DNA from: a virus
Virus record (IMG/VR): IMGVR_UViG_3300031746_000001
Reading direction: 5' to 3' (one strand)
Length of the DNA stretch: 64,000 nucleotides
Each line of letters begins with the position of its first letter. Within the stretch, counting starts at the first letter, position 1. Made by a program: the position numbers and the translations under genes. The notes beneath the pieces were generated by a model. It did not search any database. It had not been told where the DNA came from and saw only the letters and a program-made list of their open reading frames with translations. Of the stretch, positions 1 to 64,000 are shown in pieces.

Positions 1-89
1 AATCACCAGGCGATATTTTCCTACCAAACGGAATGGAAAATTTTCTGTGACAGCTCGGGCATTTGACTAAAAACGTTTGCATACATAAT

Positions 90-119
90 ATGTTACACCA
101 TTCTCAAAGTAATTGTCAA
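90..119 (-). promoter_or_regulatory. sigma70-type promoter P1 (TTGACA-18-TAACAT) firing out of the window
   Basis: Minus strand reads aagcccTTGACA attactttgagaatggtg TAACAT; shares the AAGCCC pre-35 context and upstream AT tract with P2 and P4. Confidence 0.6.
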
Positions 120-307
120 GGGCTTGCCGGAAAATTCTTCGACGGCTCCTGAAGGCCGATCGCCCGAGCCTTCGTTACGCACGTCGGGCACGGTCTTTGC
201 TTCTGGACCTTCATGAGCAGGGCGTTGCCCTGTGGGTCTCCGGAAACCTCAAACGTCTCCGTGTGACCACAGGCATGCCGGACGGCCACGAACTTGACTC
301 TTCCCAT
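116..307 (-). CDS. small Zn-ribbon-like protein
   Basis: HACGH...CPTC; directly follows upstream gene. Confidence 0.55.
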   Translation of the reverse strand: MGRVKFVAVRHACGHTETFEVSGDPQGNALLMKVQKQRPCPTCVTKARAIGLQEPSKNFPASP

Positions 308-308
308 T

Positions 309-671
309 TCATCCTTTCGATGTTAGGCTTTCAAGAGTAGCCGGATCGACTCCCATCTGTATTAGCTGACGCTTCAGACGCCCCGCCCTCTCCCAGAGCC
401 TCCGCCGCTTTCTGAAGTCCTTATCGAGCTCCAACCGCACAGCGTTATAATCCCGATGATACTTCAGGTAGGCTTTCCACTTCTTCGGATCCCGGCGTCT
501 CCTAAGATGCCTCCTCCGGTTCATCTTCTTCGCCTTCTCCGGGTGAGCCTTCCACCAAAGTTTATCCCTCTCGTTGTCGGCATCCATCAAACAGCGGGTA
601 CTACAATACGCCTGAGCATTAGCCCGGGGCTCAAACCTCTTCCGGCACTTCTTCCACCTACAGACCTTCAC
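309..671 (-). CDS. Zn-finger, basic helical protein
   Basis: CxxxxC...YCSxxC followed by an Arg/Lys-rich helix; stop/start overlap with 668..1228. Confidence 0.6.
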   Translation of the reverse strand: MKVCRWKKCRKRFEPRANAQAYCSTRCLMDADNERDKLWWKAHPEKAKKMNRRRHLRRRRDPKKWKAYLKYHRDYNAVRLELDKDFRKRRRLWERAGRLKRQLIQMGVDPATLESLTSKG

Positions 672-1228
672 TCGGCCACCTTCTCTAAGATGCGCTCGAC
701 TTTATAACCCAGGACGGACCGGCAGACCTCAATGGCCTGAGAGAATACCTTCTTGGCATTCTCATCCTTCTGCGTCTGGACCTCCATCTTCTCCCCCAGG
801 TAAAAACTGGCGATCAGAAGGAAGCTCTCAACGGCGAGCTGGTAGGCGTCATCGTCGGTCGCCACGAACTCCATGCTCTGATGCTCCCGGGAAGGCTCGC
901 AGTCGACCGGAAGGATCGTCCGGGGAAAGCAGAACGCTTCCCAGGGATCGACGCCGACCTTCTTCTGCTCGGCTACGGCGACCCCTCCGTCCACTCCTCC
1001 ATCCCATCCCCCGACCATAATCTTCCGGGGCTTGCTCGTAAATTCGCACTGCCTCGAGAAGCAGACACCGTCCATCCCGATCTTGGCGTTCCCCACGCCA
1101 TGCTCTCCGGCGAGCTTCACGCCCTCCCCTGCAAGCCGGGGCATGAGCTTCCGGAAGTCCCCCGTGATACTGCCATAGGCTTTCATCCCGATCACCATAG
1201 GCCTTTCCCAGCGGGTGAGGTACTTCAT
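668..1228 (-). CDS. hypothetical phage protein
   Basis: ATGA overlap with HNH ORF; globular composition. Confidence 0.65.
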   Translation of the reverse strand: MKYLTRWERPMVIGMKAYGSITGDFRKLMPRLAGEGVKLAGEHGVGNAKIGMDGVCFSRQCEFTSKPRKIMVGGWDGGVDGGVAVAEQKKVGVDPWEAFCFPRTILPVDCEPSREHQSMEFVATDDDAYQLAVESFLLIASFYLGEKMEVQTQKDENAKKVFSQAIEVCRSVLGYKVERILEKVAE

Positions 1229-1821
1229 CGTCCCGCCCCCCCTTCTCGCACCCAGGGGGCTTTTCTGCCCTCCTGGGAGGCATCCAGGGAGGTATCCGGG
1301 CTACCCGGTATCCCCCTGGATGGCCATGTCGTCATTATTGCCTTCCAATCTCGAAGAACCTGTTGAGACGTTTCCATTCTTTTTGCCCTCATAGTATTTC
1401 CGTTGTTTATAGTTTGAAGGTCGAAAAAAATCTTCTGACCATTCGGCAAGACCTTCCAGACCTCTGCGCCCTTACGTATATTACATTTCAGGCAGAGAGG
1501 TTGAATATTTTCTATAAAGTTACTTCCATGCTTTATCAGTGGAATAATATGGTCTACCGTAAGTTTAATTTCTGGTTCACTCTCACCACAAACAGGACAA
1601 CGATAGCCATATATAACCTTCAATAACTTCCACTCTCTCAGAGTAAACGTTCCTTCGCTGGCATATTCCCGAGCCCTACGCGCCTGTTCATAAATCCTAA
1701 CTCTTTCGGGATTCTTCTCGCGCCACCTTCGGTGCCACTTATTAATCTTATCCCTATTTTCTCTAACCCACCTTCGGTCGCTTTCTTGGGTCTTATTAAG
1801 CGCGATGGTTCGTCCCCTCAT
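1225..1821 (-). CDS. HNH endonuclease
   Basis: CPVCG...TVDHIIP...GSNFIENIQPLCLKCNIRK; core is AT-rich relative to flanks. Confidence 0.85.
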   Translation of the reverse strand: MRGRTIALNKTQESDRRWVRENRDKINKWHRRWREKNPERVRIYEQARRAREYASEGTFTLREWKLLKVIYGYRCPVCGESEPEIKLTVDHIIPLIKHGSNFIENIQPLCLKCNIRKGAEVWKVLPNGQKIFFDLQTINNGNTMRAKRMETSQQVLRDWKAIMTTWPSRGIPGSPDTSLDASQEGRKAPWVREGGAGR

Positions 1822-2036
1822 AATGACGCCTTAAAGAAGCCCATGTGGGATTCCTGCTTCCGGCCACAGGCATCACAGACCCGAACCACGACCGCATGAG
1901 AAGCATCCTTCGCCCGTCGCACCTGAGCTAGCCTCAAGAAGCCCTGGCATTCCCGATCTTCCGCCCGAGACGACTCGCAACGCTCAAGAGGCTTGAACGT
2001 CTCCATCTTTTCAATCTGCTCTAACGTCACGTTCAT
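1818..2036 (-). CDS. small Cys-containing hypothetical protein
   Basis: AGGAGG SD upstream; CDAC motif. Confidence 0.6.
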   Translation of the reverse strand: MNVTLEQIEKMETFKPLERCESSRAEDRECQGFLRLAQVRRAKDASHAVVVRVCDACGRKQESHMGFFKASL

Positions 2037-2046
2037 CGTATCCTCC

Positions 2047-2376
2047 TTATGATTCCTGCGTGGGGAGTGCTTCAGCTGATACGGAACCGTCGCCGGGCAC
2101 GGCAGTCCCTTCTCGGCAGTCGTCAGCTCCCCACGATATCATCGAGCGCGACGTCCGGGGCTTACTCCCCACTTGCCAGCAGAGATAATCCCGACTTGTT
2201 CGCACCGCCCGCATGACGGCGCCGCGCCCTTCATAATTCCAGGCAGGGAGGGAATTTTGGGAATCCCATTCGTTAATTTTGGACTCCCGTTTCAATTTAA
2301 GTACCTGCTCGCCCTTTACGACAGCGGAGTTAAACCGCTCTGGGGTCACCACAGGCCCCTCCTTGCCTAACATCAT
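2047..2376 (-). CDS. hypothetical protein
   Basis: ATG overlaps upstream stop. Confidence 0.5.
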   Translation of the reverse strand: MMLGKEGPVVTPERFNSAVVKGEQVLKLKRESKINEWDSQNSLPAWNYEGRGAVMRAVRTSRDYLCWQVGSKPRTSRSMISWGADDCREGTAVPGDGSVSAEALPTQES

Positions 2377-2597
2377 TTCAATGAGTATCCCCAGCAGATC
2401 GTCTTGCCGACCCTCCCGCAGACCGAGCACGTGTCGGTCGACGGAAATGCTCTAAGGGGCTTCCCGACGATATCCGTCTCGTAGTCCTTGCTCCACTGGT
2501 GGAGGTTAGAACACTGATAAGTTACTTCGAGCCGCCTCTTCGTAAGCTCAACTCTTTCATGAGCTTTATGTCTGCTGGCGCCAGCAGTCGGGCTCAA
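2373..2597 (-). CDS. Zn-ribbon protein (TTG start inferred)
   Basis: YQCSNLH...CSVCG; TTG overlaps stop of the clamp-like gene. Confidence 0.5.
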   Translation of the reverse strand: MSPTAGASRHKAHERVELTKRRLEVTYQCSNLHQWSKDYETDIVGKPLRAFPSTDTCSVCGRVGKTICWGYSLK

Positions 2598-3259
2598 ATT
2601 GGGTCCGATCCCGGCACCCGGACCGGCATCAAGATGCACAGTGCATCGATGGCGTCGTTCTTCCTCACTCCGGACGGAAGCAAGGTCACCTGAGTAAGAG
2701 ACGACGAGTTGTCTACGCAAAGCTTAATGTTGTCGGACCCGATGTGCTGGCACATCTCCATCAGATACTTGGCGTTGAAACAGACGGAGACAGGAATGGT
2801 CTTGGCCTTCGCCGTGATATCGGCGACGCTCGGATAGGCAGGCTCGTAGGCCAGGGGAACCTGCAGGGAACGTCCGTTCATCGAGATGCTGAGGCTCGGC
2901 TTCCGCTCCTTCAGGTCCACATCGGGATCCCCCAGGTTGAAGGTGATATCCGCAGACTCCAACCCGACGACGGAACGCTCGAGAAAGTCCACGATCCTGA
3001 TGGCGTCCCGGTAGTTCAAAAGAACCTCCGGCATCTCCTCGCCCTCCACGCCAACCTTGACGAGGTCGAGCTCTAAGGAAACGAACTGGTGGCCGTTGGT
3101 CGCCACGAAGCCGATCTTATCCTTCGCTCCCCTGATCCGGATGCTCTTCAGGTTGTCCCGGCCCGTGTCGGGATCCCGTATCGTGGCGTAGGTCGTCATC
3201 CCGAGAACGTCCTTCAGGATTCCCTTCCACATCGACATCTTAACTAATCTGTCTGGCAT
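2594..3259 (-). CDS. DNA polymerase III beta-clamp-like protein (two domains only)
   Basis: FVATNGHQ (ATDGHRL), YP linker, FNAKYL and terminal ILMPVR motifs typical of DnaN domains II-III. Confidence 0.75.
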   Translation of the reverse strand: MPDRLVKMSMWKGILKDVLGMTTYATIRDPDTGRDNLKSIRIRGAKDKIGFVATNGHQFVSLELDLVKVGVEGEEMPEVLLNYRDAIRIVDFLERSVVGLESADITFNLGDPDVDLKERKPSLSISMNGRSLQVPLAYEPAYPSVADITAKAKTIPVSVCFNAKYLMEMCQHIGSDNIKLCVDNSSSLTQVTLLPSGVRKNDAIDALCILMPVRVPGSDPI

Positions 3260-3279
3260 TGCTCCTCTCCCTTCTGTGA

Positions 3280-3537
3280 TTACACTTTAAGTGGACCAGC
3301 GCACTCCGGGCACTTCAGGACCGTGAGCCCGGCCTTAGACAGATCTCCGATCACGGTCTGATACCCGCAGTGACCGCATTCCACGATCCGGTTGGGCAAG
3401 AACCCCCGCATGGTTGGAGACGGCCCCAGAGGAACCTCCACGCCCACGGACGGAAAGCTCACCCACGAACTGCATCCACGAACTCCCCTTGAGTCACCGC
3501 TCGATCCCACGAAATAGTCACCAGCGTTCCACTCCAT
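3280..3537 (-). CDS. Zn-ribbon protein
   Basis: CGHCG...CPECA. Confidence 0.5.
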   Translation of the reverse strand: MEWNAGDYFVGSSGDSRGVRGCSSWVSFPSVGVEVPLGPSPTMRGFLPNRIVECGHCGYQTVIGDLSKAGLTVLKCPECAGPLKV

Positions 3538-3538
3538 C

Positions 3539-3898
3539 TCACAGCCCTCCCTGGACCCCAAACTTTTCCTCCTCTACAGCAGTCTCCCCGGCAATATCCT
3601 TCCATGTGAACCGATCCATCTTCAGGCATAAGTCGAATACCCCCATCGAGAAGTCCCTGGTCAAATTCATGACATTCGAGAACTGGTAGCCCGCCACGGC
3701 CCCGTCGAATCCGATCTCATGCAGGTAGGCCACCTGCTCCTCCCGAGAGAAGCCGTCATAGTTCCCGTTCGCGAAGATAAATGAGAGTCCGGGATGCCCG
3801 GCGCCGATGTCATACTCTTCGTAGGCCACGCCCCGGGTCCCTGCCGGACACCCGAGCATCCCTTCAACCTTCAAGGTCACCACAGACCCGACTCTCAT
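3539..3898 (-). CDS. SH3-like small protein with FGVxGxL C-terminal tail
   Basis: MRVGSVV...GTRGV beta pattern; ends EEEKFGVQGGL. Confidence 0.7.
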   Translation of the reverse strand: MRVGSVVTLKVEGMLGCPAGTRGVAYEEYDIGAGHPGLSFIFANGNYDGFSREEQVAYLHEIGFDGAVAGYQFSNVMNLTRDFSMGVFDLCLKMDRFTWKDIAGETAVEEEKFGVQGGL

Positions 3899-4086
3899 CT
3901 ACTCCTCACGACGACCGGATCGACCCGGTTCAATTCGATAAAGGTATTCAGATCGGCCATATCGAACATCGTCCTCCGGCCTGCCTTGACGTAGGCAATC
4001 TTCTTCAGGCAGACCCACTTGTAGAGGGTCTGCTTCTTGAGGCCGAGATACTCAGCGGCCTCCGAAACGTTCAGCAGTCTCTTCAT
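3895..4086 (-). CDS. excisionase-type (MerR/HTH_17) DNA-binding protein
   Basis: LLNVSEAAEYLGLKKQTLYKW...GRRTMF. Confidence 0.85.
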   Translation of the reverse strand: MKRLLNVSEAAEYLGLKKQTLYKWVCLKKIAYVKAGRRTMFDMADLNTFIELNRVDPVVVRSR

Positions 4087-4201
4087 ATCAGCGTGGCGCG
4101 GTGGGTTGGGCGATCAGCCCCAAGCCTTCGTTCATCCAACCCGCTTAGGCAGGAGGGGAGAAACGGGTCCCTCCACGCCAGATCGCGCTCGCCACGCTGA
4201 A

Positions 4202-4414
4202 TCATTTCACTATGCCGTTGCACACCCCAGACCCGTCCGGTTTTCTGTGAGCCCACACCCGGCCACGCTTCTGCTCGGCCTGCCCTCCGCACTTCGGGCA
4301 CACGACCCGGACGGGAGCCACGGGCGCTGGCCTTCCGAAGAACCGCCTCTGCATCCAGGAGTTCATCCCCCGGCTGATCCGCTGGAGCTCGGCCCGATTC
4401 TGATCCGTAATCAT
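4202..4414 (-). CDS. small Zn-ribbon protein
   Basis: VCPKCG...HRKPDGSGVC. Confidence 0.5.
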   Translation of the reverse strand: MITDQNRAELQRISRGMNSWMQRRFFGRPAPVAPVRVVCPKCGGQAEQKRGRVWAHRKPDGSGVCNGIVK

Positions 4415-5247
4415 CACGCCCTCTTCCCGTTCGGGGGAACGACTTCCACCTTCAAGGTCTTGGGAACGCTGTTCGTGAAGCCTCCCTGGTGGTCTACGAA
4501 TATCCCGGTCGTGGTCGGACGCTGTTCCTTGACCACGACCTTCGTCCCCCACTCCGTCCGGCAGACCGTCTCCGGCTCGAGCGTCCCGATCTCCGGGCCT
4601 TCAAAGGACGGCTTGATTATCTTGACCTGCACTTGAGGAGACTTGACCGGCGCGTCATCTGCCGGGGCAGTTCCAGGACAGACCTCTGCGGCTGGAACTT
4701 CAGCCTCCTGCGCCTCTCCCTGCGTCTGCGGGGCAACGGACTTCAGCGGGGCATCTCCATCGGGGGGCTCCGCAGACTCCGGCCCTGCATCACGACGGGA
4801 GCTTTCGGATTGACCCCCGCCGCTGGATCCCCCCTTTAGAACTCTCCACACCTTCCCCCTCGAGACCCCGAGCTCGTTGGCGATCTGCAAGTGGGTCTTC
4901 CCGTCGTCCCTGAGCTGAACGATCCGGGCGGCCACACCCGAAACAGGAACGGTCGCCTCGGGCTCCGAGACCGGCTCGCCCGCAGGGACAGACTTCTCCT
5001 CTGCTGGCGCCTTCGGCTTCTGGACCTCCGTAGCGACCTTCTTTTTCTTCTCCCCCGGCTTGTCGTCGACGAACATCTCGAGGGGAGAGACTTCGTCCAT
5101 CCGCTTCCAAACCCTGGCTCCCCTGCCCGTCCCCTTCAGAAGCCTGACCTGATAGGGCTTGGATAGCTTCGGCATGACCTTCACGATCCTGGCCTTCTTC
5201 TTGTTGACCAGAACGAGGTCACCCTCACTGAACAGTTTCCGTTCCAC
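4414..5247 (-). CDS. SH3-like + HTH protein with low-complexity linkers
   Basis: FSEGDLVLV N-terminus; LQIANELGVSRGKVWRVLK HTH; GTG start inferred. Confidence 0.7.
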   Translation of the reverse strand: MERKLFSEGDLVLVNKKKARIVKVMPKLSKPYQVRLLKGTGRGARVWKRMDEVSPLEMFVDDKPGEKKKKVATEVQKPKAPAEEKSVPAGEPVSEPEATVPVSGVAARIVQLRDDGKTHLQIANELGVSRGKVWRVLKGGSSGGGQSESSRRDAGPESAEPPDGDAPLKSVAPQTQGEAQEAEVPAAEVCPGTAPADDAPVKSPQVQVKIIKPSFEGPEIGTLEPETVCRTEWGTKVVVKEQRPTTTGIFVDHQGGFTNSVPKTLKVEVVPPNGKRA

Positions 5248-5851
5248 TCTCCGCTCCTCTCTCTTGGGGTAGTTCATACTTCCTATTCCAAGCCGCCTCC
5301 CGTTTCTTTGCGGCATCCTCTAACTGCACTCCAATCTGCAGGATGAGCTCATCGATTTCCTTCCGGTCGTTCTGGATCCAACTGAGAGTCTCATCGACCC
5401 GGGATGTCGCCCGTCTTTCTTCAATCCGATACTTCCAGATCGTCCTCCGAACCCTACCCGGACGGGGCCGACTGAAGTCCTCCCCCACCTGATGCCCCCG
5501 GATGTGATCGAACTCGTGAAGCATCGTCTTGAACATGACCTCAGCCGACTGCAGAGGGTCGGCTCCCTGATACTCCTTCACCTTCAGCTCGACCCAGCCC
5601 CCGTTCGTCGGGATCCACGTGATCGGGTAGCTCGGGGTCGGCCTTCCCTGCTTGTCCTTCTTCGTCCTCGGATCGAGGTGGTGAAGGTTGACGCCGATCG
5701 CTCCATATACACAGCTCTTGGTGAAGAGACCCCCTCGGGTTGCCTTCACCACAACCGATCCGTGACACCCCATGAGCTTCCCCGCAGACACCAGAAGGCT
5801 CCGCAGGGGCTCGTCGGGGATGCCGGATCGGTTGTAAAGTTTGATGGTCAT
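5225..5851 (-). CDS. putative zincin metallopeptidase
   Basis: HEFDH (HExxH); first gene after promoter P2, AAGGAG SD. Confidence 0.6.
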   Translation of the reverse strand: MTIKLYNRSGIPDEPLRSLLVSAGKLMGCHGSVVVKATRGGLFTKSCVYGAIGVNLHHLDPRTKKDKQGRPTPSYPITWIPTNGGWVELKVKEYQGADPLQSAEVMFKTMLHEFDHIRGHQVGEDFSRPRPGRVRRTIWKYRIEERRATSRVDETLSWIQNDRKEIDELILQIGVQLEDAAKKREAAWNRKYELPQERGAESGTETVQ

Positions 5852-5905
5852 GACGCTCTCCTTTACTTGGGGTTAAAAGAGATACCGCATCCTTACTACA
5901 CACCC

Positions 5906-5934
5906 ATTATACATTATCCGAAAGTAACAGTCAA
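5906..5934 (-). promoter_or_regulatory. sigma70 promoter P2 (TTGACT-17-TATAAT)
   Basis: Near-consensus hexamers, 17-bp spacer, AT-rich UP-like tract. Confidence 0.85.
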
Positions 5935-5963
5935 GGGCTTTGAAGGAAAATCTTAAAATTCTT

Positions 5964-6191
5964 TTAGCCGCCCGGACGGTCCTTGTGCTCGACCACCTCT
6001 TCAGCCCCGCAGACGTCCTTGAGCCACTGCGAAGCCTCTTCCTGCGTGGCAAACTTCCCCCAGCCCACTTCCTCTCCCGCATCCCCGATCTGGCTCCCGT
6101 CCCAGGGCTTGTCTCCCCGCAGGAGATGCACCCGGCCAACGCAACGTCCTTCGTAGAAGCCCTCCAACAGAATGACCTGTCGATCATCCAT
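5964..6191 (-). CDS. hypothetical protein
   Basis: GAGGAGG SD before MDDRQ. Confidence 0.5.
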   Translation of the reverse strand: MDDRQVILLEGFYEGRCVGRVHLLRGDKPWDGSQIGDAGEEVGWGKFATQEEASQWLKDVCGAEEVVEHKDRPGG

Positions 6192-6939
6192 CTTGTCCTC
6201 CTCTCGCCTTCTTGCATCCTGGCCAGTGAAAACTCTCTTCACCGACCGCCATGTCCGTGAAATACCACGTCCCGTTCTTCCCCCTGCAGAAGTCAAAGCT
6301 CCAGTAGCCCTTCCCCATCGCCACCCCGAGACGCCGGGCGTATTCCTTGAGCTTCTTCAGCTCCTTCAATCCGATTTTCTGCATCTCATCGAGAATCTTC
6401 TCCCAGAGTTCGGGGGGACGGTCCGGATGGAGATCGAACTCATCTTCCGGAAGGACTGGCCGTTCAATAGACTCCGGAGGCCAGTAGGGATGCTCGCATA
6501 CTACCCTCGTCCCGTTCACGAACAGCCTCCGCTCCACTGCGATCGGCATCTCCCCCCAGAAGGCCGTGAACCTGGCATCGAGATCCAAGAACTTCCGGAT
6601 AGCCACGCCCTCAAAGGAGACGTCGACCGCAAGGCTGAAGTCGAGAAGTTTAAAGATACGAGCGGGGATCTGTTCGATGCTCTCCACATAACAGCTCTTT
6701 TTCCACTCATGCTTGTTGCTGACCCTATCGCTCCGCAGGAAGAGCGGAAACCCTATCTCCGGAGCCCTCCTCTGGACCTCCCGGCGCAGAGCGTCGAAGG
6801 TCTTGTTCTTTCCCCCGTCGAGGGCCTTGATAATACCCCTCGGGTCCCGGCAGGGAATTAAAATCGTCTTGGGCATGGGGATCGATAGCTCCTCGACCCG
6901 GGGCCACCAGTAGAGCATGCTGTTGGGATTACTGCTCAC
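6184..6939 (-). CDS. ATP-grasp fold protein
   Basis: PMPKT, FPLFLRSD...KH, ERRLFV, WSFDF...WYFTD motifs. Confidence 0.65.
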   Translation of the reverse strand: MSSNPNSMLYWWPRVEELSIPMPKTILIPCRDPRGIIKALDGGKNKTFDALRREVQRRAPEIGFPLFLRSDRVSNKHEWKKSCYVESIEQIPARIFKLLDFSLAVDVSFEGVAIRKFLDLDARFTAFWGEMPIAVERRLFVNGTRVVCEHPYWPPESIERPVLPEDEFDLHPDRPPELWEKILDEMQKIGLKELKKLKEYARRLGVAMGKGYWSFDFCRGKNGTWYFTDMAVGEESFHWPGCKKARGGQDG

Positions 6940-7118
6940 TGCTTCGCCTTCGCCAACCCCTCGTCCTGCTCGCAGGAAATGCACTGCGTTCCCTGGCCTC
7001 CGGGGATGCACTCCTCCACGCACCCGGGCTGGTGGCAGACATAGCACTCCACAATCTGCTTGGTCGGTTCACCACACTGCGGACACTTCTTTTTCTCGAC
7101 TGCTTGCTCTTCGGCCAT
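6936..7118 (-). CDS. Cys-rich Zn-finger protein
   Basis: Four Cys pairs in 60 aa. Confidence 0.55.
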   Translation of the reverse strand: MAEEQAVEKKKCPQCGEPTKQIVECYVCHQPGCVEECIPGGQGTQCISCEQDEGLAKAKQ

Positions 7119-7133
7119 TGCTCCATCCTCCCC

Positions 7134-7460
7134 TTAGAAAATCTGCTCCGTTAAAAGCTTGGCGCCTTCCTTCCGGTAGTCATCGATGCTGACCACCTCC
7201 ACCTTACGACCTGCGATCGCCTTCTTCACTGCGTCCTCCGATCCCCACCAGCACTCGCATCCGTAGACGACCTTCCCGTCATCGAGCTTGATCTTGGGGT
7301 TCGTGTTGCCGGGACAGAGATCGATGTAACGACGCCCCAGCATGATCACTTCCTTCGGCGGGATCTCCTCCCCTTCATAGACCCCGTATCCGAAAAGGTA
7401 AACCGTCGTCTCGTCTGCCGAGGATACCGCTCCAACCCGCTCTCCAATCTTATGTCCCAC
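7134..7460 (-). CDS. conserved-looking phage hypothetical protein
   Basis: FGYGVY...NPKIKLDDG..VYGCECWWG. Confidence 0.7.
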   Translation of the reverse strand: MGHKIGERVGAVSSADETTVYLFGYGVYEGEEIPPKEVIMLGRRYIDLCPGNTNPKIKLDDGKVVYGCECWWGSEDAVKKAIAGRKVEVVSIDDYRKEGAKLLTEQIF

Positions 7461-7461
7461 T

Positions 7462-7917
7462 TCAAATTTCTCCTTCTACAGTGATCACTTCGGAACCCGA
7501 AGGGTCTATGGACGAGCACTTGAGTTCATAAATAGGTTCCTCCTTCACGCCCACCTGGACATACTGGCACTTCTCGCCCTTGAAAAATCCCAAGACCTTA
7601 ACATCCCCACAGTCCCAAGTCCGGCGTTTGATCTCAGCATAATCCTCCGGACGTTTGGTTTTCTGTCGATAGCCCTTCTGAGCCAAGAACCGAAGCAGTG
7701 GAGATATTTCCATCATGTGGTCAAGATCACAGTGAACAAGAATCCCGTTCACCTGCCCCCACATCCATCCCACACTGATCGACTGGATAAGGTCCGGAAA
7801 GACGAGCTTCGCCCCTAGCGCCACGTTCGCGGCGGGAACGAGCCCCTCGAGATAGGCAACCTTAGTCTTAACTATCTGTATTTCGGCCAGGATAAAATCC
7901 GGCGTCAAATTATGCAT
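7462..7917 (-). CDS. hypothetical protein
   Basis: Coupled ORF with lower GC. Confidence 0.6.
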   Translation of the reverse strand: MHNLTPDFILAEIQIVKTKVAYLEGLVPAANVALGAKLVFPDLIQSISVGWMWGQVNGILVHCDLDHMMEISPLLRFLAQKGYRQKTKRPEDYAEIKRRTWDCGDVKVLGFFKGEKCQYVQVGVKEEPIYELKCSSIDPSGSEVITVEGEI

Positions 7918-8215
7918 GGCTCATCCCAGCGGGGCACAGCCCCCCAAGAGACTTCGTCTTGGGAGGCTCCCCGGGTTTGAGATTGTGGTTCGGGCACGTG
8001 GGCTCCGGGCAGGGATAGTTCCCTTCCCACAGGATCGTCGTGCAGTAGGGGCAAAAATACAGGGCGACGGGAAGCCTCCCGAAAGTTATGTTGTCCCGGA
8101 AGTAATTCCGGGTCGCCTCCCCGCTCAGGGGATCGATCCCCTGCTTCTCAAAGAACTGCTTCCAGGTGATCACCTTCGGAAGTGCGGATACATCCTGGGT
8201 ATTAAAGTTAATCAC
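7910..8215 (-). CDS. Zn-binding hypothetical protein
   Basis: CPYC...CPEPTC; GAGGAGG SD. Confidence 0.55.
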   Translation of the reverse strand: MINFNTQDVSALPKVITWKQFFEKQGIDPLSGEATRNYFRDNITFGRLPVALYFCPYCTTILWEGNYPCPEPTCPNHNLKPGEPPKTKSLGGLCPAGMSHA

Positions 8216-8234
8216 TTCTCCCTCCTCTTATTTC

Positions 8235-8381
8235 TCATCCAAGCCTCCCTCTTCTTCGATCATTCTTCCCGAACACCACCACGCAGGACGGGAACGGAGC
8301 CCGCTTCCTCTTGTTGTCGTTGAAGCAGAGCCGGCCCTTGATAAACCTGATCTCCTGAGCCTTCATGACGTACCGATGCCA
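8235..8381 (-). pseudogene. displaced original 3-prime end of the Dam-type methyltransferase gene
   Basis: Translates WHRYVMKAQEIRFIKGRLCFNDNKRKRAPFPSCVVVFGK..., paralogous to the C-terminus of 8838..9248. Confidence 0.85.
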
Positions 8382-8815
8382 CGCTTTGCTTCCCTTAGCC
8401 TAAGATAAAACCGTCTCCTACGCAACACCAATTTTGGATCGGTTCTATTCCGACCACCTCGAGCCAAGGGAAGCTTCATAAAATTCAAAGCAATATCTGC
8501 CTCCTTCGCCTTCGTTCGTAAATATGGCCTTAAAATTAAAAGAACATTTTTTGCGTCTTGGCTCGAGCAAACCCATGACCATCCCGGATTCCATCTCTCA
8601 TTTCTCGGACTATACTTCCCAACATGACCCACTCCAAATTTCTTCCACGCATATTTAACCACTCGCTCATCACACATCGACAATTTAGTAATCAAGGAAT
8701 AAAGATCACTTACATGTCCTCCACGGCCATTAGATCTGTTAAAGCGAATATGTATACACCCCTCCCCGTCAAACAGACCAGCTAAATAAGCCTTTTCCAT
8801 CTCCGTCATTTTCAT
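8363..8815 (-). CDS. LAGLIDADG homing endonuclease (single motif)
   Basis: AYLAGLFDGEGCI; LRPYLRTK; AT-rich. Confidence 0.9.
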   Translation of the reverse strand: MKMTEMEKAYLAGLFDGEGCIHIRFNRSNGRGGHVSDLYSLITKLSMCDERVVKYAWKKFGVGHVGKYSPRNERWNPGWSWVCSSQDAKNVLLILRPYLRTKAKEADIALNFMKLPLARGGRNRTDPKLVLRRRRFYLRLREAKRGIGTS

Positions 8816-8837
8816 CTTTCCTTAGTTAGTGATGCCA

Positions 8838-9248
8838 CTATTGTAACACATCACTACGTCCAAATACAACTACCATTGATGGGAATGGAGCTCTTCCCTT
8901 TGCGTCATTAAATCTAAGCCTTCCCTTGATAAATATTATCTCCCTGGCGTGATGTAAAATATAACGGTGAAACCATATCGTATCCGTCCTCGAGGGCAGG
9001 AGCATCACCACGAGCTTCCCGGCCTGGCCCTCCTGGTACGCCCTTGCGATCCACTTCCCGATCTCCTTGCCGTAGGGAGGGTTGACGTAGGTCCGGGATC
9101 CCCACGGCCGCTCCAAGCCTCCCGTTCCGTGCAGAGGGCAGGGATCGTCGTTGAAGCTGAACCGAGCGTCGAGCTCGCTATAGATCAACGCCGGGGTCGC
9201 CCAATGCGTGGTCGTCGTGCGGGACGTGTGCATGGCCTTCATGATCAT
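8838..9248 (-). CDS. phage DNA N6-adenine methyltransferase (Dam-type)
   Basis: WATP, DPC, VNPPYG, LLPSRTDT.WFH, GRLRF, APFPS. Confidence 0.9.
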   Translation of the reverse strand: MIMKAMHTSRTTTTHWATPALIYSELDARFSFNDDPCPLHGTGGLERPWGSRTYVNPPYGKEIGKWIARAYQEGQAGKLVVMLLPSRTDTIWFHRYILHHAREIIFIKGRLRFNDAKGRAPFPSMVVVFGRSDVLQ

Positions 9249-9252
9249 GGGA

Positions 9253-9513
9253 TTACCAAGCGGCCGGATACTGGGTAAACGCCCCGGGCATGTAATGCAC
9301 GGACCCGCTCTTCAGCACAGCCTGGATCGCCACCTCCACAGGGAACTTCGCGCCATAGGCTTTGATGAGTTCAATGTCGTCCTCCTCGTCCCCTCCGGGC
9401 ACCACTCCGATATACGCCTTCAATTGATTCGTGATCTCGTCGAGCGCGACGACGATACCGAAATGCTCAGTGGACGTCGTAAACCAAGCTACCCCTGCAG
9501 TTTTAATCGACAT
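9253..9513 (-). CDS. hypothetical protein
   Basis: GAGGGGAG SD; KAYIG...EEDD..I...GAKFP. Confidence 0.65.
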   Translation of the reverse strand: MSIKTAGVAWFTTSTEHFGIVVALDEITNQLKAYIGVVPGGDEEDDIELIKAYGAKFPVEVAIQAVLKSGSVHYMPGAFTQYPAAW

Positions 9514-9525
9514 CTCCCCTCCTAT

Positions 9526-10362
9526 TTAAGAAGGAAACTCCCGCACCCTGAATTCCTCCGGCCACTCATCCGGGTTTCCTCCCTTCCGATCCTTGCATCC
9601 CCACGCCCTAGCCAGAACCTCTCCGGCCTGCTTCATAAAGAACGGGACCCCAGCCGCCTTGCATTGGTCGAGGATCGACCTTATCCACGAGGGGTTCGTC
9701 ATTCGGGCCCCTGGACCCGACTCTCCCCCCACGATCACCCAATCGAGAGTTAAAAGCCGAGTGCCAAACGTTTTCTTAAAATAGGGCTCACAAGGAATCC
9801 CGTCTAGGGTAGTCCGTCGCTCGCACGACAGATATTCCGTTAAGTCCATCTCGCTAAGCATGGGCTCAATGCTCACCCCGTGGACGGCCGCTGGGATCTG
9901 CAGGAGAAGCGGGATCCGTTCATACGCCCGCTTCTGATTCTCCGCCGTCACGATCATCTGGACGTTCGGGAGAGGCCAGTTCTTCGACTCCCAGGTATTG
10001 AAGAACTCGAGGGCCCGCTCCGGCCTCTTGGTGAGAACCTGGAAGGTGTGTTGCTTGGCGAAGGTCATCCGGGCGAAGCAGTCACAGATAAACTTGAACG
10101 GCACCTGCGGATGAAAGAGATCGCCCATCGAGCAGACGAATATCCTTCTCGGCCTCTTCCACTTGAGGGGGATATCAAGCCTCTCCGGATGGATGACGAC
10201 ATTCTTCCCGGCATTCGCTTCGGTCCAGGGATGCTTCGTGTAGCCGTAGCGGAGAGAGTCCCGCTCGGCGTAGCAGTGCTCGCAAGCCTCGGATATTTTG
10301 GAACATCCCGAGACCCAATTCAGCGTGGCGTCCGTCCATTCGATTCCGGTTCTATCTCCCAT
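9526..10362 (-). CDS. phage Gp37/Gp68 (DUF5131) family protein
   Basis: TGIEWTD, GCSKISEACEHCYA, SMGDLFH, LTKRP, WVIVGGESG, FFMKQ. Confidence 0.9.
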   Translation of the reverse strand: MGDRTGIEWTDATLNWVSGCSKISEACEHCYAERDSLRYGYTKHPWTEANAGKNVVIHPERLDIPLKWKRPRRIFVCSMGDLFHPQVPFKFICDCFARMTFAKQHTFQVLTKRPERALEFFNTWESKNWPLPNVQMIVTAENQKRAYERIPLLLQIPAAVHGVSIEPMLSEMDLTEYLSCERRTTLDGIPCEPYFKKTFGTRLLTLDWVIVGGESGPGARMTNPSWIRSILDQCKAAGVPFFMKQAGEVLARAWGCKDRKGGNPDEWPEEFRVREFPS

Positions 10363-10693
10363 GTATGGATTCCTCCAATTCCTGTTTCTTGACAAAGTAT
10401 TCTTCCGGCGACAGAAGCTTCAAGGCCGACGGCTCCTTCTTCCAGATCTCGTTAAAGTCATCCTCCGAAAGCCTCCACAGAAGCGGAGACCTGTGACCGG
10501 AGCAGTCCAGCTTCTTTTCCTTCGAGATGAAATGCCTCACTGCAACGGCGTCCGCCTCATCGTCGGTATCCCCGAACATGGAGAACTTCACTTCGACACG
10601 TTCCCACTTCCGGCCCCTTGAATCGGCGCTCGTAACCCCGATCACATGGCCCCAGAGATTATGGCAGAGCACATAAGCCGTAAGATAAACCAT
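10352..10693 (-). CDS. hypothetical protein
   Basis: GAGGAG SD. Confidence 0.55.
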   Translation of the reverse strand: MVYLTAYVLCHNLWGHVIGVTSADSRGRKWERVEVKFSMFGDTDDEADAVAVRHFISKEKKLDCSGHRSPLLWRLSEDDFNEIWKKEPSALKLLSPEEYFVKKQELEESIHGR

Positions 10694-10701
10694 GTCTCCT
10701 C

Positions 10702-10926
10702 CTATAAAGACCCGATCACCCCGAAGGCTTCCTCCCGAAAAATTTCCACCTGATCATACCAGAATAACTTTTCCGAGGGGTAGTTATCGAGCTTGATCCA
10801 GACGAGCCCGGATTCTGCCTGATCGGTAACGTATCCTAATTCCCCCAGAAACTTCACATCTCGTTCCCCATTAACTCTCACAATCCGAACCCGTGGGCGT
10901 CGATCAAAGTGATTTCCGAATATCAT
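10702..10926 (-). CDS. SH3-like small protein with FGVxGxL tail
   Basis: RVRIV...GELGYV...VWIKLD; ends EEAFGVIGSL. Confidence 0.7.
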   Translation of the reverse strand: MIFGNHFDRRPRVRIVRVNGERDVKFLGELGYVTDQAESGLVWIKLDNYPSEKLFWYDQVEIFREEAFGVIGSL

Positions 10927-11189
10927 ATCTCGCCCTCCACTCCGAAGGGCTTCTCCTCTTCCTTCTCGAGCTGAACCTCCTCGAGGTATCTTCCAGCCCC
11001 CTTCTTGGCTTTCCCCGAGCAGTCGTGCAGGCCGAGAGACTCCTTGTCCATCTGGACCCCGTAGAGAAAATCGCTGGCCTTAACTTCCACGATCGTCCCG
11101 GCCTCATTGAGCAACCCTTCTTCTTCCTGCGTATGCTCCCAAGTCACCCTGACCCGCTGGCCGACCTTGAACTTCGGCTTCGAACTCAC
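10923..11189 (-). CDS. SH3-like small protein with FGVxGxI tail
   Basis: FKVGQRVRV...GTIVEV...YGVQMD...LHDCSG; GTG start overlaps upstream TGA; ends EEEKPFGVEGEI. Confidence 0.75.
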   Translation of the reverse strand: MSSKPKFKVGQRVRVTWEHTQEEEGLLNEAGTIVEVKASDFLYGVQMDKESLGLHDCSGKAKKGAGRYLEEVQLEKEEEKPFGVEGEI

Positions 11190-11599
11190 AGCTCCCCGAT
11201 CACTCCGAAGCCCTCCTCGTTCAGGGACGGTTTCCGAGAACGCCTTTGCTTTTCCTTCCGGGTGACCATCTGGACGGCGGCCATCGCTAGAGTCCTTACC
11301 GTGTTCCGATAATGCGCCCGGGTCACCTGATCGGATGGGTAGTAAACGGGATGATCGGACACGAGCTTGAGCTGAGACCTCCCAAGCCACAGACCACGAT
11401 CCGGAAGGCAACACCCATCACAGGTATTCAGATCCCGATGTCTCTTGTTGAACTGGACGGCGTAAGCCCCGGCATGTCCGGCCCCCTTAACGACCCCCCG
11501 AGTCCCGACCAGGAAACTATAATCGGACTGGGAATGGATCTGAAGGACTTCGACGTGGTCGCCAACCCTTAATTTCTTTCGCTGATAAATCCTAGCCAT
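11186..11599 (-). CDS. SH3-like small protein with FGVxGxL tail
   Basis: LRVGDHVEV...GTRGVV...YAVQF...LNTCDG; ends EEGFGVIGEL. Confidence 0.75.
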   Translation of the reverse strand: MARIYQRKKLRVGDHVEVLQIHSQSDYSFLVGTRGVVKGAGHAGAYAVQFNKRHRDLNTCDGCCLPDRGLWLGRSQLKLVSDHPVYYPSDQVTRAHYRNTVRTLAMAAVQMVTRKEKQRRSRKPSLNEEGFGVIGEL

Positions 11600-11707
11600 A
11601 ATAAATCTTCCTCATGAGGTTATGGGGTGAATTCCCTATCGAGAGGGACATCCACCCCATCACACCACAACCGACTCCTTTGTAAAGAACATCCATCAGA
11701 GGTTAAC

Positions 11708-11736
11708 ATTATAGCGGATTCCAAAGTAATTGTCAA
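11708..11736 (-). promoter_or_regulatory. sigma70 promoter P3 (TTGACA-17-TATAAT)
   Basis: Perfect consensus. Confidence 0.9.
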
Positions 11737-11747
11737 GAGGGTTCATT

Positions 11748-11786
11748 AAAAAGTTACCCTGGCGAATCCCGCTGGACCCGCCAGGG
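11748..11786 (-). terminator. intrinsic terminator
   Basis: CCCTGGCG/CGCCAGGG stem followed by TAACTTTTT on the minus strand, just upstream of P3. Confidence 0.55.
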
Positions 11787-11792
11787 CTTCCT

Positions 11793-12119
11793 TCATAGAA
11801 CTATTCTGTTCTCGTTGCCCCGGGTCGGGGGAGGCCGCCTGCACTTCCCGTTGGACCGATCCGGGAGACTGACCATCACGAAGGGCATGGCCACTTCAAT
11901 CAGGATGACCACCACGATCATTAGGCCCCAAGCCCACAGACCGCCCCCGATCACGGAAGCCACGCCCCCCAGACTCAGTAAAATAAGCCTCCCCCAGTCC
12001 CACGCCCTGAGCACCCGCTGGGTAGAGGCGTTTACCCCCCTTTTGAGCCTCCTGTAAGCCCACAGGCGGGCGACCGTCAGGAGCAGGATGGAACCCCCCA
12101 CCAGAACGAGCGTAAGCAC
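11793..12119 (-). CDS. small membrane protein (about 3 TM)
   Basis: Three hydrophobic stretches; AAGGAGG SD. Confidence 0.65.
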   Translation of the reverse strand: MLTLVLVGGSILLLTVARLWAYRRLKRGVNASTQRVLRAWDWGRLILLSLGGVASVIGGGLWAWGLMIVVVILIEVAMPFVMVSLPDRSNGKCRRPPPTRGNENRIVL

Positions 12120-12132
12120 CTACAGCCTCCTT

Positions 12133-12345
12133 TCAGCCCTCAACGGGCTCCCCGGATTGATCCCGGGCGGCTCTCCGAGCAATCTCCACAGACTTGGCCA
12201 CCCCAGAGAAGAGCTTGCCCTTGCTGTCCCGGTAGTCCCACTGCACCATCCTCCGGCCTGAGAACTTCGAGACGAACTCATCGTAGGCGAACTGACCGGG
12301 GGTCTTGGTCGTCGAGCATCCCTGAGAATCGTTCAGCCCCATCAC
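12133..12345 (-). CDS. hypothetical protein
   Basis: QWDYRD..GKLFSGVA motif; SD present. Confidence 0.6.
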   Translation of the reverse strand: MMGLNDSQGCSTTKTPGQFAYDEFVSKFSGRRMVQWDYRDSKGKLFSGVAKSVEIARRAARDQSGEPVEG

Positions 12346-12352
12346 ATCCTCC

Positions 12353-12580
12353 CTAATCTTTCACGTCGAGTGAGTCCCACGCCATGCTTACTTTATTCTC
12401 CGCATCTCTCAAGGCGATCCTGGCGTGTTCGAGGTGCTTACGCCAGTCCTTCTCGTGCTCGACGTAAGCCTTCCACGCCTCTCCCACTCTCCGAGAAGCT
12501 TCTCCGGATAGCCGGGAAACTTCTTCGTCAAGCCGCCAGAGGGCGTCCTTCACTTCCTGTCGTTTTTGTTCTCTCGCCAT
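12353..12580 (-). CDS. coiled-coil hypothetical protein
   Basis: AAGGAG SD; helical heptads. Confidence 0.55.
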   Translation of the reverse strand: MAREQKRQEVKDALWRLDEEVSRLSGEASRRVGEAWKAYVEHEKDWRKHLEHARIALRDAENKVSMAWDSLDVKD

Positions 12581-12602
12581 CGCATCTCCTTCAGACCGGG
12601 TA

Positions 12603-12680
12603 TTGGGGTTAGATCGCATGGCAGGACTTTGGACCTGCCTCGTGCCTTAAGTGCGGGGATGACCCCGCACCCCATCGGCT
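12603..12680 (-). ncRNA. putative structured leader RNA, copy A
   Basis: GTGCGGGG/CCCCGCAC and GCAGG/CCTGC stems then AACCCCAA; shared with copy B. Confidence 0.5.
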
Positions 12681-13077
12681 ATAGACCTTTGGCTGTGACC
12701 TTGCCGCCCTTCAGCTTGGCTTCCGCCCGAGCTTTCATGTCGGCATCGATCTGGACCTTCGGATCGGTCTTGGGCTTGGCATCCGGAGCGACATCAGCCG
12801 GGGCACGCACGGCTGGCTTCTCGGCCTTCGGATTGGCCTCCGGCTTCTTGGCTTCGGCCTTCGCTTTCGGTTGGGCCTTCGGAGCGGCCGCCTTCGGAGC
12901 GGCCTTCTTGGATCCCGGCTTGGCCACGTGCCCGCCCTTCTTGAAAGCCTTCATGATTCGCCACACCATGCCTCTCGAGATCTTCAGGTCCCGAACGATC
13001 TGGGAATCCTTCTTGCCCTCCTTGTGCAGGGCGATCACCCGATCACGGTATGCGTCTGCGGACTTCTTATTTGACAT
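12679..13077 (-). CDS. HTH DNA-binding protein with Pro/Ala/Lys-rich histone-H1-like tail
   Basis: SQIVRDLKISRGMVWRIMK followed by KAAPKA-type repeats. Confidence 0.7.
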   Translation of the reverse strand: MSNKKSADAYRDRVIALHKEGKKDSQIVRDLKISRGMVWRIMKAFKKGGHVAKPGSKKAAPKAAAPKAQPKAKAEAKKPEANPKAEKPAVRAPADVAPDAKPKTDPKVQIDADMKARAEAKLKGGKVTAKGL

Positions 13078-13113
13078 TCTGATTCACCTCCCATCATTCA
13101 CTTAGATTTAAAT

Positions 13114-13350
13114 TCACCCGATTCGTAGAGTAGCGATGATTATTATTTTATCCCCAGGATACACTTTCTTCCTTCTGGTTCTCCGCTTTCCGTTCACGTG
13201 AATTCGTAACCACTTCGTCGTGGATATTCTCGCGGCTAGGAAAACCTGTCCAACAGATTCACCACTGGATGGAACGAGCACAATCTTAGGCACGTGACCA
13301 AGACGGTAAATTATGACACGCCCCCATTCTTTCTTTTTCATATTCTCCAC
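13114..13350 (-). CDS. ubiquitin-like (ThiS/MoaD beta-grasp) protein, putative
   Basis: SVGQVF...IHVNG...VYPGDKIIII...RIG-stop pattern. Confidence 0.5.
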   Translation of the reverse strand: MENMKKKEWGRVIIYRLGHVPKIVLVPSSGESVGQVFLAARISTTKWLRIHVNGKRRTRRKKVYPGDKIIIIATLRIG

Positions 13351-13365
13351 GTCTCTCCTTTTGAT

Positions 13366-13487
13366 TTGGGGTTCGCCTGCAGGTTACTTGGGATATCCTG
13401 CGTGGCCTTAGTGCGGGGGTGGACTCTGCGTCATGGTGTCGGATACGCACACCGTCTTGCGAGGTCGCACCCCGCACCCCTCGGCTC
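13366..13487 (-). ncRNA. putative structured leader RNA, copy B
   Basis: Same two stems and AACCCCAA as copy A, with an expanded loop. Confidence 0.5.
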
Positions 13488-13913
13488 TCAGGCTACGACA
13501 ACCGTCCCCTGAATGGCCTTGACCTTGAGCTTCTTCCCGGCCTTGACCTTGAGCTCCGGCTTCTCGCTGTGACTCGTCGAAGCCGCCAGGGAAGTGGTCA
13601 GGATGATCTGCGTGGCCTCGTTGACCTTCGTGAGGGCGAGCTCGAAGGCGTCCTTATACTTGGGCGTATCCCGTGGCGTGATCGATGCCACGATCGTGAC
13701 CTCACCAACCGCCACTTCCTGGTTGGGATAGGCCATTACCTGATGGACGGTCTCGCCCCGGAACCCCTCTTCGATTTCTCCGAGCCGCTTCAGTTCGGCG
13801 TTCAGATTGCTGATGTTGGCTTTCACGGTCATCCACTCCTTGAGCGATGCCCTCAAATTGCCCTCAGCCTGAACGGGCGGCTGAATGTTGATACCGACAT
13901 CGTTCTGCTTCAT
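13488..13913 (-). CDS. hypothetical protein with N-terminal coiled coil
   Basis: Start after AAGGAG. Confidence 0.6.
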   Translation of the reverse strand: MKQNDVGINIQPPVQAEGNLRASLKEWMTVKANISNLNAELKRLGEIEEGFRGETVHQVMAYPNQEVAVGEVTIVASITPRDTPKYKDAFELALTKVNEATQIILTTSLAASTSHSEKPELKVKAGKKLKVKAIQGTVVVA

Positions 13914-13917
13914 GGCT

Positions 13918-14235
13918 TCATACTCCTTTCGTTCCGAACTCTGCATCGAGCTCCCGGACCGCCCGCTGGGATCCCGGCAGGTATCCGAACTGACCGTAGA
14001 AGGCATCCCGGAAGAGGGACATCGCCAGGGCGCTCGAGATCCGCCCGTGATCCGTCCCGTCGAACATGAGATGACCGCCCTTCACTGCGATGACCCCGTT
14101 GTAGGGCTCCTGCCCCCCGAACTCCTTGTGGGCGCCAGGGGAAGTCACGAACAGCCTGATCTCTTCGCCCTCAAGCGTCTCGAGAAGCCTCGGGGCCATC
14201 CATCTCGTAAAGTCCTTCGCTGTCTTCGGGGTCAT
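13918..14235 (-). CDS. hypothetical protein
   Basis: GAGGAG SD; ends EFGTKGV. Confidence 0.6.
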   Translation of the reverse strand: MTPKTAKDFTRWMAPRLLETLEGEEIRLFVTSPGAHKEFGGQEPYNGVIAVKGGHLMFDGTDHGRISSALAMSLFRDAFYGQFGYLPGSQRAVRELDAEFGTKGV

Positions 14236-14237
14236 GG

Positions 14238-14540
14238 CTAGCTCCTCTCTTCGCCAACGTGGATTTTGAAAGCCTTGCGGGATTTCTTCGGGGGCTTGAT
14301 GCTGGCGAGGATGGCCGGATAGATCGAATCGTTGATCCCGACATTCGGCGGAAGATGAACCGCCACGCTCATGGGCGCCCGCTTTCCGTCCTTCCTGGCT
14401 TCCCAGATAAAAACCACCGGAGCCTTGCCTTCGTCGAGCATCTCTCCCCGGCCTCTGAAAATGTCCAGGCCGGAATCGATGCCGCTCCGAAAGTCGTAAC
14501 CCACGATGGTCTGCGTCCTGCTGATCTTCACTTCTGACAT
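14238..14540 (-). CDS. hypothetical protein
   Basis: First gene after P4, AGGAGG SD. Confidence 0.65.
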   Translation of the reverse strand: MSEVKISRTQTIVGYDFRSGIDSGLDIFRGRGEMLDEGKAPVVFIWEARKDGKRAPMSVAVHLPPNVGINDSIYPAILASIKPPKKSRKAFKIHVGEERS

Positions 14541-14591
14541 CTTGCTCTCCTCCTACTTGGGGTTAGGGGATTACCTGCTTACCACGATACC

Positions 14592-14620
14592 ATTATACCT
14601 AATTCGTAATTGACAGTCAA
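14592..14620 (-). promoter_or_regulatory. sigma70 promoter P4 (TTGACT-17-TATAAT)
   Basis: Near consensus; -35 lies within the palindrome TTGACAGTCAA. Confidence 0.85.
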
Positions 14621-14725
14621 GGGCTTTGCCGAGAATTCTTTAAAATCTTTTCCTCATAGGGTATGTTCGTTCACTATCTTTCAAGGGCGTAGGAACCATG
14701 ACCCACGCCCCTGCGGATCGTAGCC

Positions 14726-15050
14726 TCACAAGCCCCCCACGACGCCGAACGGTGCGTCATCATCGGTAGGGACGGGCGATTGGGCATCCGGCCTTCGAGC
14801 TCGCACCGTAGGCCGGGGTGTAGGCCGACGCTCCGTCCTTTCCATCTCCCTCCGTAGGGACGTGCAGGGACGGATATCCCCGACCACGTGCCAGAAGCCC
14901 CGGGCATCATGCCTTGAGATCGTCCACCTCGTAACGAGCGCCTTCCGTCCGGAGGCCGTTCGGGAACTGAACCCAGCCATCCCTGCCCTGCGGTCGCACC
15001 CGCAGTTTCCGTTTCGACGGATCGTAGACGACTTCTAAGATTACGCTCAT
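14726..15050 (-). pseudogene. frameshifted small beta-barrel gene with FGVxGxL tail
   Basis: MSVILEV...KLRVR...VQFP...GARYEVDDLK stops at 14907; the +1 frame continues HDARGFWHVVGDIRP...DDDAPFGVVGGL. Confidence 0.55.
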
Positions 15051-15054
15051 GGCA

Positions 15055-15831
15055 TTACCTTAGATGGACGACCTTCGTCCGGGATCCGTCACGACCGACC
15101 ACGAAGTAGATCCCGCTGTGCTCCATCTGATCGACCCGGCGGCCCAGCAGGTCGTAAATCCCCGGCCTCAAGCCGCTGACGTGGACCGCGCTCTTAGGCT
15201 TCGCTGGGCCCTCCTCCACCCCGTTGAGCGTGAACGTCCCAGTAAGGTAAGCATCGTCCACGAAGAGGGTGTCAAAACGGGCTGTAATTTGGCATCCGAG
15301 AGTTATCGAGCTCAGCGTATCCCTCACCCGGAAGGAATCTCCTGCGGCCAGGGTAATGGTCATTAAGTCCCTATCTAGGGTATGCCAAAGCGTGTCGAAG
15401 CCTGGGATGGTGTCCCGTCGGTTCACCCTCCACGTCGTGATCCCTCCGCTATCCGCACAGAACCCCCGCACCCAGGTATACGAGGACAAGGTTATCCCCG
15501 CAGTCCAAGGCATCTTCTTGACCTTCACGTTGAGATGAACCCGATACGTTCCCGGCCCATGCACTGCGGGCACTCCCAAGATGTTCTTCGTCTGAGAAAG
15601 GTTAGAGGTTATCCCCTGAAGCATGAGGCTGTGGCTTGGCGAGACGAACCGGAGCGAGTCCGCCTTAATCAGGTAAGGGTAGCTTCCGCCCCAAACCTTC
15701 CAACCCCAAACGTACCTCACGCCGTTGTAGACGTAGGTGCTCTCCATGTCGGCGAACGTCGTGAGGGTGTCTGCCGCGAAAGCGGTTGCGCTCATCACGA
15801 GCACTGCGATCACTAACAGGAACTTCTTCAT
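15055..15831 (-). CDS. secreted protein with T9SS/Por-type C-terminal sorting domain
   Basis: Signal peptide MKKFLLVIAVLVMSATAFA; beta-sandwich body; GVEE linker then IYDLLGRRV...GIYFV...KV. Confidence 0.7.
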   Translation of the reverse strand: MKKFLLVIAVLVMSATAFAADTLTTFADMESTYVYNGVRYVWGWKVWGGSYPYLIKADSLRFVSPSHSLMLQGITSNLSQTKNILGVPAVHGPGTYRVHLNVKVKKMPWTAGITLSSYTWVRGFCADSGGITTWRVNRRDTIPGFDTLWHTLDRDLMTITLAAGDSFRVRDTLSSITLGCQITARFDTLFVDDAYLTGTFTLNGVEEGPAKPKSAVHVSGLRPGIYDLLGRRVDQMEHSGIYFVVGRDGSRTKVVHLR

Positions 15832-16112
15832 GACTGATTCTCCTCTTTTAGAATTTGCTCTACAGTTCGATCCTTGACTATCTTCGGGTCCCCGTAGGGA
15901 ATTCCGGTACGCCATTCCTTCTCAACGGTCTCTGCGGCTTTAATGAGAGCCACGTCCGTGACGGACCCACGTTCGCCTTGAATCTGGACCTCCGCCATGA
16001 GATTATCCATCGCCAGGCCGATAGCTTCCCCCGTCACGTCCTTCCCCTCCTCCACTTCGAGAGCAACGCAAACCTTGTATTCGAAGGTCACGCAAAACAG
16101 TTTGGTCATCAT
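15828..16112 (-). CDS. hypothetical protein
   Basis: AAGGAGG SD, coupled. Confidence 0.6.
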   Translation of the reverse strand: MMTKLFCVTFEYKVCVALEVEEGKDVTGEAIGLAMDNLMAEVQIQGERGSVTDVALIKAAETVEKEWRTGIPYGDPKIVKDRTVEQILKEENQS

Positions 16113-16402
16113 CCCTCCTTCCGAATCCAGGCGAAGGGTAGGCTGTAGGACGGGCTCCATTGCACCTGGACCCAGACCTTCGTTCCCTTCTTGAACTGCG
16201 GCCCGAGGCCGTGGATGCTCCCGTCGAGGAAATCATACTCACGACCGTAGCGGTCACGAACGATCTTGTGGCCGGGATAGAAGTAGGACTTCATATCGAA
16301 GGGCCCAGCCTTGCAGGAACTGGCCTTCACGACCTTGATAACCTCGCCCCGGACCTTCCGGTGCGACCCGCAGGCAGGCCGGGATAACTTTAAGTGTCTC
16401 AT
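16109..16402 (-). CDS. hypothetical protein
   Basis: Coupled ORF. Confidence 0.5.
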   Translation of the reverse strand: MRHLKLSRPACGSHRKVRGEVIKVVKASSCKAGPFDMKSYFYPGHKIVRDRYGREYDFLDGSIHGLGPQFKKGTKVWVQVQWSPSYSLPFAWIRKEG

Positions 16403-16404
16403 CT

Positions 16405-17037
16405 CTACCATCCTCTCATCCGCAGGCGCTGAACGTCCGTCTCGCACCAGAAGCCATGCCACTTCTTCTTCCGGCAGTAAATCCTCCGGAGCTTCGTGAA
16501 CTCGGCGATGTTGTCCGTGCAGAGGTTGTCCCAGATATCGCTCCAGATGGTCTCGTAGACCACACCCTTCGGAGGACGCCACACGAAGGCATCGGCCTGA
16601 ACGATCGTGAGAGGCGTCTTGGCATACTTCTCGGTGAGATAATACTGCACGAGGTTGAGCACGTCCTCCGATCGCTCAATCACAGTGACGGACTTGACTG
16701 CAGGATGCTGTAGGCAGATCTCCGTGGCCAACCCGAGCCCGAGGCCGTGGATGAGGATGTTGCCCTCCGCACGATACACCAGAGATCGCATGTCCTCCAT
16801 CTCCGCAGTGGTGTCCGACATAATCACGTCGCCGTTCCGGGTGAGCTTTGTGTAGTTCCCGGGATCCGGAGCCCGAAAGCCCCTGCCCTGCAGAGCCTGG
16901 ACCGTGTGACGCATCCGCTCCATCGAGGCTTCGGCCTCTGAAATCGTGAACTTCTCCACCTCCCACGATCCGGACTTCCCGGCAGGGACGCCGGACTTGA
17001 TCTTCAGTAGCTTATTGGCAAGGTCGTAGTCGCTCAT
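16405..17037 (-). CDS. SAM-dependent methyltransferase, spermidine-synthase-like
   Basis: MSDT..E, ILIHGLGLG, VTVIE, ADAF, DIW. Confidence 0.8.
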   Translation of the reverse strand: MSDYDLANKLLKIKSGVPAGKSGSWEVEKFTISEAEASMERMRHTVQALQGRGFRAPDPGNYTKLTRNGDVIMSDTTAEMEDMRSLVYRAEGNILIHGLGLGLATEICLQHPAVKSVTVIERSEDVLNLVQYYLTEKYAKTPLTIVQADAFVWRPPKGVVYETIWSDIWDNLCTDNIAEFTKLRRIYCRKKKWHGFWCETDVQRLRMRGW

Positions 17038-17099
17038 GTTATTCTCCTGAATTGGTTCGGGGAGGGATTTTAGTCCCTCCCCATTCCTCCTCAGATCGA

Positions 17100-18161
17100 T
17101 TACGCGCCCTTATAGGCGTTCTTCAGGATGGCGTCGAGGGCATCCGGACCGTCGTCCACGATCTTCGTGGCCATCGCGAAGCCCCTCGCTTTGAGGTCCG
17201 AGCCCGTCCCGAACAGGATGCGCTCGAGGCGTCCCTCTCCCCCGCCCCTGCGGGTGTCCTGGTAGTCGACGAACTCCGTCACGCCGTTCAGGGCTCCCCA
17301 CAGCGACCCTCTGACACCAGGGATGTTCGATCCCCGGCCTTCGTTCGAGAGCCTCAGCATCTCGTTCCGGATGAAGGCGTTGCGATCGTTGCGCCGGATT
17401 TCGTCCGGGCTCACAGCCTTCGGATCGTCCAGAACGACGGCCTTGAAGTAATTCACGGCCCGCTCGTTGTTCATGGGAACCTTGGCGGTCTCCCTAATGA
17501 GCTCTTCGATCTGATCGTAGGACTTCCGCACGATGCCCATCAGATCGGCCACCTTGTCGAGGTTGACGGCCACGTCCGGGAAGTGCCGAACCTTGTAGGC
17601 CTTCTTCCCGTCCCCCGTCGCCATCTGCAGAGTGTTCTGACAGACGACCCGGATCGGGGTGAACTTCACGCCGACCGAGCTGGACCCGTCGTGGGTGTTG
17701 TAGAGAAGGAGGTACTTGTCGACCACGTCCCCCTTGAGAACCCGGATGCTGTCCGGAAGCTTAACCAGAACCCAGATACGCTCGCCCTGGCCCAGGGCCC
17801 CGGCTGTGTGGTAGATCGCCTGACCCTCCCCCACGATGTTGTCGAAGAAGCCGAAGGCTTCCGTGTTCTGAAGCGGGGTATACTGCTTCCCCACCACGCC
17901 CAGGACGACCCGCCTCTCCCCGTCCTCACGAACGGTCGCGAACTTGTCCGGGACCTGAAGAGCGTTGTGCTCCCCGTTCTCGTCGTGCATGGCCATCAGC
18001 TCATACTTCTTGACTGGCCAGTCGAGCCCTGCGGCTGTGATGGCCTCTTTGGACGTGGCCGGGCCGTTCAGCTGAGTCCCCAGACCGTGCCAGGGGCTCT
18101 CTGAATGCCAAAAGAGAGCGTGTCCCTTCCCGTCCGACCTTTGCATCAAGTTATGCGACAT
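17100..18161 (-). CDS. DUF932/DUF945 phage-plasmid protein
   Basis: PWHGLG, AAGLDW, YTPLQN, TAGAL, NTHDGS, PIRVVCQNT, WGALNGVTE. Confidence 0.9.
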   Translation of the reverse strand: MSHNLMQRSDGKGHALFWHSESPWHGLGTQLNGPATSKEAITAAGLDWPVKKYELMAMHDENGEHNALQVPDKFATVREDGERRVVLGVVGKQYTPLQNTEAFGFFDNIVGEGQAIYHTAGALGQGERIWVLVKLPDSIRVLKGDVVDKYLLLYNTHDGSSSVGVKFTPIRVVCQNTLQMATGDGKKAYKVRHFPDVAVNLDKVADLMGIVRKSYDQIEELIRETAKVPMNNERAVNYFKAVVLDDPKAVSPDEIRRNDRNAFIRNEMLRLSNEGRGSNIPGVRGSLWGALNGVTEFVDYQDTRRGGGEGRLERILFGTGSDLKARGFAMATKIVDDGPDALDAILKNAYKGA

Positions 18162-18741
18162 GACTTCCTCCTTTGATTAACGGTTCTTTTAAATTCCCGT
18201 GCGGGCAGTATCCGAAGTGTGCGATTGCCATGTTGCAATTCCAGCACAGAATCCGAAACTTATCCTCCGGAAATCCCTGCCTTTTGATGTCGAGATAGAC
18301 CTTTTGACTTCCCCTGCCTTTTAGAATCTTCCGGTGAACGTTGCCGCCGCCGCCGATGTGATCGACCGTAAGGAACTCTTCTCGGCGCTCACCACAGCAC
18401 TTGCACTTTCCACCCAGAGCCTGCAACACTTCCAATTTGAGCCTTCGCTGACTATTCCGACCCCACCTCCTGGAATTTTCTAAACCCTTCTCGGTTTTCC
18501 TGTAGACATCTCTCTTGTAAATCGTGCTCTCCCTCTTATCGCAAGCCTTACACCAGCCACTCCATCCATCGGCTCGGGTTGCTGAATGGTAGAACTCGCT
18601 CCGGCCCGGTTCGGTAGACTTAAACTTACGACATCGAGGACACCTCTTCATCTTGCCCCTTAAAGTCGAAGCCCCCTCATCCGGTTGCTCAGGCGAAAAG
18701 GCGGCTCTCCGTCTGCGGACTTGGGGGCTCGTGATAATCAT
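18151..18741 (-). CDS. HNH-type endonuclease with N-terminal Zn finger (true start probably MKRCPRC)
   Basis: CPRC...WCKAC; CKCCG...LTVDH...ILCWNCN. Confidence 0.8.
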   Translation of the reverse strand: MIITSPQVRRRRAAFSPEQPDEGASTLRGKMKRCPRCRKFKSTEPGRSEFYHSATRADGWSGWCKACDKRESTIYKRDVYRKTEKGLENSRRWGRNSQRRLKLEVLQALGGKCKCCGERREEFLTVDHIGGGGNVHRKILKGRGSQKVYLDIKRQGFPEDKFRILCWNCNMAIAHFGYCPHGNLKEPLIKGGSHVA

Positions 18742-18773
18742 TCAAAAGCCTTTAAGCTCTGAGCAACACAGTG

Positions 18774-18803
18774 ATTGTAGCTTAAATCGGGAAAGGAAGT
18801 CAA
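18774..18803 (-). promoter_or_regulatory. promoter at the 5-prime edge of the HNH cassette (TTGACT-18-TACAAT)
   Basis: The -35 contains the TGA that truncates the orphan DUF932 N-terminus. Confidence 0.5.
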
Positions 18804-18868
18804 GCGGTCCCGAACCAGAACATGCTGTGCCCTTTTCCGTCCGCTCTCTCCATCAGATTGTGTGACAT
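18800..18868 (-). pseudogene. orphaned original 5-prime end of the DUF932 gene
   Basis: MSHNLMERADGKGHSMFWFGTA-stop versus MSHNLMQRSDGKGHALFWHSES in 17100..18161; has its own SD. Confidence 0.85.
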
Positions 18869-18907
18869 TTCCGCTTCTCCTTTTGAATTGGGGTTAACGA
18901 CGATACA

Positions 18908-19237
18908 TCAATTAACAAAATCTTCCCAGCGGAGCCCGCTGAGATTTGAACTCCCGCCCTCGCCCGGCAACTTCACCTTCAATGCCGTCGCCCATGAGTA
19001 GACCCAGCCCAGAACCATAGGATAGTCAGCCTGCTCATTCATGACCCTCACGCAGAGGGTATGAGCCGGGCACTTCGAGCATCGATCACCCTCCGGGAAA
19101 ACCCTCTGAACCTCTGCACAGAAACTGGCCGGAAGAGTCTCCTCCACTCCTCGAGGAATCCAAATTTGGAACCCCTCTCTGTCCAACGCCCTCCGCCAGT
19201 TTTCCTTCGTCCAGCCTTCAGGCCACACCTGACTCAT
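18908..19237 (-). CDS. hypothetical protein
   Basis: First gene after P5, GAGGAGG SD. Confidence 0.6.
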   Translation of the reverse strand: MSQVWPEGWTKENWRRALDREGFQIWIPRGVEETLPASFCAEVQRVFPEGDRCSKCPAHTLCVRVMNEQADYPMVLGWVYSWATALKVKLPGEGGSSNLSGLRWEDFVN

Positions 19238-19288
19238 GCTCTCCTCCTCACTTGGGGTTAAGGGATAATGCTCGCTCGCTACGATACC

Positions 19289-19317
19289 ATTATACCTATT
19301 CCCAGATTGCAAGTCAA
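19289..19317 (-). promoter_or_regulatory. sigma70 promoter P5 (TTGACT-17-TATAAT)
   Basis: Near consensus; downstream GGTATCGT shared with P4. Confidence 0.85.
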
Positions 19318-19464
19318 GCCCCTTTGAGAAAAATCTTTCTCGAAGGGGCCTGTTCGTTCACCATCTCATTTCAGGGACGGGCTGGGCACGGGACAGGGCA
19401 TCTGAGGTCGGTCTCGGCCTTAGATGCGAACGGTGGGCATCTGGTGGCTGTCTGGGAGGCCTTC

Positions 19465-20391
19465 CTACAGGGGAATGAGAGGGACTAAAGCGTCATAAAC
19501 TATATCTACAGTGAGCGACGCCATGCAGGGCCTGCTCGGGCATTGAAACGCATCGAGATAATACCCTTCGGGCCGACAGCAGTGCAAATTGTCACAGCTC
19601 CCCGGGATCCACAGGTTCGTATTCATGGCGTGGCCGGAGATGTGGGGGTTGCTTCTTCCGAAGAGAACGACCCCCGGTTTCCCGACGGCGGGCCCTCCGT
19701 GCCCGATGAAGGATTCGACCGTGACGTAGGACGAGCAGAAGCGAAGGATCGAAAGGGTCTGCCGGATCTTGAGGCCCCCGCAAAGGTTGGCGGTTACCCC
19801 GGGCACACAGGTCTCCCCGTTGCCCCCAATTTGGAGGACGGCGACACCCGCCTCCCGGAGCCGTTTTGTGAGGGCTACCCAGCGATCGTGGAACCAGTCC
19901 TTGTTGGGCGTCCCCTTCTTCCCGGTGAGAGGAATGTTAGCGGCCGCACTGTTGATCAGGACGACCTTCTCGCCAAAACCCTTCATAAAATTCATGCCCC
20001 AAGTGAGCTCGGACGGGCGGAGGAAAACCTCAAGTTCGTCATTGTCCCAGGGAAGCCCGCAGATCTCCGACCAAGCCTTAGATTGGAGCCCGTCGTAGAC
20101 ATGATTCCAGCGCCGGGTGTAGAGGTCGGCCCGGATGGTTTTTCGGGAATCTTTCTGTGGGATTACCCAGTCCTCATAGAACTCCCGAGCATCCTCCGCA
20201 GAGATGTGAAAGAGCTTGTCGATGTTCGGATTGCCCTGAAGGGCTTCCCAGTAGCATGCCGAGACGATGATGTGGTGATCCGGGTAGGCCTTCTTGGTCG
20301 CCCGGAGCATCGGGGTGACGCAGATGTGATCCCCGATGCCCCCGTCGATTACGAGGGTGAACCAGTTAGATGGCCGGGGGGTTTGTTCCAT
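19465..20391 (-). CDS. GT9 (heptosyltransferase-like) glycosyltransferase
   Basis: GGIGDHIC.TP, GNPNID, KDW..RW, ES..GH, VVLFG. Confidence 0.8.
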   Translation of the reverse strand: MEQTPRPSNWFTLVIDGGIGDHICVTPMLRATKKAYPDHHIIVSACYWEALQGNPNIDKLFHISAEDAREFYEDWVIPQKDSRKTIRADLYTRRWNHVYDGLQSKAWSEICGLPWDNDELEVFLRPSELTWGMNFMKGFGEKVVLINSAAANIPLTGKKGTPNKDWFHDRWVALTKRLREAGVAVLQIGGNGETCVPGVTANLCGGLKIRQTLSILRFCSSYVTVESFIGHGGPAVGKPGVVLFGRSNPHISGHAMNTNLWIPGSCDNLHCCRPEGYYLDAFQCPSRPCMASLTVDIVYDALVPLIPL

Positions 20392-20506
20392 CGAGCTCCC
20401 TTTTCTCGAACTCGGAAAGTATAGCACGACATTTCGGACACAACTCCAAACTCATATTTGAGGAGTCTGCGTCACAGAGATTACAGAGCCGGGGGGTTCG
20501 TTCCAT
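20366..20506 (-). CDS. 46-aa CxxC/CxxC mini-protein between 26-bp direct repeats
   Basis: MERTPRLCNLC...CPKC...ELDGTNPPAI. Confidence 0.4.
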   Translation of the reverse strand: MERTPRLCNLCDADSSNMSLELCPKCRAILSEFEKRELDGTNPPAI

Positions 20507-21374
20507 CGAGCTCTGCCATCCTGCGGTCGAATAACTGTTGGTCGGCAATCCAGTAGCTCTCGGGGTTAGGGACGCCTTTGGTCACCCGGATGCCGCCCTC
20601 GAGGGAAGCATAATGCCAGGCGATCGCCCGGGGCTGGACCAGGAGGGTATAGCCCTTCTTGAACATGTGGTAGGTGAGATCGGTCTCCCAGCGGTGGCCT
20701 GCGGGGGAATAATCGAGGCATATCCCTCCGGAGGCATCCACGGCGGATCCCGAGACGAGGAAGCAGGAGTTAATGTGCTCGGCCTCCTTGAGATTGACGT
20801 CCGGGGAGAGGATCTGGTGGAGAAGAGGGGTTAAGGGCCTTATCTTCCCCTGAAAGAGGTTCACGGACGCCCAGTTATTCGGGGCAGTCTGGCTCTCGAT
20901 GGTCATCCGGGGTAAGAGATAGACCCCTCCCACGCCCCCCAGCATCTTCCCTGGACCCAGGATTTGCTCGCACTGCACAAAAGGAACGACCATCCACTGA
21001 AGGTAATTCGGAAAGAGCACGAAGTCGTCGTCGATGTTGGCCACGAGCTCATGGCGTCGGTTAACGAACCCCGCATAGAAGGCGGCATGGGGCCCCCTCT
21101 TCGGCCCCCAGATCACCCGCCAGTTATGCCCCTGGTGGTTGAGCTGATCGAGAATATTGCATGTCGGGAAGGCCTCGCTGATCGGCCTTGCCCCTTCGGT
21201 GTCGTCCACGACGGTCAAATCCCAGTTCCCGTAGTTCTGAGCGAGCAGGGAGGACAAAAGCATGCACAGGTTGGTGTACCGCTCCTTCGTGGTGACCACG
21301 ACTTCGATCCGGTAGCGGGCTTCGTAGGTGTCGAACAGCGGGTTGAACTCGGTTATCAGATAATCAGGTAGCAT
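20481..21374 (-). CDS. GT2 family glycosyltransferase
   Basis: VVDD, NIDDD, ETDL motifs. Confidence 0.8.
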   Translation of the reverse strand: MLPDYLITEFNPLFDTYEARYRIEVVVTTKERYTNLCMLLSSLLAQNYGNWDLTVVDDTEGARPISEAFPTCNILDQLNHQGHNWRVIWGPKRGPHAAFYAGFVNRRHELVANIDDDFVLFPNYLQWMVVPFVQCEQILGPGKMLGGVGGVYLLPRMTIESQTAPNNWASVNLFQGKIRPLTPLLHQILSPDVNLKEAEHINSCFLVSGSAVDASGGICLDYSPAGHRWETDLTYHMFKKGYTLLVQPRAIAWHYASLEGGIRVTKGVPNPESYWIADQQLFDRRMAELDGTNPPAL

Positions 21375-22476
21375 AGTGATGCCCTAAAATGATCTTGGCT
21401 ACGATCCTTGAAACAGACCCGTTCTCGTATTCCGGTGGAACTCTCCACCAGTCCTCCCGTTCTCCCGTCGTTCCAGAAAAGACGGTCTCCACGGCTTCCA
21501 GAATAGCTTCCGGATCGTCCTTCGATAGAATGTTGCTCCCGCACTCGAGGGTCTCCGGGCGTTCTGTCGTATCCCGGACCGTGACGGCGGGAACCTTGAA
21601 AATGGTTGCCTCCTCCTGGACCGTCCCGCTGTCGGTCAAGATACAGCAGGCGTTCTGCTCGAGCCTCACGAAGTCGAAGAAGCCAAAGGGCTCACGGAAG
21701 GCAACCCACTTACTGATATCCAGCTCGTCGGCCTGATTCAGCTTCTCCTTCGTCCGGGGATGCAGGCTAACAACAACAGGCATCGAATAATGATCCCCCA
21801 CGAGGGACAGACCCTGGATGATGTTCTTCAGACGGTCCGGGACGTCTACGTTCTCCTGCCGATGGAAGGTTGCCAGAAAATACTGCCCGGACTGCAGGGG
21901 AGGCGGCCCGACAGAAAATAAAACATCAGATTGCCTTATCTGTTCTCCCCAGCGGCAGATGACCTCGTAGATCGGATTCCCCGTGACGTAAATACGGTTG
22001 GGCGGGATCCCCTCCCGCAAGAGGTTCTCCTTGCTCCGCTGGGTGTAGGGCATCAAGATGTCGCTGGCGTGGTCGATCACCTTCCGGTTAACCTCCTCCG
22101 GCACCCGATCATCGTAACACCTATTCCCCGCTTCCATGTGGTAGACCGGGATCCCCATTCTCTTGGCCACGATCGCCGCCAGCCCGCTGTCGGTATCCCC
22201 CAGAATAAGAACCCGGTCCGGCCTCTCCTTCCGAAAGAGATCTCCCACCTTCACAAAAATGTCGGCAACCCGATTTTCGAAGTTCTCCCCTGTGATCATG
22301 AGGCGCCGGAGAATGTTCTTGATTTCGAGCTCCTCAAAGAACACCTCGGAGAGGCAGGGATCGCTGTTCTGCCCGGTGTGGACGACGATCTGATCACATA
22401 GGGAATCGAGCCCCCGGATTACGTTGGAAAGCCTGATAATTTCCGGGCGGGTCCCGAACAGGGTTGCGATCTTCAT
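21364..22476 (-). CDS. fnlC: UDP-N-acetylhexosamine 2-epimerase (FnlC/WbjD-type, WecB family)
   Basis: GTRPEIIRLS, HTGQ, LGDT, HMEAGNRC, PEEVNR, TDSGTVQEE, TERPE. Confidence 0.85.
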   Translation of the reverse strand: MKIATLFGTRPEIIRLSNVIRGLDSLCDQIVVHTGQNSDPCLSEVFFEELEIKNILRRLMITGENFENRVADIFVKVGDLFRKERPDRVLILGDTDSGLAAIVAKRMGIPVYHMEAGNRCYDDRVPEEVNRKVIDHASDILMPYTQRSKENLLREGIPPNRIYVTGNPIYEVICRWGEQIRQSDVLFSVGPPPLQSGQYFLATFHRQENVDVPDRLKNIIQGLSLVGDHYSMPVVVSLHPRTKEKLNQADELDISKWVAFREPFGFFDFVRLEQNACCILTDSGTVQEEATIFKVPAVTVRDTTERPETLECGSNILSKDDPEAILEAVETVFSGTTGEREDWWRVPPEYENGSVSRIVAKIILGHHYAT

Positions 22477-23555
22477 CGCATAGCGTCCATCGAATCCGGC
22501 TTGTAGTCATCGACCATCAATCCCTTCGCCTGCAGGAACTCTTCGACCTCCGAGAATTTTAAGCATCCATGCTCGGAACTATATTCCCCCCTAACGCCAC
22601 GAGCAGGTTTCACGTCCCCAGGAAGTCCAGATCGAATCTCCGAAAGGATCGGAAGGATGACATAATAATTCCCCTTCTGATAGGTCCGGTAATCCTCCTC
22701 TTCGCTGATCAGAATTTCGTGGGTCTTCTCCCCCGGCCTGATTCCCGTAAACAGAAGTTCGATGGGTCTCTTACCCCTCAAAGCACAGGCGATATCGACA
22801 ACCTTTGCCGAGGGAACGACCGGCACGTAGGTTTCCCCCGCATCACCCTCCTTGAGAGCGGCAAAAATGGCGTCCACGGCCTCATCGAGGGAGAGCAGGA
22901 ACCTCGTCATATCCTTCGTGGTAACCGTGACGGGACCGCCTCGCTGGATTTGATCATAGAAAAGAGGTATCACAGATCCCCGGGAAGCCAGCACGTTCCC
23001 GTAACGGACGACGACGAACCGGGTCGGGCAGTGGATGTTCGCTTCGATAAAGATACGCTCCTGGATGGCTTTGGTCATCCCCATGACGTTCACAGGCTTC
23101 ACGGCCTTGTCGGTAGATATCCCCACGACCGTCTGCACCCGGGGATGCGCCTCGACCGCACGAACGATATTTGCCACCCCGAGAATGTTAGTCTTCACGG
23201 CCTCGAGGGGAAAGTACTCGCAGGTCGGGACTTGCTTCAGGGCGGCGGCATTGAACACCACATCCACGTCCTCCAACACCCGAAAGACGCTATCGTAGTC
23301 CCGCACGTCCCCGATCACGAACTTCAGCTTGTTCTGGAAGTCATCGTAAATCCTCTCGTCGGTCACCGCAACGGTCGATCGTTGCCACTCCATTCTCATG
23401 AAGTGTTGCTTGGCCTCATCCCGAGAGAACACGACTACCTCATTGGGAATACCCATCTCCCCGGCGAAAATCCTCCGGACCAGCACCTTACCCAAAGAGC
23501 CGGTCCCTCCGGTCACCAGGACCCGGGCGCCTTCCAACGGTTTCGCTCGCATCAT
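22473..23555 (-). CDS. fnlA: UDP-GlcNAc 4,6-dehydratase/epimerase (FnlA/WbjB/CapE-type)
   Basis: TGGTGSLG, SRDEAKQ, AALKQVPTCE, STDKAV, RYGNVLASRGSV, GIRPGEK. Confidence 0.85.
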   Translation of the reverse strand: MMRAKPLEGARVLVTGGTGSLGKVLVRRIFAGEMGIPNEVVVFSRDEAKQHFMRMEWQRSTVAVTDERIYDDFQNKLKFVIGDVRDYDSVFRVLEDVDVVFNAAALKQVPTCEYFPLEAVKTNILGVANIVRAVEAHPRVQTVVGISTDKAVKPVNVMGMTKAIQERIFIEANIHCPTRFVVVRYGNVLASRGSVIPLFYDQIQRGGPVTVTTKDMTRFLLSLDEAVDAIFAALKEGDAGETYVPVVPSAKVVDIACALRGKRPIELLFTGIRPGEKTHEILISEEEDYRTYQKGNYYVILPILSEIRSGLPGDVKPARGVRGEYSSEHGCLKFSEVEEFLQAKGLMVDDYKPDSMDAMR

Positions 23556-24055
23556 CGCTTTATAACCACTCCAATAAGGTGGATCGGAGGATGCTTGGTC
23601 GGCATCCGGTCGTAGATCAGCCCATCCTCAGTCTGGTAGAAGAACTGCGTCCCCTCCGGAATCAGCGCCCCCTCCGGGATATAGTTTGCCGAGAAGATAA
23701 ATATCCTCCTCGCCATCTCCACCAGAACGGGGAGATTGAACTTCTCGTCCTTGAAGGCTTCAAAAGAAACCACCGCATCGACCTTGAGCTCTTTGCTTAA
23801 AGCGGGTTTCCATAAAAAGATGGCCCGGCTCGACTCCGTAAAGTGCTCGTTGGCATAGTTAACGACATGGGGGTTCTCGTCGACCCCAAGAGTGTGGAGG
23901 CCCGCCTTAGCCAAGACGTCCGTCCCTAAACCGTCCCCGCATTCCGAGTCCAAGACGAATCCCGTGACCTCGTAGTCGGACAGAATCTCGGCGGCGAAGT
24001 AGTACCGGACCAGCTTCAGGTAAATCGCGGACAGGTGAATGTTATTCATCACCAA
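23552..24055 (-). CDS. degenerate class I SAM methyltransferase-like protein
   Basis: RYYF, VLDSECGDGLG. Confidence 0.6.
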   Translation of the reverse strand: MVMNNIHLSAIYLKLVRYYFAAEILSDYEVTGFVLDSECGDGLGTDVLAKAGLHTLGVDENPHVVNYANEHFTESSRAIFLWKPALSKELKVDAVVSFEAFKDEKFNLPVLVEMARRIFIFSANYIPEGALIPEGTQFFYQTEDGLIYDRMPTKHPPIHLIGVVIKR

Positions 24056-24956
24056 GCATCCTCATCCCCGGGCGGTTAGATTCCAGAATACGCTTATTTC
24101 TCTCGGCGCATTCCCACCACTCCGTTCGTTCCTCTATGGGCTTGTCCTTCCAGCAGGCCCGGCCCACAGACAAACTGAGATAGTGCAGGTCGTCCATCGG
24201 AGTCCGGAGATACTCCTCCTGGTCCGGGCCGGGCACGAGATCCTCCGGAAACCGCTCATCCGGGACCCGCTCCAACATCAGGCTGGACTCGTCGATGATC
24301 CGGGCATACATGCCGATCCGCTTCCCGTCGAGATGGGCGTAATGCAGGAAGCGTTCCCTCAATCTGTAAAGGTCGGCATAGGCGTAGTGCAGAAACGTGA
24401 TGTCGTCATGGGGCACGATCGTCCAGTACCGGAAAACCTGCGGAGGAGCGGGCGGGGCATGCATCTGCTTATCCTCGATCACGTCAAACTTCAGGCCCTC
24501 GTTCTTCCACAACCGATAGAACTGATCCTCGCAGGCCCACATGGAATCGACCCGACGCCAGCGGGGCTTCCGCCAGAGATTATAAGACGTAAAGACCAGG
24601 GAGCTGAAGTTCTGCTTGTCCATCGTGGGAAGCCAGTAATCCCGCAGACGTTGTCCGGCCCCCCGGCTAAGGATGTCGTCGCAGTCCATGAAAAGGATAT
24701 ACTCGGCGCCAACCTCGTTCACCCGGTCCAGAAGGAATACCGTGTTCTCCTTCTCCCTGTTCCTGCCGTACCTCTGCTCCCGCACCCAGACGTGGGGCGT
24801 GAACTTCCGGGCATACTCCGCTGTCCCGTCGTCCGAGTGATCATCAAGGACAAAGAGCTCGTCCGCTCCCCACTCCTGCCAGTGGGCGAAGAACCGTTGG
24901 GCATGCCCCGTGATCATCTCGTTATAAACACGCACGATAGCGGCCATCTTCATCAT
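24042..24956 (-). CDS. GT2-like glycosyltransferase
   Basis: VYNE, LDDHSDDGT, MDCDD, LHYAY. Confidence 0.8.
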   Translation of the reverse strand: MMKMAAIVRVYNEMITGHAQRFFAHWQEWGADELFVLDDHSDDGTAEYARKFTPHVWVREQRYGRNREKENTVFLLDRVNEVGAEYILFMDCDDILSRGAGQRLRDYWLPTMDKQNFSSLVFTSYNLWRKPRWRRVDSMWACEDQFYRLWKNEGLKFDVIEDKQMHAPPAPPQVFRYWTIVPHDDITFLHYAYADLYRLRERFLHYAHLDGKRIGMYARIIDESSLMLERVPDERFPEDLVPGPDQEEYLRTPMDDLHYLSLSVGRACWKDKPIEERTEWWECAERNKRILESNRPGMRMLGDE

Positions 24957-25117
24957 GGCTTAATTCTCCTCACCGCATTGCGTGATACGCATTCCCTCTG
25001 TCCATTCTCAAACTCAATCAGGATGCTATTCATTTTCCCCCTCGCTACGATTCGACACTTACGCCCATAGAGTTCCCTCCTCTTGGGATTATTTTTCCAT
25101 GCGTAGTAATGGGTCAC
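24953..25117 (-). CDS. small SH3-like phage protein (below ORF-track cutoff)
   Basis: MTHYYAWKNNPKRRELYGRKCRIVARGKMNSILIEFENGQRECVSRNAVRRIKP; overlaps both neighbours by 4 nt. Confidence 0.6.
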   Translation of the reverse strand: MTHYYAWKNNPKRRELYGRKCRIVARGKMNSILIEFENGQRECVSRNAVRRIKP

Positions 25118-26205
25118 GGCTTGACCCCCTCCACGTGGAAACTCTCGCAGTCGTATGGCGGCCCGATTTCATCCTTCAGGCCCCGGCGTTTCCGCTCGAG
25201 GCAGAAGTCCGGATTGGTCCCCTCCCCGATATCGAACACCTTAGCCTCGAACCCACACCTCCGAAGAGCATGGAGAATGAGCGGGACGTTCCAAACAAAC
25301 CTGTGTCCATGTTCCCGCACCAGCTCGTTCACTAGAAAGACGGAAAACGTGTAGCGGGATTGGAGCTGTTCGGGAATGGCATACTTATCAATCAACGTCT
25401 TGACATATTCCTCATCCCGATCGTCGATGCACTCGCCGTCCTCATCTGTAGCCATGAAATTGAACAGCTTATCGAGATCCGGGGTCACGATCCGGAGAAC
25501 GCCTCCCGGCTTCAAGACCCGGTAAGCCTCCCCGAAGAACTTGAGGGCACCCCCGAAGCCCACGTGCTCGAGGACATGCTCCATGAACAGGCACTCCACG
25601 CTACCATCCGCAAACTGCAGGGGCTTCGTGATATCCTGATCGGCCTCCTTCAGTATCTTCCATCCAGGCGCCTGGGCCCAGTGACCGCCAAGGATGACAC
25701 GGAGGGGCCCCTCCTTCTGTTCCTTCACCACGAGCCCGATAAGATGGGTAGCCGGAAGGAAGTGCGTATCACGATCATAGATAAAGCCCTCGGATGTCTG
25801 GTTGAAAAAGGTCGTATTCGGGGGCAAGACGCTCCGGTCAAACTCCTCCCCGATTTCAATAGAGAACATAAATACTTTAGCGGCACTCTCGACTAAATTC
25901 TTCGCATACTCACCCCAGTCGTGCGTTCTCTTGAAGGTATCAAGACAGACGATGGCGTCCGGAAACCCTAGAGCCGGGGGGTTCAGGATAGGCGAAACCT
26001 CAAACCCCATGTCCGAGAACACTTTCATCCCCTCTATGACGTCCGGCCCGGCGCCGGAGACAAAGACGGTCAGGATGCTGTAATCTCTTAGGGCGTACCC
26101 ACAGAAGTAATATCGGGCAAGCCTGCCAATTTTATCTGCTGGGTTTCCTGATATACGTTCTGCAGAAAATCGGCTTCCACCAACGGCCTCATTGTCCACG
26201 CACAC
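25114..26205 (-). CDS. methyltransferase (degenerate N-terminal domain + class I domain)
   Basis: EHVLEH, YRVLKPGGVLRI; N-terminus paralogous to 23552..24055; start uncertain. Confidence 0.7.
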   Translation of the reverse strand: MCVDNEAVGGSRFSAERISGNPADKIGRLARYYFCGYALRDYSILTVFVSGAGPDVIEGMKVFSDMGFEVSPILNPPALGFPDAIVCLDTFKRTHDWGEYAKNLVESAAKVFMFSIEIGEEFDRSVLPPNTTFFNQTSEGFIYDRDTHFLPATHLIGLVVKEQKEGPLRVILGGHWAQAPGWKILKEADQDITKPLQFADGSVECLFMEHVLEHVGFGGALKFFGEAYRVLKPGGVLRIVTPDLDKLFNFMATDEDGECIDDRDEEYVKTLIDKYAIPEQLQSRYTFSVFLVNELVREHGHRFVWNVPLILHALRRCGFEAKVFDIGEGTNPDFCLERKRRGLKDEIGPPYDCESFHVEGVKP

Positions 26206-27869
26206 CTCCCCATAACTTCGGCGATCCGATGAAGGTCATTCTCCATCCACCGGGGATAATCCTCATCCTCCGGCTTCGGGATTAGGGCCTCGGGAAAAAT
26301 CTCGTCCGGCAACCTCTGCAAAAGCAAGTTCGTCTCATCCAGCATCCTCGTGTAGAGAAAGAGGCGCCGGGAATCGAGTCGGGTATACTCCTCCCACTTG
26401 GTATCAAGGTTCTCCTTCGATGCGTAGCCGTAGTGAAGGACAGCAACCTCCTCCGTCCGGAAGGAATTCCGGTCAAGGCACCGAGGCCACAGCTGAAGAT
26501 GGGCTCCAACGGCGTTCCCCTGTTCGAAAAACATGATGCCGTCATTCCTCCACAGCCTCGCCCATCCCATGCTACACGACCAACCCATGTCCCGTCGACG
26601 CCAGCGGGGCGTCTTCCAGAGATTGTATTCGGGAAAGTAGATCGACGACCAGTCCTGCTTGTCGCCCTCCTCCATTAGCCGCCCCATGATCTCCCCGGCA
26701 TTCCGAGTTAAAACCTCGTCGATGTCCATCCAAAGCATCCACTGGGCTCCGACCTCTTTGCACCGGTCAACCAGGAACATCATATTTTCTATCTCGTAGT
26801 GCTTCCCCCGGTTCCGATCCCTCACCCAGACATACGAAGTATGCTTCCGGACGGCCGCTACCGTCCCGTCCGTGGAGCAGTCGTCGAGAACAAAGAGAGC
26901 ATCGAGGCCCCAGGTCTTGGCCTGATCGAAGAACTTGTCGAAGTAGTCCCGCCCGACCTCGTTATACGTCCGAACGAATCCCACGAGGCGTTTTGGGGTT
27001 TTCAAGATATTAAGGCGGTAGCGGCGATCCTCAAAGTGCTGGCGTTGCGGATCGGCAGGAACACTGGGAACGCAAGACCACTCGTCCACGATCACGTCGG
27101 GATCTCCCCAGACCCGACCGACGTTGGCAACGGTCTTGAACTCGCTTAGGAAGCGGGTCTGGTTCTTGAGGCAGTAGAAGTCTGATCCAAGATCGACCCG
27201 GGGATGATACTGGTGAAGTCCTATCATGTCGTCGGCGTGGAAGAGCTCTACCCCGGAAGCCATCATCCGACGACCACATTCGGTGTCCTCCCAGGCCAGA
27301 CCCTGCATGTAGTCCTCGTCAATCCCTCCGATCTTCTCCATGAGGGATTTCGGGATGACCCCGATGAAGTAGAGTCCGGCCATATCCGGGCGCTCGGTGG
27401 AGCAGGTGAGGTTGATCAGCCCCGACGAGCTGAAGGTGTGGAGCTCATCCATCAGAAGCTGGGTCCAGGGAGGGACGTCTACGACCCGAGCCCGCACGAC
27501 CCGACCCTCCTTGCCTAATTCATCGGCCTGCCATAAAGTCTCGGTAACGTGGATGACCTCCGGGCTTGTCAGCATGAGAAGGTCGCCCCGGGCCCTGCGG
27601 ATCCCGACGTTCCAAGCTAGCGCAGGATTGCACGTCCCAGTGGGACCGTGGTAGACGGGGATCTTGGCCTTCGAGTCGTCGATCCGAAGGTAGGTGAGGT
27701 TCAGAACGCCGGAGAGGGATTGCAGATATTCCTTGAGGCCGTCCGAGGACCCGTAGTCCACAAAGATGACCTCGTAATTCTCTCGGGGATAATCCTGAGT
27801 GTAGATCGAGGGGAACGCCCGCTTGAGGAGATCTAAACGGTTGAGAATCGGAATCACGATCGAGATCAC
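26088..27869 (-). CDS. two-domain GT2 glycosyltransferase
   Basis: ISIVIP, VDYGSSDG, GGIDEDY, WEDTE; second domain LDDCSTDGT, MDIDE, LHYGY. Confidence 0.85.
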   Translation of the reverse strand: MISIVIPILNRLDLLKRAFPSIYTQDYPRENYEVIFVDYGSSDGLKEYLQSLSGVLNLTYLRIDDSKAKIPVYHGPTGTCNPALAWNVGIRRARGDLLMLTSPEVIHVTETLWQADELGKEGRVVRARVVDVPPWTQLLMDELHTFSSSGLINLTCSTERPDMAGLYFIGVIPKSLMEKIGGIDEDYMQGLAWEDTECGRRMMASGVELFHADDMIGLHQYHPRVDLGSDFYCLKNQTRFLSEFKTVANVGRVWGDPDVIVDEWSCVPSVPADPQRQHFEDRRYRLNILKTPKRLVGFVRTYNEVGRDYFDKFFDQAKTWGLDALFVLDDCSTDGTVAAVRKHTSYVWVRDRNRGKHYEIENMMFLVDRCKEVGAQWMLWMDIDEVLTRNAGEIMGRLMEEGDKQDWSSIYFPEYNLWKTPRWRRRDMGWSCSMGWARLWRNDGIMFFEQGNAVGAHLQLWPRCLDRNSFRTEEVAVLHYGYASKENLDTKWEEYTRLDSRRLFLYTRMLDETNLLLQRLPDEIFPEALIPKPEDEDYPRWMENDLHRIAEVMGRCAWTMRPLVEADFLQNVYQETQQIKLAGLPDITSVGTP

Positions 27870-28177
27870 TTCGGAACCTCCGTCCCTTTCAATGTATTCT
27901 CATCGAGCTGTCGCCCACGATCATCGAAGTAGATATCGGCATGGAGCTTCCCGCAGACGAGGACGGCATCCTTCAGGCCGTTCTTCTCCATCCACGCACG
28001 GATATCCACATACTCCCACCAACCCCGGGCCGTGAAAATAAAGACTAGGTTACCTTCCTGCATCCATCGGATTGCTAAATCTATGTTCGGGTGAATGACC
28101 TCTCCGATCTCTCCCCCCTCTTTGTCGGGGTTCACCTTTGCGAGCGTTCCGTCGAGGTCAAAGGCTATCTTCTTCAC
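27866..28177 (-). CDS. HAD-family phosphatase (capsule-biosynthesis type)
   Basis: FDLDGTL, FTAR, K...YFDDR. Confidence 0.8.
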   Translation of the reverse strand: MKKIAFDLDGTLAKVNPDKEGGEIGEVIHPNIDLAIRWMQEGNLVFIFTARGWWEYVDIRAWMEKNGLKDAVLVCGKLHADIYFDDRGRQLDENTLKGTEVPK

Positions 28178-29631
28178 TTGGCTTCACCTCCCTTCAAGAT
28201 CGACATCAGGGCGTCGTAGACTTGCTCGACGGAAACCCCGTCGAGGCAGGCCCTGTGGTTGCAAATCTTGTCCTCCATATAGCAGGGCTGACACTTGACT
28301 CCCTGGAAGATATTTACATTCTGGTCGTAGCCGGAGCTTTTCGGGCACGTGCTTCCGAAAATCACAACCGCCCGGGTCTTCATGGCCTGCGACAAGTGAT
28401 TGGTCACGGAGTCCCCGCAGATCAACGCCTGGGCCCGCTCAATGAGGACAGCCAGACCCTTGAGATTCGTCATCCCAGCGGCACAGGTGAAATTGTTGCT
28501 CTCCTTCAGGACCGGCTCCTCCTTCTGATCCCCGACCTGGATGATCTTGTAGCCCTCCGATATCAGCCGCTGGCAAAGACGTCCCCACAGCCGTGGCGGC
28601 CAGGCTTTATTGATCGTGAAGCCGGGGTAAGGGTGAACGACGATATAGGGCATGCCGACCTTGCCGACGATCTCTCCCATCGTCTTCCAAACGTTCGGGT
28701 CGACGGGGTAGGAGATATCCCGGCTCGGCGGGACCCCGGCCTGTTCGCAGAACCACTCTGTCAGATGCTTCGTGTCCTGGACCTTCCGATCGGGATACCG
28801 GAAGTAGATATCCGTGTCCGGCCACTGGGCGAAGCCCTTCTCCCCCGGATGCGTCCCGGGCGGGTTGGCGTAGCGGACAACATCGATGTCCGGGTGGTCT
28901 GCAATCAAGGGGAGCCACTTGGGGTCGGTGAGGTAAATGAGGACGTCGTGCTTCTTCTTGAGCAGGGATACAGCGGGGAGGGTCATGAGCATGTCCCCCA
29001 ACATCCCAAGCCTCTGAACCTGGACGGTATCGACCTTCGTCCGCAAGTCCTTGAGCCGACCCAGGAGCACGGGATCCTCCGGCAGGTAGTTCAAATTACT
29101 CACGGTCGTGATCAACCGCTCCCTATCGGATTGAAAGTCGACCTTCCGGGCCACGAGGTCAAAGGCGTACTCGTCATTCTCGTTGTGGGATTCAACGTGC
29201 ATAAACATCATGCCATCTAGAAGAGCTAACGGTCGAAGAACATCTTCCGGCAGAAAGTCGTAGCGGTGGTTTGGATTGGATCCCGGCATACCGATATTGG
29301 GATAGAAGTTCTTGTGCGGCAGATAAAGAACGAGATACCCTCCCGGCCTCACGAGCCGACACCACTCCCGAAGGGTCGCCACCTTGTCGACCTGGTCCTC
29401 CAGAGCATGAGAGGAGAATACATAGTCAAATGCGCCATCGGCAAAAATAGGAAGGGAAGTGATGTCTCCGGCGACATTCACTTCCTTCCCCGCACGATCC
29501 ACGCCGATAGCTCCCGGAACTACCTTCTCGTCCCCACACCCTAAATCAACTCCTGTCCCCTTACAGAATTGTTCCAGGCGAGCACGACACTTACGAGACT
29601 CAAACCCCTTGGATGTTTCTTCTGACCACAT
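28174..29631 (-). CDS. methyltransferase-GT9 glycosyltransferase fusion
   Basis: DLGCG, FSSHALE; LGDMLM.LP, KAWP, DS...H, VIFG. Confidence 0.85.
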   Translation of the reverse strand: MWSEETSKGFESRKCRARLEQFCKGTGVDLGCGDEKVVPGAIGVDRAGKEVNVAGDITSLPIFADGAFDYVFSSHALEDQVDKVATLREWCRLVRPGGYLVLYLPHKNFYPNIGMPGSNPNHRYDFLPEDVLRPLALLDGMMFMHVESHNENDEYAFDLVARKVDFQSDRERLITTVSNLNYLPEDPVLLGRLKDLRTKVDTVQVQRLGMLGDMLMTLPAVSLLKKKHDVLIYLTDPKWLPLIADHPDIDVVRYANPPGTHPGEKGFAQWPDTDIYFRYPDRKVQDTKHLTEWFCEQAGVPPSRDISYPVDPNVWKTMGEIVGKVGMPYIVVHPYPGFTINKAWPPRLWGRLCQRLISEGYKIIQVGDQKEEPVLKESNNFTCAAGMTNLKGLAVLIERAQALICGDSVTNHLSQAMKTRAVVIFGSTCPKSSGYDQNVNIFQGVKCQPCYMEDKICNHRACLDGVSVEQVYDALMSILKGGEAK

Positions 29632-29666
29632 GAATTAAAGGTTCTCCTTCTGCATATTGGCTAAAC

Positions 29667-29695
29667 ATTATAAGGGATTTCAATTTGATTGTCAA
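29667..29695 (-). promoter_or_regulatory. sigma70 promoter P6 (TTGACA-17-TATAAT) of the glycosylation operon
   Basis: Perfect consensus. Confidence 0.85.
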
Positions 29696-29719
29696 GACCC
29701 TCCTGGGAAAAAGTTTAAT

Positions 29720-29887
29720 AGTCGCATTTTGCGACTCAGACAAATACTAAAGAACAGATTAACTACAAACAGCTTTTAAGAGAAGAGAAGAACAACAAGT
29801 AATATATACAGAAAAGCGTGTAGTCGCATAATGCGACTGGATTAGCAGGGGAAACAGCTACTTCCCAAAAAGTCGCATTTTGCGACT
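29720..29887. repeat. three 17-bp palindromes AGTCGCA-N3-TGCGACT around an A-rich tract (origin iterons or operators)
   Basis: Copies at 29720-29736, 29822-29838 and 29871-29887. Confidence 0.8.
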
Positions 29888-29911
29888 ACCTGCTGGCGCC
29901 AGCGGACGGAC

Positions 29912-32155
29912 TCACATTCCGGTGGCTACCATTCTCCTCTCTGGGACGGTTAGACCGTAAAGGTCGGAAACCAAGTCCTCCACCTCCTGGTAGGCGGTCT
30001 TGATCCGCCAGCGGGCCGACGCCTTCTCATGAGGCCCCTGGATGGAGGGGAGGGTCCGGTTGAGGGTTAGGAGCTCGTCCACGAGGGAAACGATCTGATC
30101 GTGGGCCCTCTTCTCTGCCGGACCGTCTATGGCCGGGATGGGAAGCTCAAGGATGTGGTAGAAATGGAGCTCGCAGAGAATCCTCCTGCGGGTCTGGATG
30201 TAGAACCTCCTCACGTAGTAATTGAGGAGCTGGGTATTCATGACTCCGATCAAGTAGCGGTCGGATATCTTGCCGTTGTTGATGCATCCGTAGACGGCAT
30301 CCACGAACACACAGCGGTCGTAGTCCAGGGAGGTGGTGAGCTGATTCGTGAAGCCCCGGATGACTATCTTCTCTGGCATCTCTCCGAAGAGGCTAACGAG
30401 ATGGGCGATCTCCTTGCTCTTGGCGGGATCCACCCAGTGATCTTGCAGGTTGACCTTGTAGCGGTCGACATCCGTCCCTAGGAGGGCTCTTATGCCGCCC
30501 TGCTCTGGACCTGCGACGTTGTGGGCCTCGTCCCAGCGGAAGCCGTCCTTGATCTTAAGGAACTCGGCGATCGTCGGCCTGCCGGACGCCGTCATCTTGC
30601 CGAACATCTCTATGTCCGCATCGGAGCAGAAGACGTTGAGCAGGGCCCGGGGAAACCCCTTGAACCGCTCCTGGTGGACGGGATTCGTCCGCTCGAACGT
30701 CGCGGTCTTATTTACGATCCGGACGTTGACCACGTTCCCGTTGGAGGGAACCTTCCGCATAGCAAAGACCGTGCATTTGATGGCGATCCCCTCAAAGGCC
30801 GGTCCGACGTCGTTGACCTCGAGGATCGTCCAGTCGAGAAGGGCCCTCCGGGCCGCCTCACCATCCTGTGTGAACAGCAGGGAGAGGGGAACGATGAACG
30901 AGAAGTAGCCTTCCGGCTTTAGAAGGGAGACGGATTTTAGGATGAAGAGGAGGTAAAGGTTGGACTGCCCCTTGATCGAATACTTCTCCTCGAAGTAAAC
31001 TTTCTGCAGGTCATCGTGCATGGCTCCCGTCCGGACATAGGGAGGGTTGCCGATGATGATATCGAACCCCCCCTCGGACATGGGTTCAGAAAAACCCTTT
31101 ATCCAGTCGAACGGGTTGATCTTCTGACGCTCGACTTCGGGAAGATTGTAGAACTCTGGCTTGAGAGAGACATCCGTCCCCACGAGGGTATTCCCGCACC
31201 GGATGTTTTGGGTCATGTCGAGCGTTCCTTGACCATCGGTAATAGTGACCTCCTGCCCTTCGTAGAGCTTCAGGAGGAGAGAAAGCCTCGCCAGGCGCAC
31301 GGCGTTGGGATCCAGGTCGATGCCGAAGATCTGCCTCTGAAGCACCTCCATCCGTTCGTGAAGACTGAGGGGAGAATTCTTTTGGGCTTTCTTCTGGGCC
31401 TCGAAGTAGGACAAGAGATACTCGTAGGCCGCGACGAGGAAGTTACCCGACCCGCAGGCCGGGTCGATGATCCGGAGACGCTGGGCCCAATACCAAGTGA
31501 CCTCTTTTAGCTTTCTGCAGAGGGTCTGTTCGATGATGTGGTCTACGATGTGCTTCGGGGTGTAATAAACACCTCCGACCTTCCGCTCCTCCGTGTTGAA
31601 GGAGTACTCGACGTCATGTAAAGTCTTGCCCCTCTCGGACTCGCCCTCGCCGACGGACGTCCACTTCACGATCCGGACGGCACACCCGAAGTAGGCCTCA
31701 TGCATCGTCCCGAGGATGTCTAAAGATATCTGGTCGAACTGGTGTGACTCGTAAGCATCGGCCAGGATCGACCGCAGGACGTCCGGGGAGATAAAGACCC
31801 AGGACTCCCACTCCTGGGGCTCAAATAAGTCTCCCCCGAAAATGCTGTGGTAGTGCTGGAACTCCTGCCGGAGGACGTCGAGGGCGTTGCCTGTGGTGCC
31901 TTCGGGGAAGAGGGTATTCAGGTGGGGTCGGGCAAGGGCCTTGCGGTCCTCACAGAACCGGATGAACACGATCCGGTCGAGAATCCTGCGGGTGATCTCC
32001 TTCAGCCGGAGGGCGTCCCCCTCGGGATCCTCCGAGTCGAACTTCTCTCTTTGGTTCCGGAATACGTCCTTTGCTAAAACTCCCCACCACTTGCGGAGGT
32101 GGATTAGCAGATCCCGTTCACGCCTTTGGGAGCGGTCTGTTTTGATCAGTGACAT
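29912..32155 (-). CDS. Type IIG/Eco57I-like N6-adenine DNA methyltransferase with TRD and no evident nuclease domain
   Basis: GVYYTP, DPACGSGNF, GIDLD, GFDIIIGNPPY. Confidence 0.85.
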   Translation of the reverse strand: MSLIKTDRSQRRERDLLIHLRKWWGVLAKDVFRNQREKFDSEDPEGDALRLKEITRRILDRIVFIRFCEDRKALARPHLNTLFPEGTTGNALDVLRQEFQHYHSIFGGDLFEPQEWESWVFISPDVLRSILADAYESHQFDQISLDILGTMHEAYFGCAVRIVKWTSVGEGESERGKTLHDVEYSFNTEERKVGGVYYTPKHIVDHIIEQTLCRKLKEVTWYWAQRLRIIDPACGSGNFLVAAYEYLLSYFEAQKKAQKNSPLSLHERMEVLQRQIFGIDLDPNAVRLARLSLLLKLYEGQEVTITDGQGTLDMTQNIRCGNTLVGTDVSLKPEFYNLPEVERQKINPFDWIKGFSEPMSEGGFDIIIGNPPYVRTGAMHDDLQKVYFEEKYSIKGQSNLYLLFILKSVSLLKPEGYFSFIVPLSLLFTQDGEAARRALLDWTILEVNDVGPAFEGIAIKCTVFAMRKVPSNGNVVNVRIVNKTATFERTNPVHQERFKGFPRALLNVFCSDADIEMFGKMTASGRPTIAEFLKIKDGFRWDEAHNVAGPEQGGIRALLGTDVDRYKVNLQDHWVDPAKSKEIAHLVSLFGEMPEKIVIRGFTNQLTTSLDYDRCVFVDAVYGCINNGKISDRYLIGVMNTQLLNYYVRRFYIQTRRRILCELHFYHILELPIPAIDGPAEKRAHDQIVSLVDELLTLNRTLPSIQGPHEKASARWRIKTAYQEVEDLVSDLYGLTVPERRMVATGM

Positions 32156-32870
32156 TGATCCTCCTCGCATTCTCACATGAACGACACAGTAAATCCGAGC
32201 TCATGGCTCCGGATAGTTTCCGGATGCCTTCCCGGTCCAGGGACTCCCACGACTGATTCAGGAGATTCCCGATCTTGTGCTTCAGGCCGTAGTCCATGCA
32301 ACACAGGTAGACGTTCCCGTTCGGTAGGACTTCGTTGTGATCGAACTGGTCCCCGCAGACCCCGCAGTGAAGGGGCCCTTCTATCGGGGTGATCCCGGCA
32401 TACAGGTTTCCGGCCCGGGAGACGGGAGAGTGAACCCGATCATCGAGGTTCTTGATCTTGGCGTCCACGGCCACCATCAGGGCATCCCGCTTCTTCTTGA
32501 ACCAGTCGTCCGTGAGCTCCGGGGAGGCCGTCCGGTGGATGACTATGATGTCAAACATCATCCCCTGGATGATGGCCACGTCCTTCTCGGTCATGCCGAC
32601 CATCGTCGTGTAGAGGGCTACCGGATGCCCGGCCAGACCTGCGGCTCTCATCATCCGGGACCCTTCCGGATTCAGGAAGGGCTCCGAGAACCCGGAGAAG
32701 TCGACCCGGACGGTCTTGGGAACCGTGGAGATGATGGTATCGAAGTCGGCAAACGCCATCTCCTTCGGTTGCTTCGCCTGCAGGTGGTAATTGTAGACCA
32801 GCTTCTTCTGCGGGCAGTATTTACACCGGTTAACACAGCCGATCACTGTGGTTATTTCAAGGGTGTTCAT
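32118..32870 (-). CDS. radical SAM protein with SPASM/twitch domain
   Basis: CVNRCKYC; EPFLN; LPNGNVYLCC...IGNL...CRSC. Confidence 0.85.
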   Translation of the reverse strand: MNTLEITTVIGCVNRCKYCPQKKLVYNYHLQAKQPKEMAFADFDTIISTVPKTVRVDFSGFSEPFLNPEGSRMMRAAGLAGHPVALYTTMVGMTEKDVAIIQGMMFDIIVIHRTASPELTDDWFKKKRDALMVAVDAKIKNLDDRVHSPVSRAGNLYAGITPIEGPLHCGVCGDQFDHNEVLPNGNVYLCCMDYGLKHKIGNLLNQSWESLDREGIRKLSGAMSSDLLCRSCENARRINVTDQNRPLPKA

Positions 32871-33100
32871 CTCGCATCCTCCACGGGTTGGTAGGTCTCT
32901 TCGAAGATCTCCTTCTTGCACGGGTACACCTCACCCCGGACCCCGATCAGCAGATAGTCTCCGGCTTCTCCCTTCATCGTTCCCTCGAGCGTCTGGACCT
33001 CGAAGGGCTCGTCGATCCGTGCCGCACTGATAGGAATCGGCTTCTTCATGAACTTCCTGAACGTCTCGTCGATCATCACCCCTTGCCTAAAATACTTCAT
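32867..33100 (-). CDS. small conserved phage protein (PGDYG-like)
   Basis: TLEG.M...GDY...GEVYPCK.EIFEETY. Confidence 0.7.
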   Translation of the reverse strand: MKYFRQGVMIDETFRKFMKKPIPISAARIDEPFEVQTLEGTMKGEAGDYLLIGVRGEVYPCKKEIFEETYQPVEDAR

Positions 33101-33111
33101 GCATCCCTCCT

Positions 33112-36100
33112 TTAGAGATATTCAACCAAAATCGTTCCATTCCAGTTCTCATTACGCTTGTCAGAAAATGAATAAGTGGTCGAAAAGACCGATTGCACGG
33201 AACCATTCTTGTGAACTTCAAGAACGGTATCCGACATCCCGACATAATTGATATAACAAGATATTTCATCCCCCTCAACAAAGTAGACGGGAGCGACATT
33301 CTTTATCGCTGTCGTTTCCCCGGTAGTAGACCCCCTGAACTGGCATCCGATAATCCTACCCGGAGAAAGCATCTGAACTGAATACTGATTTCCCACTTCA
33401 GTTCCGGCAGAGAAGTATCTACTTGACACACTCGCCGCAGTTCCAAGAGATAAGTGGTCTATGTTCTTTAGACCGTGTGCTCCAACAACCCCAATCCAAT
33501 CAAAGCTGATTCCTACGACAGTATCGCCCGAGAACACATGAACAGGCAACCAGACATTCGCTGGAATATGAGTCGTATGCGAAGCAACCAACTGACCATT
33601 GACATATAGACGACAGACATTTGGGTCCCATTGAATTTCAATCAGATTCCAAGTTCTGGCCGGGATAGCAACGGCTGTCTGTGTTACCGTCCCGTCGTAA
33701 GTTTCAAAGTTTCCGTCGTTATACCGGACATAATAGGATCCGCCGGAATCCCAAAAACCAACAGCGTTTCTGAACACACCAGACCTATCATAATCATCCT
33801 TAACGAACATAGACAATCTACCATACAGCCATGTTCTCTTCGTATACATCTCGCCATAAGAACCTCCGGCGTTCAGAATACTTATCATACTGGACGCAAC
33901 AGAATAGGTTGCACTTGCACCAACCTTAGTCCAGACATTCGTATCAAGGGCATTACCATCAAAATGGTCGATAAAACCCGGAAATCCTTCATAACTAATT
34001 ACCGGAGTTTCTATCGGAGCAATTTCAGAGAACTCAATGTCTGGATGTAGTCTTGTAGCAATATTATCAAGCAACACACCATAATACCCACCCATCGCAG
34101 TAGCATAGGCGGCAGTCGTTCCCCTCCAATAAAATTTCCCGTCACAATAAACATCGAACACATTAACTTTACTTCCGAGACTATTATACAAATAAACTTC
34201 AAGAGTATGCCATTCCCCTGTAGTCAATGTGACTGTAAAGACGCCATCTGTCAAACTACCATAACTTCCGGCATTATCATATCCTACCGTTAGATTAGCT
34301 CCCGACCCTGTGTAATACCAGAATAATCCATGAGCGGTAGCATGATTAAGAGCATCAAACCCAAAACATATCCCGTAGTTATCCGTAGAAGCATTCGGCT
34401 TGAACTTCATCCGAATACGAAGTCCACCGGATGCATTTGCATTGAGAGGAGCCTGACAAAGATAGAATCTTTCACCGGCTGTTCTCGCTACAGGAGCATA
34501 CCATCCGGCAGTATCACTTACCAGATACTCCGCATTTGTGTAGTTTCTATACAAAGCAGGAGAAGGATAACCACTATATCCCGACGCCCCACTGGCACCA
34601 GAGGCCCCTGAGGCGCCTGAAGCACCAGAAAGTCCAGATGCCCCCGTGAACCCACTGAATCCGGAGTACCCTGATAGGCCACTTGCCCCGCTAGCTCCAC
34701 TGGCGCCTGAAGCTCCTCCTGCTCCGGACAGCCCGCTGAAGCCGGATCGTCCGCTGTATCCTGAGTACCCCGACTGACCACTAGCGCCTGAAGCTCCTCC
34801 TGCTCCGGACAGCCCGGAGGCACCCGTGAATCCCGAGAAGCCAGAATATCCAGAGAGTCCGGAAGCTCCACTTGCTCCCGAAAGTCCGGATGCGCCAGTA
34901 GCCCCGGTAAATCCAGAGAAGCCGGAGTAACCTGAAAGACCAGACGCCCCGCTGGCGCCACTCGCTCCGCTGGCTCCCGAAAGCCCTGTAAATCCCGAGA
35001 ACCCGGAATATCCACTTAGACCTGAAGCACCAGACGCACCGCTCGCGCCGGAAGCCCCGCTGAGTCCTGTGAACCCACTGAAACCCGAGTAGCCGCTTAG
35101 TCCGGATGCACCACTTGCGCCTGAAAGTCCCGAAGCCCCTGAAGCTCCGGACAGGCCACTGGCTCCGGTGAAGCCGGAGAAACCCGAGTAACCGGAGAGG
35201 CCAGATGCCCCAGACGCTCCACTAGCCCCACTCGCTCCTGACAAGCCCGTGAACCCGCTGAAGCCGGAGTAACCCGATTGGCCACTAGCTCCGCTCGCCC
35301 CACTAGCCCCGCTGAGACCTGATGCCCCAGTAAATCCCGAAAAGCCGCTATAACCTGACAGTCCACTTGCCCCGGACGCGCCGGAAAGTCCGCTGGCCCC
35401 ACTGGCTCCCGTAAATCCGCTGAAACCTGAGTAGCCACTTTGTCCGGAGGCTCCCGACGCTCCGCTGGCACCGGAAAGACCGGAAGCTCCGCTGGCACCG
35501 GAAAACCCGCTGAGACCGCTATACCCAGACTGACCGGATGCTCCGCTCGCACCACTGGCTCCGCTAAGACCCGAGGCTCCGGACAGCCCTGTGAAGCCGG
35601 AAAATCCCGAGTAGCCGGAAAGTCCAGACGCCCCACTGGCACCGCTGAGCCCAGAGGCTCCCGAAGCTCCGGTGAAACCAGAGAATCCAGAGTACCCGCT
35701 CTGACCGCTGGCTCCACTCGCTCCCGAAGCCCCACTGAGTCCGGAAGCACCAGTGAAGCCAGAAAATCCGGAATATCCGGATTGTCCGCTGGCCCCGCTT
35801 GCTCCCGATGCCCCACTAAGCCCAGAGGCGCCGGTAAAACCACTGAACCCGGAGTACCCGCTTAATCCGCTGGCTCCCGATGCTCCTGAGAGTCCCGATG
35901 CTCCCGATGCGCCTGAGGCGCCAGAGAGTCCAGAAAAGCCAGAGAGTCCGCTATAGCCTGATTGTCCAACAGCCCCGGACGCTCCGCTCGCGCCGGACGC
36001 TCCCGAGAGTCCGGTAAAGCCGCTGAAGCCCGAGTAACCGGATTGGCCGCTGGCGCCGGATGCTCCCGAGGCTCCTGAGAGGCCACTAGCCCCAGTGAAT

Positions 36101-39100
36101 CCCGAAAAGCCTGAGTATCCACTTTGACCGGAAGCTCCGGAAGCACCGGAGGCGCCGGAAAGTCCCGAAGCCCCCGTAAATCCACTGAATCCGCTATACC
36201 CGCTCTGTCCGCTAGCTCCGGAAGCACCACTGGCACCAGAGGCTCCTGAAAGTCCGGAAGCTCCACTAAGCCCTGTGAAGCCGCTGAATCCGGAATAACC
36301 CGATAGACCAGAGGCCCCAGAAGCTCCGCTGGCACCACTAGCTCCGGATGCCCCAGTGAACCCACTGAACCCGGAGTAACCACTGAGGCCGCTGGCACCT
36401 AAAGCTCCACTTGCTCCACTTGCCCCGCTAAGTCCGCTAAACCCGCTGAAGCCGGAGTAGCCGCTTTGACCAGACGCCCCGCTGGCGCCAGAAGTTCCGC
36501 TAAGACCGGAAGCCCCGGTAAATCCCGAGAATCCGGAATACCCGCTGAGCCCGCTGGCTCCACTAAGGCCGCTGGCACCGGAAGCTCCTGAAGCCCCGAC
36601 AGCTCCCGAGAATCCGGAGAGCCCGGAATAACCAGACTGTCCCGAGGCGCCGGAAGTTCCGCTAAGCCCCGACGCTCCCGAAGCTCCGGTAAAGCCCGAG
36701 AAGCCAGAATATCCCGACTGCCCACTCGCTCCGCTGGCGCCGGACGCTCCACTGAGACCACTTTGTCCCGTGAAGCCAGAGAATCCTGAATAACCACTCT
36801 GTCCGCTGGCCCCACTGGCTCCGGAGGCGCCACTCGTTCCAGATAACCCCGAAAATCCGCTGTAACCACTTTGTCCGGAAGCTCCACTTGCTCCGGACGC
36901 ACCAGACGCTCCAACCGCCCCGCTGAATCCGCTAAGACCGCTGTAGCCTGAGAGTCCAGAGGCACCCGAAGATCCACTCGCACCTGAGGCTCCGGACGCT
37001 CCGGATGCTCCGGTGAAACCAGAGAATCCAGAGTACCCGCTCTGACCGCTGGCTCCAGATGCTCCACTCGCACCAGAAAGACCTGATTGCCCGATCGCAC
37101 CGCTGAACCCACTAAATCCTGAATAACCAGACGCGCCTGAAAGTCCCACCGCTCCAGAAAGACCACTGATACCTGAGTACCCACTTTGTCCACTCTCTCC
37201 CGAGGCCCCCGATGCTCCTGAAGTTCCGCTGAGTCCCGATGCTCCGGTGAATCCGGAGAATCCGGAGTAGCCCGATAGTCCCGATGCTCCGGATGCGCCG
37301 GAGGCCCCTGAGGCGCCTGAAGCACCAGTGAAACCAGAAAACCCGCTGTAGCCACTTTGTCCAGATGCCCCAGACGCGCCTGAAGCACCCGAAGCGCCAG
37401 AAAGACCTGTAAAGCCCGAGAACCCGGAATAACCGGACTGTCCGGACGCCCCGCTCGCTCCCGATAGACCAGACGCACCGCTTAGTCCACTGGCCCCGGA
37501 CAAACCCGTGAAGCCTGAAAAACCAGAATATCCGGACTGCCCTGAAGCACCAGACGCACCGCTCGCGCCTGACGCTCCGGATAGGCCGGAAAATCCTGAG
37601 AAGCCCGAATAACCCGACTGACCGCTGGCACCCGAAGCTCCACTGGCTCCCGAAAGACCCGAGGCTCCCGAAGCCCCGGATTGTCCCGTGAACCCACTGA
37701 AACCAGAATAACCGGACTGACCGGATGATCCTACGAAGGACTCTCCGGAAAACCCGCTAAGACCTGAGTAACCAGACTGGCCGGATGCGCCGGAAGCCCC
37801 GCTGGCTCCTGAAGATCCACTGGCACCTGTGAATCCGGAAAATCCGCTATAACCGGATTGACCGCTAGCTCCCGAGGTTCCCGAGGCGCCGGACGCTCCC
37901 GAGGCTCCACTCAGCCCGGAGAATCCGCTGAACCCTGAATATCCTGATTGACCGCTTGCCCCGCTTGCTCCGGAAGCTCCTCCGGCGCCGGAGGCTCCCG
38001 TGAAACCTGAGAAACCGCTGTAGCCGGATGCTCCCGATGTTCCCGACGCACCTGACGCGCCAGAAAGTCCAGAAAGTCCCGAGTAGCCCGACTGGCCAGA
38101 AGCACCCGAAAGACCACTAGCTCCGGATGCCCCTTCTGCTCCGGATTGTCCGCTGAATCCGGAGAAACCAGAGTAACCAGAAGCACCTGAAGTTCCAGAT
38201 GCTCCTGAGGCTCCTGAAGCTCCGCTAGCACCCGAGAGCCCGGTGAATCCAGAGAACCCAGAATACCCAGACTGACCGCTGGCCCCAGATGCACCAGATG
38301 CTCCTGAAGTCCCAGATAGTCCACTGAGACCTGAGAGACCGCTGTAGCCTGATTGTCCCGATGCACCCGAAGTTCCACTTGCACCTGACGCCCCGGATTC
38401 TCCGCTGAACCCGCTGAATCCGGAATACCCCGACTGTCCTGATTGGCCTGATGCACCACTCGCTCCACTCTGCCCTGATGCTCCTGTGAACCCGGAAAAC
38501 CCGCTGTAACCCGATTGTCCCGAGGCTCCGCTGGTCCCGGAGGCACCAGACGCCCCGGACTCCCCCGTGAACCCCGAGAACCCCGAGTATCCCGACTGGC
38601 CGGAGGCTCCACTGGCACCCGATGCTCCGGATAGGCCGGAAGCCCCAGTAAAGCCGGAAAAGCCGGAATACCCGCTCTGCCCACTCGCGCCTGACGTTCC
38701 TGACCCCCCAGAAGCCCCAGAAAGGCCACTCTGGCCTGAGAACCCGCTGGCTCCCGAGTAACCGGACTCCCCTGACGTCCCGGATGCACCTGAGGCCCCT
38801 GAGGCGCCTGACAGGCCGGAGGCCCCGGACTCCCCCGAGAATCCTGAGAACCCGCTGTAACCGCTGGCCCCCGATACCCCCGTAGCCTCCCCACTGAACC
38901 CCGAGAATCCCGAGTAACCCGACGCTCCACTGGGCCCCGACCCTCCCGATTCTCCGCTGTAACCAGAAAGGCCGGAATAACCGGACGCTCCGGTCCCTCC
39001 CGCCCCACTGAAGGTGATCGTCTGGCCGTCCTGGGTAACGTCGACACCGCTATACCCCTGAAAGAGAACATTCCCGGTTGCGGGAGGAGGCGCAATAGGA

Positions 39101-39315
39101 GAAACAAGCCCGATCGAGTGGACCCCCTCGTGGACGTGATCCCTCCGGCTGACCTGTCTCTCATCTCCGGAATAGCCGGACTGACCGACAGGCTCCGGGA
39201 GTCCCCGCCCGTAGATCTCGTTATTCAGGTGCCAGCTAAATACGGAAGACGGAAGAGATTTCGATATGCCATCCGGGCTCTTCCGTTCTCCGCGAATGTC
39301 TCGTGGATCAGCCAT
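33112..39315 (-). CDS. giant Gly-X-Ser collagen-like fibre protein with C-terminal ConA/GH16-like lectin domains
   Basis: SRRDHVH fibre motif, about 1470 aa of G-X-S triplets, then jelly-roll motifs (WHTLEV, YGRL, WNLIEIQW...YVNG). Confidence 0.85.
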   Translation of the reverse strand: MADPRDIRGERKSPDGISKSLPSSVFSWHLNNEIYGRGLPEPVGQSGYSGDERQVSRRDHVHEGVHSIGLVSPIAPPPATGNVLFQGYSGVDVTQDGQTITFSGAGGTGASGYSGLSGYSGESGGSGPSGASGYSGFSGFSGEATGVSGASGYSGFSGFSGESGASGLSGASGASGASGTSGESGYSGASGFSGQSGLSGASGGSGTSGASGQSGYSGFSGFTGASGLSGASGASGASGQSGYSGFSGFTGESGASGASGTSGASGQSGYSGFSGFTGASGQSGASGASGQSGQSGYSGFSGFSGESGASGASGTSGASGQSGYSGLSGLSGLSGTSGASGASGASGQSGYSGFSGFTGLSGASGASGASGASGTSGASGYSGFSGFSGQSGAEGASGASGLSGASGQSGYSGLSGLSGASGASGTSGASGYSGFSGFTGASGAGGASGASGASGQSGYSGFSGFSGLSGASGASGASGTSGASGQSGYSGFSGFTGASGSSGASGASGASGQSGYSGLSGFSGESFVGSSGQSGYSGFSGFTGQSGASGASGLSGASGASGASGQSGYSGFSGFSGLSGASGASGASGASGQSGYSGFSGFTGLSGASGLSGASGLSGASGASGQSGYSGFSGFTGLSGASGASGASGASGQSGYSGFSGFTGASGASGASGASGASGLSGYSGFSGFTGASGLSGTSGASGASGESGQSGYSGISGLSGAVGLSGASGYSGFSGFSGAIGQSGLSGASGASGASGQSGYSGFSGFTGASGASGASGASGSSGASGLSGYSGLSGFSGAVGASGASGASGASGQSGYSGFSGLSGTSGASGASGASGQSGYSGFSGFTGQSGLSGASGASGASGQSGYSGFSGFTGASGASGLSGTSGASGQSGYSGLSGFSGAVGASGASGASGLSGASGLSGYSGFSGFTGASGLSGTSGASGASGQSGYSGFSGFSGLSGASGASGALGASGLSGYSGFSGFTGASGASGASGASGASGLSGYSGFSGFTGLSGASGLSGASGASGASGASGQSGYSGFSGFTGASGLSGASGASGASGQSGYSGFSGFTGASGLSGASGASGASGQSGYSGFSGFTGLSGASGASGASGAVGQSGYSGLSGFSGLSGASGASGASGLSGASGASGLSGYSGFSGFTGASGLSGASGASGASGQSGYSGFSGFTGASGLSGASGASGASGQSGYSGFSGFTGASGASGLSGASGASGLSGYSGFSGFTGLSGASGLSGASGASGASGQSGYSGLSGFSGASGASGLSGASGASGASGQSGYSGFSGFTGASGASGLSGASGASGLSGYSGFSGFTGASGLSGASGASGASGQSGYSGFSGFTGLSGASGASGASGASGLSGYSGFSGFTGASGLSGASGASGLSGASGASGLSGYSGFSGFTGLSGASGASGASGASGLSGYSGFSGFTGLSGASGASGASGASGLSGYSGFSGFTGATGASGLSGASGASGLSGYSGFSGFTGASGLSGAGGASGASGQSGYSGYSGRSGFSGLSGAGGASGASGASGASGLSGYSGFSGFTGASGLSGASGASGASGASGASGYSGYPSPALYRNYTNAEYLVSDTAGWYAPVARTAGERFYLCQAPLNANASGGLRIRMKFKPNASTDNYGICFGFDALNHATAHGLFWYYTGSGANLTVGYDNAGSYGSLTDGVFTVTLTTGEWHTLEVYLYNSLGSKVNVFDVYCDGKFYWRGTTAAYATAMGGYYGVLLDNIATRLHPDIEFSEIAPIETPVISYEGFPGFIDHFDGNALDTNVWTKVGASATYSVASSMISILNAGGSYGEMYTKRTWLYGRLSMFVKDDYDRSGVFRNAVGFWDSGGSYYVRYNDGNFETYDGTVTQTAVAIPARTWNLIEIQWDPNVCRLYVNGQLVASHTTHIPANVWLPVHVFSGDTVVGISFDWIGVVGAHGLKNIDHLSLGTAASVSSRYFSAGTEVGNQYSVQMLSPGRIIGCQFRGSTTGETTAIKNVAPVYFVEGDEISCYINYVGMSDTVLEVHKNGSVQSVFSTTYSFSDKRNENWNGTILVEYL
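34565..38990 (-). repeat. Gly-X-Ser triplet repeat with higher-order SGYSGFSGF(T/S)G units
   Basis: Gly at every third residue apart from two short breaks near the N-terminal end; synonymous codons heavily varied. Confidence 0.95.
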
Positions 39316-39326
39316 TCAAATCGGCT

Positions 39327-39725
39327 TTAGTTATGTCCGTTACCGTTCCTTGGAGTATAGATTCGCATCCCTCGACAGGATACGCACTTGAGCTTGCCGC
39401 GCCGCTTCAGCTCCGTCAAAATCGTGGAAGCCTTGGGGATCGTCAATCCCAGATGAAGGGCAAACTGGGTTGGCGTAATTCCCCCTCGCTCCGCCATCCT
39501 CAATGCGGCTACGTGGACAAAAAACTCCTTCACCCGGGAGGAGCTTTTGAGCCTTGCCCGAAGAGCCCGAGTGATCATGTCGTCGTCTACGGGTAGAATC
39601 TCGCTCCAGATCGTCTCGCGATAGCCCTTAAGGAAGTTCTTCGCCTCGCCATCATCATACCGCCCAGCTGAAATCAGAGCATTAGAAACAAGCTCGTAGG
39701 ACAACGTCTTGAAGCCGTTTCGCAT
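39327..39725 (-). CDS. winged-HTH protein, putative
   Basis: ITPTQFALHLGLTIPKASTILTELKRRG. Confidence 0.55.
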   Translation of the reverse strand: MRNGFKTLSYELVSNALISAGRYDDGEAKNFLKGYRETIWSEILPVDDDMITRALRARLKSSSRVKEFFVHVAALRMAERGGITPTQFALHLGLTIPKASTILTELKRRGKLKCVSCRGMRIYTPRNGNGHN

Positions 39726-39744
39726 ATCGCATCCCTCACTTTCT

Positions 39745-40425
39745 CTAATACGAAGTGAACTTCTCTCTTCCCAACCACCTGACCGTTCCGGAATACTGTG
39801 AAATCTCTGTAAACGTAAGCTCCACAGACGCCAGTCTCGGCGTTCCGTCCTCAAACCAAGCCTTGTAGCCGATCGAGCAATTCGTCATGACACACGGCAG
39901 GATATCCGCTCCCTGCTTAGGAAGGATTCGAAGGTGGGTCTTTGGAAAGTAAAGAAGCAGGAGAGGCGGCGACTGAATGGGCAGGTTGCCGTCGCCGGTG
40001 TCGTAACGCCCCGTTTTCATCGACCGGAGAATCTTGATGTGCTGGTTAATATCTACGTTATACTTGCTCTCCTTCTCGGGAGATAGATCAAAAGAGGAAC
40101 GGTTGACCTCCCGGTACAGCACCGCAGCGAAGGAGACCGTCCGCTCCCCTCCTCCCGTCCACTGGTAGATCGGCACGGGGGCAAAAGGAACATCGATGCC
40201 AGCCCAGGTGACCCCACCGCCGTCGTCGGTCAGGGTCTCAGGGAAGAACTGAAGTTTCAAAACCAGATTGTCGGCGTTGTAGAATTTTCTCTCAAGAGCC
40301 CGGGTCATTTGAAGGGTTTGACCTCCCCCCTGCTTGCTCAGGATGTAAACATTAGCCAGCTTCCTTCTTCGCTTGAGGAAGTAACCCTTAAACGCCGAGG
40401 AAGCAATGCTACCGAGGTCAGGCAT
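39745..40425 (-). CDS. tail-tube-like / tube initiator protein (CIS_tube-like)
   Basis: LQFFPETL, SPP.LLL, CVMT......W..DGTPR.A.VEL.F.E. Confidence 0.7.
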   Translation of the reverse strand: MPDLGSIASSAFKGYFLKRRRKLANVYILSKQGGGQTLQMTRALERKFYNADNLVLKLQFFPETLTDDGGGVTWAGIDVPFAPVPIYQWTGGGERTVSFAAVLYREVNRSSFDLSPEKESKYNVDINQHIKILRSMKTGRYDTGDGNLPIQSPPLLLLYFPKTHLRILPKQGADILPCVMTNCSIGYKAWFEDGTPRLASVELTFTEISQYSGTVRWLGREKFTSY

Positions 40426-42316
40426 TGGGTATCACCTCGTCGATACAGACCCGGAATCCCACGTCCGTACCTGGGGCATCATCAAATCCCTTCACGAACG
40501 ACAGGTAGTAGGGCGAGCGCCCGGACCCGTCACTCCACTTCATCCCCCGAATAGCCGCCCGGGATCCTGCCGGGGCGATAAAGATATCCTTCTCCGTGGA
40601 CGAGGCTCCGAGCGGAATGAGAAGCCCCTGAAGGAAGGCGTCGGTCATGAAGGACACCATCGACCCCCCGACATAAGGAGGGCTCGTGAGTGGATGGTTA
40701 GTCATCTGCGGACAGAGAGCCACGACGGGCGTACCGAGCGCATGGACAGTTCCGGTCGTCCCGTTGTAAGCCCGCTCCACGTAGAGAGTCCAAGCCCCGC
40801 CTCCCATGCCGGAAGGTGCTGTCACCAGCATCTGCTCGTTCTCCACCTGCAGGATATCGCCGGTGAGAAACTCCTGTCCGGCAGTCCTGTTCGAGATGAC
40901 GTTATTCACCCGGATAACGTCCCCGTCGATAGGCTCTTCCATTCCCCACTGGTAGAGAATCCCCCGGGATCCGCTAGGCATGCACAGGAAGGTCTCGGCG
41001 ATGTACCCCTGATCTCCTACGGAATAGCTTATTCCCAGAGGAGCAGTCGTGAACCGGAGGACCTTGCTCCCTAGGTTCTCGGCATCCGTGAAGGCCACGT
41101 TCTCCGTAGCCCCCACAGCGTTCGCAAGGGTAAGGCTTCCCGTCACCTGCAGTCCGTCGATGTAATCGAGTCGCATCGAAACCTCCGTGCCCCCCGAAGG
41201 CGCCGAGGCGACGAACCGCCCATGACGGTAGACGGTCAGAAGAGACGAGCTGATCGTAAGATCGATGAGCTCCCGCACGTTCCCGAAGAAGTCGGAGATC
41301 CCAGGAACCCGGTTGTTGTGTGCCCACTTAGTCGGTCCGGACCCGGTCAGGAGCCGGTTCATCCGGTATGCCCCTCCGGAGAACTCAAGACCGAGGGCCG
41401 CCCCGTAGGTCGGGTCGGGGATCCCGTAACTGTCCGGAACAGCCGAATCCCCGTAATCCCTCCCGTAGTAGTTCGACCCCTTCTGATCGGCTCCAAAGAT
41501 GACGTTGAGCCACAAGATCGTCGCCCACTCGTAGCCGTTCATAAGATGGCCGAACCGCCCGTTGATATTTCGTCTCGCGGCCGTCTGCCTGGCGGCATTG
41601 TAGCTGAGATTGCACCACGGCGGGACGCCCTGCCGAGAGGTTGGAACATGGATGGCCGACCCGACAGAAGCCGTCCACGGAGAAGCTGTCGGCATGCTAT
41701 TTTCGTAAGCATCCACCCAGAACCCGCCCAGGTTGAGAGTCTGCGAAGGGAAGCATGGCGATCCACTAATCAGCGACCCTGAAGGAATCGCGAACGGAGG
41801 GATATAGACCATCGTGCTCTCCACAACCGGTCCGGACTCGACCCTGGACCCCGAGGGGACCGACGTCCCATAACCGCTCACCCATAACGTCGTAGGATGT
41901 CCGTCAATGGGAAGGGGATTGTAAGCCCCTGTCCCCCAGATATGCTCGATCCGGCACACTTTCCCGTTGATAGCGATCGCTTCGCCAAACCCATATTCAG
42001 TTCTCAGGTCTTGGGTATTAATCTTAACGGACGACCACTTCATGGAGGCCTCGTAACTTCCAGAGGCATCGGTCTTCACGCACTTCGAATAGTGCGGGAA
42101 AGTCTTAATCTGGACCTCGGACAACAGCCTCTGCCGGAGCCACCGGGAATTGTCCGAGATGTTTCGTCCGACCCGGTTCAAGACGTCCGCTTCGATTCCC
42201 TCCGTCGTGCCGTCCCATGCCACCAGAGGCTCCCCGTTCATCATCCAGTAGAGAGCCATAAGAGCAGAGTCGAAAAAGTCTAAACTCCCCTTCTCGAGAA
42301 CCGATTTATCAGACAT
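40418..42316 (-). CDS. tail fibre / adhesin with FGE-type C-type-lectin fold (Mtd-like)
   Basis: GFWVDAYE, HLMN.YEW, GISD..GNV.E, RG..W, VGFRVC. Confidence 0.65.
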   Translation of the reverse strand: MSDKSVLEKGSLDFFDSALMALYWMMNGEPLVAWDGTTEGIEADVLNRVGRNISDNSRWLRQRLLSEVQIKTFPHYSKCVKTDASGSYEASMKWSSVKINTQDLRTEYGFGEAIAINGKVCRIEHIWGTGAYNPLPIDGHPTTLWVSGYGTSVPSGSRVESGPVVESTMVYIPPFAIPSGSLISGSPCFPSQTLNLGGFWVDAYENSMPTASPWTASVGSAIHVPTSRQGVPPWCNLSYNAARQTAARRNINGRFGHLMNGYEWATILWLNVIFGADQKGSNYYGRDYGDSAVPDSYGIPDPTYGAALGLEFSGGAYRMNRLLTGSGPTKWAHNNRVPGISDFFGNVRELIDLTISSSLLTVYRHGRFVASAPSGGTEVSMRLDYIDGLQVTGSLTLANAVGATENVAFTDAENLGSKVLRFTTAPLGISYSVGDQGYIAETFLCMPSGSRGILYQWGMEEPIDGDVIRVNNVISNRTAGQEFLTGDILQVENEQMLVTAPSGMGGGAWTLYVERAYNGTTGTVHALGTPVVALCPQMTNHPLTSPPYVGGSMVSFMTDAFLQGLLIPLGASSTEKDIFIAPAGSRAAIRGMKWSDGSGRSPYYLSFVKGFDDAPGTDVGFRVCIDEVIPNA

Positions 42317-42325
42317 GATGATCTC

Positions 42326-42811
42326 CTATAGCGTGAGAGTCCAGATGTAAGTAAGCGTGATGGCCCCCGTCTTGACAGGGGGAGGAACGAACACTGCCCG
42401 GGCGAACATCCTTTGACCTGACGTCCCGAAGTCTGGATCCGAAGAAACCGTATCGCTAAAAATTCCGGCCTCCCCGATGGCCTTATCGTTCAAGGCATCC
42501 GAAAGGGGAATGGTATAAGTAACCTGAACCTGCGTCCCACTCGGATACGTCGGGGAATCCACGGCCCTATTCTCTCCATAGTCTCCGGCAAGAGCGGTAT
42601 TGCTAACCCCCAGACCACTCGTAGAGCTTCCAAACCGGATATACTTAATCGCAGGCAACGCTCCCAGAGCATCGTTTCCAAGACGCCTGCGAACGAGCGT
42701 TCGTAAAACGTCCACGATCATGTTGCTGACTACCCGGCGCCACACCTCTTCGCCGGTGGCATTCCGGGCAACGACCTCAACAGTCCCCCGCATCCTCAAA
42801 TGATCTTCCAT
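42326..42811 (-). CDS. baseplate / tail-fibre attachment protein
   Basis: NMIV...I.FG...EAGIF...MFAR pattern; position in cluster. Confidence 0.6.
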   Translation of the reverse strand: MEDHLRMRGTVEVVARNATGEEVWRRVVSNMIVDVLRTLVRRRLGNDALGALPAIKYIRFGSSTSGLGVSNTALAGDYGENRAVDSPTYPSGTQVQVTYTIPLSDALNDKAIGEAGIFSDTVSSDPDFGTSGQRMFARAVFVPPPVKTGAITLTYIWTLTL

Positions 42812-42823
42812 GATTCCTTCTCC

Positions 42824-43594
42824 TTATGATGGAATGGCACTGACGGTATCGGATGCCAACAGGCTGTCGTTAATCTCGTAGGTCACCCGAACCCGAGGGA
42901 TCGAAACGTGAGCGGGGTGAATCCATCCGATTAGGCGCCTCAGCATCTTGAAATCGCCCACACCCCACTCCGCCCGTTTCCGGGGACTGCGTTCCGTGAT
43001 GTCGAGCCGGATCTTGCTCAACGGGACGCCCTCCCGATCGGGAGGAAGCTCCTCGAGCGCCACCCAGTTTCCGGATCCCGCAAAGTAGATGATGTACTCG
43101 TCAAACCCTTCGTTCACTCCGGCCACAGCCTCGTAGCCCGCCCGCAGGAGATAATAAGACGCCGGATCGCCCCGCTGGACCTGAATCTCGTAGAGGTCTT
43201 TGACCGTAACGTCCAGCCCGGTCATCCGCAGGACAAAGTTATAGCACCAGATCTCCCCCTTACGGAGAGTCCAGTAACCATAGGAGTCCAGGAACGCCCG
43301 AAGGAATTCGTCTGACCACCGGACGTCTACGTCAATGGCGAACATCTCGGCCAAGTAGTGGAGGAGATCAGGTCGGACAGACGTAGGATCCCGCAGACTC
43401 ATGAAGCCGTCGGCGGCCACCTTGAGACGCTCGATAGGGGTTGCGGCTATATCGAAAAAGTCCTTGAGGACACCCCCCCGATCGTCGTCCTTGTCCCTAT
43501 AGATTCCGGGCACTCCGTTCCATAAGGCCGGAAAGCCGAAGGCCGCCCGACCAAACGGGTCCAGCCCGAACCTATCCTGACCAAACCCAGGCAT
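42824..43594 (-). CDS. baseplate wedge protein (P2 gpI-like)
   Basis: DP......LL.YLA, RKG, HPAH. Confidence 0.65.
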   Translation of the reverse strand: MPGFGQDRFGLDPFGRAAFGFPALWNGVPGIYRDKDDDRGGVLKDFFDIAATPIERLKVAADGFMSLRDPTSVRPDLLHYLAEMFAIDVDVRWSDEFLRAFLDSYGYWTLRKGEIWCYNFVLRMTGLDVTVKDLYEIQVQRGDPASYYLLRAGYEAVAGVNEGFDEYIIYFAGSGNWVALEELPPDREGVPLSKIRLDITERSPRKRAEWGVGDFKMLRRLIGWIHPAHVSIPRVRVTYEINDSLLASDTVSAIPS

Positions 43595-43618
43595 CGACCT
43601 GATCTCCTCCTGTCAAAG

Positions 43619-43927
43619 TTACTTCTTCCCGTTGTTCGGGTTCGCCTTGCTCAACAGGTCTCCTATCGTCTTGTAACCTCCGGACGCCAGGAACCCGCCG
43701 ATCAACCCGACCGCCACGATAAGCCACATCTTCGGTGGCACCCCGTAGAACGGGTCCATGAAGTAATAGGCTCGAACTGCGGCCGCTCCGACCCCTACAA
43801 TGAGATCGGCTATCACCGCCACCTGGCCGGTGATAAACTTTCCGATGTAAGGGAGGTTTTTCAGAATTGGAAGAGCTCCCAAGCAAACCCCCGTGATCAG
43901 CAACAGCTGTGCATCCCATCCGTTCAT
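43619..43927 (-). CDS. putative holin
   Basis: Three hydrophobic segments, G.LASGGY, charged C-terminus. Confidence 0.6.
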   Translation of the reverse strand: MNGWDAQLLLITGVCLGALPILKNLPYIGKFITGQVAVIADLIVGVGAAAVRAYYFMDPFYGVPPKMWLIVAVGLIGGFLASGGYKTIGDLLSKANPNNGKK

Positions 43928-43940
43928 TCTCTCTCACCTC

Positions 43941-44540
43941 CTATCGCAGTGGAATAGAAACCCCAGCGAAGGCGCATGGCGGGCCTTTATAAAGCCAGCC
44001 CACGCCGAACGTCGCTTCCACGTTGGGAGTCAGATGGTAGGCCGGGGCAAACCCGGCGTAGCTCTGAGTCCCGACCACTCCCCAGTTCCACTTTCGGTTG
44101 AACATAAACTTAAGCCGTCCCCCGATCCGGTACTTCGCCCTCGTGTCGAAGCCTCCGTAGACTTCCGGGATAAGACACCATCCCCTCTGCTGGACCTGAA
44201 GGGTCGGGGGCTGTTGGATGACCACCATCGTCGTCTCCTTGGTGGTCGAATTGTAGACCCAGGTCGTCTCGGCCTTGCCTGGGATGATCGTCACGTGCCC
44301 CTCGGGTGGCTTCTGGATGATCACCTGCGTTCCGTTGCTCTGAAGGGCAATCACCTTGTCGTTTAGAATCTGGATGGTCGCCAGAAGGCTATCCAGCTTC
44401 ACGGTCGAGGTTGTGTCCGGGCCGACGGTCACCACCTGCGGGCCGTTATTCCCCTTCGAGAACATCATGACGAGCATCACCAAGATTAAGGCGATGACGG
44501 CATGGTTCGAGTTAAGTTTAAGGTTTTTGAGGTCTATCAT
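43941..44540 (-). CDS. putative spanin-like membrane protein
   Basis: N-terminal TM, short coiled coil, C-terminal amphipathic beta strands; next to holin. Confidence 0.45.
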   Translation of the reverse strand: MIDLKNLKLNSNHAVIALILVMLVMMFSKGNNGPQVVTVGPDTTSTVKLDSLLATIQILNDKVIALQSNGTQVIIQKPPEGHVTIIPGKAETTWVYNSTTKETTMVVIQQPPTLQVQQRGWCLIPEVYGGFDTRAKYRIGGRLKFMFNRKWNWGVVGTQSYAGFAPAYHLTPNVEATFGVGWLYKGPPCAFAGVSIPLR

Positions 44541-47500
44541 ATAGCCTCATAAAGAGCTACGCTTCCCGTGAGACTCGGGATGACCCCCCCGCCGTTAATG
44601 TAGAAACTACCATCATAGTAGTTAGCATTCTCGAACACACACTGGGTTATCCTCAGATACTGCATAGCAGACCCGAGATTTCTAAGGCAATACTGCCCAC
44701 CGCCGTATGCTCCGTAAGGGTAGCACCGAATTTTGCATCGGTAGAACCACTGCTTCTCCCAGACTCCTCCCCCGAGATCGATGTCCGTGAGCGCGTCCCA
44801 CACGATCCCATCCAACAGCCCGGAATCGGACAGGATGCCAGGATCGAACTCACAGTGTTGCCACCAGAACTTGGTAGGAGGCAAAGCATCCGGGTAGTAA
44901 ATGATCTTCAGGGCGTTGTTGTTGTAGGGGAACAGCCTCAGATACCCAGCATCGATGTCGGCAAGGATGTCCGGTATGCCCGCCGTCCCGCCCGAGCAGT
45001 AAATCAGCATGGCCTCGCAGACAGAACTCGTCTGATAAACGTCGACGTTCCGGATATACAGGCTTTGCTTCGTGGGGTAGATCGACCCCGAGGGATAGCA
45101 CACCTCGTAATCGATGCCGTAAGAAGGGTTGATATTGTAGACCTGAAGGTTTAAGAGCCCGACCTCCGGAGTGTAGACCTGGCCGGACGGCAGGCAGGTA
45201 GTCCGAAGAACCGTAACGTCCCCCTTGATAATCGTCGTCTTGGGGTCGAGCCCCACGACGTAAACTCCATCGAGGTTCTCGAGAAGCAGGTCGGACTGGT
45301 ATATCCCCGGGTACAGAATGACAACATAGGGGTTGTCTTTGGAGGCCGGAATCGACGCAGACTTAATGTCATTGATCGCCGCTTGCGGGTCAGAGAACTG
45401 TGCTCCTTCCTTCGCCACGATCCTCGTAAACCCCGGGGCAAACCCTCCCTGAGCGGCGGCGGCTTCCAAGCGTTCCCCAATCGATGCGAACGTCCCTCTG
45501 GCACTCACAACCTCAGCGGCCGCCACCTGTGTCGTCTCGAGTGATGCGACTATTTCGGTCTTCAGTTTGGCATAGATCTCGCCGTCCGCGACGTGATCCA
45601 TCGTGATGGGATCGGCCTGCAAAGTGATGACGTCCGTCTGGTCACCCGCCTGCCCTCCCGAGTCGAAAGCCCTGATTCTCGCCTTGAACGTCGGCGGGAT
45701 AGGAGACACCCCCGAGATCTGTGCAAGGTCGGCCCCCAACCAGACCCTCGTCCCGATCGTGTGCATGATGAACGAGTTGCCCGAGTTGTAATCCGGAGTC
45801 GACCCATCCTTCGTCCACGCTATCTCGTAGCCCTTCGCATTTACCACGCCGTTCCAGCTCAGGTCAACCCCGCCGACCCGCTTGATCATGTAGCCACCCG
45901 TAGGCATGGCTAGCTTAGTTTTGGCTCCAGCGATGATGCTTACCCACGAAGTCCAGGCGCTCTTCTGTGCCGGGGAGGGCCCGTTGGACGACCGGACCCG
46001 CATCCGGTACTTGACTCCAACAACCAACCCGTGCTTGGTATAATACATCGGCGTCCACTTGGCGGCATCCAGAGGGTCGCCGCTCGGATCGACCCTAAAG
46101 AGTTCCTCCTCTTCGTCTACCCCGGTAACACCCCCCGAGTTCATCGGCTGTAGCTGGACATCGTAGCCAAGAGCCCCGGGGCCCACGGAGTAAGACCCGT
46201 CCGCCCCCGTTGATCCAGACGGAACGACCAGAACGGTATCGGCGTTGTCGAGTACGCTCAACCGTTTCCCTGCAGAATCGGTCACCAGCTGTCCGATCCA
46301 GTAGTCCGGACTCCACGCCTTTCCCCCGTCCGTGAGAATATTCAAAGCCCACGTGCCGCTTCCGGTATCTCCCCACTTGAGCTTAACCCAAGCAGTCTTC
46401 GGAATTTGCTTAGACTGGGAGGACATCGGAAATTCGATCTCCGGCTGTTTCTGATCTTCATCAATCCCGGTCGTGATGGCAATGCCCTTTGGAATCGGGG
46501 GACTGTCGCTAGCCGTGGTCTTAGTGACGACATCGGAAATGTCGCTCGAGACGCTGAATCTCTGGGCGATGACGTAGACTTGGTACTTGGTATTCACCAG
46601 CAGGCCCCGGACGTAGCGCTCGTTAGATACGATTTTGGTCTGCGAGGGCGGGTAGCCATTGACCGGAAACTCGGGAGAGGGGACCGAAACAAAGGATGGA
46701 TTCTCGAAAACCTCCGTGAGCTCATCGACCGTAGTCGTCCCACCTTGACTGAACGGAGTGACGTAAACCTTCATCTGGCAGTCTTTCGGCAAGATATAGA
46801 AGGTCTTGTTCGTTCCGGAACCGCCGACTCCCTCGACGATGACCGTCGTATCGGTATTAGAAAGAATCTTGTGATAAACGTTTCCGGCTACATCATAGAG
46901 ATACCAGGCATCATCTTGACCGGAGGCCGCCCACTCGTTGGTCGAGTAAGCCCCGCACCTGGTGGTGTCGATTGTAAAGAGAGTCCCGTTCCAGTGCCCA
47001 ACACCCTTGTCCCCCCAGACCACACGGATGTAAGCATGTGGACCGACGTTCCGGTTCGTCCCTGGCTGATTGAGCTTATCAGGAGGAATATCCCGGTCTA
47101 GCCCGGTCTCCGGGACGGAAACATGTCGCGGCTTCGGGGGCTTAAATAATCCCCGACCCGTTCCCTCCCTGAACACCAGGACATTCCGGTAGCGGACATC
47201 CCGCATGGCAATAGGAGCCCCTCCGGCGATATCGACCTCCGCAAGCTGAACGACATCGGTGTCAGATGGCCCGAATGATGCGGCCACGACGATCTCATAA
47301 CTGTTGTGATTGTAGGTGTGGCCGTCCGGGCTGTAAGTCTCGTCGTAGGTCACGTCCTCGGCAGGATTGTTGTAGACCTTGTAACGCAGGGCAATGACCC
47401 ACGTCCCGTTCCCTGTGGGATAAGAATTTCCCGTTATCCCGCCCGAGGGAACGCAGATCACGTTCCCGTTCTGCGTAAGAGCATAGCCGGGCTTTATCGT

Positions 47501-47704
47501 GTAGGATGTCCACGATCCAACGTCGACCACCTGCAGGTCGGAATAGGGGGCCCCCGAGGTATCATACGACGTGATCGCCACGCCATAGGTCTTGACGTAG
47601 GCGCCGAGAAGGGCCGTGAGGTTGGCTACCTCAGCTTGCTCAATGAGAGCAACGACATCCTGGATGCTTTCGATAAACCCAGTTTTATAAGTCGCCTTCT
47701 CCAT
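44537..47704 (-). CDS. tail protein with FN3-like repeats and C-terminal beta-helix-like region
   Basis: Duplicated V.WGD.G.G.W module; YRMRVRS/FKARIRA FN3 ends; AINDI...LYPGIY start of a pectin-lyase-like helix. Confidence 0.7.
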   Translation of the reverse strand: MEKATYKTGFIESIQDVVALIEQAEVANLTALLGAYVKTYGVAITSYDTSGAPYSDLQVVDVGSWTSYTIKPGYALTQNGNVICVPSGGITGNSYPTGNGTWVIALRYKVYNNPAEDVTYDETYSPDGHTYNHNSYEIVVAASFGPSDTDVVQLAEVDIAGGAPIAMRDVRYRNVLVFREGTGRGLFKPPKPRHVSVPETGLDRDIPPDKLNQPGTNRNVGPHAYIRVVWGDKGVGHWNGTLFTIDTTRCGAYSTNEWAASGQDDAWYLYDVAGNVYHKILSNTDTTVIVEGVGGSGTNKTFYILPKDCQMKVYVTPFSQGGTTTVDELTEVFENPSFVSVPSPEFPVNGYPPSQTKIVSNERYVRGLLVNTKYQVYVIAQRFSVSSDISDVVTKTTASDSPPIPKGIAITTGIDEDQKQPEIEFPMSSQSKQIPKTAWVKLKWGDTGSGTWALNILTDGGKAWSPDYWIGQLVTDSAGKRLSVLDNADTVLVVPSGSTGADGSYSVGPGALGYDVQLQPMNSGGVTGVDEEEELFRVDPSGDPLDAAKWTPMYYTKHGLVVGVKYRMRVRSSNGPSPAQKSAWTSWVSIIAGAKTKLAMPTGGYMIKRVGGVDLSWNGVVNAKGYEIAWTKDGSTPDYNSGNSFIMHTIGTRVWLGADLAQISGVSPIPPTFKARIRAFDSGGQAGDQTDVITLQADPITMDHVADGEIYAKLKTEIVASLETTQVAAAEVVSARGTFASIGERLEAAAAQGGFAPGFTRIVAKEGAQFSDPQAAINDIKSASIPASKDNPYVVILYPGIYQSDLLLENLDGVYVVGLDPKTTIIKGDVTVLRTTCLPSGQVYTPEVGLLNLQVYNINPSYGIDYEVCYPSGSIYPTKQSLYIRNVDVYQTSSVCEAMLIYCSGGTAGIPDILADIDAGYLRLFPYNNNALKIIYYPDALPPTKFWWQHCEFDPGILSDSGLLDGIVWDALTDIDLGGGVWEKQWFYRCKIRCYPYGAYGGGQYCLRNLGSAMQYLRITQCVFENANYYDGSFYINGGGVIPSLTGSVALYEAI

Positions 47705-48257
47705 AATACACCCCCATGATTTGTTCGATGTTCGGCTCCTGGGCCTTCAGGTCGGCTCGGAACTTATCCATATCCCAGTTTACTCCGGGACATTGCTTCT
47801 CGACAGGCTTGTTGAGCATCACGAACGTCTCCCTGTGGCCGACGACGTTCTTGAATGGGATCCCGGACAGGAAGCACGTAGCGAAAACCATCTTGAGCAT
47901 CCCGTACCACACGAGATCCGGAACGAGGTTATGATCGTAATCTCCAATCACCACGAAGCCCACGCTCCGATCGTTGAACCCGAGGGCATGGCTCCCCCCA
48001 ACCCAAAAACTTCTTCCCCGGCGCCAGCAGAGCTTTCCGTCGACGAACTCCAAGCCGCCGTGGTAGCCGATATCCGACCAGGGACCCTCGACATGCTTCC
48101 CCTGCGCCTGGAGCTGTTTCCCGATCTCCGGGGTAACGATCTTCCCTTCGAATCGCCAGCTCTTGTGATACCTCCTGATCCCCTCCCAGTCGGCGGTAAT
48201 GTTGTTGTCCGGGGAGAACGAGTGATGCAGAACGATATACTCGGCAATGTTTAACAT
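47685..48257 (-). CDS. N-acetylmuramoyl-L-alanine amidase endolysin (Amidase_2)
   Basis: IVLHHS, WSDIGYH, GSHA.GFN..SVG, GHRE, KQCPG. Confidence 0.9.
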   Translation of the reverse strand: MLNIAEYIVLHHSFSPDNNITADWEGIRRYHKSWRFEGKIVTPEIGKQLQAQGKHVEGPWSDIGYHGGLEFVDGKLCWRRGRSFWVGGSHALGFNDRSVGFVVIGDYDHNLVPDLVWYGMLKMVFATCFLSGIPFKNVVGHRETFVMLNKPVEKQCPGVNWDMDKFRADLKAQEPNIEQIMGVYYGEGDL

Positions 48258-48268
48258 GGCTCCTCCTG

Positions 48269-48691
48269 TTAGGGCCCGGGAAGACTTGTAACTCCCAGAC
48301 GACCTGGAAGCACGAAGAAGGTGTTCCCCCATCGGACGCCCAGAACGTAGACTGTGCTTTCGACCAGGATGACGGATCCCGCATACATGACGACGGACGT
48401 ATCGTAGACCTTAAAGTAGAGGCACTGCCCGTCCTCGACGGCAAGGCTTCCTGCGGCAAGAGTCAAGACCTGTCCGCTGAATGGATTGAACCACTTGGCC
48501 TCCGTCCACGCCACCGTTGCGGCCCCGCTCGAGTAGGTAAAGCCCCCGTCCTGAATCGGGATGAGGCCGTGATTGCGGTAACCCCCGTAGGTGAACTGGT
48601 CGAAGGCCGCAAAGAGGTTCGACAAAGTAGAATACGACGATGTGTCTCCCTCCGGGGGGTAGACGAAACTGCATTTCTGTGTAGTCGGCAT
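48269..48691 (-). CDS. virion protein, hypothetical
   Basis: SD present; position in cluster. Confidence 0.6.
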   Translation of the reverse strand: MPTTQKCSFVYPPEGDTSSYSTLSNLFAAFDQFTYGGYRNHGLIPIQDGGFTYSSGAATVAWTEAKWFNPFSGQVLTLAAGSLAVEDGQCLYFKVYDTSVVMYAGSVILVESTVYVLGVRWGNTFFVLPGRLGVTSLPGP

Positions 48692-48703
48692 TCTCCCTCC
48701 CTG

Positions 48704-50479
48704 TTAGTAAGTCGCCCTGATATCCCGAGGCGGCTGGGTGTTTCGCGGCCTGGTTGTCCCGGTAATGGTGACCGTCCCCGCAACCAAGATATACTGCGGC
48801 TTAGGAACGGCGTCCCCGCTCTCCATTGTCACTCCGGTCGTCCCCGATGGAAGACTGAGTGTGACCCGAACGTAGTCCACGCCTGTAACCTCCTGGGCGA
48901 CGTCGTAAATGTGGGACGCCCGCAAGGCAACCCCGAAGTTTCTGTTCTTGAGAAGCTCCTGCACGGCGGTATTCACTGCGGAGATCACGTCCCCGGCGTT
49001 GTAGTTATCAAGCACCCCGACCTGGATGGTGATATTCACAGGACGCAGGAGGCTCGATCCGGCTACGATCTGGACCACGACCGTGGCGACTTTCTTGGTC
49101 TCGAGATGGTCGGACAGGCGGTTCATGAAGTCCGTCGATGGGTTGACGTAATTCCCGTCGCCGTCCAGGGACAGGACGTAGAGCTTAATGAGGTTCACAT
49201 CCCGACCCGAGGCAATGATCCCCGTCAGGTAGTTCGTGAGGGCCGTCTTGGTCCCGACGTCCGTGATCAAATCCAAAAGCCCCTGCAGGTAGGCGTCATC
49301 CAGAACCTGCTTGATCACCACGCCCCGGACTCTCGCCAGGCTTCCCTCTGGATCGACGTAGTTCATGGCGATGGTCTCGTAGTCCCCGATCGTGACCGCC
49401 CGGTCCTTCGTGAGGAATATCCGGGGAGCATAGACCTTGACGTGGCGGGTGTCCTCTTCGTCGGCGCCTCCCGAAGCCCCAAGAACGTTGTTGAGGGTAG
49501 CCCTAATCTCCGTTCCTTTGACGTAGACAGGGGACTTGAAGGACGTGATGGAGGCACTCTTCGCGTTGCCCAAAGCTCCGGAACAAGCCCTCCATGAGAC
49601 TTCAATCTGCGCCCCGTCCCGGGGGATAGGGGCGCTAACCCCATCTCCGAACTTGAGCGTCGGCGGTGAATCATTGTAGTCCACGATGTAATGATTCGAC
49701 CCGTCGAACGTCCAGTAGTCCTGTTCCGTCCAGGGAACGCCGTCGACCGTAACCAGCATCGTCCCCTGTGCTACAAACATTTCGGTAGGGTGATCGGAGA
49801 GAGGGAACTTCTGGTTGGAACTCTCATCCGAGATGAAAGACATGCGAACGATCTTCCCCTCGGTTACGATAGCCTTCTCCACCTCTACGGGACGGAGGGT
49901 CAGCTCCCCGGTATAGAACTTCAGATCGTCGTTGAGGGTGAACTCCAAGTCATTCGGACCCGCACAGGCCGTCCCGCTCGGAATGACCACGTCGAAGGAG
50001 TAAGGCTGAGACAGAGTGACCGTTATCGCTGTCCGGGCGGCCACAGCCCTGCCGACCCGGTAGCCAAGATTCCAAGCTCCCCGGCCAACGTTCTTGCGGA
50101 GGGTTGCCGTCCCGATAAATGCTTCCGATGCCTTGAAGTCCTGATACCACGACAGGTTGTCCCCGACGAAGGCAAACAATTGCATGAGCATCACGCCCAT
50201 GTCGCTATCCAGGAAGTCCTGGTAGGTGTCCTGATACTTCACCTTCAGCCACGCCTGCATCTCGTCGAGGATCGTCTGGTAGTCCCTCCCGTAGTAAGCG
50301 ACCCTCGTAAGGGCATCCCGCACCTGAAACGCACTCGGGAGCCGGGCGTCGAACTCCTTCTCGACCCAGCCCGTCCCCGAAACATACACGTAGGTCGTCC
50401 CGGATGGGGCAAGATAAACGATGTCGTAATCCTGGGGATTATCTGGGAGGGTATCGAGCTCTAAGACATCTATGATCAT
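48704..50479 (-). CDS. baseplate J / T4 gp6-like wedge protein
   Basis: RDYQ, LGY, FGDG, GGADEE, RAVT..DY. Confidence 0.9.
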   Translation of the reverse strand: MIIDVLELDTLPDNPQDYDIVYLAPSGTTYVYVSGTGWVEKEFDARLPSAFQVRDALTRVAYYGRDYQTILDEMQAWLKVKYQDTYQDFLDSDMGVMLMQLFAFVGDNLSWYQDFKASEAFIGTATLRKNVGRGAWNLGYRVGRAVAARTAITVTLSQPYSFDVVIPSGTACAGPNDLEFTLNDDLKFYTGELTLRPVEVEKAIVTEGKIVRMSFISDESSNQKFPLSDHPTEMFVAQGTMLVTVDGVPWTEQDYWTFDGSNHYIVDYNDSPPTLKFGDGVSAPIPRDGAQIEVSWRACSGALGNAKSASITSFKSPVYVKGTEIRATLNNVLGASGGADEEDTRHVKVYAPRIFLTKDRAVTIGDYETIAMNYVDPEGSLARVRGVVIKQVLDDAYLQGLLDLITDVGTKTALTNYLTGIIASGRDVNLIKLYVLSLDGDGNYVNPSTDFMNRLSDHLETKKVATVVVQIVAGSSLLRPVNITIQVGVLDNYNAGDVISAVNTAVQELLKNRNFGVALRASHIYDVAQEVTGVDYVRVTLSLPSGTTGVTMESGDAVPKPQYILVAGTVTITGTTRPRNTQPPRDIRATY

Positions 50480-50850
50480 ACCACCACCGACCTTTCTACG
50501 GTAAGGTTATTGCCGTATCGGTTCCCGGCGACTTCATATTCGATCACAAAATTGACGTAGCCCGTATTAGGATCGGACTTCCCTTCGACGTCGATGATAA
50601 CGATCCGAGGCTCCCACCTGGAAAGGGCTTCCTTAATCTCAAAGACCCCCAGGTCGACGGCCATGTCATCGTCGTTGTTCTCAAAGACGATATCCTGAAG
50701 GTTGGACCCGAACTCCGGGTTCATCACCCGCTCGCCTCTCCGAGTGAGAAGAATCTGCTGGATGCTTTCCCAGATGTGGCTATCCCCTTGGCTGGCCGGG
50801 GGAAACCCATCCCCGGCCTTCCGGAACGGGAACGAGATGCCATTCCACAT
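50476..50850 (-). CDS. baseplate gp25/GpW-like protein
   Basis: ILLTRRGERVMNPEFGS, WEPRI. Confidence 0.92.
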   Translation of the reverse strand: MWNGISFPFRKAGDGFPPASQGDSHIWESIQQILLTRRGERVMNPEFGSNLQDIVFENNDDDMAVDLGVFEIKEALSRWEPRIVIIDVEGKSDPNTGYVNFVIEYEVAGNRYGNNLTVERSVVV

Positions 50851-50852
50851 TG

Positions 50853-51335
50853 CTACTTCCCTTTGCCCTCAAGCCGGTCCTTGATATCTCGCAGGACGGC
50901 GTAGAGGTGCTTACAGAGATACTTCCGCTTGCCGGGATTTCTCACGACGGGATCCGCACCGTTGCTATAGGCGATCACACTGGCATTGTCCTGCGTTAAG
51001 GCGACCTCGAGGTGGTAGGTGAAGTAAGGACAGTCACACCACACGAGGACATCCTGTGCCATGCTCTTGAGGGACTTCTCCCCCGGAGGAAAGGACATCA
51101 CCCAGCACTGGTGGGTGTTCCCGTTCGCCAGGGTAACCGTTTTGTAGATATACCGCCCGTCCCTGGTGACCGTCTGAATCATGGGAATGATATCTGCCGC
51201 CCGACCCCGGATCTTCTTCGGGGTGACGTCCCGTAGCTCCTTCAGCGATCGCTCCTCGAGCAGAAGGAACATTCTCGCCGGGTTTTCTCCGGAGAGGAGG
51301 TTCGTCATGTAACGGATATCGTTTGCCAACAGCAT
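50853..51335 (-). CDS. SWIM zinc-finger protein
   Basis: WCDCPYF...NP....LCKH. Confidence 0.7.
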   Translation of the reverse strand: MLLANDIRYMTNLLSGENPARMFLLLEERSLKELRDVTPKKIRGRAADIIPMIQTVTRDGRYIYKTVTLANGNTHQCWVMSFPPGEKSLKSMAQDVLVWCDCPYFTYHLEVALTQDNASVIAYSNGADPVVRNPGKRKYLCKHLYAVLRDIKDRLEGKGK

Positions 51336-51619
51336 TAAATCCTCCGAATCGTTTGGGCAGTCGACGGAATTGTGCTGTTGTTATAGTCAGTCAGAAGCTG
51401 GTTATACTGGTCGACGAGCTCGTTCACTTTGTCCTTCAGGGCGATCCCATCGTTATTATGAGCGTCCACAATGGCTTCAAGAATGGCATCCATGCCCTTA
51501 TCCGTTCCCCAGGCATACCCGGAGGAACTGAGGCCGAGCCTCGTCCACTGCTCTCCCCGGGAATCGACTAACGTCTTGATCGCCTGAATGAGATCAGCCT
51601 TGATCATCATTTGACACAT
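51335..51619 (-). CDS. hypothetical protein
   Basis: Coupled ORF. Confidence 0.55.
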   Translation of the reverse strand: MCQMMIKADLIQAIKTLVDSRGEQWTRLGLSSSGYAWGTDKGMDAILEAIVDAHNNDGIALKDKVNELVDQYNQLLTDYNNSTIPSTAQTIRRI

Positions 51620-51876
51620 CCCTCCGGAAGAATCACCTGAGCCGGGGCAACCGTCGTCCCCTGGATCGGTCCGGGAACGCCTCCTCCGGCTCCGGTTATC
51701 GCGGCAAGCACTGTTCCGGTCGTCTGGATTTCTGCATGGGCATTGATCTCCTCAACAACAGCCTGGGCTATGGCCAATCCAAGCTGTCCAAGCACCTCTT
51801 CGATGCTTGCACCGCCGGAAACACCCACCATCTTGGTCTTCAGTGCTTCTCCGAGACGGGCGCTATTGAGTGCCAT
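51607..51876 (-). CDS. spike-associated small protein
   Basis: MALN...LAIAQAVVE.I...AE; follows gp5-like gene. Confidence 0.6.
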   Translation of the reverse strand: MALNSARLGEALKTKMVGVSGGASIEEVLGQLGLAIAQAVVEEINAHAEIQTTGTVLAAITGAGGGVPGPIQGTTVAPAQVILPEGCVK

Positions 51877-52682
51877 CAGTCCACCGCCTTCGCCGGTACA
51901 GACCCAACCGGAATCGGAGGAATCTGGATAGGCGCCTTGTTGTGACCCTGCTTCGTTATCGGGCACTTAAACTTATCCATGTCCTTATACCTCAGAATCC
52001 TCTCTTGGGAAGTAGCCGAGTCACCACCGAGAATGACATTGGGGCTCACGATATACGCCTTGCCGCTGGCGTGAACCGCAGAAGTCTTGCAAACCACCTT
52101 CGTTACCCCGTTGGACATCGTGAGAGTATCCCCTCCGGCATCCGTGACCGTTATCCTCTTGGCCTTATCCTCAAAGAGCATCTTCATGCCCTTAACCGTC
52201 TTGATCAGGATGGTCTCGGCAATCTCGTCCACCTGGATGATGTGGCCTTTGGACGTCCGGAGCTCGACCTTGAGCTTGGCGGGATCGTCCTCAAAGAGAA
52301 GCTGGTGCCCGGCCTTCGTCCTGATCCCCCGGGCAGTCGGCGGGCTCTTGGCAAAGTCCGCAGGCATCGCACCCTTAATCCACCATTGAAAGGCATACAG
52401 GGGGTAGTCCTTATGCCCATGCTCGAAAGTAATGTAGACGCCCTCATCGATCTCCGGCACGAAGAAGTATCCATGATCTTTCCCAGCATAGGGAGACATG
52501 GGAAGAACCCACTGCGGGAGATTGGTATTGGGATCGATATAAGGACAATTCACTTTGATCCGTCCTCTGAACTCGGGATCCTTATTGTCCACCACTCGAG
52601 CCCGGTAGTAGCTATAATACCGCCCGAAGGCTTCAAGCCCCCGATCGACAATCATGTTAAAGAATTCGCCGACTGCTCCCAT
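51876..52682 (-). CDS. baseplate spike, gp5/VgrG OB-fold (assembly protein V)
   Basis: VVDNKDPEFRGRIKV, FFVP, FEHG...P, TKAGH...F.D. Confidence 0.9.
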   Translation of the reverse strand: MGAVGEFFNMIVDRGLEAFGRYYSYYRARVVDNKDPEFRGRIKVNCPYIDPNTNLPQWVLPMSPYAGKDHGYFFVPEIDEGVYITFEHGHKDYPLYAFQWWIKGAMPADFAKSPPTARGIRTKAGHQLLFEDDPAKLKVELRTSKGHIIQVDEIAETILIKTVKGMKMLFEDKAKRITVTDAGGDTLTMSNGVTKVVCKTSAVHASGKAYIVSPNVILGGDSATSQERILRYKDMDKFKCPITKQGHNKAPIQIPPIPVGSVPAKAVD

Positions 52683-52684
52683 TG

Positions 52685-53965
52685 CTATGGCTTCGGGGGA
52701 CCGTATTGTGGACGGTTCTCCGCAGAGATTGACTCCATCCAGGATGGCCTTGAAAGGATATGAACCCGGCTCTTAAAACCGCTCTTGGCAAGAGTATGCT
52801 CAATATTCCAAACCTGCCAGATGCCCTTTGTCCCACCGATAAAGTTATTCCCGATCATTAACCCGACCTTATCCCCAACCTGAAGGTTGGGAAGGGTCGG
52901 AATGGTCACCTTGACATTAAAAACAAGCCCGGCCTCCCCAAATTTCTGTGCGTTCTCGTCGCTTATTTTAAGTCCTGCATTATTGCGAATCGGGGATCCA
53001 GAAACCCTTATCCGAGCCGCCCGAGCTGTCGCGGCGTCTTTTTTAGCTTGGAGTAAAGTTCCCATCTCCTCGGAAATGTCGCTCGGTCCTTTAAGCATCG
53101 CGAACGCCCGGGTGTGGAAGTTCCAGTTCGTCTCGGCCTCAAAGTCTTCAATCGGCAACACAGGAGGATCGGCCTGCAGATTAATCGGCCTTCCCCAAAC
53201 GAACTCAACTTCCGGCTTCGGGATGGATTGATCTTTTTTGGATGGACGGTTAATGATCCGAAGAACGGGATTATCATCCTCTTTTTCTCCGGGTGAAATA
53301 GTATAATCGAGAGTCGAAGCAAACGTCGTAAGGAAGTTATTCATTAACGACTTAATAGTAGTCGAACCCGCTGGATAATTTCTTGGACTGATGGTTATCG
53401 TATTCGACAGGATTCCACTGTCGGCGTCTCTAAATATCGCATCTACTTTGAACATCTCGGCGATCTCCATAATACAATCATCAATCCGCTTCTCTCCCTC
53501 AAGAACCAATCCCTCATCAAGCATAATACCATCCCCCATATAGGCGAACTTAAATCCGATGTCCGGATTCAATCCAAGACTTCCAGTGGGGTGAGTGGCA
53601 AAGGCCGTAAAAGGCTTCGTAGCGGCGTTCGGGCTCGTCCCCCGATAGCCGAAGCGGATTTTGATCCCAGTCATGTATTTCCACCACGTGTCATTGTCGG
53701 TCATGAACTTCTGGGTCGTTGCGATATCTGGTCGGAGGGAAATGGACCCATCAAATATCCCCCCATATAGGCCGTCCGAGAACCTATAATTTACACGAAT
53801 TTCATCGATGAACTTCCGGAATGAAGGAAAATCATCTTTTCCTACGTTCCACCGTTCCTCGTTTTTGAACCTCCGGGGAGAATCAACCGCCTCGTTGTTC
53901 CCGATCACGGGACGGAGGAAACTAACCTCCCAGAAAGGCGTAGTGAAGTCGTAGTCAATCTTCAT
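52685..53965 (-). CDS. baseplate hub protein (gp27/gpD-like)
   Basis: IRFGY, P.LQVGD.V, W.V..IEH....GF. Confidence 0.65.
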   Translation of the reverse strand: MKIDYDFTTPFWEVSFLRPVIGNNEAVDSPRRFKNEERWNVGKDDFPSFRKFIDEIRVNYRFSDGLYGGIFDGSISLRPDIATTQKFMTDNDTWWKYMTGIKIRFGYRGTSPNAATKPFTAFATHPTGSLGLNPDIGFKFAYMGDGIMLDEGLVLEGEKRIDDCIMEIAEMFKVDAIFRDADSGILSNTITISPRNYPAGSTTIKSLMNNFLTTFASTLDYTISPGEKEDDNPVLRIINRPSKKDQSIPKPEVEFVWGRPINLQADPPVLPIEDFEAETNWNFHTRAFAMLKGPSDISEEMGTLLQAKKDAATARAARIRVSGSPIRNNAGLKISDENAQKFGEAGLVFNVKVTIPTLPNLQVGDKVGLMIGNNFIGGTKGIWQVWNIEHTLAKSGFKSRVHILSRPSWMESISAENRPQYGPPKP

Positions 53966-54249
53966 AATGCCCCGAACTTCTCAAAGGACGGGATCCGCAG
54001 AAGATCTCCTGGTTGCAAATCGGTCACCGGAAGCTGAATCCTGTTTAGCGATGCGATCACCCACCAGCCGTGGACGGTCCCGTAGGCCCGGCTTGCGATA
54101 TAGTCGAGCCGGTCTCCTCCGGTGAAGGCCAGGAAGAGATCGTCCGTATTCCCGGCCACGTCGACGAAGTCTGCATCCCAGAAGGCCACGCCCCCCTCCG
54201 TCATGTAGGTCGCCTTGTTAAGCCTGGATCCGAAGGGCATGGACTTCAT
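53962..54249 (-). CDS. LysM-like baseplate protein (gpX/gp53-like)
   Basis: GDRLD.IA..YG....WWVIA..N...PG..LRIP. Confidence 0.8.
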   Translation of the reverse strand: MKSMPFGSRLNKATYMTEGGVAFWDADFVDVAGNTDDLFLAFTGGDRLDYIASRAYGTVHGWWVIASLNRIQLPVTDLQPGDLLRIPSFEKFGAL

Positions 54250-55571
54250 GCTTCCTCCACGCTCCGCAGTAGATCGTCATCGAAATAGCCGAGCTTCTTG
54301 AGCCGCTCACCGGCGTAGGTCACCCGCATGCCGATATCGTTCCGGTAGTGGCCATCGTTCACCTTGACGTAATCGAAAGCATCGAGCGCATTTCGCCGGG
54401 CCACCGGAAGCCTCTCATCTACCCCGTTCGAGCAGAGAATCCGCCCCATGCCGGGAAGGACTTTGTAGATCCCGTCCTCGAGGACGAGTCCGAAGGGTTG
54501 TATGTCACACCCGTTCTCCTCGGCCTCCGGAATCCCGTTCACGACCTCCCAGTCGTATTGCTCGAAGCACTCATCGAAGGGATAAGACCCGATGTTGAGA
54601 GTCACCCCGACCGCCCAACCCCTCATGATCTGGGGGCTGATATCTTTCTCCCCGAAGGCGCACTTCATGAGCAGATCTCCGACCCCGTCCTTATGGAGGG
54701 CCATCTGGATGAGGAGCAGGGGATACCCGAACCGTGCCGTGAACTCTATCCCGAAAATCCCGTCCTCGTTCACGATCGCATTGATATCAAAGTAGCCCCG
54801 GAAGCGATCGCCCTCAGCTAGAATCCCCTCGAGCTTTGCCAGGGTCTCGTCGAAGAACTTACCGCCCATCACGTACCGGAGGCTGGTCCCCATCTCCCCC
54901 GTGAGGGCCCCCTGCCCTCCGGCCACGAGCCTCTTCTCCTCGAAGTTTAGGCAGAGAGGTTGGATGAACTTCTTGCCGTCGAAGAATCCCCCGATCGCCA
55001 TCTCCACACCTTCGATCTTCTCCTCGAGGATAAGCTCGGCCTTGTCCCCGGCCTTCTCCTTCACTTTTTCAAGGTAATCAAGCGTGTCCTGCGGTGCCCT
55101 CCCAACATACGTCCCCTTAGCCATCATCTCGGAAACCTTGACGCAGTAGCCCACTTTGCCGTTCTGGACGGTCTGGATGGCCTTTTTGACGTCCTGGAAG
55201 GCTTCTGAGTGGGGTGTCTGGATCCCTGCGTCCCGCATTACCTGCTTCCCGACCTTCCGGTCGAGTTCTAGCCGGGCGACCCCCGCCCCGGCCCCAAAGA
55301 CCTTGATCCCGTCTTCCCGGAGGCCGTCCACGTCCTGACCGAAGCCGACGTCCGTGGAAACCACGCAGTCTACCGACTTGGCGATGTCGAGAAAACCTTC
55401 CACCTTCTTGACCCCCCACTCTTCGAAGAGGCCCTTTCCGTAGGTCGTCTCGTAAATCTCCGGGTGAGCCCGGGCCCAGTTCACCCAGTAGAAGACCTTG
55501 TGGCCTTCATCCCGAAGCCTCCTGGCGAGCGCCATCGCCAGGGCCGTGTCCATGATCAGAAAGCTAGCCAT
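54246..55571 (-). CDS. PurD-like (GAR synthetase family) ATP-grasp ligase
   Basis: LELDR, EEKIEGVE, EEKR..AG.QG.LTGEMG, IEFTARFGYP, YR.DIG. Confidence 0.85.
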   Translation of the reverse strand: MASFLIMDTALAMALARRLRDEGHKVFYWVNWARAHPEIYETTYGKGLFEEWGVKKVEGFLDIAKSVDCVVSTDVGFGQDVDGLREDGIKVFGAGAGVARLELDRKVGKQVMRDAGIQTPHSEAFQDVKKAIQTVQNGKVGYCVKVSEMMAKGTYVGRAPQDTLDYLEKVKEKAGDKAELILEEKIEGVEMAIGGFFDGKKFIQPLCLNFEEKRLVAGGQGALTGEMGTSLRYVMGGKFFDETLAKLEGILAEGDRFRGYFDINAIVNEDGIFGIEFTARFGYPLLLIQMALHKDGVGDLLMKCAFGEKDISPQIMRGWAVGVTLNIGSYPFDECFEQYDWEVVNGIPEAEENGCDIQPFGLVLEDGIYKVLPGMGRILCSNGVDERLPVARRNALDAFDYVKVNDGHYRNDIGMRVTYAGERLKKLGYFDDDLLRSVEEA

Positions 55572-56011
55572 CAGAAATCAAAAAGTTTTGTTATCTTCGA
55601 GTACAAGTTAACTATTTCAACGACAACAAGGTGAACCGTTCGAGAAACAATGGAAGCCACAGCGGAAACAGATACTGAGAGCACCTGAACGAATATCCGG
55701 GCGGTCCTCAAAACCGGAATGGCTACCTCCGAAACGCTCAGCTCCTTCGATATCAATCTTTGGATGCGAGATACCGATACGGAGATGGCCCCCAGGACTT
55801 TCTGCACGAACCGACTGAGGGTGGCCTGGACAGACGAAACAGCTAATAAAGACTTCCCGGTCATCCGCCTGATCGTAGTAATGGACGTCTCGACCACCAT
55901 CATGGACTTTAAAATCCCACGATGGATGGATGGAACACTCACCTCCGTGACGGCCAAAAGTTTCCGAATTACTTCCGGCCACCACATCATGTCTATGAGC
56001 GGATGGATCAT
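55571..56011 (-). CDS. virion protein with about 18-aa repeats
   Basis: K-x-L-x-V...I-x-R period of about 18. Confidence 0.55.
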   Translation of the reverse strand: MIHPLIDMMWWPEVIRKLLAVTEVSVPSIHRGILKSMMVVETSITTIRRMTGKSLLAVSSVQATLSRFVQKVLGAISVSVSRIQRLISKELSVSEVAIPVLRTARIFVQVLSVSVSAVASIVSRTVHLVVVEIVNLYSKITKLFDF

Positions 56012-56487
56012 CTAAACGTAACATACCTTATGAAATCCAAAAGCTTCTTTCCTACCCTTTCCCCGAACGTCCCGGGGGTCTGGTGGGACGAGACCATCTG
56101 GTCCCAGACCCCCGATGCAGTTATCGCTTCAACGACAGTAGCCTGAGAGGAAACCCGGAACACAGCCTCGACATTCCCACTATCCGGCAGAACCATTAGC
56201 GGGCTCTCATCGTCCGTGATTATCGTCCCCGTAATCAAGATCTGGTAGTTTCCAGACCAGGGCTTGATCTTCCATCCATCCGATGCGTTGATGATGAAGA
56301 TCGAGTCGGAATAGACCCCGCCTCCCATCCCAAACCTCCCCACCGCAGACATCGGAGGGCCAAAAACCAAGTTAGAGAGCTCATCCCCCCAATCCATCGC
56401 CTCGCTGTATATCTCGAGAGCCGAGATATTGGTCGTCGGCGACGTGATCTTAATCCACTTATTGTAAGGATCGAACTCGACACCCAC
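56008..56487 (-). CDS. virion structural protein
   Basis: FD..N..I.I, Y....DW, GW.I.P; ends GTFGE. Confidence 0.65.
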   Translation of the reverse strand: MGVEFDPYNKWIKITSPTTNISALEIYSEAMDWGDELSNLVFGPPMSAVGRFGMGGGVYSDSIFIINASDGWKIKPWSGNYQILITGTIITDDESPLMVLPDSGNVEAVFRVSSQATVVEAITASGVWDQMVSSHQTPGTFGERVGKKLLDFIRYVTFR

Positions 56488-56492
56488 AAGCC

Positions 56493-56681
56493 CTATCCCT
56501 TTCCGACCAGAGCCTTCTGCTCCTCTTCGTATTTCTCATGCTGAAGGATATAACCCTCCATGAGCTTCTTACGCTCCTCCTCCTGCACGATGGCCTTCCG
56601 GAAAGCCTCAATGTTCTTCTCGCATTGGGACACGGCTTTATACAGAGCAGACAACTCGTAGGTCGGTTTCTCTGTTGCCAT
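56493..56681 (-). CDS. small coiled-coil protein
   Basis: Heptad pattern. Confidence 0.55.
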   Translation of the reverse strand: MATEKPTYELSALYKAVSQCEKNIEAFRKAIVQEEERKKLMEGYILQHEKYEEEQKALVGKG

Positions 56682-56682
56682 G

Positions 56683-59127
56683 TTAGGTGACAATCCCGTC
56701 CGGAGTCCTGATGGCCGTGGCGGCATATCCGGTTAACCCGATGGACCCTTTCGTCCGGAACGGGAGGATACTGTCCCCGGGCGGCGTTAGCCCGTCATAG
56801 CGCCTTACGACTGCCATCACAGTTCTCGCCGCCGTATACGTCACCTGAACCGTCACGGAAGTTCCAGCGGCCGCCTCGTCGATGTAAGGAACGTAAGCAG
56901 TGTCATCGGAGTCATACGCCTGAGTCGTTGACTCATCGAGAACAAAGGTGCTATACGTTGGCTGGTCAGTGTTGTTCCAGCTCGTGTAGTGATACCTTTG
57001 CTCCGCCGTAATCACCCCACCAGTCTTCTGACAGACCCGGATATACCCCTCCAACGGAGTGTCGTTCGGGATGGCCTCGACCACTCTTACATAGGTCTGA
57101 GCAGTGATCTGACCGTAGCAGGTGAACTGGCTCTTGTCGATGATGTAGTTGTCCCCGGTCGTCTCGAACACAGCGACCTTGTCTCCCGCAACAACAGAAC
57201 CAACAACGATGTTGACCATGTTCGGCGGGTTCCTTACTTCTCCATCGGCATCGGTCAGGGAGTAGTTCTTGATGTCCCCAGAGTCCATATCCTCGATCCA
57301 GACACCTCTCGCACCGAAGTAGACACCCCCAGCGAACGCACCGAGAGGAGAAGCCTTGACGGGCGAATAACCCGGGAACGTGATGACGTATTCTGCGCCA
57401 TCCTGGGGTGCCGAACACGAAGCCCCAGTCGTTGTCCCAGCTCCAGTTCCCGAAGTGATTGTGATGGCTTCGACCTGATCGAACAGGTCATCGGAGGCTG
57501 GAACCCCGGTGCAGGCGTCCATCTTGACGTACCACTTCCGGGTGCTGTTGTTGTAAGACAACAGCTTGCCGCTGTCGGTGGTGCTTCCACCTACGACTGC
57601 CTTTCCGACATCCGACTCCACGCAGGAGACATAGCCTCCAGCCGCAAATTCCAAGATGCGGATCGAACTGTTGTAGTTGTAGAGCGCAAAGGTCTGTGCT
57701 TCTCGAGTGATATACTTCAGGTAATTGTAGAAGTCGAGAAGCAGGTCGCCATTCAGATCGATCACCACGTTATACGGAAAGGCTGTCCCCAGAGGGTAAG
57801 CCTTGTTCACCGTCGTGACAGTCGGGTCCAGCGTTCCATTGGCATCCGCAGAACCCGTACCGGTGTCCGTGATGAGCTCGTTATCCTGGAACGTCCCGAT
57901 GACGTTTCCAAGAACAAGCGTTCCAGTCACCCCAGCATCCGTGATAGCCAGGATGACCCCGGTAGCCCCGGATGTCCCGCCAGTCACGGTCAGGCCAACG
58001 GCAAAGTTTCCAGTCTCTGCGTTGTAGTCCAGCTCTCCGGAGACCGTGTAGACCAGGATCTTCCCGGAGCCGCCGTAGCCAGCGACCACGTTGACGAAGG
58101 CGGTAGAAGCATCGTTTGTGGTCTGGTCGCCCGTGTCCCCCGACGCAAGACCATTGGTCGTCTCCTTCAGGGTCTCGGAAGTCTGGAACGTCCCCTTGAC
58201 CGTTCCGAGATAGAACCTATTCGGAGTATCGGCAGTGGCCATGAGCTCCCCGTAAGCTCCACTCGTCACGCCGCGAACGAAGTTCCCTACGACAAATCCT
58301 GTCGTAGCGGCGGGAATCAGGTAAAGCTCCGACTGCGTGAGCCCATCGTCGTTGTTAAGGTCGGTCGCCGTCGCCAAAGGCACGGCGTTACGACCACCAG
58401 CAGACAGGTCGATCTCGTAATGATCGAACAAGTCTCCATACTGGCGGTTGAAGACCGCGACAACCCCGCCGGCGATCTCCGACCCAGACTCCTTGACCTT
58501 GAGGAGCACGTCGATGTGTCCCCTCGGCCACCACCCCGCCAGGAGTTCGTCATACTGGTAGACGTAGATCAACGCATAGGGATTCGTTGCGATCGTTCCA
58601 AGCGTGTAGATGTTCGACCACAGGTCTTCCCCAGACGTGCTCGGCCCAATCGTAGTCCCTGCGCCTGTCCCAGGCCCGGTGATGCCCTCAGCAACATCGA
58701 ACAGGTCATCTGCGGCATCCATCCGGACCCACCACTCCCTCGTGGTGTTGTTGTAATCCACCAAGACACCAGTGTCCCCGGTGCTACCCCCAAGAACGAC
58801 ATCACCGATATCGCCAGCAACGCAGGGCGTGTAAGCCGTGGCGGACATCTTGAGAATCCGGACAGCCCCGCTATAACCATCCGTCGTGATGGCTCCAGTC
58901 TTGAGGAACTGGAAGGACGCATCGTCCATGAACCATCCATTGATGAGCTTATAGTCATAGGGCGTCTGGGCGGACATCGGCACATCGTCGTCCATCTGCG
59001 CCTGCTCATCGAACTCATCCATCAACCATGAGTAGAAGGCATTTGCAGTATAGACGGTCGAGCCAGAAAAGTGTCTAATTCTCTTCTGGGTATAGCTTTC
59101 GACATGGAAATCGTCGTAGATAGCCAT
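56683..59127 (-). CDS. large virion structural protein with internal duplicated modules
   Basis: Two copies of RIL...CV..D.G..V.GGST...YNN.TR.W.V.MD and two of F.VG..V.G.TSGA.G. Confidence 0.75.
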   Translation of the reverse strand: MAIYDDFHVESYTQKRIRHFSGSTVYTANAFYSWLMDEFDEQAQMDDDVPMSAQTPYDYKLINGWFMDDASFQFLKTGAITTDGYSGAVRILKMSATAYTPCVAGDIGDVVLGGSTGDTGVLVDYNNTTREWWVRMDAADDLFDVAEGITGPGTGAGTTIGPSTSGEDLWSNIYTLGTIATNPYALIYVYQYDELLAGWWPRGHIDVLLKVKESGSEIAGGVVAVFNRQYGDLFDHYEIDLSAGGRNAVPLATATDLNNDDGLTQSELYLIPAATTGFVVGNFVRGVTSGAYGELMATADTPNRFYLGTVKGTFQTSETLKETTNGLASGDTGDQTTNDASTAFVNVVAGYGGSGKILVYTVSGELDYNAETGNFAVGLTVTGGTSGATGVILAITDAGVTGTLVLGNVIGTFQDNELITDTGTGSADANGTLDPTVTTVNKAYPLGTAFPYNVVIDLNGDLLLDFYNYLKYITREAQTFALYNYNSSIRILEFAAGGYVSCVESDVGKAVVGGSTTDSGKLLSYNNSTRKWYVKMDACTGVPASDDLFDQVEAITITSGTGAGTTTGASCSAPQDGAEYVITFPGYSPVKASPLGAFAGGVYFGARGVWIEDMDSGDIKNYSLTDADGEVRNPPNMVNIVVGSVVAGDKVAVFETTGDNYIIDKSQFTCYGQITAQTYVRVVEAIPNDTPLEGYIRVCQKTGGVITAEQRYHYTSWNNTDQPTYSTFVLDESTTQAYDSDDTAYVPYIDEAAAGTSVTVQVTYTAARTVMAVVRRYDGLTPPGDSILPFRTKGSIGLTGYAATAIRTPDGIVT

Positions 59128-59129
59128 CG

Positions 59130-59363
59130 CTACTTACTCCCTTTCTTCCTTTTGATTTCAAGCCTCTCCCTTGCCACCACAGACGGAGGCAGGTCCATCA
59201 CCTCCGGGCAAGACTTTCCGGTGAGAACTCCACCATACTTGATCCTCTCTTCATCGGAAAGCCATCCTTGCTTCCGAACGAGAAACCCCCTGTCCTCCTC
59301 GGAGAGCTCCTCCATCGGCTTGGCGAGGATGGACTTCATCCGTGAGATGTTTCCACTTGGCAT
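59130..59363 (-). CDS. hypothetical protein
   Basis: AAGGAG SD. Confidence 0.55.
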   Translation of the reverse strand: MPSGNISRMKSILAKPMEELSEEDRGFLVRKQGWLSDEERIKYGGVLTGKSCPEVMDLPPSVVARERLEIKRKKGSK

Positions 59364-59384
59364 TTCTTCTCCTTTAAGTTAACT

Positions 59385-60950
59385 TTACACTGAATAGTTC
59401 GGATCTACCTGCCAAACAGCCGTGACATCCAGACCAGTAGAAGGTATCGTCACAGTCGTTTCAAACGGCAGATAACCCTTTTCTCGTGCTTTTACCTTCA
59501 CAGCTATTCCTGTCACCGTATACGATACCGATGCCTTATAATATCCGGGGTTCTGGTCATCGGCTGTTGACGCATTAGCATTCATAAGTTCGGTCCCATC
59601 AGACACCTTGTAAATAGCACATCTGACATATTCCGAAGGCTCACTTCCGGTTTTCACATGCCGGACAACCAACGTAACGGATGTCTGAAAGGTAATCGTA
59701 TCCCCGGCAGGGTCGTATGACGAGGGTGCTGGACTACAGTATTGGTCATAGTTGACAGTAATCGCACTTCCATAGTTACTATATCCATCATAAGTGTTCC
59801 CCAGGAAATCCAAATTACTGAACGTGAATGGCCCAGCAACCGTAATATGAATCGCCCTCGGACATGAGATGAACGAGCAATCCGTAATATTATGCGAAGT
59901 GCTACTCATCCGAATCGCAGAAGACGTCGAACTGATAAAATTGCAGTTCTTGACCACTCCGGTGGAGGGTATCATCTCCGCACCGGCAATGAAGTTCGAG
60001 TTCAAAAACTCCTGGTTGGCGTTATAAGCTTGCCCCTCAATGGTGTCCGCATAAACAAAGGTGCATCCATAAAATCCGAACTTCGTTATATTCGTATCGG
60101 TCATTGTCAGCTTCCACTTTGAAGTAGACGGAGCACGAACAAAGCAACCACCAATCCCCGCCGTCCCAGACTTAGACCCGAAGTATATTTCTGTCGCTCC
60201 CGTTCCGTTCCCTTGCCCTTTTATCTCGTAAAAGCCAGTCGGGTTGCCCTTCATTGATTTGAATTGAACTACCTGATTTGAGCCCTTAAAATATGTAGCG
60301 GAAGTTCCACTTCCATCCCCCATGCGGAGTATCCCCTGAACAAAGTAGGCTCCATTATACTTTTCAACCACTCCATAGGCGAAGGTAGCCTCTGCTGTAA
60401 CAAAGTCCTCAAATGTCGCCGGAGCCCCGGAAGTTCCGGCCTTGATGTCCAAGCCGTATCCGTACCTCACAGCATCCCAGTAAATATAAACCTTTGCAGA
60501 GACTGTATCGCATCGCCAGTCCACATATCGCACAGCAGTCAAAATCAATGTTCCACTCGTCGTGTCGGGTGTCACGCTCGTATGCAGAGCCCACGGTATC
60601 CATCCCCCATGCGGTAGCGTGGATGCCGTGAACATATTCCACTCGCTATAATTTCCGGAAGTATCGGTCAACCTAATCCTCATCGGGTTTGCTCCATAAT
60701 TTTTCTTACTGAAAGCAAACCAAAAAAGAACCATCTTTCCGGACAGGCTTGTTCCGCCTGCACCCAAATCCCAGCGTGCTCCTCTGTTAGCAGAGGATGC
60801 CTTATAATCCCCAAGGCAATAAGTTCCTTCTATAGCATCAAAGACTGATGTATCATTTTGAGCCTGTGTGCCAGTCCCAACATTAGTCCAACCCGTAGTG
60901 GACTCACACATACTGATGTCGGTCATATTTGCAGTTACTGTTCCAGCCAT
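59385..60950 (-). CDS. virion protein with beta-helix-like region
   Basis: Repeated NCNF/DCSF-like rungs; C-terminal K.REKGY.PF; lower GC. Confidence 0.65.
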   Translation of the reverse strand: MAGTVTANMTDISMCESTTGWTNVGTGTQAQNDTSVFDAIEGTYCLGDYKASSANRGARWDLGAGGTSLSGKMVLFWFAFSKKNYGANPMRIRLTDTSGNYSEWNMFTASTLPHGGWIPWALHTSVTPDTTSGTLILTAVRYVDWRCDTVSAKVYIYWDAVRYGYGLDIKAGTSGAPATFEDFVTAEATFAYGVVEKYNGAYFVQGILRMGDGSGTSATYFKGSNQVVQFKSMKGNPTGFYEIKGQGNGTGATEIYFGSKSGTAGIGGCFVRAPSTSKWKLTMTDTNITKFGFYGCTFVYADTIEGQAYNANQEFLNSNFIAGAEMIPSTGVVKNCNFISSTSSAIRMSSTSHNITDCSFISCPRAIHITVAGPFTFSNLDFLGNTYDGYSNYGSAITVNYDQYCSPAPSSYDPAGDTITFQTSVTLVVRHVKTGSEPSEYVRCAIYKVSDGTELMNANASTADDQNPGYYKASVSYTVTGIAVKVKAREKGYLPFETTVTIPSTGLDVTAVWQVDPNYSV

Positions 60951-60953
60951 AAC

Positions 60954-61301
60954 TTATGAATACACCACTGTGGTTGCTCTGTCGTCCCAGACGTTATCAA
61001 AGTTCTCGTTCCCATCAGCCCAAAGCACCGTAGTCACCGCCCCGGAGACAATCATCTTTCTAAGCCTCCAAGATGACGCACTTCCAGCCGTCCCGGTAGG
61101 AGCCTCGCCGATATAGGTCACGTCACTACTGGCTTCATCAACCCTCATCGCAAGACCTGCGTAGGGATCAAGACCATTCGGGCGGACTCCGATGATAAAT
61201 TGCTCGTGAACCTCGTTCCCGGAGACGTCCCGAACATTCGTCCGGGTTTTCTTCCCCGCCCCATCGGTAGGAACCTGTATGAATCCGGGGCCTTCAGCCA
61301 T
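60954..61301 (-). CDS. virion protein, hypothetical
   Basis: TYIGEA.G....W...WADG..FD..WD.R. Confidence 0.6.
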   Translation of the reverse strand: MAEGPGFIQVPTDGAGKKTRTNVRDVSGNEVHEQFIIGVRPNGLDPYAGLAMRVDEASSDVTYIGEAPTGTAGSASSWRLRKMIVSGAVTTVLWADGNENFDNVWDDRATTVVYS

Positions 61302-61660
61302 CAGGTAATCTCCAAATCGATCGTGAACTCCATTCGGTCCCCCAAAGATAATGGAACCCCAGTAAAGTCTCCATGAACGACTAGCGTCCCTCCTGCGGCA
61401 AGAGTGAAGTTCCCCGCATTCGTAATCGTCTTTGGGGCATCGGCCTGTAGTATTCCAACCCACCGAATCTTGTTGGTCGCAGGCTGGGACCGGGAAGCCA
61501 CGACCCTAGCCTCGCTCGCTTCGACAAAGAGAGCAAGATCGTTCTTATCCGCCGTCCCAGGACCGGTTCCCCAAGCGATGTATTCAGCCGTGGTCTGAAC
61601 TACTTCGTCCAGCTTATCGACAATCCAATTCTCGCCGACATGCGTCAGAACGGTAGCCAT
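61301..61660 (-). CDS. tail-fibre/baseplate-type small protein
   Basis: YIAWGTG...ITNAG.F...GD...FT; resembles 42326..42811. Confidence 0.65.
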   Translation of the reverse strand: MATVLTHVGENWIVDKLDEVVQTTAEYIAWGTGPGTADKNDLALFVEASEARVVASRSQPATNKIRWVGILQADAPKTITNAGNFTLAAGGTLVVHGDFTGVPLSLGDRMEFTIDLEIT

Positions 61661-61667
61661 AATTCCT

Positions 61668-61823
61668 CTACTTAGAGATTATCCCTAAATCTTCCCACTT
61701 TCCAGTGGAAGCACGATAGACCCTAGCTCTTATCACAGGCTTCTTGACCTTAGCCTTGGCACTTACCGAAAACCTAGGCTTAGATAACAGAAACCGTAAA
61801 AACCTGAAGAATAGCCTCTTCAC
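61668..61823 (-). CDS. 51-aa hypothetical protein (below ORF-track cutoff)
   Basis: MKRLFFRF...IRARVYRASTGKWEDLGIISK fills the gap. Confidence 0.4.
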   Translation of the reverse strand: MKRLFFRFLRFLLSKPRFSVSAKAKVKKPVIRARVYRASTGKWEDLGIISK

Positions 61824-62076
61824 CATAAGCAATCCTATCGTCGGAAAACTTCACGTAAGCCTGCACGACATAATTTCCGAACTCATTCAAATAAGTGGCA
61901 GAGGTTACATCGTAGTAGATAATCCCAGTGACCGGATCTTCCACAGTAGCAGTCTCGGTAACCCGAGATCCGTTCGGCCTCTTAATCACGATCTTTACCT
62001 CCTTCGCCCCGGCGAGACTAACTCCCGTCGTCACCCGAATCCTGAGAGCCGTCTGTCCCACATATACCTTACCCAT
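61780..62076 (-). CDS. BppU-N-like beta-sandwich virion protein
   Basis: KRPNG, GIIYY, G.Y..QAYV. Confidence 0.6.
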   Translation of the reverse strand: MGKVYVGQTALRIRVTTGVSLAGAKEVKIVIKRPNGSRVTETATVEDPVTGIIYYDVTSATYLNEFGNYVVQAYVKFSDDRIAYGEEAILQVFTVSVI

Positions 62077-62239
62077 CGTAGGGAATCCTCGAAGTTAAAA
62101 GAATTTGGCTTGAAATTGTTCCATCAAAGGCAAACCGGATTATTATCATCCCGTCAGAGTCGAAAAGATTAACGATCCCGGAACTCCCATCGAAAACCCG
62201 GTTTACGGACGAGGAAAGGGTCACTACATCTTCAAGCAT
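62069..62239 (-). CDS. small hypothetical protein
   Basis: Fills gap; about 10-aa periodicity. Confidence 0.4.
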   Translation of the reverse strand: MLEDVVTLSSSVNRVFDGSSGIVNLFDSDGMIIIRFAFDGTISSQILLTSRIPYDG

Positions 62240-62244
62240 TGGTC

Positions 62245-64000
62245 TTAGCGGAAGCTCTTCGCCCAGTCCTTGTCGACGTAACCCCACTCGAGAAGCTTCT
62301 GCCCCTCGGCGATCGTGCGGGCTCCGATATCGTAGCGGTAGAAGCCGTCCGGGATCCATATCTTCCGGGCGCTGTCGTTCATGTCCTGCATGGCCTGGGA
62401 GATCGTCTGCCCCTGTCCCGTGATGCAGACCGTCCGGCCATAGTCCGGGAGGGCGATATACTTACCATCCTCCTTGACCACCCCGAAGAAGCCGACCCGG
62501 GCCCCTTCCTCAATCGCCTTGTCTATGCCGTAGACGATCGACCAGTCACCGCCCCGGGCCTTCATGACCTCCGTGTAGGGGTAGCCGTTCACGCACCAGC
62601 ACGTCCCGATCGCCCAGCGGTGCTTCAAGATATCCCACTTCGGCCTGTACCGTGGATCCAGAAGGGTCCCGTAGGCGATCCCCGAGAGCACCTCCCCGAA
62701 GCGTTTGTGGAGCGTCATCTGAATCATGTAGACCGGATAGCCGAATCTGCAATTGCCAGAGAAAAACGCCTTCCCGTTTCTTCTCACCAGCATTGCGTGA
62801 TAATCCTCCACCTCTACATCCCAAACCTTACCTGTATAGTGCTCTCGACCCATCACGCGCTTGTCCACAGAATAATCAAGTTTCTTCTCTCGAACGCTCA
62901 GAGAATAACCATCACTCCTTCGAGTATAGCCGCCAATGCCTACCGTTCCCTTAACCTTGCAAGGCTTGATATTTGCCACTCGACCCGTCTTAAATAGCAC
63001 CTCCTGGAAATCATCCGCCAGAAGTTTTGAAGTCGTATAGAGACTCAGTTGGCCATTCCTCTTATGCCAGCATCCATCGCCAAGGGCAAAGCCATGAACC
63101 AGGGCTTCTAAAAGCCGAGGTGAAAAGTTCTTAAAAGCTAAGGGGATCGTCTTAAATGAAGCTGTCTTATCTAACCCGAGGGATTCGAGAAAACCACATA
63201 GTTGCCGAGAATTGATTTGATAATGACCGCCATTCTTCTGGACCGAAAAATCAAATCCAAAGTTCTTCAATATCTCCTCGATCTCGCCCCTCCTCTTGGA
63301 ACCCCAGCTTTGGGATATGGTCAGGTGATATTTCTTCCCGTTCTTTCTCCGTCCCCCAAAACATCCCTCCGACAGATACAATCCCAAAAACTGCATAAAG
63401 ACATGGGTATCAAGCTTCCGGGCTGGATGAACGAGGTATATCTTTTTCTTGGACTTTCCAAGACAATGTTCTTCAATATACTCGGGAATTTCAATATACC
63501 TTTTGTCAGTCCCAAACCACGACCCGCTCCGGACTATAGACCAATTCCACTCCGGCATCTCCCCAGCCTTGACAATCTTATTCTTCCCGCTCTTGGTAAT
63601 CAATAAATTATGGTCAGGAGTGACCAGAATATCCAAAGCCTTGTTCCCGATCCTTACCATCTCGCCATCATAGTCCCGCACCCGCTTACCCACAATTTTC
63701 TTCCACTCTATCTCCCGGCTTTGGGGATTGATAGCTAAGGCCATATCTCCAACCACAACCTCCGTATACTTCAGCCAGCCCCGTTGGGTCAGGATTTCGG
63801 TCTTCTCGTCGAAACAGGTGAACTCAATGACGTGCGTCCCGCTCTCGTTGGCGATGCAGGAGACCTCCACGTAGCCCCGGTAGCCGACCATCCGCAGGAA
63901 GGGCTCAATCTTCTGTAGGGTCTCCGCAAACGCCTTCCCTCCGGTGTCATCGTAATACATTGCCGTTCCGATCTCCGAGTTCATCGGCCCGAGATCCCCG
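62245..64000 (-). CDS. second PurD-like ATP-grasp ligase, intein-containing, 5-prime truncated by the window edge
   Basis: GDLGPMNSEIG, IEFT|CRFGYP, YRYDIG; paralogous to 54246..55571. Confidence 0.85.
   Translation of the reverse strand, partial: GDLGPMNSEIGTAMYYDDTGGKAFAETLQKIEPFLRMVGYRGYVEVSCIANESGTHVIEFTCFDEKTEILTQRGWLKYTEVVVGDMALAINPQSREIEWKKIVGKRVRDYDGEMVRIGNKALDILVTPDHNLLITKSGKNKIVKAGEMPEWNWSIVRSGSWFGTDKRYIEIPEYIEEHCLGKSKKKIYLVHPARKLDTHVFMQFLGLYLSEGCFGGRRKNGKKYHLTISQSWGSKRRGEIEEILKNFGFDFSVQKNGGHYQINSRQLCGFLESLGLDKTASFKTIPLAFKNFSPRLLEALVHGFALGDGCWHKRNGQLSLYTTSKLLADDFQEVLFKTGRVANIKPCKVKGTVGIGGYTRRSDGYSLSVREKKLDYSVDKRVMGREHYTGKVWDVEVEDYHAMLVRRNGKAFFSGNCRFGYPVYMIQMTLHKRFGEVLSGIAYGTLLDPRYRPKWDILKHRWAIGTCWCVNGYPYTEVMKARGGDWSIVYGIDKAIEEGARVGFFGVVKEDGKYIALPDYGRTVCITGQGQTISQAMQDMNDSARKIWIPDGFYRYDIGARTIAEGQKLLEWGYVDKDWAKSFR
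62752..63816 (-). mobile_element. intein with LAGLIDADG homing endonuclease (355 aa)
   Basis: Starts CFDEKTEILT..GW; block B VTPDH; LGLYLSEG and GFALGDG motifs; ends SGN followed by Cys+1. Confidence 0.92.

Follow-up and report, generated by a model that had tools for sequence, protein, structure and literature searches.

Five proteins encoded in the 64,000-nucleotide stretch of viral DNA analysed here (the window) share a short C-terminal tail, and we infer that this tail is probably a lineage-specific, non-covalent docking peptide read by one hub. The phage (about 160 kb) is uncultured, as is its host. All five heptamers are on the minus strand, exactly seven residues ahead of stop, where a sequence-only reading of the window had placed them. 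The tagged genes in the window and the neighbours considered with them are as follows.

3539..3898, minus strand: 119-aa protein with an SH3-like N-terminal part and the tail at 3542-3562; its orthologues keep the tail.
7462..7917, minus strand: 151-aa protein with a probable sixth tail at 7465-7485 (profile score 8.6 bits).
10702..10926, minus strand: 74-aa probable SH3/KOW barrel with the tail at 10705-10725; the Shine-Dalgarno sequence (SD) of the next gene comes after its stop.
10923..11189, minus strand: 88-aa protein, a predicted SH3/KOW barrel (residues 1-76, structure prediction) with a free tail at 10926-10946.
11186..11599, minus strand: 137-aa SH3/KOW barrel plus a linker that varies in length (175 aa in the sister phage), with the tail at 11189-11209.
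14726..15050, minus strand: broken hybrid gene, its frame off by one base near 14912, with the tail at 14729-14749.
13918..14235, minus strand: gene ending in EFGTKGV, taken earlier for a weak variant of the tail; not a member (profile score -10.6).
13114..13350, minus strand: 78-aa putative second ubiquitin-like protein (Ubl), ending L-R-I-G.
2594..3259, minus strand: beta-clamp-like protein, considered as a hub and disfavoured.

Across the six frames of the 64 kb, FG[VIT]xGx[LIV] matches these five heptamers only, and the probability that all five fall directly before a stop is 2.7e-8. The mean number of matches in 200 codon shuffles was 0.01. The motif first proposed, FGVxGx[LI], is real at all five ends, but the true motif is broader: [FI]-x-[VIL]-x-G-x-[LI]-COOH, with an acidic patch preceding it. 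Genome-wide counts were taken from the complete sister phage G001, where 20 of 227 genes (9%) are tagged against 0.6 expected, and 18 gene ends match [VIL]xGx[LI]$ against 0.56 expected (P ~ 3e-21), far above chance. A strict DNA pattern of the tail gave nine forward, no reverse and no control matches. The contig of the window itself has five tails plus the probable sixth inside the window and nine more at another locus (L033). The last residue is always Leu or Ile, and the length of the tail is fixed. Position -2 holds a small residue in 14 of the 20 tails and Tyr, Glu or Pro in six, while position -3 is Gly in 18 of 20; with a third Glu variant, Glu occupies -3 in three tails. On a profile of the tail, true members score 13.5-25.8 (in-sample), and the best internal 10-mer of the proteome reaches 10.9. 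Internal 10-mers all score below every tail, which argues that the motif is wanted solely at a free end. Among untagged gene ends of G001 the best score is 7.4 bits, for what is itself a probable tail, and the next is -0.7. The sixth tail is less certain because the SD of the following gene falls within the same gene end. EFGTKGV has to be dropped, given its score, an orthologue that is one residue longer and an end that overlaps an AAAGGAG SD.

The codons of the five tails differ at synonymous sites, as had been noticed from the sequence, and comparison of sister phages bears out the proposal of selection at the protein level. Tails show 14 synonymous and 3 replacement changes and bodies 224 and 320 (p=0.0009), so selection acts on the peptide; information per codon position in the tails agrees (0.77 and 1.23 bits at positions 1 and 2 against 0.41 at position 3). 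Identity between sisters is 95/98 in the tails and 75% in the bodies, and the tail is retained in homologues from sister phages even where the adjoining linker has changed. Of the 150 closest relatives of the barrel, 141 are tailless and the nine with a tail all belong to this clade, so the tail was added to a barrel domain within the clade. Three scans of viral DNA and protein and one of GTDB found no other lineage with the tail, which is confined to a very small clade, and INPHARED had no match for the 3539 protein. A literature search, with most subscription papers outside its reach, found no account of the motif or of adaptor arrays beside phage Ubl operons.

The bodies that carry the tail are diverse. 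The predicted model of the 10923 protein (pLDDT 89) is a five-stranded SH3-like barrel, matching NusG KOW at E 7.5e-4, in which the tail is without secondary structure and modelled at lower confidence. The model is as close to Spt5 KOW (Z 8.8, rmsd 1.6, 59 aligned) as to CAP-Gly (Z 8.7), so no SH3/KOW subfamily can be named for it. Homology supports the same fold for the 11186 protein, an Atlas model makes residues 1-63 of the 3539 protein SH3-like, and the 10702 protein is weakly supported. The earlier description of the bodies as SH3/KOW-like barrels thus holds for these, but the family is wider: an SH3/KOW HMM matches 9-10 of the 20 carriers, six of these being its seeds, and others are membrane, ABA-sandwich or disordered proteins. 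Two tagged proteins look membrane-bound (hydrophobic 19-mers of 1.8-2.4). The idea of a modular family with variable domains and a common tail stands in that a shared, selected peptide sits on variable bodies, not in that all are barrels. One tagged gene is a copy of the ligase N-domain to which the tail has been appended. The fifth gene, 14726..15050, had been called frameshifted. Its frame is indeed broken and its tail real, but it is a deletion hybrid, whose 5' part is the DNA-ligase gene and whose 3' part is the tagged 107-aa duplicate of the ligase N-terminus; an apparent 1.16-kb deletion (real or a collapsed repeat) between the two left the hybrid. The sister phage has both genes intact, as does a further assembly of the same population.

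The strongest clue from gene context, a Ubl-E2-JAB-E1 operon, lies 4-12 kb outside the window, out of view of the sequence-only reading, and 8-20 kb from the window's carriers. E1, E2 and JAB all retain their catalytic residues. Nine tagged genes follow directly behind E1, with eight of their nine junctions overlapping, and the run appears from its sequence to be a single unit, enclosed by perfect promoters and free of strong internal ones. The adjacency amounts to a single tandem-array event, recognised in hindsight. The other 11 of the 20 tagged genes are outside the operon, including every one in the window, where 11186..11599 would be the first gene behind a perfect predicted sigma-70 promoter at 11736-11708. 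The Ubls that the phage encodes terminate in L-R-[LI]-G (L-R-L-G in the operon, L-R-I-G in the similar end of 13114..13350), unlike the tail, which is loosely in the register of the family consensus. On a profile of 98 family Ubl ends, the tails score -1.7 and other gene ends -11.2 (p=3e-10, post hoc), and true Ubls, with a median of about 14, lie far above the tails; the fit is best with a one-residue extension and depends on two or three positions.

Barrels related to those described here occur at 8 of 79 viral E1 loci and at none of 53 random viral loci, an enrichment that may merely reflect that both lie in early regions. A stop-anchored search of E1 loci recovered its positive control and found nothing comparable elsewhere. 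Tails showed no enrichment across about 160 loci having a related E1, nor across 25 whole viral records; 25 other phages that carry the operon lack the tail. Judging from such phages, the operon would work without the tail. At locus L116, five operon neighbours have a different terminal motif in common. Barrels beside the operon at L035 (E1 52% identical) and L093 end in I-G-E-I and I-G-G-N; these ends are SD overlaps with scores near 0, and they were therefore not counted as tails. A 36-aa tailed fragment modelled in complex with E2, JAB and E1 together scored 0.29 and 0.11 against a mark of 0.32 and was counted neither for nor against, and the AlphaFold model of the E2-like protein (pLDDT 40) was too poor for use.

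If the tail were a covalent tag, JAB would trim its last one or two residues, E1 would adenylate the new end and E2 would ligate the whole tagged protein to a target, in the way that Cap2/Cap3 treat the CD-NTase tail. We think this unlikely. The placement of tagged genes behind E1 and the common Gly at -3 agree with it, as does a register like that of family pro-Ubls, where a one-residue extension is commonest (39 of 98), and the tail on which Cap2 acts is disordered and has no ubiquitin fold (10.1101/2022.03.31.486616). However, the invariable Leu/Ile end and fixed length differ from Bil pro-extensions, which are unconserved and reach nine residues (PMC10557695); no tail ends bare at Gly, no invariant Gly/Ala mature end is seen, and the phage has two Ubls of its own (one putative), which end differently. 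The Glu at -3 and the Tyr, Glu or Pro at -2 also speak against it; a Gly-to-Glu change abolishes cGAS conjugation (10.1101/2022.03.31.486616), and Gly-to-Leu kills BilA (10.1101/2023.09.04.556158). It is similarly improbable that the tail is a degron, or binds an adaptor, for a host AAA+ or tail-specific protease and so sets when early proteins are removed. C-terminal degrons such as ssrA are established, and the exact terminal position, the non-polar end, the restriction to non-virion genes and the independence of the body would all suit one. On the other side, one pattern run over 185,579 genomes turned up no family of cellular proteins that ends in the consensus (its 118 hits were chance or antisense), and a degron leaves the run behind E1 unexplained. 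We know of no degron that the tail matches.

Of the hubs named by the sequence-only reading (a host AAA+ protease, RNA polymerase, the clamp and the capsid packaging machinery), the last two are disfavoured. The clamp of T4 is bound by interchangeable acidic-hydrophobic C-termini, those of gp43, gp33 and gp55, each on a flexible linker (PMC2988020), and a clamp-like gene is present here (2594..3259). Yet in G001 the RecA, SSB, DnaB, primase, ligase, PolX-like and methyltransferase genes are untagged; no replication enzyme carries the tail, in a gene list without an identified replicative polymerase, and two carriers look membrane-bound, so a clamp-binding role is very improbable. Loading into the phage capsid or a host encapsulin is the least probable of all. 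In several tails the final four residues are identical to the [IV]-G-S-L core of encapsulin targeting peptides (PMC10960027), but neither the upstream Leu anchor nor the trailing basic residue is present, and the Ile anchor is Arg, Gln or Glu in 8 of 20. Nor is any gene of the G001 virion block tagged; two carriers are apparent membrane proteins, and about 20 late genes that follow the capsid gene bear an N-terminal tag of their own. The possibility that the tail is a by-product of SDs in coupled gene ends, spread by gene duplication, is largely refuted and now highly improbable. In its favour, 12 of 20 tails lie directly against the following start, pairing with the anti-SD exceeds that of synonymous recodings by 0.9 kcal (p ~ 0.04), F-G-V-I can be spelled close to an extended SD, and two Glu variants read AGG GAG. 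But untagged coupled genes have the same 0.9 kcal excess, and only one of 78 of them has Gly at -3 and Leu/Ile at -1; third codon positions vary freely, and the bodies belong to several unrelated families. Two ends in the window (10702 and 14726) lack the SD of a coupled gene, as first reported, and eight uncoupled tails are just as conserved, so translational coupling does not account for the tail. Inspection of codons also led us to reject cUUCGg hairpins and a DNA-level repeat. A prfB-type +1 frameshift site has a slippery last codon (CUU-U) before UGA and an SD 3 nt upstream; the last codons here are CTA, CTG, ATC, TTA, TTG, ATA, ATT and CTC, none of which re-pairs in +1, and this candidate was rejected as well.

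Docking to one hub is therefore the reading that we favour. The same tail on about 20 proteins, with nine genes behind Ubl enzymes, indicates that it is probably an address label. Hydrophobic anchors at -7, -5 and -1, a turn at -3/-2 (usually Gly) and the free C-terminus would fit one pocket of the hub, with the acidic patch standing ahead of the anchors, and some 20 non-structural proteins would in this way bring differing bodies to it. The Ubl-E2-JAB-E1 machinery is the best, though tentative, candidate for the hub, with the tagged proteins as E3-like adaptors; some other host or phage protein is about as likely and could equally be what the tail addresses. No PDZ, TPR, vWA, MoxR or similar obvious hub appeared among the matches listed (top 25 families; Pfam, PHROG, NCBIfam and PADLOC; G001 proteins scanned). 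Possibly the tagged proteins form an interchangeable library of substrate adaptors for the Ubl pathway (less likely linear conjugation cargo). The variable recognition barrel would then pick a host or phage target, and the seven-residue tail would link it to the E1/E2/JAB core. No E3 is encoded in Bil operons (PMC11601596), a gap that such adaptors would fill.

Small early phage genes mostly lack an assigned function, and the tag groups twenty of them into one testable process. If the hub is the Ubl machinery, the question of how E3-less bacterial and phage E1/E2 systems choose their targets would be answered by a modular adaptor layer, and such an E3 layer would be undescribed in prokaryotes or their viruses. 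If the hub is a host protein, the tail marks one that a single phage addresses twenty times.

The clamp tails of T4/RB69 gp43, gp33 and gp55 resemble the present ones as short, interchangeable acidic-hydrophobic C-termini on a variable linker (PMC2988020). They are common to unrelated phage proteins and are read by one hub, as we infer here, but they have another sequence and three characterised carriers, against about 20 uncharacterised ones here with no replication or transcription enzymes. Type II CBASS Cap2/Cap3 with its CD-NTase likewise combines a disordered C-terminal peptide on a non-ubiquitin body with E1, E2 and JAB activities (10.1101/2022.03.31.486616); it has one host-encoded substrate ending in Gly/Ala, whereas the phage encodes many carriers ending in Leu/Ile and a separate Ubl. 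BilABCD has the same gene set of Ubl, E2, JAB and E1 (PMC10557695; 10.1101/2023.09.04.556158), and the sister phage's Ubl has one residue after Gly, like pro-BilA. Bil is a bacterial defence that has an IAD-AAD-CYS E1 and lacks both an E3 and an adaptor array, and the phage operon differs in its 234-aa ThiF and coiled-coil HPH..C E2. Family 1 encapsulin targeting peptides are also short and C-terminal, with hydrophobic anchors and the [IV]-G-S-L core (PMC10960027). The tail departs from their form, L-x-[IV]-G-S-L-[KR], in anchor spacing, in having no basic residue after Leu and in its membrane carriers. Eukaryotic F-box and SOCS-box E3 adaptors pair a variable recognition domain with a short shared motif for the ligase core. 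Homology to these is not expected and the likeness is one of analogy alone, but the architecture proposed here would be the same.

The window belongs to a metagenomic contig of 159,907 bp from a phage whose baseplate-type genes indicate a contractile tail, and nearly all window genes are on the minus strand. All five C-terminal heptamers named in the sequence-only reading (genes 3539, 10702, 10923, 11186, and 14726, by first coordinate) are present, each directly followed by a stop codon, and a six-frame search of the window for FG[VIT]xGx[LIV] gave no further matches. The probability of all five preceding a stop by chance is 2.7e-8, and codon shuffles yielded 0.01 matches compared to the five seen. 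Gene 7462-7917 probably adds a sixth to the set. The gene at 13918-14235, earlier listed as a weak variant, does not belong to the set.

Apart from chance matches, a DNA-pattern search for the tail found a single IMG/VR record, G001, which is a complete 160,139-bp sister phage with 75-98% identity across most of the window. The strict pattern occurs in G001 nine times on the forward strand, with none on the reverse strand and none in the control. A relaxed definition counts 20 of its 227 predicted genes as tagged, with a 21st likely; 18 tagged genes match [VIL]xGx[LI]$ compared to 0.5-0.7 expected (P about 3e-21). The consensus, which follows an acidic patch, is E at -9, F/I at -7, V/I/L at -5 (20/20), I/R/V at -4, G at -3 (18/20), G/S/A/Y/E/P at -2, and L/I at -1 (20/20). 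The G001 virion block (37.8-113 kb) has no tagged genes, and the tag was not found on named enzymes of this phage.

The phage tag is real and selected. In 14 orthologue pairs, tails are identical at 95 of 98 positions compared to 75% for bodies, even where the adjoining upstream linker has been rewritten. Tail changes are 14 synonymous to 3 replacement, compared to 224:320 in bodies (p=0.0009), and information is concentrated in codon positions 1 and 2, which bears out the proposed selection at protein level. The motif might instead be a by-product of SD overlap, which makes a small contribution (0.9 kcal) that is equal in untagged coupled genes. Because eight tails lie in uncoupled genes, and Gly at -3 together with Leu/Ile at -1 occurs in just 1 of 78 untagged genes that are coupled, SD overlap cannot create the motif; this explanation is very improbable, and translational coupling is insufficient, as first argued. 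No internal site anywhere in the proteome has a tail-like score. Since the motif is conserved as a peptide and no internal stretch scores alike, it appears to be needed only at a free C-terminus and at a fixed distance, which would match docking-peptide behavior.

The carriers had been described as SH3/KOW-like barrels. This holds for nine or ten tagged bodies, supplied by one such family, and not for the remaining carriers, which include two ABA-sandwich paralogues, the duplicated ligase domain, and proteins that are acidic or disordered. Two carriers are probably membrane proteins. Gene 10923 is predicted with confidence to form a barrel with an unstructured tail; the modeled barrel is equally near NusG/Spt5 KOW, CAP-Gly, PsaE, and Mind-bomb repeats, so a fold can be named and no function. 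Among the best 150 barrel relatives, only nine have the tail, all from this clade.

Gene 14726 has the tail as reported, and its body is a hybrid of two genes, not a plain frameshifted barrel gene. G001 has a DNA-ligase-like gene of 386 aa and, directly behind it, a tail-bearing duplicate of the ligase N-terminal domain (107 aa); in the window, a 1.16-kb deletion fuses the two with the register off by one base. Since a second assembly of this population carries both genes whole, the break reflects either strain variation or an assembly error. At 14907-15050, the deletion leaves this assembly without the phage's gene for ATP-dependent DNA ligase. The window also encodes a signal-peptide protein (15055-15915) with no match in Pfam or NCBIfam; we take its C-terminus to resemble a T9SS/FlgD-type sorting domain, which may point to an FCB-group host.

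A ubiquitin-like (Ubl) operon is located on the window's own contig, 4.4-12 kb past window base 1 and downstream in the transcription direction. Its genes, in order, are:
Ubl, 78 aa
E2-like coiled-coil protein, 489 aa
Prok-JAB
ThiF/E1

Nine tagged genes directly follow E1, and eight of the nine junctions overlap by 1 or 4 bases. G001 has the operon and tagged genes in the same order as a single unit, with perfect sigma-70 promoters at its bounds. Catalytic residues are intact in E2 (His-Pro-His, Cys420), JAB (Glu36/His97/His99/Asp110), and E1 (Gly motif, Cys185). Ubl ends in about 110 related loci follow P-x-[IV]-x-G-[GNA], mostly plus 0 or 1 residue. On this profile, tails score -1.7 compared to -11.2 for other gene ends (one-residue register best), similar to the phage's own diverged Ubl ends and far under typical Ubls. 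Of 79 other viral loci with the operon, 8 have barrel relatives nearby, compared to 0 of 53 random loci. Other findings speak against a link between tail and operon: where a related E1 is present, in about 160 loci and in 25 whole viral records, this tail shows no enrichment; eleven carriers are located away from the operon; and the adjacency of tagged genes and operon is one observation, made post hoc.

Several other features of these loci were recorded. The window has a second Ubl-like gene (13114-13350, end L-R-I-G) distant from the operon, with no counterpart there in the G001 gene list. The G001 operon Ubl (L028:19182-19421) has Asp after the terminal Gly and that of the window phage has no extra residue, implying JAB trimming. 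The E2-like protein begins with a beta-alpha-beta-beta-alpha module of 46 residues (L020:18656-18793), which gene calling had overlooked; this module is confined to this clade and L035 and is a candidate tail reader. In the window's phage, JAB and E1 are separated by an inserted endonuclease VII-type gene (L033:9594-10013), which is missing in G001 and one population variant. An IS110/Nop-like gene and intergenic stretch between two tagged genes (L028:5833-6792 and the stretch upstream of 7462; G001 125833-127460) are present in G001 and missing from the window. Two to four paralogous E2-like genes are close to a single E1 in several phages (L044, L049, L060, and L110), and 1300-aa proteins downstream of E1 contain an E2-like module in L085, L087, L088, and L094:11286-15250.

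Shared termini also occur elsewhere. In G001, some 20 small genes that follow the major capsid gene (44534-58304, also 35201-35903) have N-terminal M-x-x-L-L-x-[AS]-[VIL] in common; the motif sits in an amphipathic helix and likely targets internal head proteins to the capsid, which gives this phage a second tag system. In another phage (L116:117-4646), five small genes near its Ubl operon have a C-terminal E-[ED]-x-x-F-W motif in common; several are SH3-like, and three lie between JAB and E1. A common start, M-I-[TE]-I-[DENA], is present in seven or eight small genes near the Ubl operon of a further phage (L104:4255-10034).

The existence of the tag, its position, its selection, the gene class, and the operon layout are observed. 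From these we infer that the tail is bound, that one reader recognizes it, and which protein this reader may be, and consider it rather probable that the tail serves for non-covalent docking, by which one hub would read all carriers. The phage Ubl machinery, with carriers as substrate adaptors, is the best single hub candidate, albeit a doubtful one; some other protein, of host or phage origin, has about the same likelihood. E3 genes are absent from Bil operons (PMC11601596). We tentatively suggest that the tagged proteins may be interchangeable adaptors, or less likely conjugation cargo, for the phage Ubl pathway.

A covalent, CBASS-like role is improbable. Bil pro-extensions are variable and unconserved (PMC10557695), whereas tail length and last residue are fixed; Glu replaces Gly in three tails, and conjugation is abolished by Glu (CBASS, 10.1101/2022.03.31.486616) or Leu (Bil, 10.1101/2023.09.04.556158) at the reactive end. 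A degron is similarly improbable. Clamp binding, which has a T4 precedent (PMC2988020), and shell loading, as by encapsulin peptides (PMC10960027), are both very unlikely. We found no description in the literature of the motif, its scale, or its site behind a phage Ubl operon. The principle itself is known from T4, where one partner reads a shared C-terminal tail, as proposed here for the phage tag.

What the first reader, a model, noticed from the sequence alone, without database searches (positions are those of the whole stretch)
8235..9248. LAGLIDADG cassette inserted into the Dam methyltransferase gene carries a replacement 3-prime end
Seen: the MTase 8838..9248 ends in an AT-rich segment encoding WFHRYILHHAREIIFIKGRLRFNDAKGRAPFPSMVVVFG. 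Past the LAGLIDADG ORF, a GC-rich segment (8235..8381) encodes WHRYVMKAQEIRFIKGRLCFNDNKRKRAPFPSCVVVFG, the displaced original C-terminus. The endonuclease ORF has no stop of its own and terminates inside the displaced piece. An 8-bp hairpin (8827-8856) with TGtTACAAT across its loop sits just before the endonuclease SD. Established: HEG elements that duplicate the 3-prime end of their host gene are known from fungal mitochondria. Inference: a non-splicing homing element that repairs its target with a recoded, cleavage-resistant gene end, a third route besides introns and inteins.
Basis: partly seen in the sequence, partly recalled or inferred. Interest (0 to 1): 0.82.

Follow-up and report, generated by a model that had tools for sequence, protein, structure and literature searches.

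The report
Homing nuclease bringing spare methylase end
A selfish DNA-cutting gene has inserted into a phage DNA-methylase gene and keeps it whole by carrying a spare, diverged copy of the gene's end, a trick described in fungal mitochondria; its relatives hit the same spot in unrelated viruses and rescue the gene in several different ways, apparently without splicing.

Summary
Confirmed and extended. A 591-nt AT-rich insert (8972..8382, minus strand) sits between two Trp codons of a PF05869 adenine methylase gene. It carries an in-frame replacement 3' end, a promoter-like site and an I-CreI-like single-motif LAGLIDADG gene. A related 160-kb virus (L001) has the empty allele; its 3' end is 139/147 nt identical to the displaced piece. 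The nuclease's nearest relatives sit at the same site in unrelated viruses: same layout (L116), nuclease antisense (L036, L117/L204, L211), in-frame insertion without intein (L038 plus 8 proteins), or C-terminal fusion (L120). In L117 versus L204 a 99%-identical cassette precedes displaced ends only 75% identical, switching at the junction: a homing footprint. All six displaced ends read W-W-H; all six replacements read W-F. No intron or intein features were found. It works like the fungal-mitochondrial mORF gene hybrids, so it is not a new route. My limited literature search found no phage report, but this scan has already noted the layout in other phage and prokaryote genes. Cleavage and absence of splicing are untested.

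The parts
8973..9248 (-). Resident 5' part of the PF05869 adenine methylase gene (codons 1-92, includes NPPY); left homology arm
   Evidence: About 90% nt identical to the empty allele L001 up to the junction (111/123 and 132/146); GC3 0.87
8382..8972 (-). Mobile cassette, 591 nt, inserted between two Trp codons (TGG^TGG), 2 nt of junction ambiguity
   Evidence: Absent from L001; AT-rich; same junction in L036, L116, L117, L204, L211
8838..8972 (-). Replacement methylase 3' end (44 codons plus stop), in frame; supplies the rest of helix 91-97 and the last two strands
   Evidence: 61% nt identity to the displaced end, 27/37 aa kept of which 19 use different codons; profile score hybrid 212 bits vs native join 228 vs 5' part alone 148; model
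8827..8856 (-). 8-bp inverted repeat enclosing an extended -10-like element (TG-n-TACAAT, 8848-8840); candidate nuclease promoter/operator, overlapping the methylase stop
   Evidence: Sequence. An extended -10 lies 6-30 nt before the nuclease start in 7 of 9 stand-alone methylase-linked nucleases with readable upstream DNA (ad hoc shuffle p 0.04 or less each; not L208, L209); a repeat over it also in L117, L211, L206. Function inferred.
8819..8823 (-). Shine-Dalgarno (AAGGA) of the nuclease gene
   Evidence: Sequence; inference
8363..8815 (-). Single-motif LAGLIDADG endonuclease, 150 aa (or 148 from the second ATG), I-CreI/I-MsoI-like, acidic catalytic position and conserved Lys intact
   Evidence: Pfam; family profile hits I-CreI, I-MsoI, I-CvuI; model pLDDT 90, Foldseek TM about 0.75 to I-CreI; G13, D16, G17, E18, G19 invariant and K102 nearly invariant among homologs
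8235..8381 (-). Displaced native methylase 3' end, still open; right homology arm. An ATG overlapping the nuclease stop could give a 43-aa peptide (8366..8235)
   Evidence: 139/147 nt identical to L001; 7 codons differ, 6 of them synonymously
8212..8238 (-). 8-codon ORF overlapping the displaced stop and the start of the next gene (possible translational relay)
   Evidence: in L001 a longer gene starts at this ATG. Inference.

Best explanation
A homing endonuclease cassette that targets a conserved site in small phage PF05869 methylase genes and needs no splicing. SHOWN (sequence): the cassette is a discrete foreign insertion at the T-D-T-x-W^W-H-x-Y codons; it restores a full-length methylase with its own in-frame 3' end; the recipient's old end is left downstream; the same nuclease clade occupies the same site in unrelated viruses; one cassette occurs in front of different recipient ends. 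INFERRED: in a co-infection the homodimeric nuclease, made from the cassette's own extended -10 promoter, cuts the empty allele at or near the Trp-Trp-His codons. The break is repaired on the occupied genome, with the methylase 5' part as left arm and the displaced old end as right arm, so the cassette is copied in as in intron homing. The occupied allele is immune because the site is split. The new left junction does not rebuild the site because the replacement changes the second Trp to Phe (Trp cannot be recoded silently) and is most diverged over the next codons. When the displaced end decays, the nuclease looks like an ordinary free-standing gene next to its target (L206, L208).
For: Empty allele L001 with the junction to within 2 nt. 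Composition step at both junctions. Top nuclease homologs in viral and metagenome contigs are in methylase genes at this site: L116 (49%), L117 (46%), L036 (42%), L038 (40%), L120; of 8 top profile hits whose contigs were looked up, 7 have a methylase gene or fragment beside them, and 9 more hits contain methylase sequence fused to the nuclease. Methylase-linked nucleases cluster on the tree (2 label changes vs 7.1 shuffled, 0/500; window+P0023+L116 96/87). L117 vs L204: cassette 617/624, displaced end 79/105, flanks unrelated; L204 vs L205: upstream 300/300, cassette 621/624, displaced end 78/105. Displaced ends all W-W-H, replacements all W-F; replacements average 51% identity to each other vs 67% among displaced ends. 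Antisense nucleases with the same replacement layout argue against an RNA-level rescue. A sister strain (P0170, 159.5-kb contig; run X4) has a different methylase 5' end and the identical replacement. Precedent with biochemical support in Allomyces atp6, as cited in PMC3630166.
Against: No cleavage assay; the recognition site and cut position are unknown, and no clear pseudo-palindrome was found around the junction. For this particular cassette, recent movement is shown only weakly (the sister strain is a patchy mosaic); the clear homing footprint comes from the related L117/L204 cassette. W-F is also a common natural allele in this family (many of L002-L022), and the W-W frequency of 106/120 is biased by the query. 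The six cassettes are not fully independent (L117 and L204 share one). Five rows were dropped from the tree by an extraction error and most deep branches are weak.
Confidence: 0.86

Rival explanations
1. Passive recombination: an ordinary methylase gene with an adjacent free-standing nuclease from another phage recombined into this gene once, homologously on the left and illegitimately on the right, and the nuclease does not target this site.
For: Methylase-nuclease neighbours without a displaced piece exist (L206, L208). The replacement shares subfamily features with the displaced end (73% aa). Phage genomes are mosaics.
Against: The right-hand junction falls at the same Trp-Trp-His codons in five unrelated cassettes in two orientations, and identity switches exactly there between L117 and L204. 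Chance illegitimate events would not share a junction.
Confidence: 0.07
2. A self-splicing or enzyme-spliced intron whose removal rejoins the 5' part to the displaced end, the replacement end being a back-up.
For: Joining 8973 to 8381 restores a perfect gene (228 bits), the displaced end is intact, and LAGLIDADG genes are typically intron-borne (established knowledge).
Against: No Rfam match at E up to 10 inside the insert. Nearly all 591 nt are coding, leaving about 22 nt. The 5' exon ends in G, not U, and no bulge-helix-bulge forms between the junctions. Relatives lose the displaced end, carry the nuclease antisense, or fuse it in frame.
Confidence: 0.04
3. The nuclease and methylase are a functional pair (a restriction-modification-like or competition module); the cassette installs a methylase variant whose activity protects against the nuclease.
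For: Tight and repeated linkage, including in-frame insertions and a C-terminal fusion; replacements differ in residues right after the junction.
Against: A sister clade of the same nuclease sits at an unrelated gene (L023, L024, L037, L118, L119, L122, L123, L130), with a 5'-end duplication in L123, so linkage follows the target, not a need for methylation. Long-site LAGLIDADG enzymes are not known to be gated by a cognate methylase (established knowledge).
Confidence: 0.03

Closest known systems
Mobile endonuclease ORFs (mORFs) forming gene hybrids in fungal mitochondria: Allomyces macrogynus atp6; Glomus atp6, atp9, cox2, nad3; Rhizopus atp9; Mortierella cox2 (PMC3630166)
   Same: Insertion inside a gene; foreign in-frame C-terminus plus LAGLIDADG/GIY-YIG ORF; native C-terminus displaced downstream and closer to the relative's gene (91% vs 63.5% in Glomus atp6; 94.6% vs 61% here).
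   Different: Tailed bacteriophage, not mitochondrion; target is a DNA methylase; single-motif enzyme with its own sigma70-like promoter; one clade shows sense, antisense, in-frame and fused layouts at one site.
Free-standing homing endonucleases of T4-like phages (Seg, Mob; intronless homing; PMC2988022) and HEG-islands (PMC10055350)
   Same: Not in an intron or intein; spreads by break repair and brings a resistant allele of the target; gene fragments near nucleases were noted in HEG-islands.
   Different: T4 genes are intergenic and cut hundreds to thousands of bp from their insertion site; here the insertion is within the target, at the inferred cut site, with a retained displaced end. mobE in Aeh1 nrdA and mobA in T4 gene 60 split the gene instead of replacing its end.
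ShiLan domain in actinobacteriophage methylases (PMC11855218)
   Same: Non-intron, non-intein homing nuclease inside a phage DNA methylase gene.
   Different: HNH read out of frame inside an in-frame insertion; no replacement end. It resembles the in-frame branch of this clade (L038, P0021, P0022 and others), not the window's layout.
I-CreI / I-MsoI / I-CvuI homodimeric LAGLIDADG endonucleases
   Same: One motif, same fold (TM about 0.75), about 150 aa.
   Different: Those are encoded in group I introns of algal rRNA genes (own knowledge); only about 20% identity; target unknown here.
Integrating elements that restore the 3' end of their target gene (e14 and phage 21 in icd; prophages in tRNA genes) (own knowledge, not checked here)
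   Same: Element supplies a replacement 3' end and displaces the old one.
   Different: Those use an integrase and can excise; this cassette has only a nuclease.

Membership tests
Single-motif LAGLIDADG endonuclease (I-CreI-like) | One LAGLIDADG helix with acidic catalytic residue and the alpha-beta-beta-alpha-beta-beta-alpha fold | tested here: met
Single-motif LAGLIDADG endonuclease (I-CreI-like) | Homodimer that cuts a long pseudo-palindromic site | not testable with these tools
   Palindrome scan of the empty site gave nothing clear; needs an assay
mORF-type gene-hybrid element | Discrete insertion inside a coding gene, with an empty allele in a close relative | tested here: met
   L001
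mORF-type gene-hybrid element | Foreign in-frame replacement C-terminus that restores the gene | tested here: met
   61% nt identity, GC3 0.33 vs 0.76-0.87, profile score 212 bits
mORF-type gene-hybrid element | Displaced native end closer to the relative's gene than the replacement is | tested here: met
   139/147 nt to L001
mORF-type gene-hybrid element | Endonuclease cuts the empty allele and drives mobility | not testable with these tools
   Indirect support: L117/L204/L205 footprint, shared junction
mORF-type gene-hybrid element | Hybrid transcript expressed without splicing | not testable with these tools
   No RNA run could be laid; see Tried and rejected
mORF-type gene-hybrid element | Located in fungal mitochondrial DNA | tested here: not met
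   Window is a tailed-phage genome segment (baseplate and tail-fibre-like genes by inspection; relatives in IMG/VR; 160-kb contig). It works like an mORF but is not filed as one.
Group I intron | Ribozyme core; 5' exon ends in U, intron ends in G | tested here: not met
   No Rfam hit; about 22 non-coding nt; exon ends in G
Archaeal BHB intron | Bulge-helix-bulge formed by the two junctions | tested here: not met
   Co-fold of junctions shows none
Intein | In-frame insertion with splicing termini | tested here: not met
   Methylase frame stops at 8838; nuclease is a separate ORF; no Hint domain
T4-type free-standing homing endonuclease | Intergenic insertion, cut site far from insertion site | tested here: not met
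   Insertion is within the target gene; definition from PMC2988022. Cut site itself untested.
PF05869 phage adenine methylase | Pfam score above cut-off, NPPY motif, methyltransferase fold | tested here: met
PF05869 phage adenine methylase | GATC (Dam) specificity and activity of the hybrid | not testable with these tools
   Best structural match is weak and not E. coli Dam

The most novel reading that the evidence does not exclude
An undescribed, widespread clade of phage LAGLIDADG homing endonucleases is specialised on the silently unrecodable Trp-Trp-His codons of PF05869 methylases and has repeatedly evolved splicing-free ways to spare the host gene (3'-end replacement in sense or antisense, in-frame domain insertion, C-terminal fusion; a sister clade duplicates a 5' end). 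End replacement would then be a general mode of homing in phages, continually swapping methylase C-termini between viruses and giving rise to 'free-standing' nucleases as the displaced end decays.
Probability: 0.6. Interest if true: 0.72.

Novelty: new variant of a known kind. Interest (0 to 1): 0.6.

Why it matters
It moves a mechanism known from fungal mitochondria into bacteriophages with unusually complete comparative evidence: empty allele, exact junction, several independent occupied alleles and a homing footprint. It gives a direct test, because the target can be read from the data and both alleles are natural sequences. It suggests how nucleases come to sit beside their targets without introns, and it explains small orphan gene-end fragments that annotators miss. 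It also implies that phage methylases are often chimeras, which affects phylogenies and possibly methylation specificity. The clade is a source of small meganucleases with a predictable site.

Tried and rejected
No whole genome is held for the window. Direct search with the nuclease in viral contigs found nothing. A DNA pattern joining a methylase end to a LAGLIDADG start gave 8 hits, all false. The displaced piece against annotated phages gave 88 records, none with two copies, so no cultured phage with this cassette was found at that sensitivity. Genome contigs gave 7 distant nucleases, none methylase-linked. Sequencing runs: no RNA holder listed, which says nothing on expression or splicing. 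No contig joined across the cassette in four runs; in run X5 a low-depth contig ends exactly at 8381, a weak hint only. Run X4 matches the window across the cassette in the listed differences, but the list is cut and the strain is a patchy mosaic, so I do not count it as proof of co-conversion. Palindrome scan for the recognition site: inconclusive. Hairpin as a T4-style SD-sequestering structure: rejected, it stops short of the SD and folds no better than shuffles. One search's first comparison and one search's L204 comparison had offset errors; they were redone. Literature: nine searches found no report of end replacement by a phage homing nuclease; the library lacks most subscription papers, so this is not proof of novelty. 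P0023, the closest nuclease (48%), lies just upstream of a 176-aa PF05869 gene, but no DNA was served, so its layout is unresolved.

Full report
Observation. On the minus strand a 136-codon PF05869 adenine methylase gene (9248..8838) is followed after 22 nt by a 150-codon LAGLIDADG ORF (8815..8363), then by a second copy of the methylase C-terminus (8381..8235). The two copies share 27 of 37 aligned residues, 19 of them with different codons, and 61% of nucleotides. GC at third positions is 0.87 in the methylase 5' part, 0.33 in its present 3' end, 0.40 in the nuclease and 0.76 in the downstream copy. The nuclease stop lies inside the downstream copy. The 8-bp repeat and the extended -10-like motif are at the stated place. 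The window is part of a tailed phage of about 160 kb from sediment.

The empty allele. A related 160-kb viral contig, L001, has the same gene uninterrupted, with flanks 75-90% identical. Its 3' end is 139/147 nt identical to the downstream copy, with six of seven changed codons synonymous. The downstream copy is therefore the native end and the present end is foreign. In the model the junction is mid-helix and the replacement supplies the last two strands. The hybrid scores 212 bits against a profile of 117 homologs, the native join 228, the 5' part alone 148. A sister strain with a different methylase 5' end has the identical replacement (P0170; run X4), so this is not an assembly error.

The nuclease. 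It has one LAGLIDADG motif with the acidic position intact and a conserved Lys. The family profile and the predicted structure match I-CreI, I-MsoI and I-CvuI. A homodimeric enzyme is inferred; activity is untested.

The same site in other viruses. The best homologs in viral and metagenome contigs sit in PF05869 genes at this position. L116 (49%) has the window's layout. L036, L117, L204/L205 and L211 have replacement and displaced ends with the nuclease on the opposite strand; L210 has a decayed displaced end. L038 and eight top profile hits carry the nuclease as an in-frame insertion about seven codons downstream, with no intein termini visible. L120 is a C-terminal fusion. L206 and L208 have the nuclease directly after the methylase with no displaced piece. 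Methylase-linked nucleases cluster on a tree (2 changes vs 7.1 shuffled); the window groups with P0023 and L116 at 96/87; five rows were dropped and deep support is weak. A sister group lies at a different, unnamed gene family, with a duplicated 5' end in L123.

Footprint of movement. L117 and L204 share 617/624 nt of cassette but only 79/105 nt of displaced end, and differences begin at the junction; beyond that they are unrelated. L204 and L205 are identical upstream, share 621/624 nt of cassette and differ in the displaced end (78/105). The simplest reading is one cassette copied into different recipient alleles, each keeping its own old end. This makes the displaced end the right homology arm of repair (inference).

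Immunity. All six displaced ends begin W-W-H and all six replacements begin W-F. Replacements are more diverged from one another (51%) than displaced ends are (67%), most visibly in the first codons after the junction. Trp has one codon, so escape needs an amino-acid change. W-W is found in 106 of 120 close homologs of L001, but that set is biased by the query and W-F alleles are common elsewhere. The pattern is suggestive, not proven.

Expression. An extended -10 motif lies 6-30 nt before the nuclease start in the window, L116, L117, L036, L211, L206 and L210 (ad hoc score, shuffle p 0.04 or less each), with near-consensus -35 boxes in L116, L117 and L211; it is not seen in L208 or L209. A repeat covers it in the window, L117, L211 and L206. 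The hairpin is not significant as RNA and leaves the SD free, unlike most T4 cases (PMC2988022); an operator role is speculation.

Not an intron or intein. No Rfam match, almost no non-coding space, non-canonical ends and no bulge-helix-bulge. Antisense and end-less relatives are hard to reconcile with splicing. No RNA data could be examined.

Comparison with what is known. The layout is that of mORF gene hybrids in fungal mitochondria, where mobility by the nuclease was shown for Allomyces atp6 as cited in PMC3630166. It works like those but is not one of them by location. T4 free-standing nucleases are intergenic and cut far away; mobE and mobA split their hosts (PMC2988022). HEG-islands contain gene fragments proposed as recombination substrates (PMC10055350), which is close but not this layout. 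The ShiLan element is a non-splicing in-frame HNH insertion in a phage methylase (PMC11855218). I found no paper on end replacement in phages, within a limited library. Earlier notes of this scan report the same layout at sod, nrdB, nadV, a tail fibre and an integrase in other genomes, and at several genes of this genome; these are unchecked leads, not support.

Verdict. Real, well supported, and a phage variant of a known kind rather than a new category. What adds value is a defined nuclease clade with an inferred target, four splicing-free layouts at one site, and a natural homing footprint. Best explanation 0.86; interest 0.6.

Noticed in passing
L038:191-1039; P0021, P0022, P0025, P0026, P0031, P0032, P0050, P0120: PF05869 methylases with the LAGLIDADG domain inserted in frame in a loop about seven codons after the Trp site, without visible intein termini; possibly bifunctional proteins. 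None keeps W-W-H.
   Followed up: partly
L023, L024, L037, L118, L119, L122, L123, L125, L130: A sister nuclease group lies at or in a gene of about 290 aa with an L-T-L-R-Q motif (no Pfam hit on record). L123 has a duplicated 5' end; L024 is interrupted after that motif without an obvious replacement.
   Followed up: partly
L120 / P0033: Complete methylase fused through a linker to a C-terminal LAGLIDADG domain; reads W-W-N instead of W-W-H.
   Followed up: partly
L036:1922-2073 and L117/L204: In antisense cassettes the replacement methylase end and the nuclease 3' end overlap convergently by 150-180 nt; L036 has an 8-nt duplication at its junctions.
   Followed up: partly
P0171: Close relative of the window methylase whose end resembles the replacement but is frameshifted near the C-terminus; context not retrieved.
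   Followed up: no
P0035: Nuclease of this clade fused to what looks like the first 20 residues of a PF05869 methylase, as if the intervening gene was deleted.
   Followed up: no
L187: A more distant LAGLIDADG gene is flanked by three similar methyltransferase N-terminal segments on the opposite strand, perhaps a 5'-end duplication in another methylase family.
   Followed up: no
window 7462-7917 and 8235-8215 vs L001 2420-3083: Gene content differs around the locus: the window has a 151-aa gene that L001 and run X4 lack, and lacks the gene that follows the methylase in L001, leaving an 8-codon remnant.
   Followed up: partly
window 33112-39315: 2067-aa protein with long collagen-like repeats, beside a glycosyltransferase and sugar-modification gene cluster (about 19000-30000); by inspection only.
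   Followed up: no
window 62245-63999: ORF whose start looks like an ATP-grasp region followed by an intein start; by inspection only.
   Followed up: no
L208:1971-3471: The nuclease stop abuts a UDG / DNA polymerase A gene that itself carries an intein with a LAGLIDADG domain.
   Followed up: no

Follow-up and report, generated by a model that had tools for sequence, protein, structure and literature searches.

The DUF932 gene of an uncultured phage of ~160 kb carries, close to its start, what we regard (at a probability of roughly 85%) as a free-standing homing-endonuclease cassette targeting the W-F-G-E-S-P-W-H-G codons of that gene. The inserted DNA contains a predicted promoter, a pseudoknot-type leader, the gene for a 166-aa zinc-finger HNH protein and 22 substitute codons for the beginning of DUF932, while the first codons of the native gene are left behind as an orphan open-reading frame. 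The DNA analysed, a stretch of 64,000 nucleotides referred to here as the window, is 100% identical to part of a 159,907-bp metagenome contig, and every gene discussed in it lies on the minus strand. G001 (IMG/VR), a complete related phage of 160,139 bp with direct terminal repeats, was used as the reference genome for comparisons. It is syntenic with the window, mostly 80-95% identical across it, and encodes no relative of the cassette HNH, serving as the HNH-free sister phage. The coordinates of the features are collected in Table 1.

Table 1 Features of the DUF932 cassette and of related loci in the window and in G001
Feature	Position	Strand	Remarks
Native DUF932 leader	18869..18909	-	Outside the cassette; AACCCCAA box at 18895-18888, then SD
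Orphan ORF	18868..18800	-	22 codons, behind AACCCCAA box and SD
Orphaned native DUF932 codons 1-20	18809..18868	-	Putative left homology arm
Inserted cassette	18096..18808	-	713 bp in place of 6 bp (codons 21-22) of the empty allele
Cassette promoter TTGACT-18-TACAAT	18774..18803	-	Predicted; -35 box from 18803, -10 at 18774
Structured leader	18652..18767	-	From predicted +1
HNH (beta-beta-alpha-metal) endonuclease	18151..18651	-	166 aa
SD of restarted DUF932 (AAGGAGG)	18167..18173	-	Inside HNH coding end; read from sequence
DUF932 ORF	18161..17100	-	353 aa; PF06067, E 5.5e-53
Replacement 5' end, codons 1-22	18096..18161	-	
Native DUF932/TIGR03299 body from PWHGLG	17100..18095	-	
Dam gene with replacement 3' end	8235..9248	-	Pfam; LAGLIDADG gene 8815..8363, displaced native 3' end 8382..8235
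G001 Endo VII/DHHRN cassette	L100:10267-11140		Replaces first 33 codons of GT4 glycosyltransferase
G001 PD-(D/E)XK (PF11645) intergenic cassette	L106:15126-15866 = G001 135126-135866		Gene at 135294
Third 5'-replacement candidate, G001	L101:15900-17080 = G001 35900-37080		11-codon orphan at 35900, 239-aa gene, restart

The empty allele and the insertion boundaries

In G001, DUF932 is one gene with one start, running from the leader through the orphan's codons 1-20 to Glu-Ser, PWHGLG and the gene body, and the native junction of this empty allele reads ...F-W-F-G-E-S-P-W-H-G. An earlier reading of the window, made from the sequence only, had described an orphan ORF with the native leader and SD upstream of the HNH gene, and the orphan lies where that reading put it. 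Its leader is identical at 40/41 nt to that of the intact gene in L001 (1/41 differs), its codons 1-20 match the G001 allele at 59/60 nt, and its GC3 is 0.75 compared with 0.86 in the gene body. Against the empty allele, which is represented by one independent genome (L001 and L095 apparently represent one phage), the orphan differs at 1/60 nt, the gene body at ~3% (3/99 and 28/834) and the replacement end at 25/66 (41/66 match, with 16/22 residues the same), indicating that the orphan is the native start and that the working start is cargo.

Alignment with G001 gave a gap of ~714 nt against 7 nt at the cassette site, and the GC content of the cassette (0.51) is below that of the gene body (0.63). 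The break had been placed exactly before PWHGLG, which is correct for the right junction alone; the left junction lies two codons before PWHG, after Gly20, and the Thr-Ala-stop that ends the orphan is cassette DNA. The rejoined site also needed revision, since the empty allele reads FGES-PWHG and not FGT-PWHG as proposed. Between these close relatives the cassette is present or absent at a precise site, as is typical of homing elements, and in the occupied allele neither half of the junction matches the empty site, with the insertion falling among conserved codons. PWHxLG is the most conserved motif of the family and occurs in 116/119 homologs.

The comparison with G001 also bears on whether the second N-terminus came from an independent tandem duplication of the gene start, with the HNH gene filling in later. 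The lineage does have other small end duplications with no nuclease (window about 20400-20510), but the HNH-free relative has one start, and the orphan, the copy expected to decay, is 98% identical to the native start while the functional copy is 62% identical. An HNH-free relative whose single N-terminus is the orphan's, and not both N-termini, indicates insertion with a replacement 5' end, and we consider independent duplication barely credible.

Under homing, the HNH would nick or cut the intact junction of an empty allele during mixed infection, and repair would copy in the 713 bp, with the native leader and orphan acting as the left arm and the gene body as the right. The occupied allele would be immune because neither half rebuilds the site, and DUF932 would stay functional with the promoter, SD and working N-terminus supplied by the cassette. 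Since the DUF932 SD and start overlap the end of the HNH gene, loss of the HNH would be costly. The replacement end would be old cassette cargo, drifted to synonymous saturation under protein-level selection, and the orphan would be the recipient's own recent start, while the promoter and pseudoknot leader would form a portable unit, holding translation of the nuclease in check and shared by unrelated nucleases of the lineage. The exact HNH protein was found on 10 contigs, in all 10 located before DUF932; the genes upstream of it are arranged in two ways, one as in G001. The two arrangements fit recent movement of the cassette, and could also be the product of flanking recombination.

The replacement gene start and the HNH nuclease

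The restarted gene is a DUF932/TIGR03299 member by a wide margin (180 bits against a cut-off of 23; TIGR03299 243 against 110.7). As the sequence-only reading had it, the orphan and the replacement end agree at 14 of their first 18 residues, with a local alignment score of 91 compared with at most 49 in shuffles. The replacement end keeps the conserved H-N-L start found in 86/104 homologs, suggesting that the N-terminus is needed. The same reading had described the replacement end as recoded. Most synonymous positions do differ (10/13 degenerate codons for shared residues), but saturation predicts 8.3, selection for synonymous escape is not significant (P 0.24, and 0.24-0.35 across tests), and the overlap with the HNH stop places a further constraint on codons 3-4. 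The changes cluster at the junction, at codons 19 and 20 and in a TCG-to-AGC change at Ser22. The safe reading is that the replacement would be an old diverged copy under protein-level selection, although its selection to escape the nuclease is plausible.

No lineage emerged as donor of the replacement end, the next DUF932 lineage being 56% identical with a different N-terminus, and a JGI scan for close DUF932 relatives gave no match. DUF932 has no solved relative, fold searches gave no clear match, and its N-terminus is poorly modelled (pLDDT 46-62). A second divergent patch is present in the window at 17950-18000 (minus strand; DUF932 codons ~55-72), where sequence and length differ from G001. 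This patch corresponds to a loop that varies among family members.

Judging from the starts of its homologs, the likeliest start of the HNH gene is 18651 (166 aa), preceded by an SD-like AAGGGG, and 18741 (196 aa) is the less likely one. In the protein, an N-terminal zinc ribbon is followed by a long helix and, at the C-terminus, a zinc-bound nuclease domain; residues D97, H98, N138 and N140 are intact, and C83, C86, D97, H98, C136 and C139 are invariant columns. Its predicted model has a pLDDT of 92, and Foldseek gave weak matches, nearly all of them HNH domains. Matches to the PHROG endonuclease VII and HNH families (E about 4e-12) place it in a homing-type family. It falls outside DHHRN (F-CphI/Endo VII), having D-H-I-G instead of D-H-x-H and 13.5 bits with PF02945 against a cut-off of 23.6. 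Its own family is uncharacterised and very large, with over 24,000 representatives at 1e-10; with the predicted target narrowed to about 30 bp through the empty allele, the specificity of this family is directly testable.

At 11 HNH-homolog loci, scanned for ORFs of at least 100 aa, no flanking duplicated gene ends were found, and the homologs are ordinary free-standing or embedded genes, indicating that end replacement belongs to the window cassette and not to the HNH family. At 80 distant DUF932 loci there was neither an HNH of the window family nor a duplicated start. An apparent duplicated-end match at L005 was rejected because it involves two paralogous methyltransferases. In that locus of another phage (L005:2915-4939), the HNH homolog lies in a different frame within a long DNA-methyltransferase ORF and is possibly an intron or nested insertion.

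Parallel cassettes in the lineage

The window's Dam gene, which had been cited as a parallel case, supports that comparison, since the displaced piece, which follows the LAGLIDADG gene, shares 94.6% identity with the 3' end of Dam as it stands uninterrupted in G001. The synonymous-escape test for Dam was non-significant (P 0.65, a uniform figure only). A reciprocal 5' case was found in G001, where an Endo VII-type gene (10531-11043) lies between a 33-codon orphan and a restarted glycosyltransferase and belongs to the DHHRN family (PF02945, 80 bits). A nuclease-free glycosyltransferase allele from the window's lineage (L136) differs at 15/99 nt from the orphan, in line with 14% in the gene body, and at 27/99 from the replacement, and GC3 is 0.70 in the orphan compared with 0.42 in the replacement. 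Here 24/29 codons differ in the synonymous-escape test, a marginal result (P 0.03-0.06). The two sister phages thus have reciprocal empty and occupied sites.

A third 5'-replacement candidate is also present in G001, where the restarted gene resembles a nucleoside deoxyribosyltransferase and the locus has no promoter or leader. The 239-aa gene between orphan and restart looks Vsr-like by motif and had no Pfam or PHROG match. The proposal of a general gene-end-replacement strategy in the lineage is therefore sustained as far as the lineage goes (Dam at the 3' end, the reciprocal 5' case in G001 and this further candidate), but it is not universal. The G001 PD-(D/E)XK cassette occupies a locus where the window has another HNH gene (1821..1225), and no duplicated gene end was found at that HNH gene or at the PD-(D/E)XK gene.

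The recurrence of this anatomy has to be weighed against a one-off illegitimate recombination, in which the HNH and a DUF932 start would have come from a related phage through homologous exchange on the right and illegitimate joining on the left, the HNH being a passenger or cutting elsewhere (intronless homing from a distance). The lineage-specific residues kept by the replacement and its synonymous saturation are as expected of a sister-genus allele, and free-standing endonucleases of T4 cut hundreds of bases from their own genes (PMC2988022). However, this anatomy recurs in two genomes with nucleases of different families, the right junction coincides with the most conserved motif, and the cassette promoter is common to other nuclease cassettes. 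A single event with a passenger HNH is unlikely as the explanation, though recombination of this kind is also plausible as the cassette's origin under the homing explanation.

At window 20366-20513 a short ORF repeats the last residues of the upstream glycosyltransferase, likewise in G001, with no nuclease. At an E1-like gene (L107:1613-2323 and P0297), the E1 start is overlapped in the window's lineage by a 139-aa Endo VII gene; G001 has no Endo VII gene before E1, and the E1 N-termini differ between the lineages. The G001 DNA-ligase gene and the next small gene have a common 40-residue N-terminal domain (window 14726-15051; L001:7071-8593), and the ligase is missing from the window while present in other contigs of its lineage.

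Promoter, leader RNA and comparison with known systems

The truncating TGA of the orphan (18802-18800) had been assigned to a TTGACT-18-TACAAT promoter, and the sequence bears this out, the stop codon being supplied by the -35 box. Promoter-like sites in the region number 3, with 0.6 expected. Near-identical predicted promoters also lie before a further two nuclease genes, both of G001 (10369 and 135126), and the pattern made from the three matches only those three sites in the 224 kb of both genomes, although it was defined post hoc. A terminator-like hairpin at window 18924-18944 (minus strand), at the end of the upstream gene and not in G001, might lower read-through from a promoter at 19317.

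Both inverted repeats described for the leader are present. The first nine bases of the predicted transcript form the 5' strand of helix 1 (18767-18759 with 18692-18684), and a two-part stem pairs 18730-18723 with 18676-18669 and 18720-18716 with 18683-18679. Because the repeats cross, the predicted fold is a pseudoknot and not a set of nested hairpins. The core has a z of -3.8, and the crossing-helix score was reached by 1, 0 and 0 of 300 shuffles for the window and the two G001 copies, respectively. In the leader of the G001 Endo VII cassette, 22/22 pairs are kept with 1 compensatory and 3 one-sided changes, a covariation that stays within the shuffle control, two sequences being too few for significance. 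The two leaders have long identical blocks, equal promoter spacing and a local alignment score of 48 (at most 26 in 2000 shuffles), with only distant likeness between the nucleases they precede. The G001 PD-(D/E)XK leader has a different sequence with equal crossing topology, so the leader evidence consists of two sequence-similar copies and one topology-only copy.

The leader's 5' strand can pair alternatively with the HNH SD (-7.6 kcal/mol) or with its pseudoknot partner (-13.2), the SD pairing being weaker in the G001 copy (-6.2, with -14.3 for the partner). By analogy with the hairpins of T4 endonuclease genes (PMC2988022), the odds are about even that the leader acts as a translational throttle on the HNH. 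No Rfam match was found for the leader (twister, HDV-like, hammerhead, SAM-I, HEARO/omegaRNA and int-alpA included), and by inspection it lacks the catalytic or ligand-binding positions of known ribozymes and riboswitches. Pattern scans of viral, metagenome and genome collections gave further leader/promoter copies only in G001, the other matches being judged chance because the pseudoknot strand is missing. A sequence-only model of the leader recovered only its two training copies, and GenBank phages gave no match. The leader is a candidate for a new, uncatalogued RNA motif. An I-TevI-like operator copy of the target within it was considered and rejected, as the best match (13/20) was no better than shuffles. 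Elsewhere in the window, a type-P5 twister ribozyme above the Rfam cut-off lies at 12622-12679 (minus strand), just upstream of a AACCCCAA box and SD, and a twister-similar second element with a long insertion (~13366-13490, minus strand) is likewise just upstream of a AACCCCAA box and SD.

A structured RNA directly after the orphan could also belong to a self-splicing intron (or ribosomal bypass) that rejoins orphan and body, leaving the second N-terminus internal to the intron. By inspection, the frame would be kept by one cut behind the last U of the orphan and another behind the G of codon 21, and fungal precedent exists in Tremella introns with N-terminal duplications (PMC7315562). However, Rfam gave no group I or II intron core or ribozyme, whether at the gathering threshold or with E relaxed to 10, structure extends over only about 115 nt, and the product would differ from the empty allele. 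Moreover, the restart has its own strong SD, and a similar leader precedes an intergenic cassette with no orphan (G001 PD-(D/E)XK). Splicing is accordingly very improbable.

More tentatively, and with considerable doubt, the lineage may possess a portable expression module, a distinctive promoter with an undescribed pseudoknot RNA switch, exchanged among HNH, Endo VII-type and PD-(D/E)XK nucleases. Such a module would enable 5'-end invasion, take over transcription of the invaded gene and of the operon downstream of it, and throttle nuclease translation. If this is true, invasive cassettes would be built from three swappable parts, namely the module, the nuclease and a spare gene start.

The principle of gene-end replacement is already known from fungi. 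In mORF hybrids, whose nucleases are of the LAGLIDADG or GIY-YIG type and thus of other families, the replacement is C-terminal, the setting is an organelle and a cassette promoter is unnecessary. The hybrids occur in Allomyces atp6 and in Glomus atp6, atp9, cox2 and nad3, and their native fragments are 91-98% identical to uninvaded relatives and their inserted copies 64-81% (PMC3630166), compared with 98% and 62% in the window. Experiments on Who6 at yeast FBA1 have demonstrated the homing logic (Coughlan et al. 2020, PMC7282813). In the WHO model, the nuclease is accompanied by a resistant gene end, and the fragment displaced by that end provides the second homology arm (PMC7282813). The window cassette follows this pattern, in that a displaced fragment matches the uninvaded allele and a diverged cassette copy keeps the protein. 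As in WHO, a nuclease outside any intron or intein would carry a resistant end of its target gene (resistance here being inferred), with the displaced native fragment as an arm. WHO elements, in contrast, combine an intein-derived LAGLIDADG nuclease with a zinc finger, replace a 3' end of about 400 bp and form tandem clusters in a eukaryote (PMC7282813), whereas the window cassette is a mirror image of that model, with a phage HNH and 22 codons at the 5' end. It would work like WHO and mORF elements but, with neither their 3' end nor a LAGLIDADG-type nuclease, lies outside their families. Because it replaces a 5' end, it must also supply a promoter and SD.

The Tremella 'introns with N-terminal duplication' are likewise mobile inserts with a duplicated piece of host gene and a proposed fragment swap (PMC7315562). 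They differ in being mitochondrial and annotated as introns, with the fragment downstream in several cases (PMC7315562), whereas the window cassette has no intron core. Phage elements of the T4 seg/mob type and intronless homing (PMC2988022), and F-CphI/DHHRN (PMC6083498), are similar in their intron-free nucleases with their own promoters, in RNA structure upstream of the RBS and in host-gene signals embedded in the nuclease gene. Those elements, however, either are intergenic and cut at a distance from their own gene, or divide the host gene so that two polypeptides are made (Aeh1 nrdA, T4 gene 60). Term searches of an endonuclease review (PMC2988022) and an ICP1 survey (PMC10448857) gave no gene-end replacement, and the literature searched, of partial coverage, gave no description of 5'-end replacement in a phage.

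What the present case adds is reciprocal empty and occupied alleles in two sister genomes, together with a common uncatalogued leader. Such cassettes would give the ends of a gene discordant phylogenies, and the orphan mini-ORFs left behind are overlooked in annotation. Homing of this kind would be a natural analogue of engineered home-and-rescue drives, and a third route, besides introns and inteins, by which a selfish nuclease could reside inside a conserved phage gene with the gene not destroyed. Separately, a 1,073-bp insert at window 62745-63818, missing from G001 at the equivalent site, is consistent with an intein in a 579-aa ORF.
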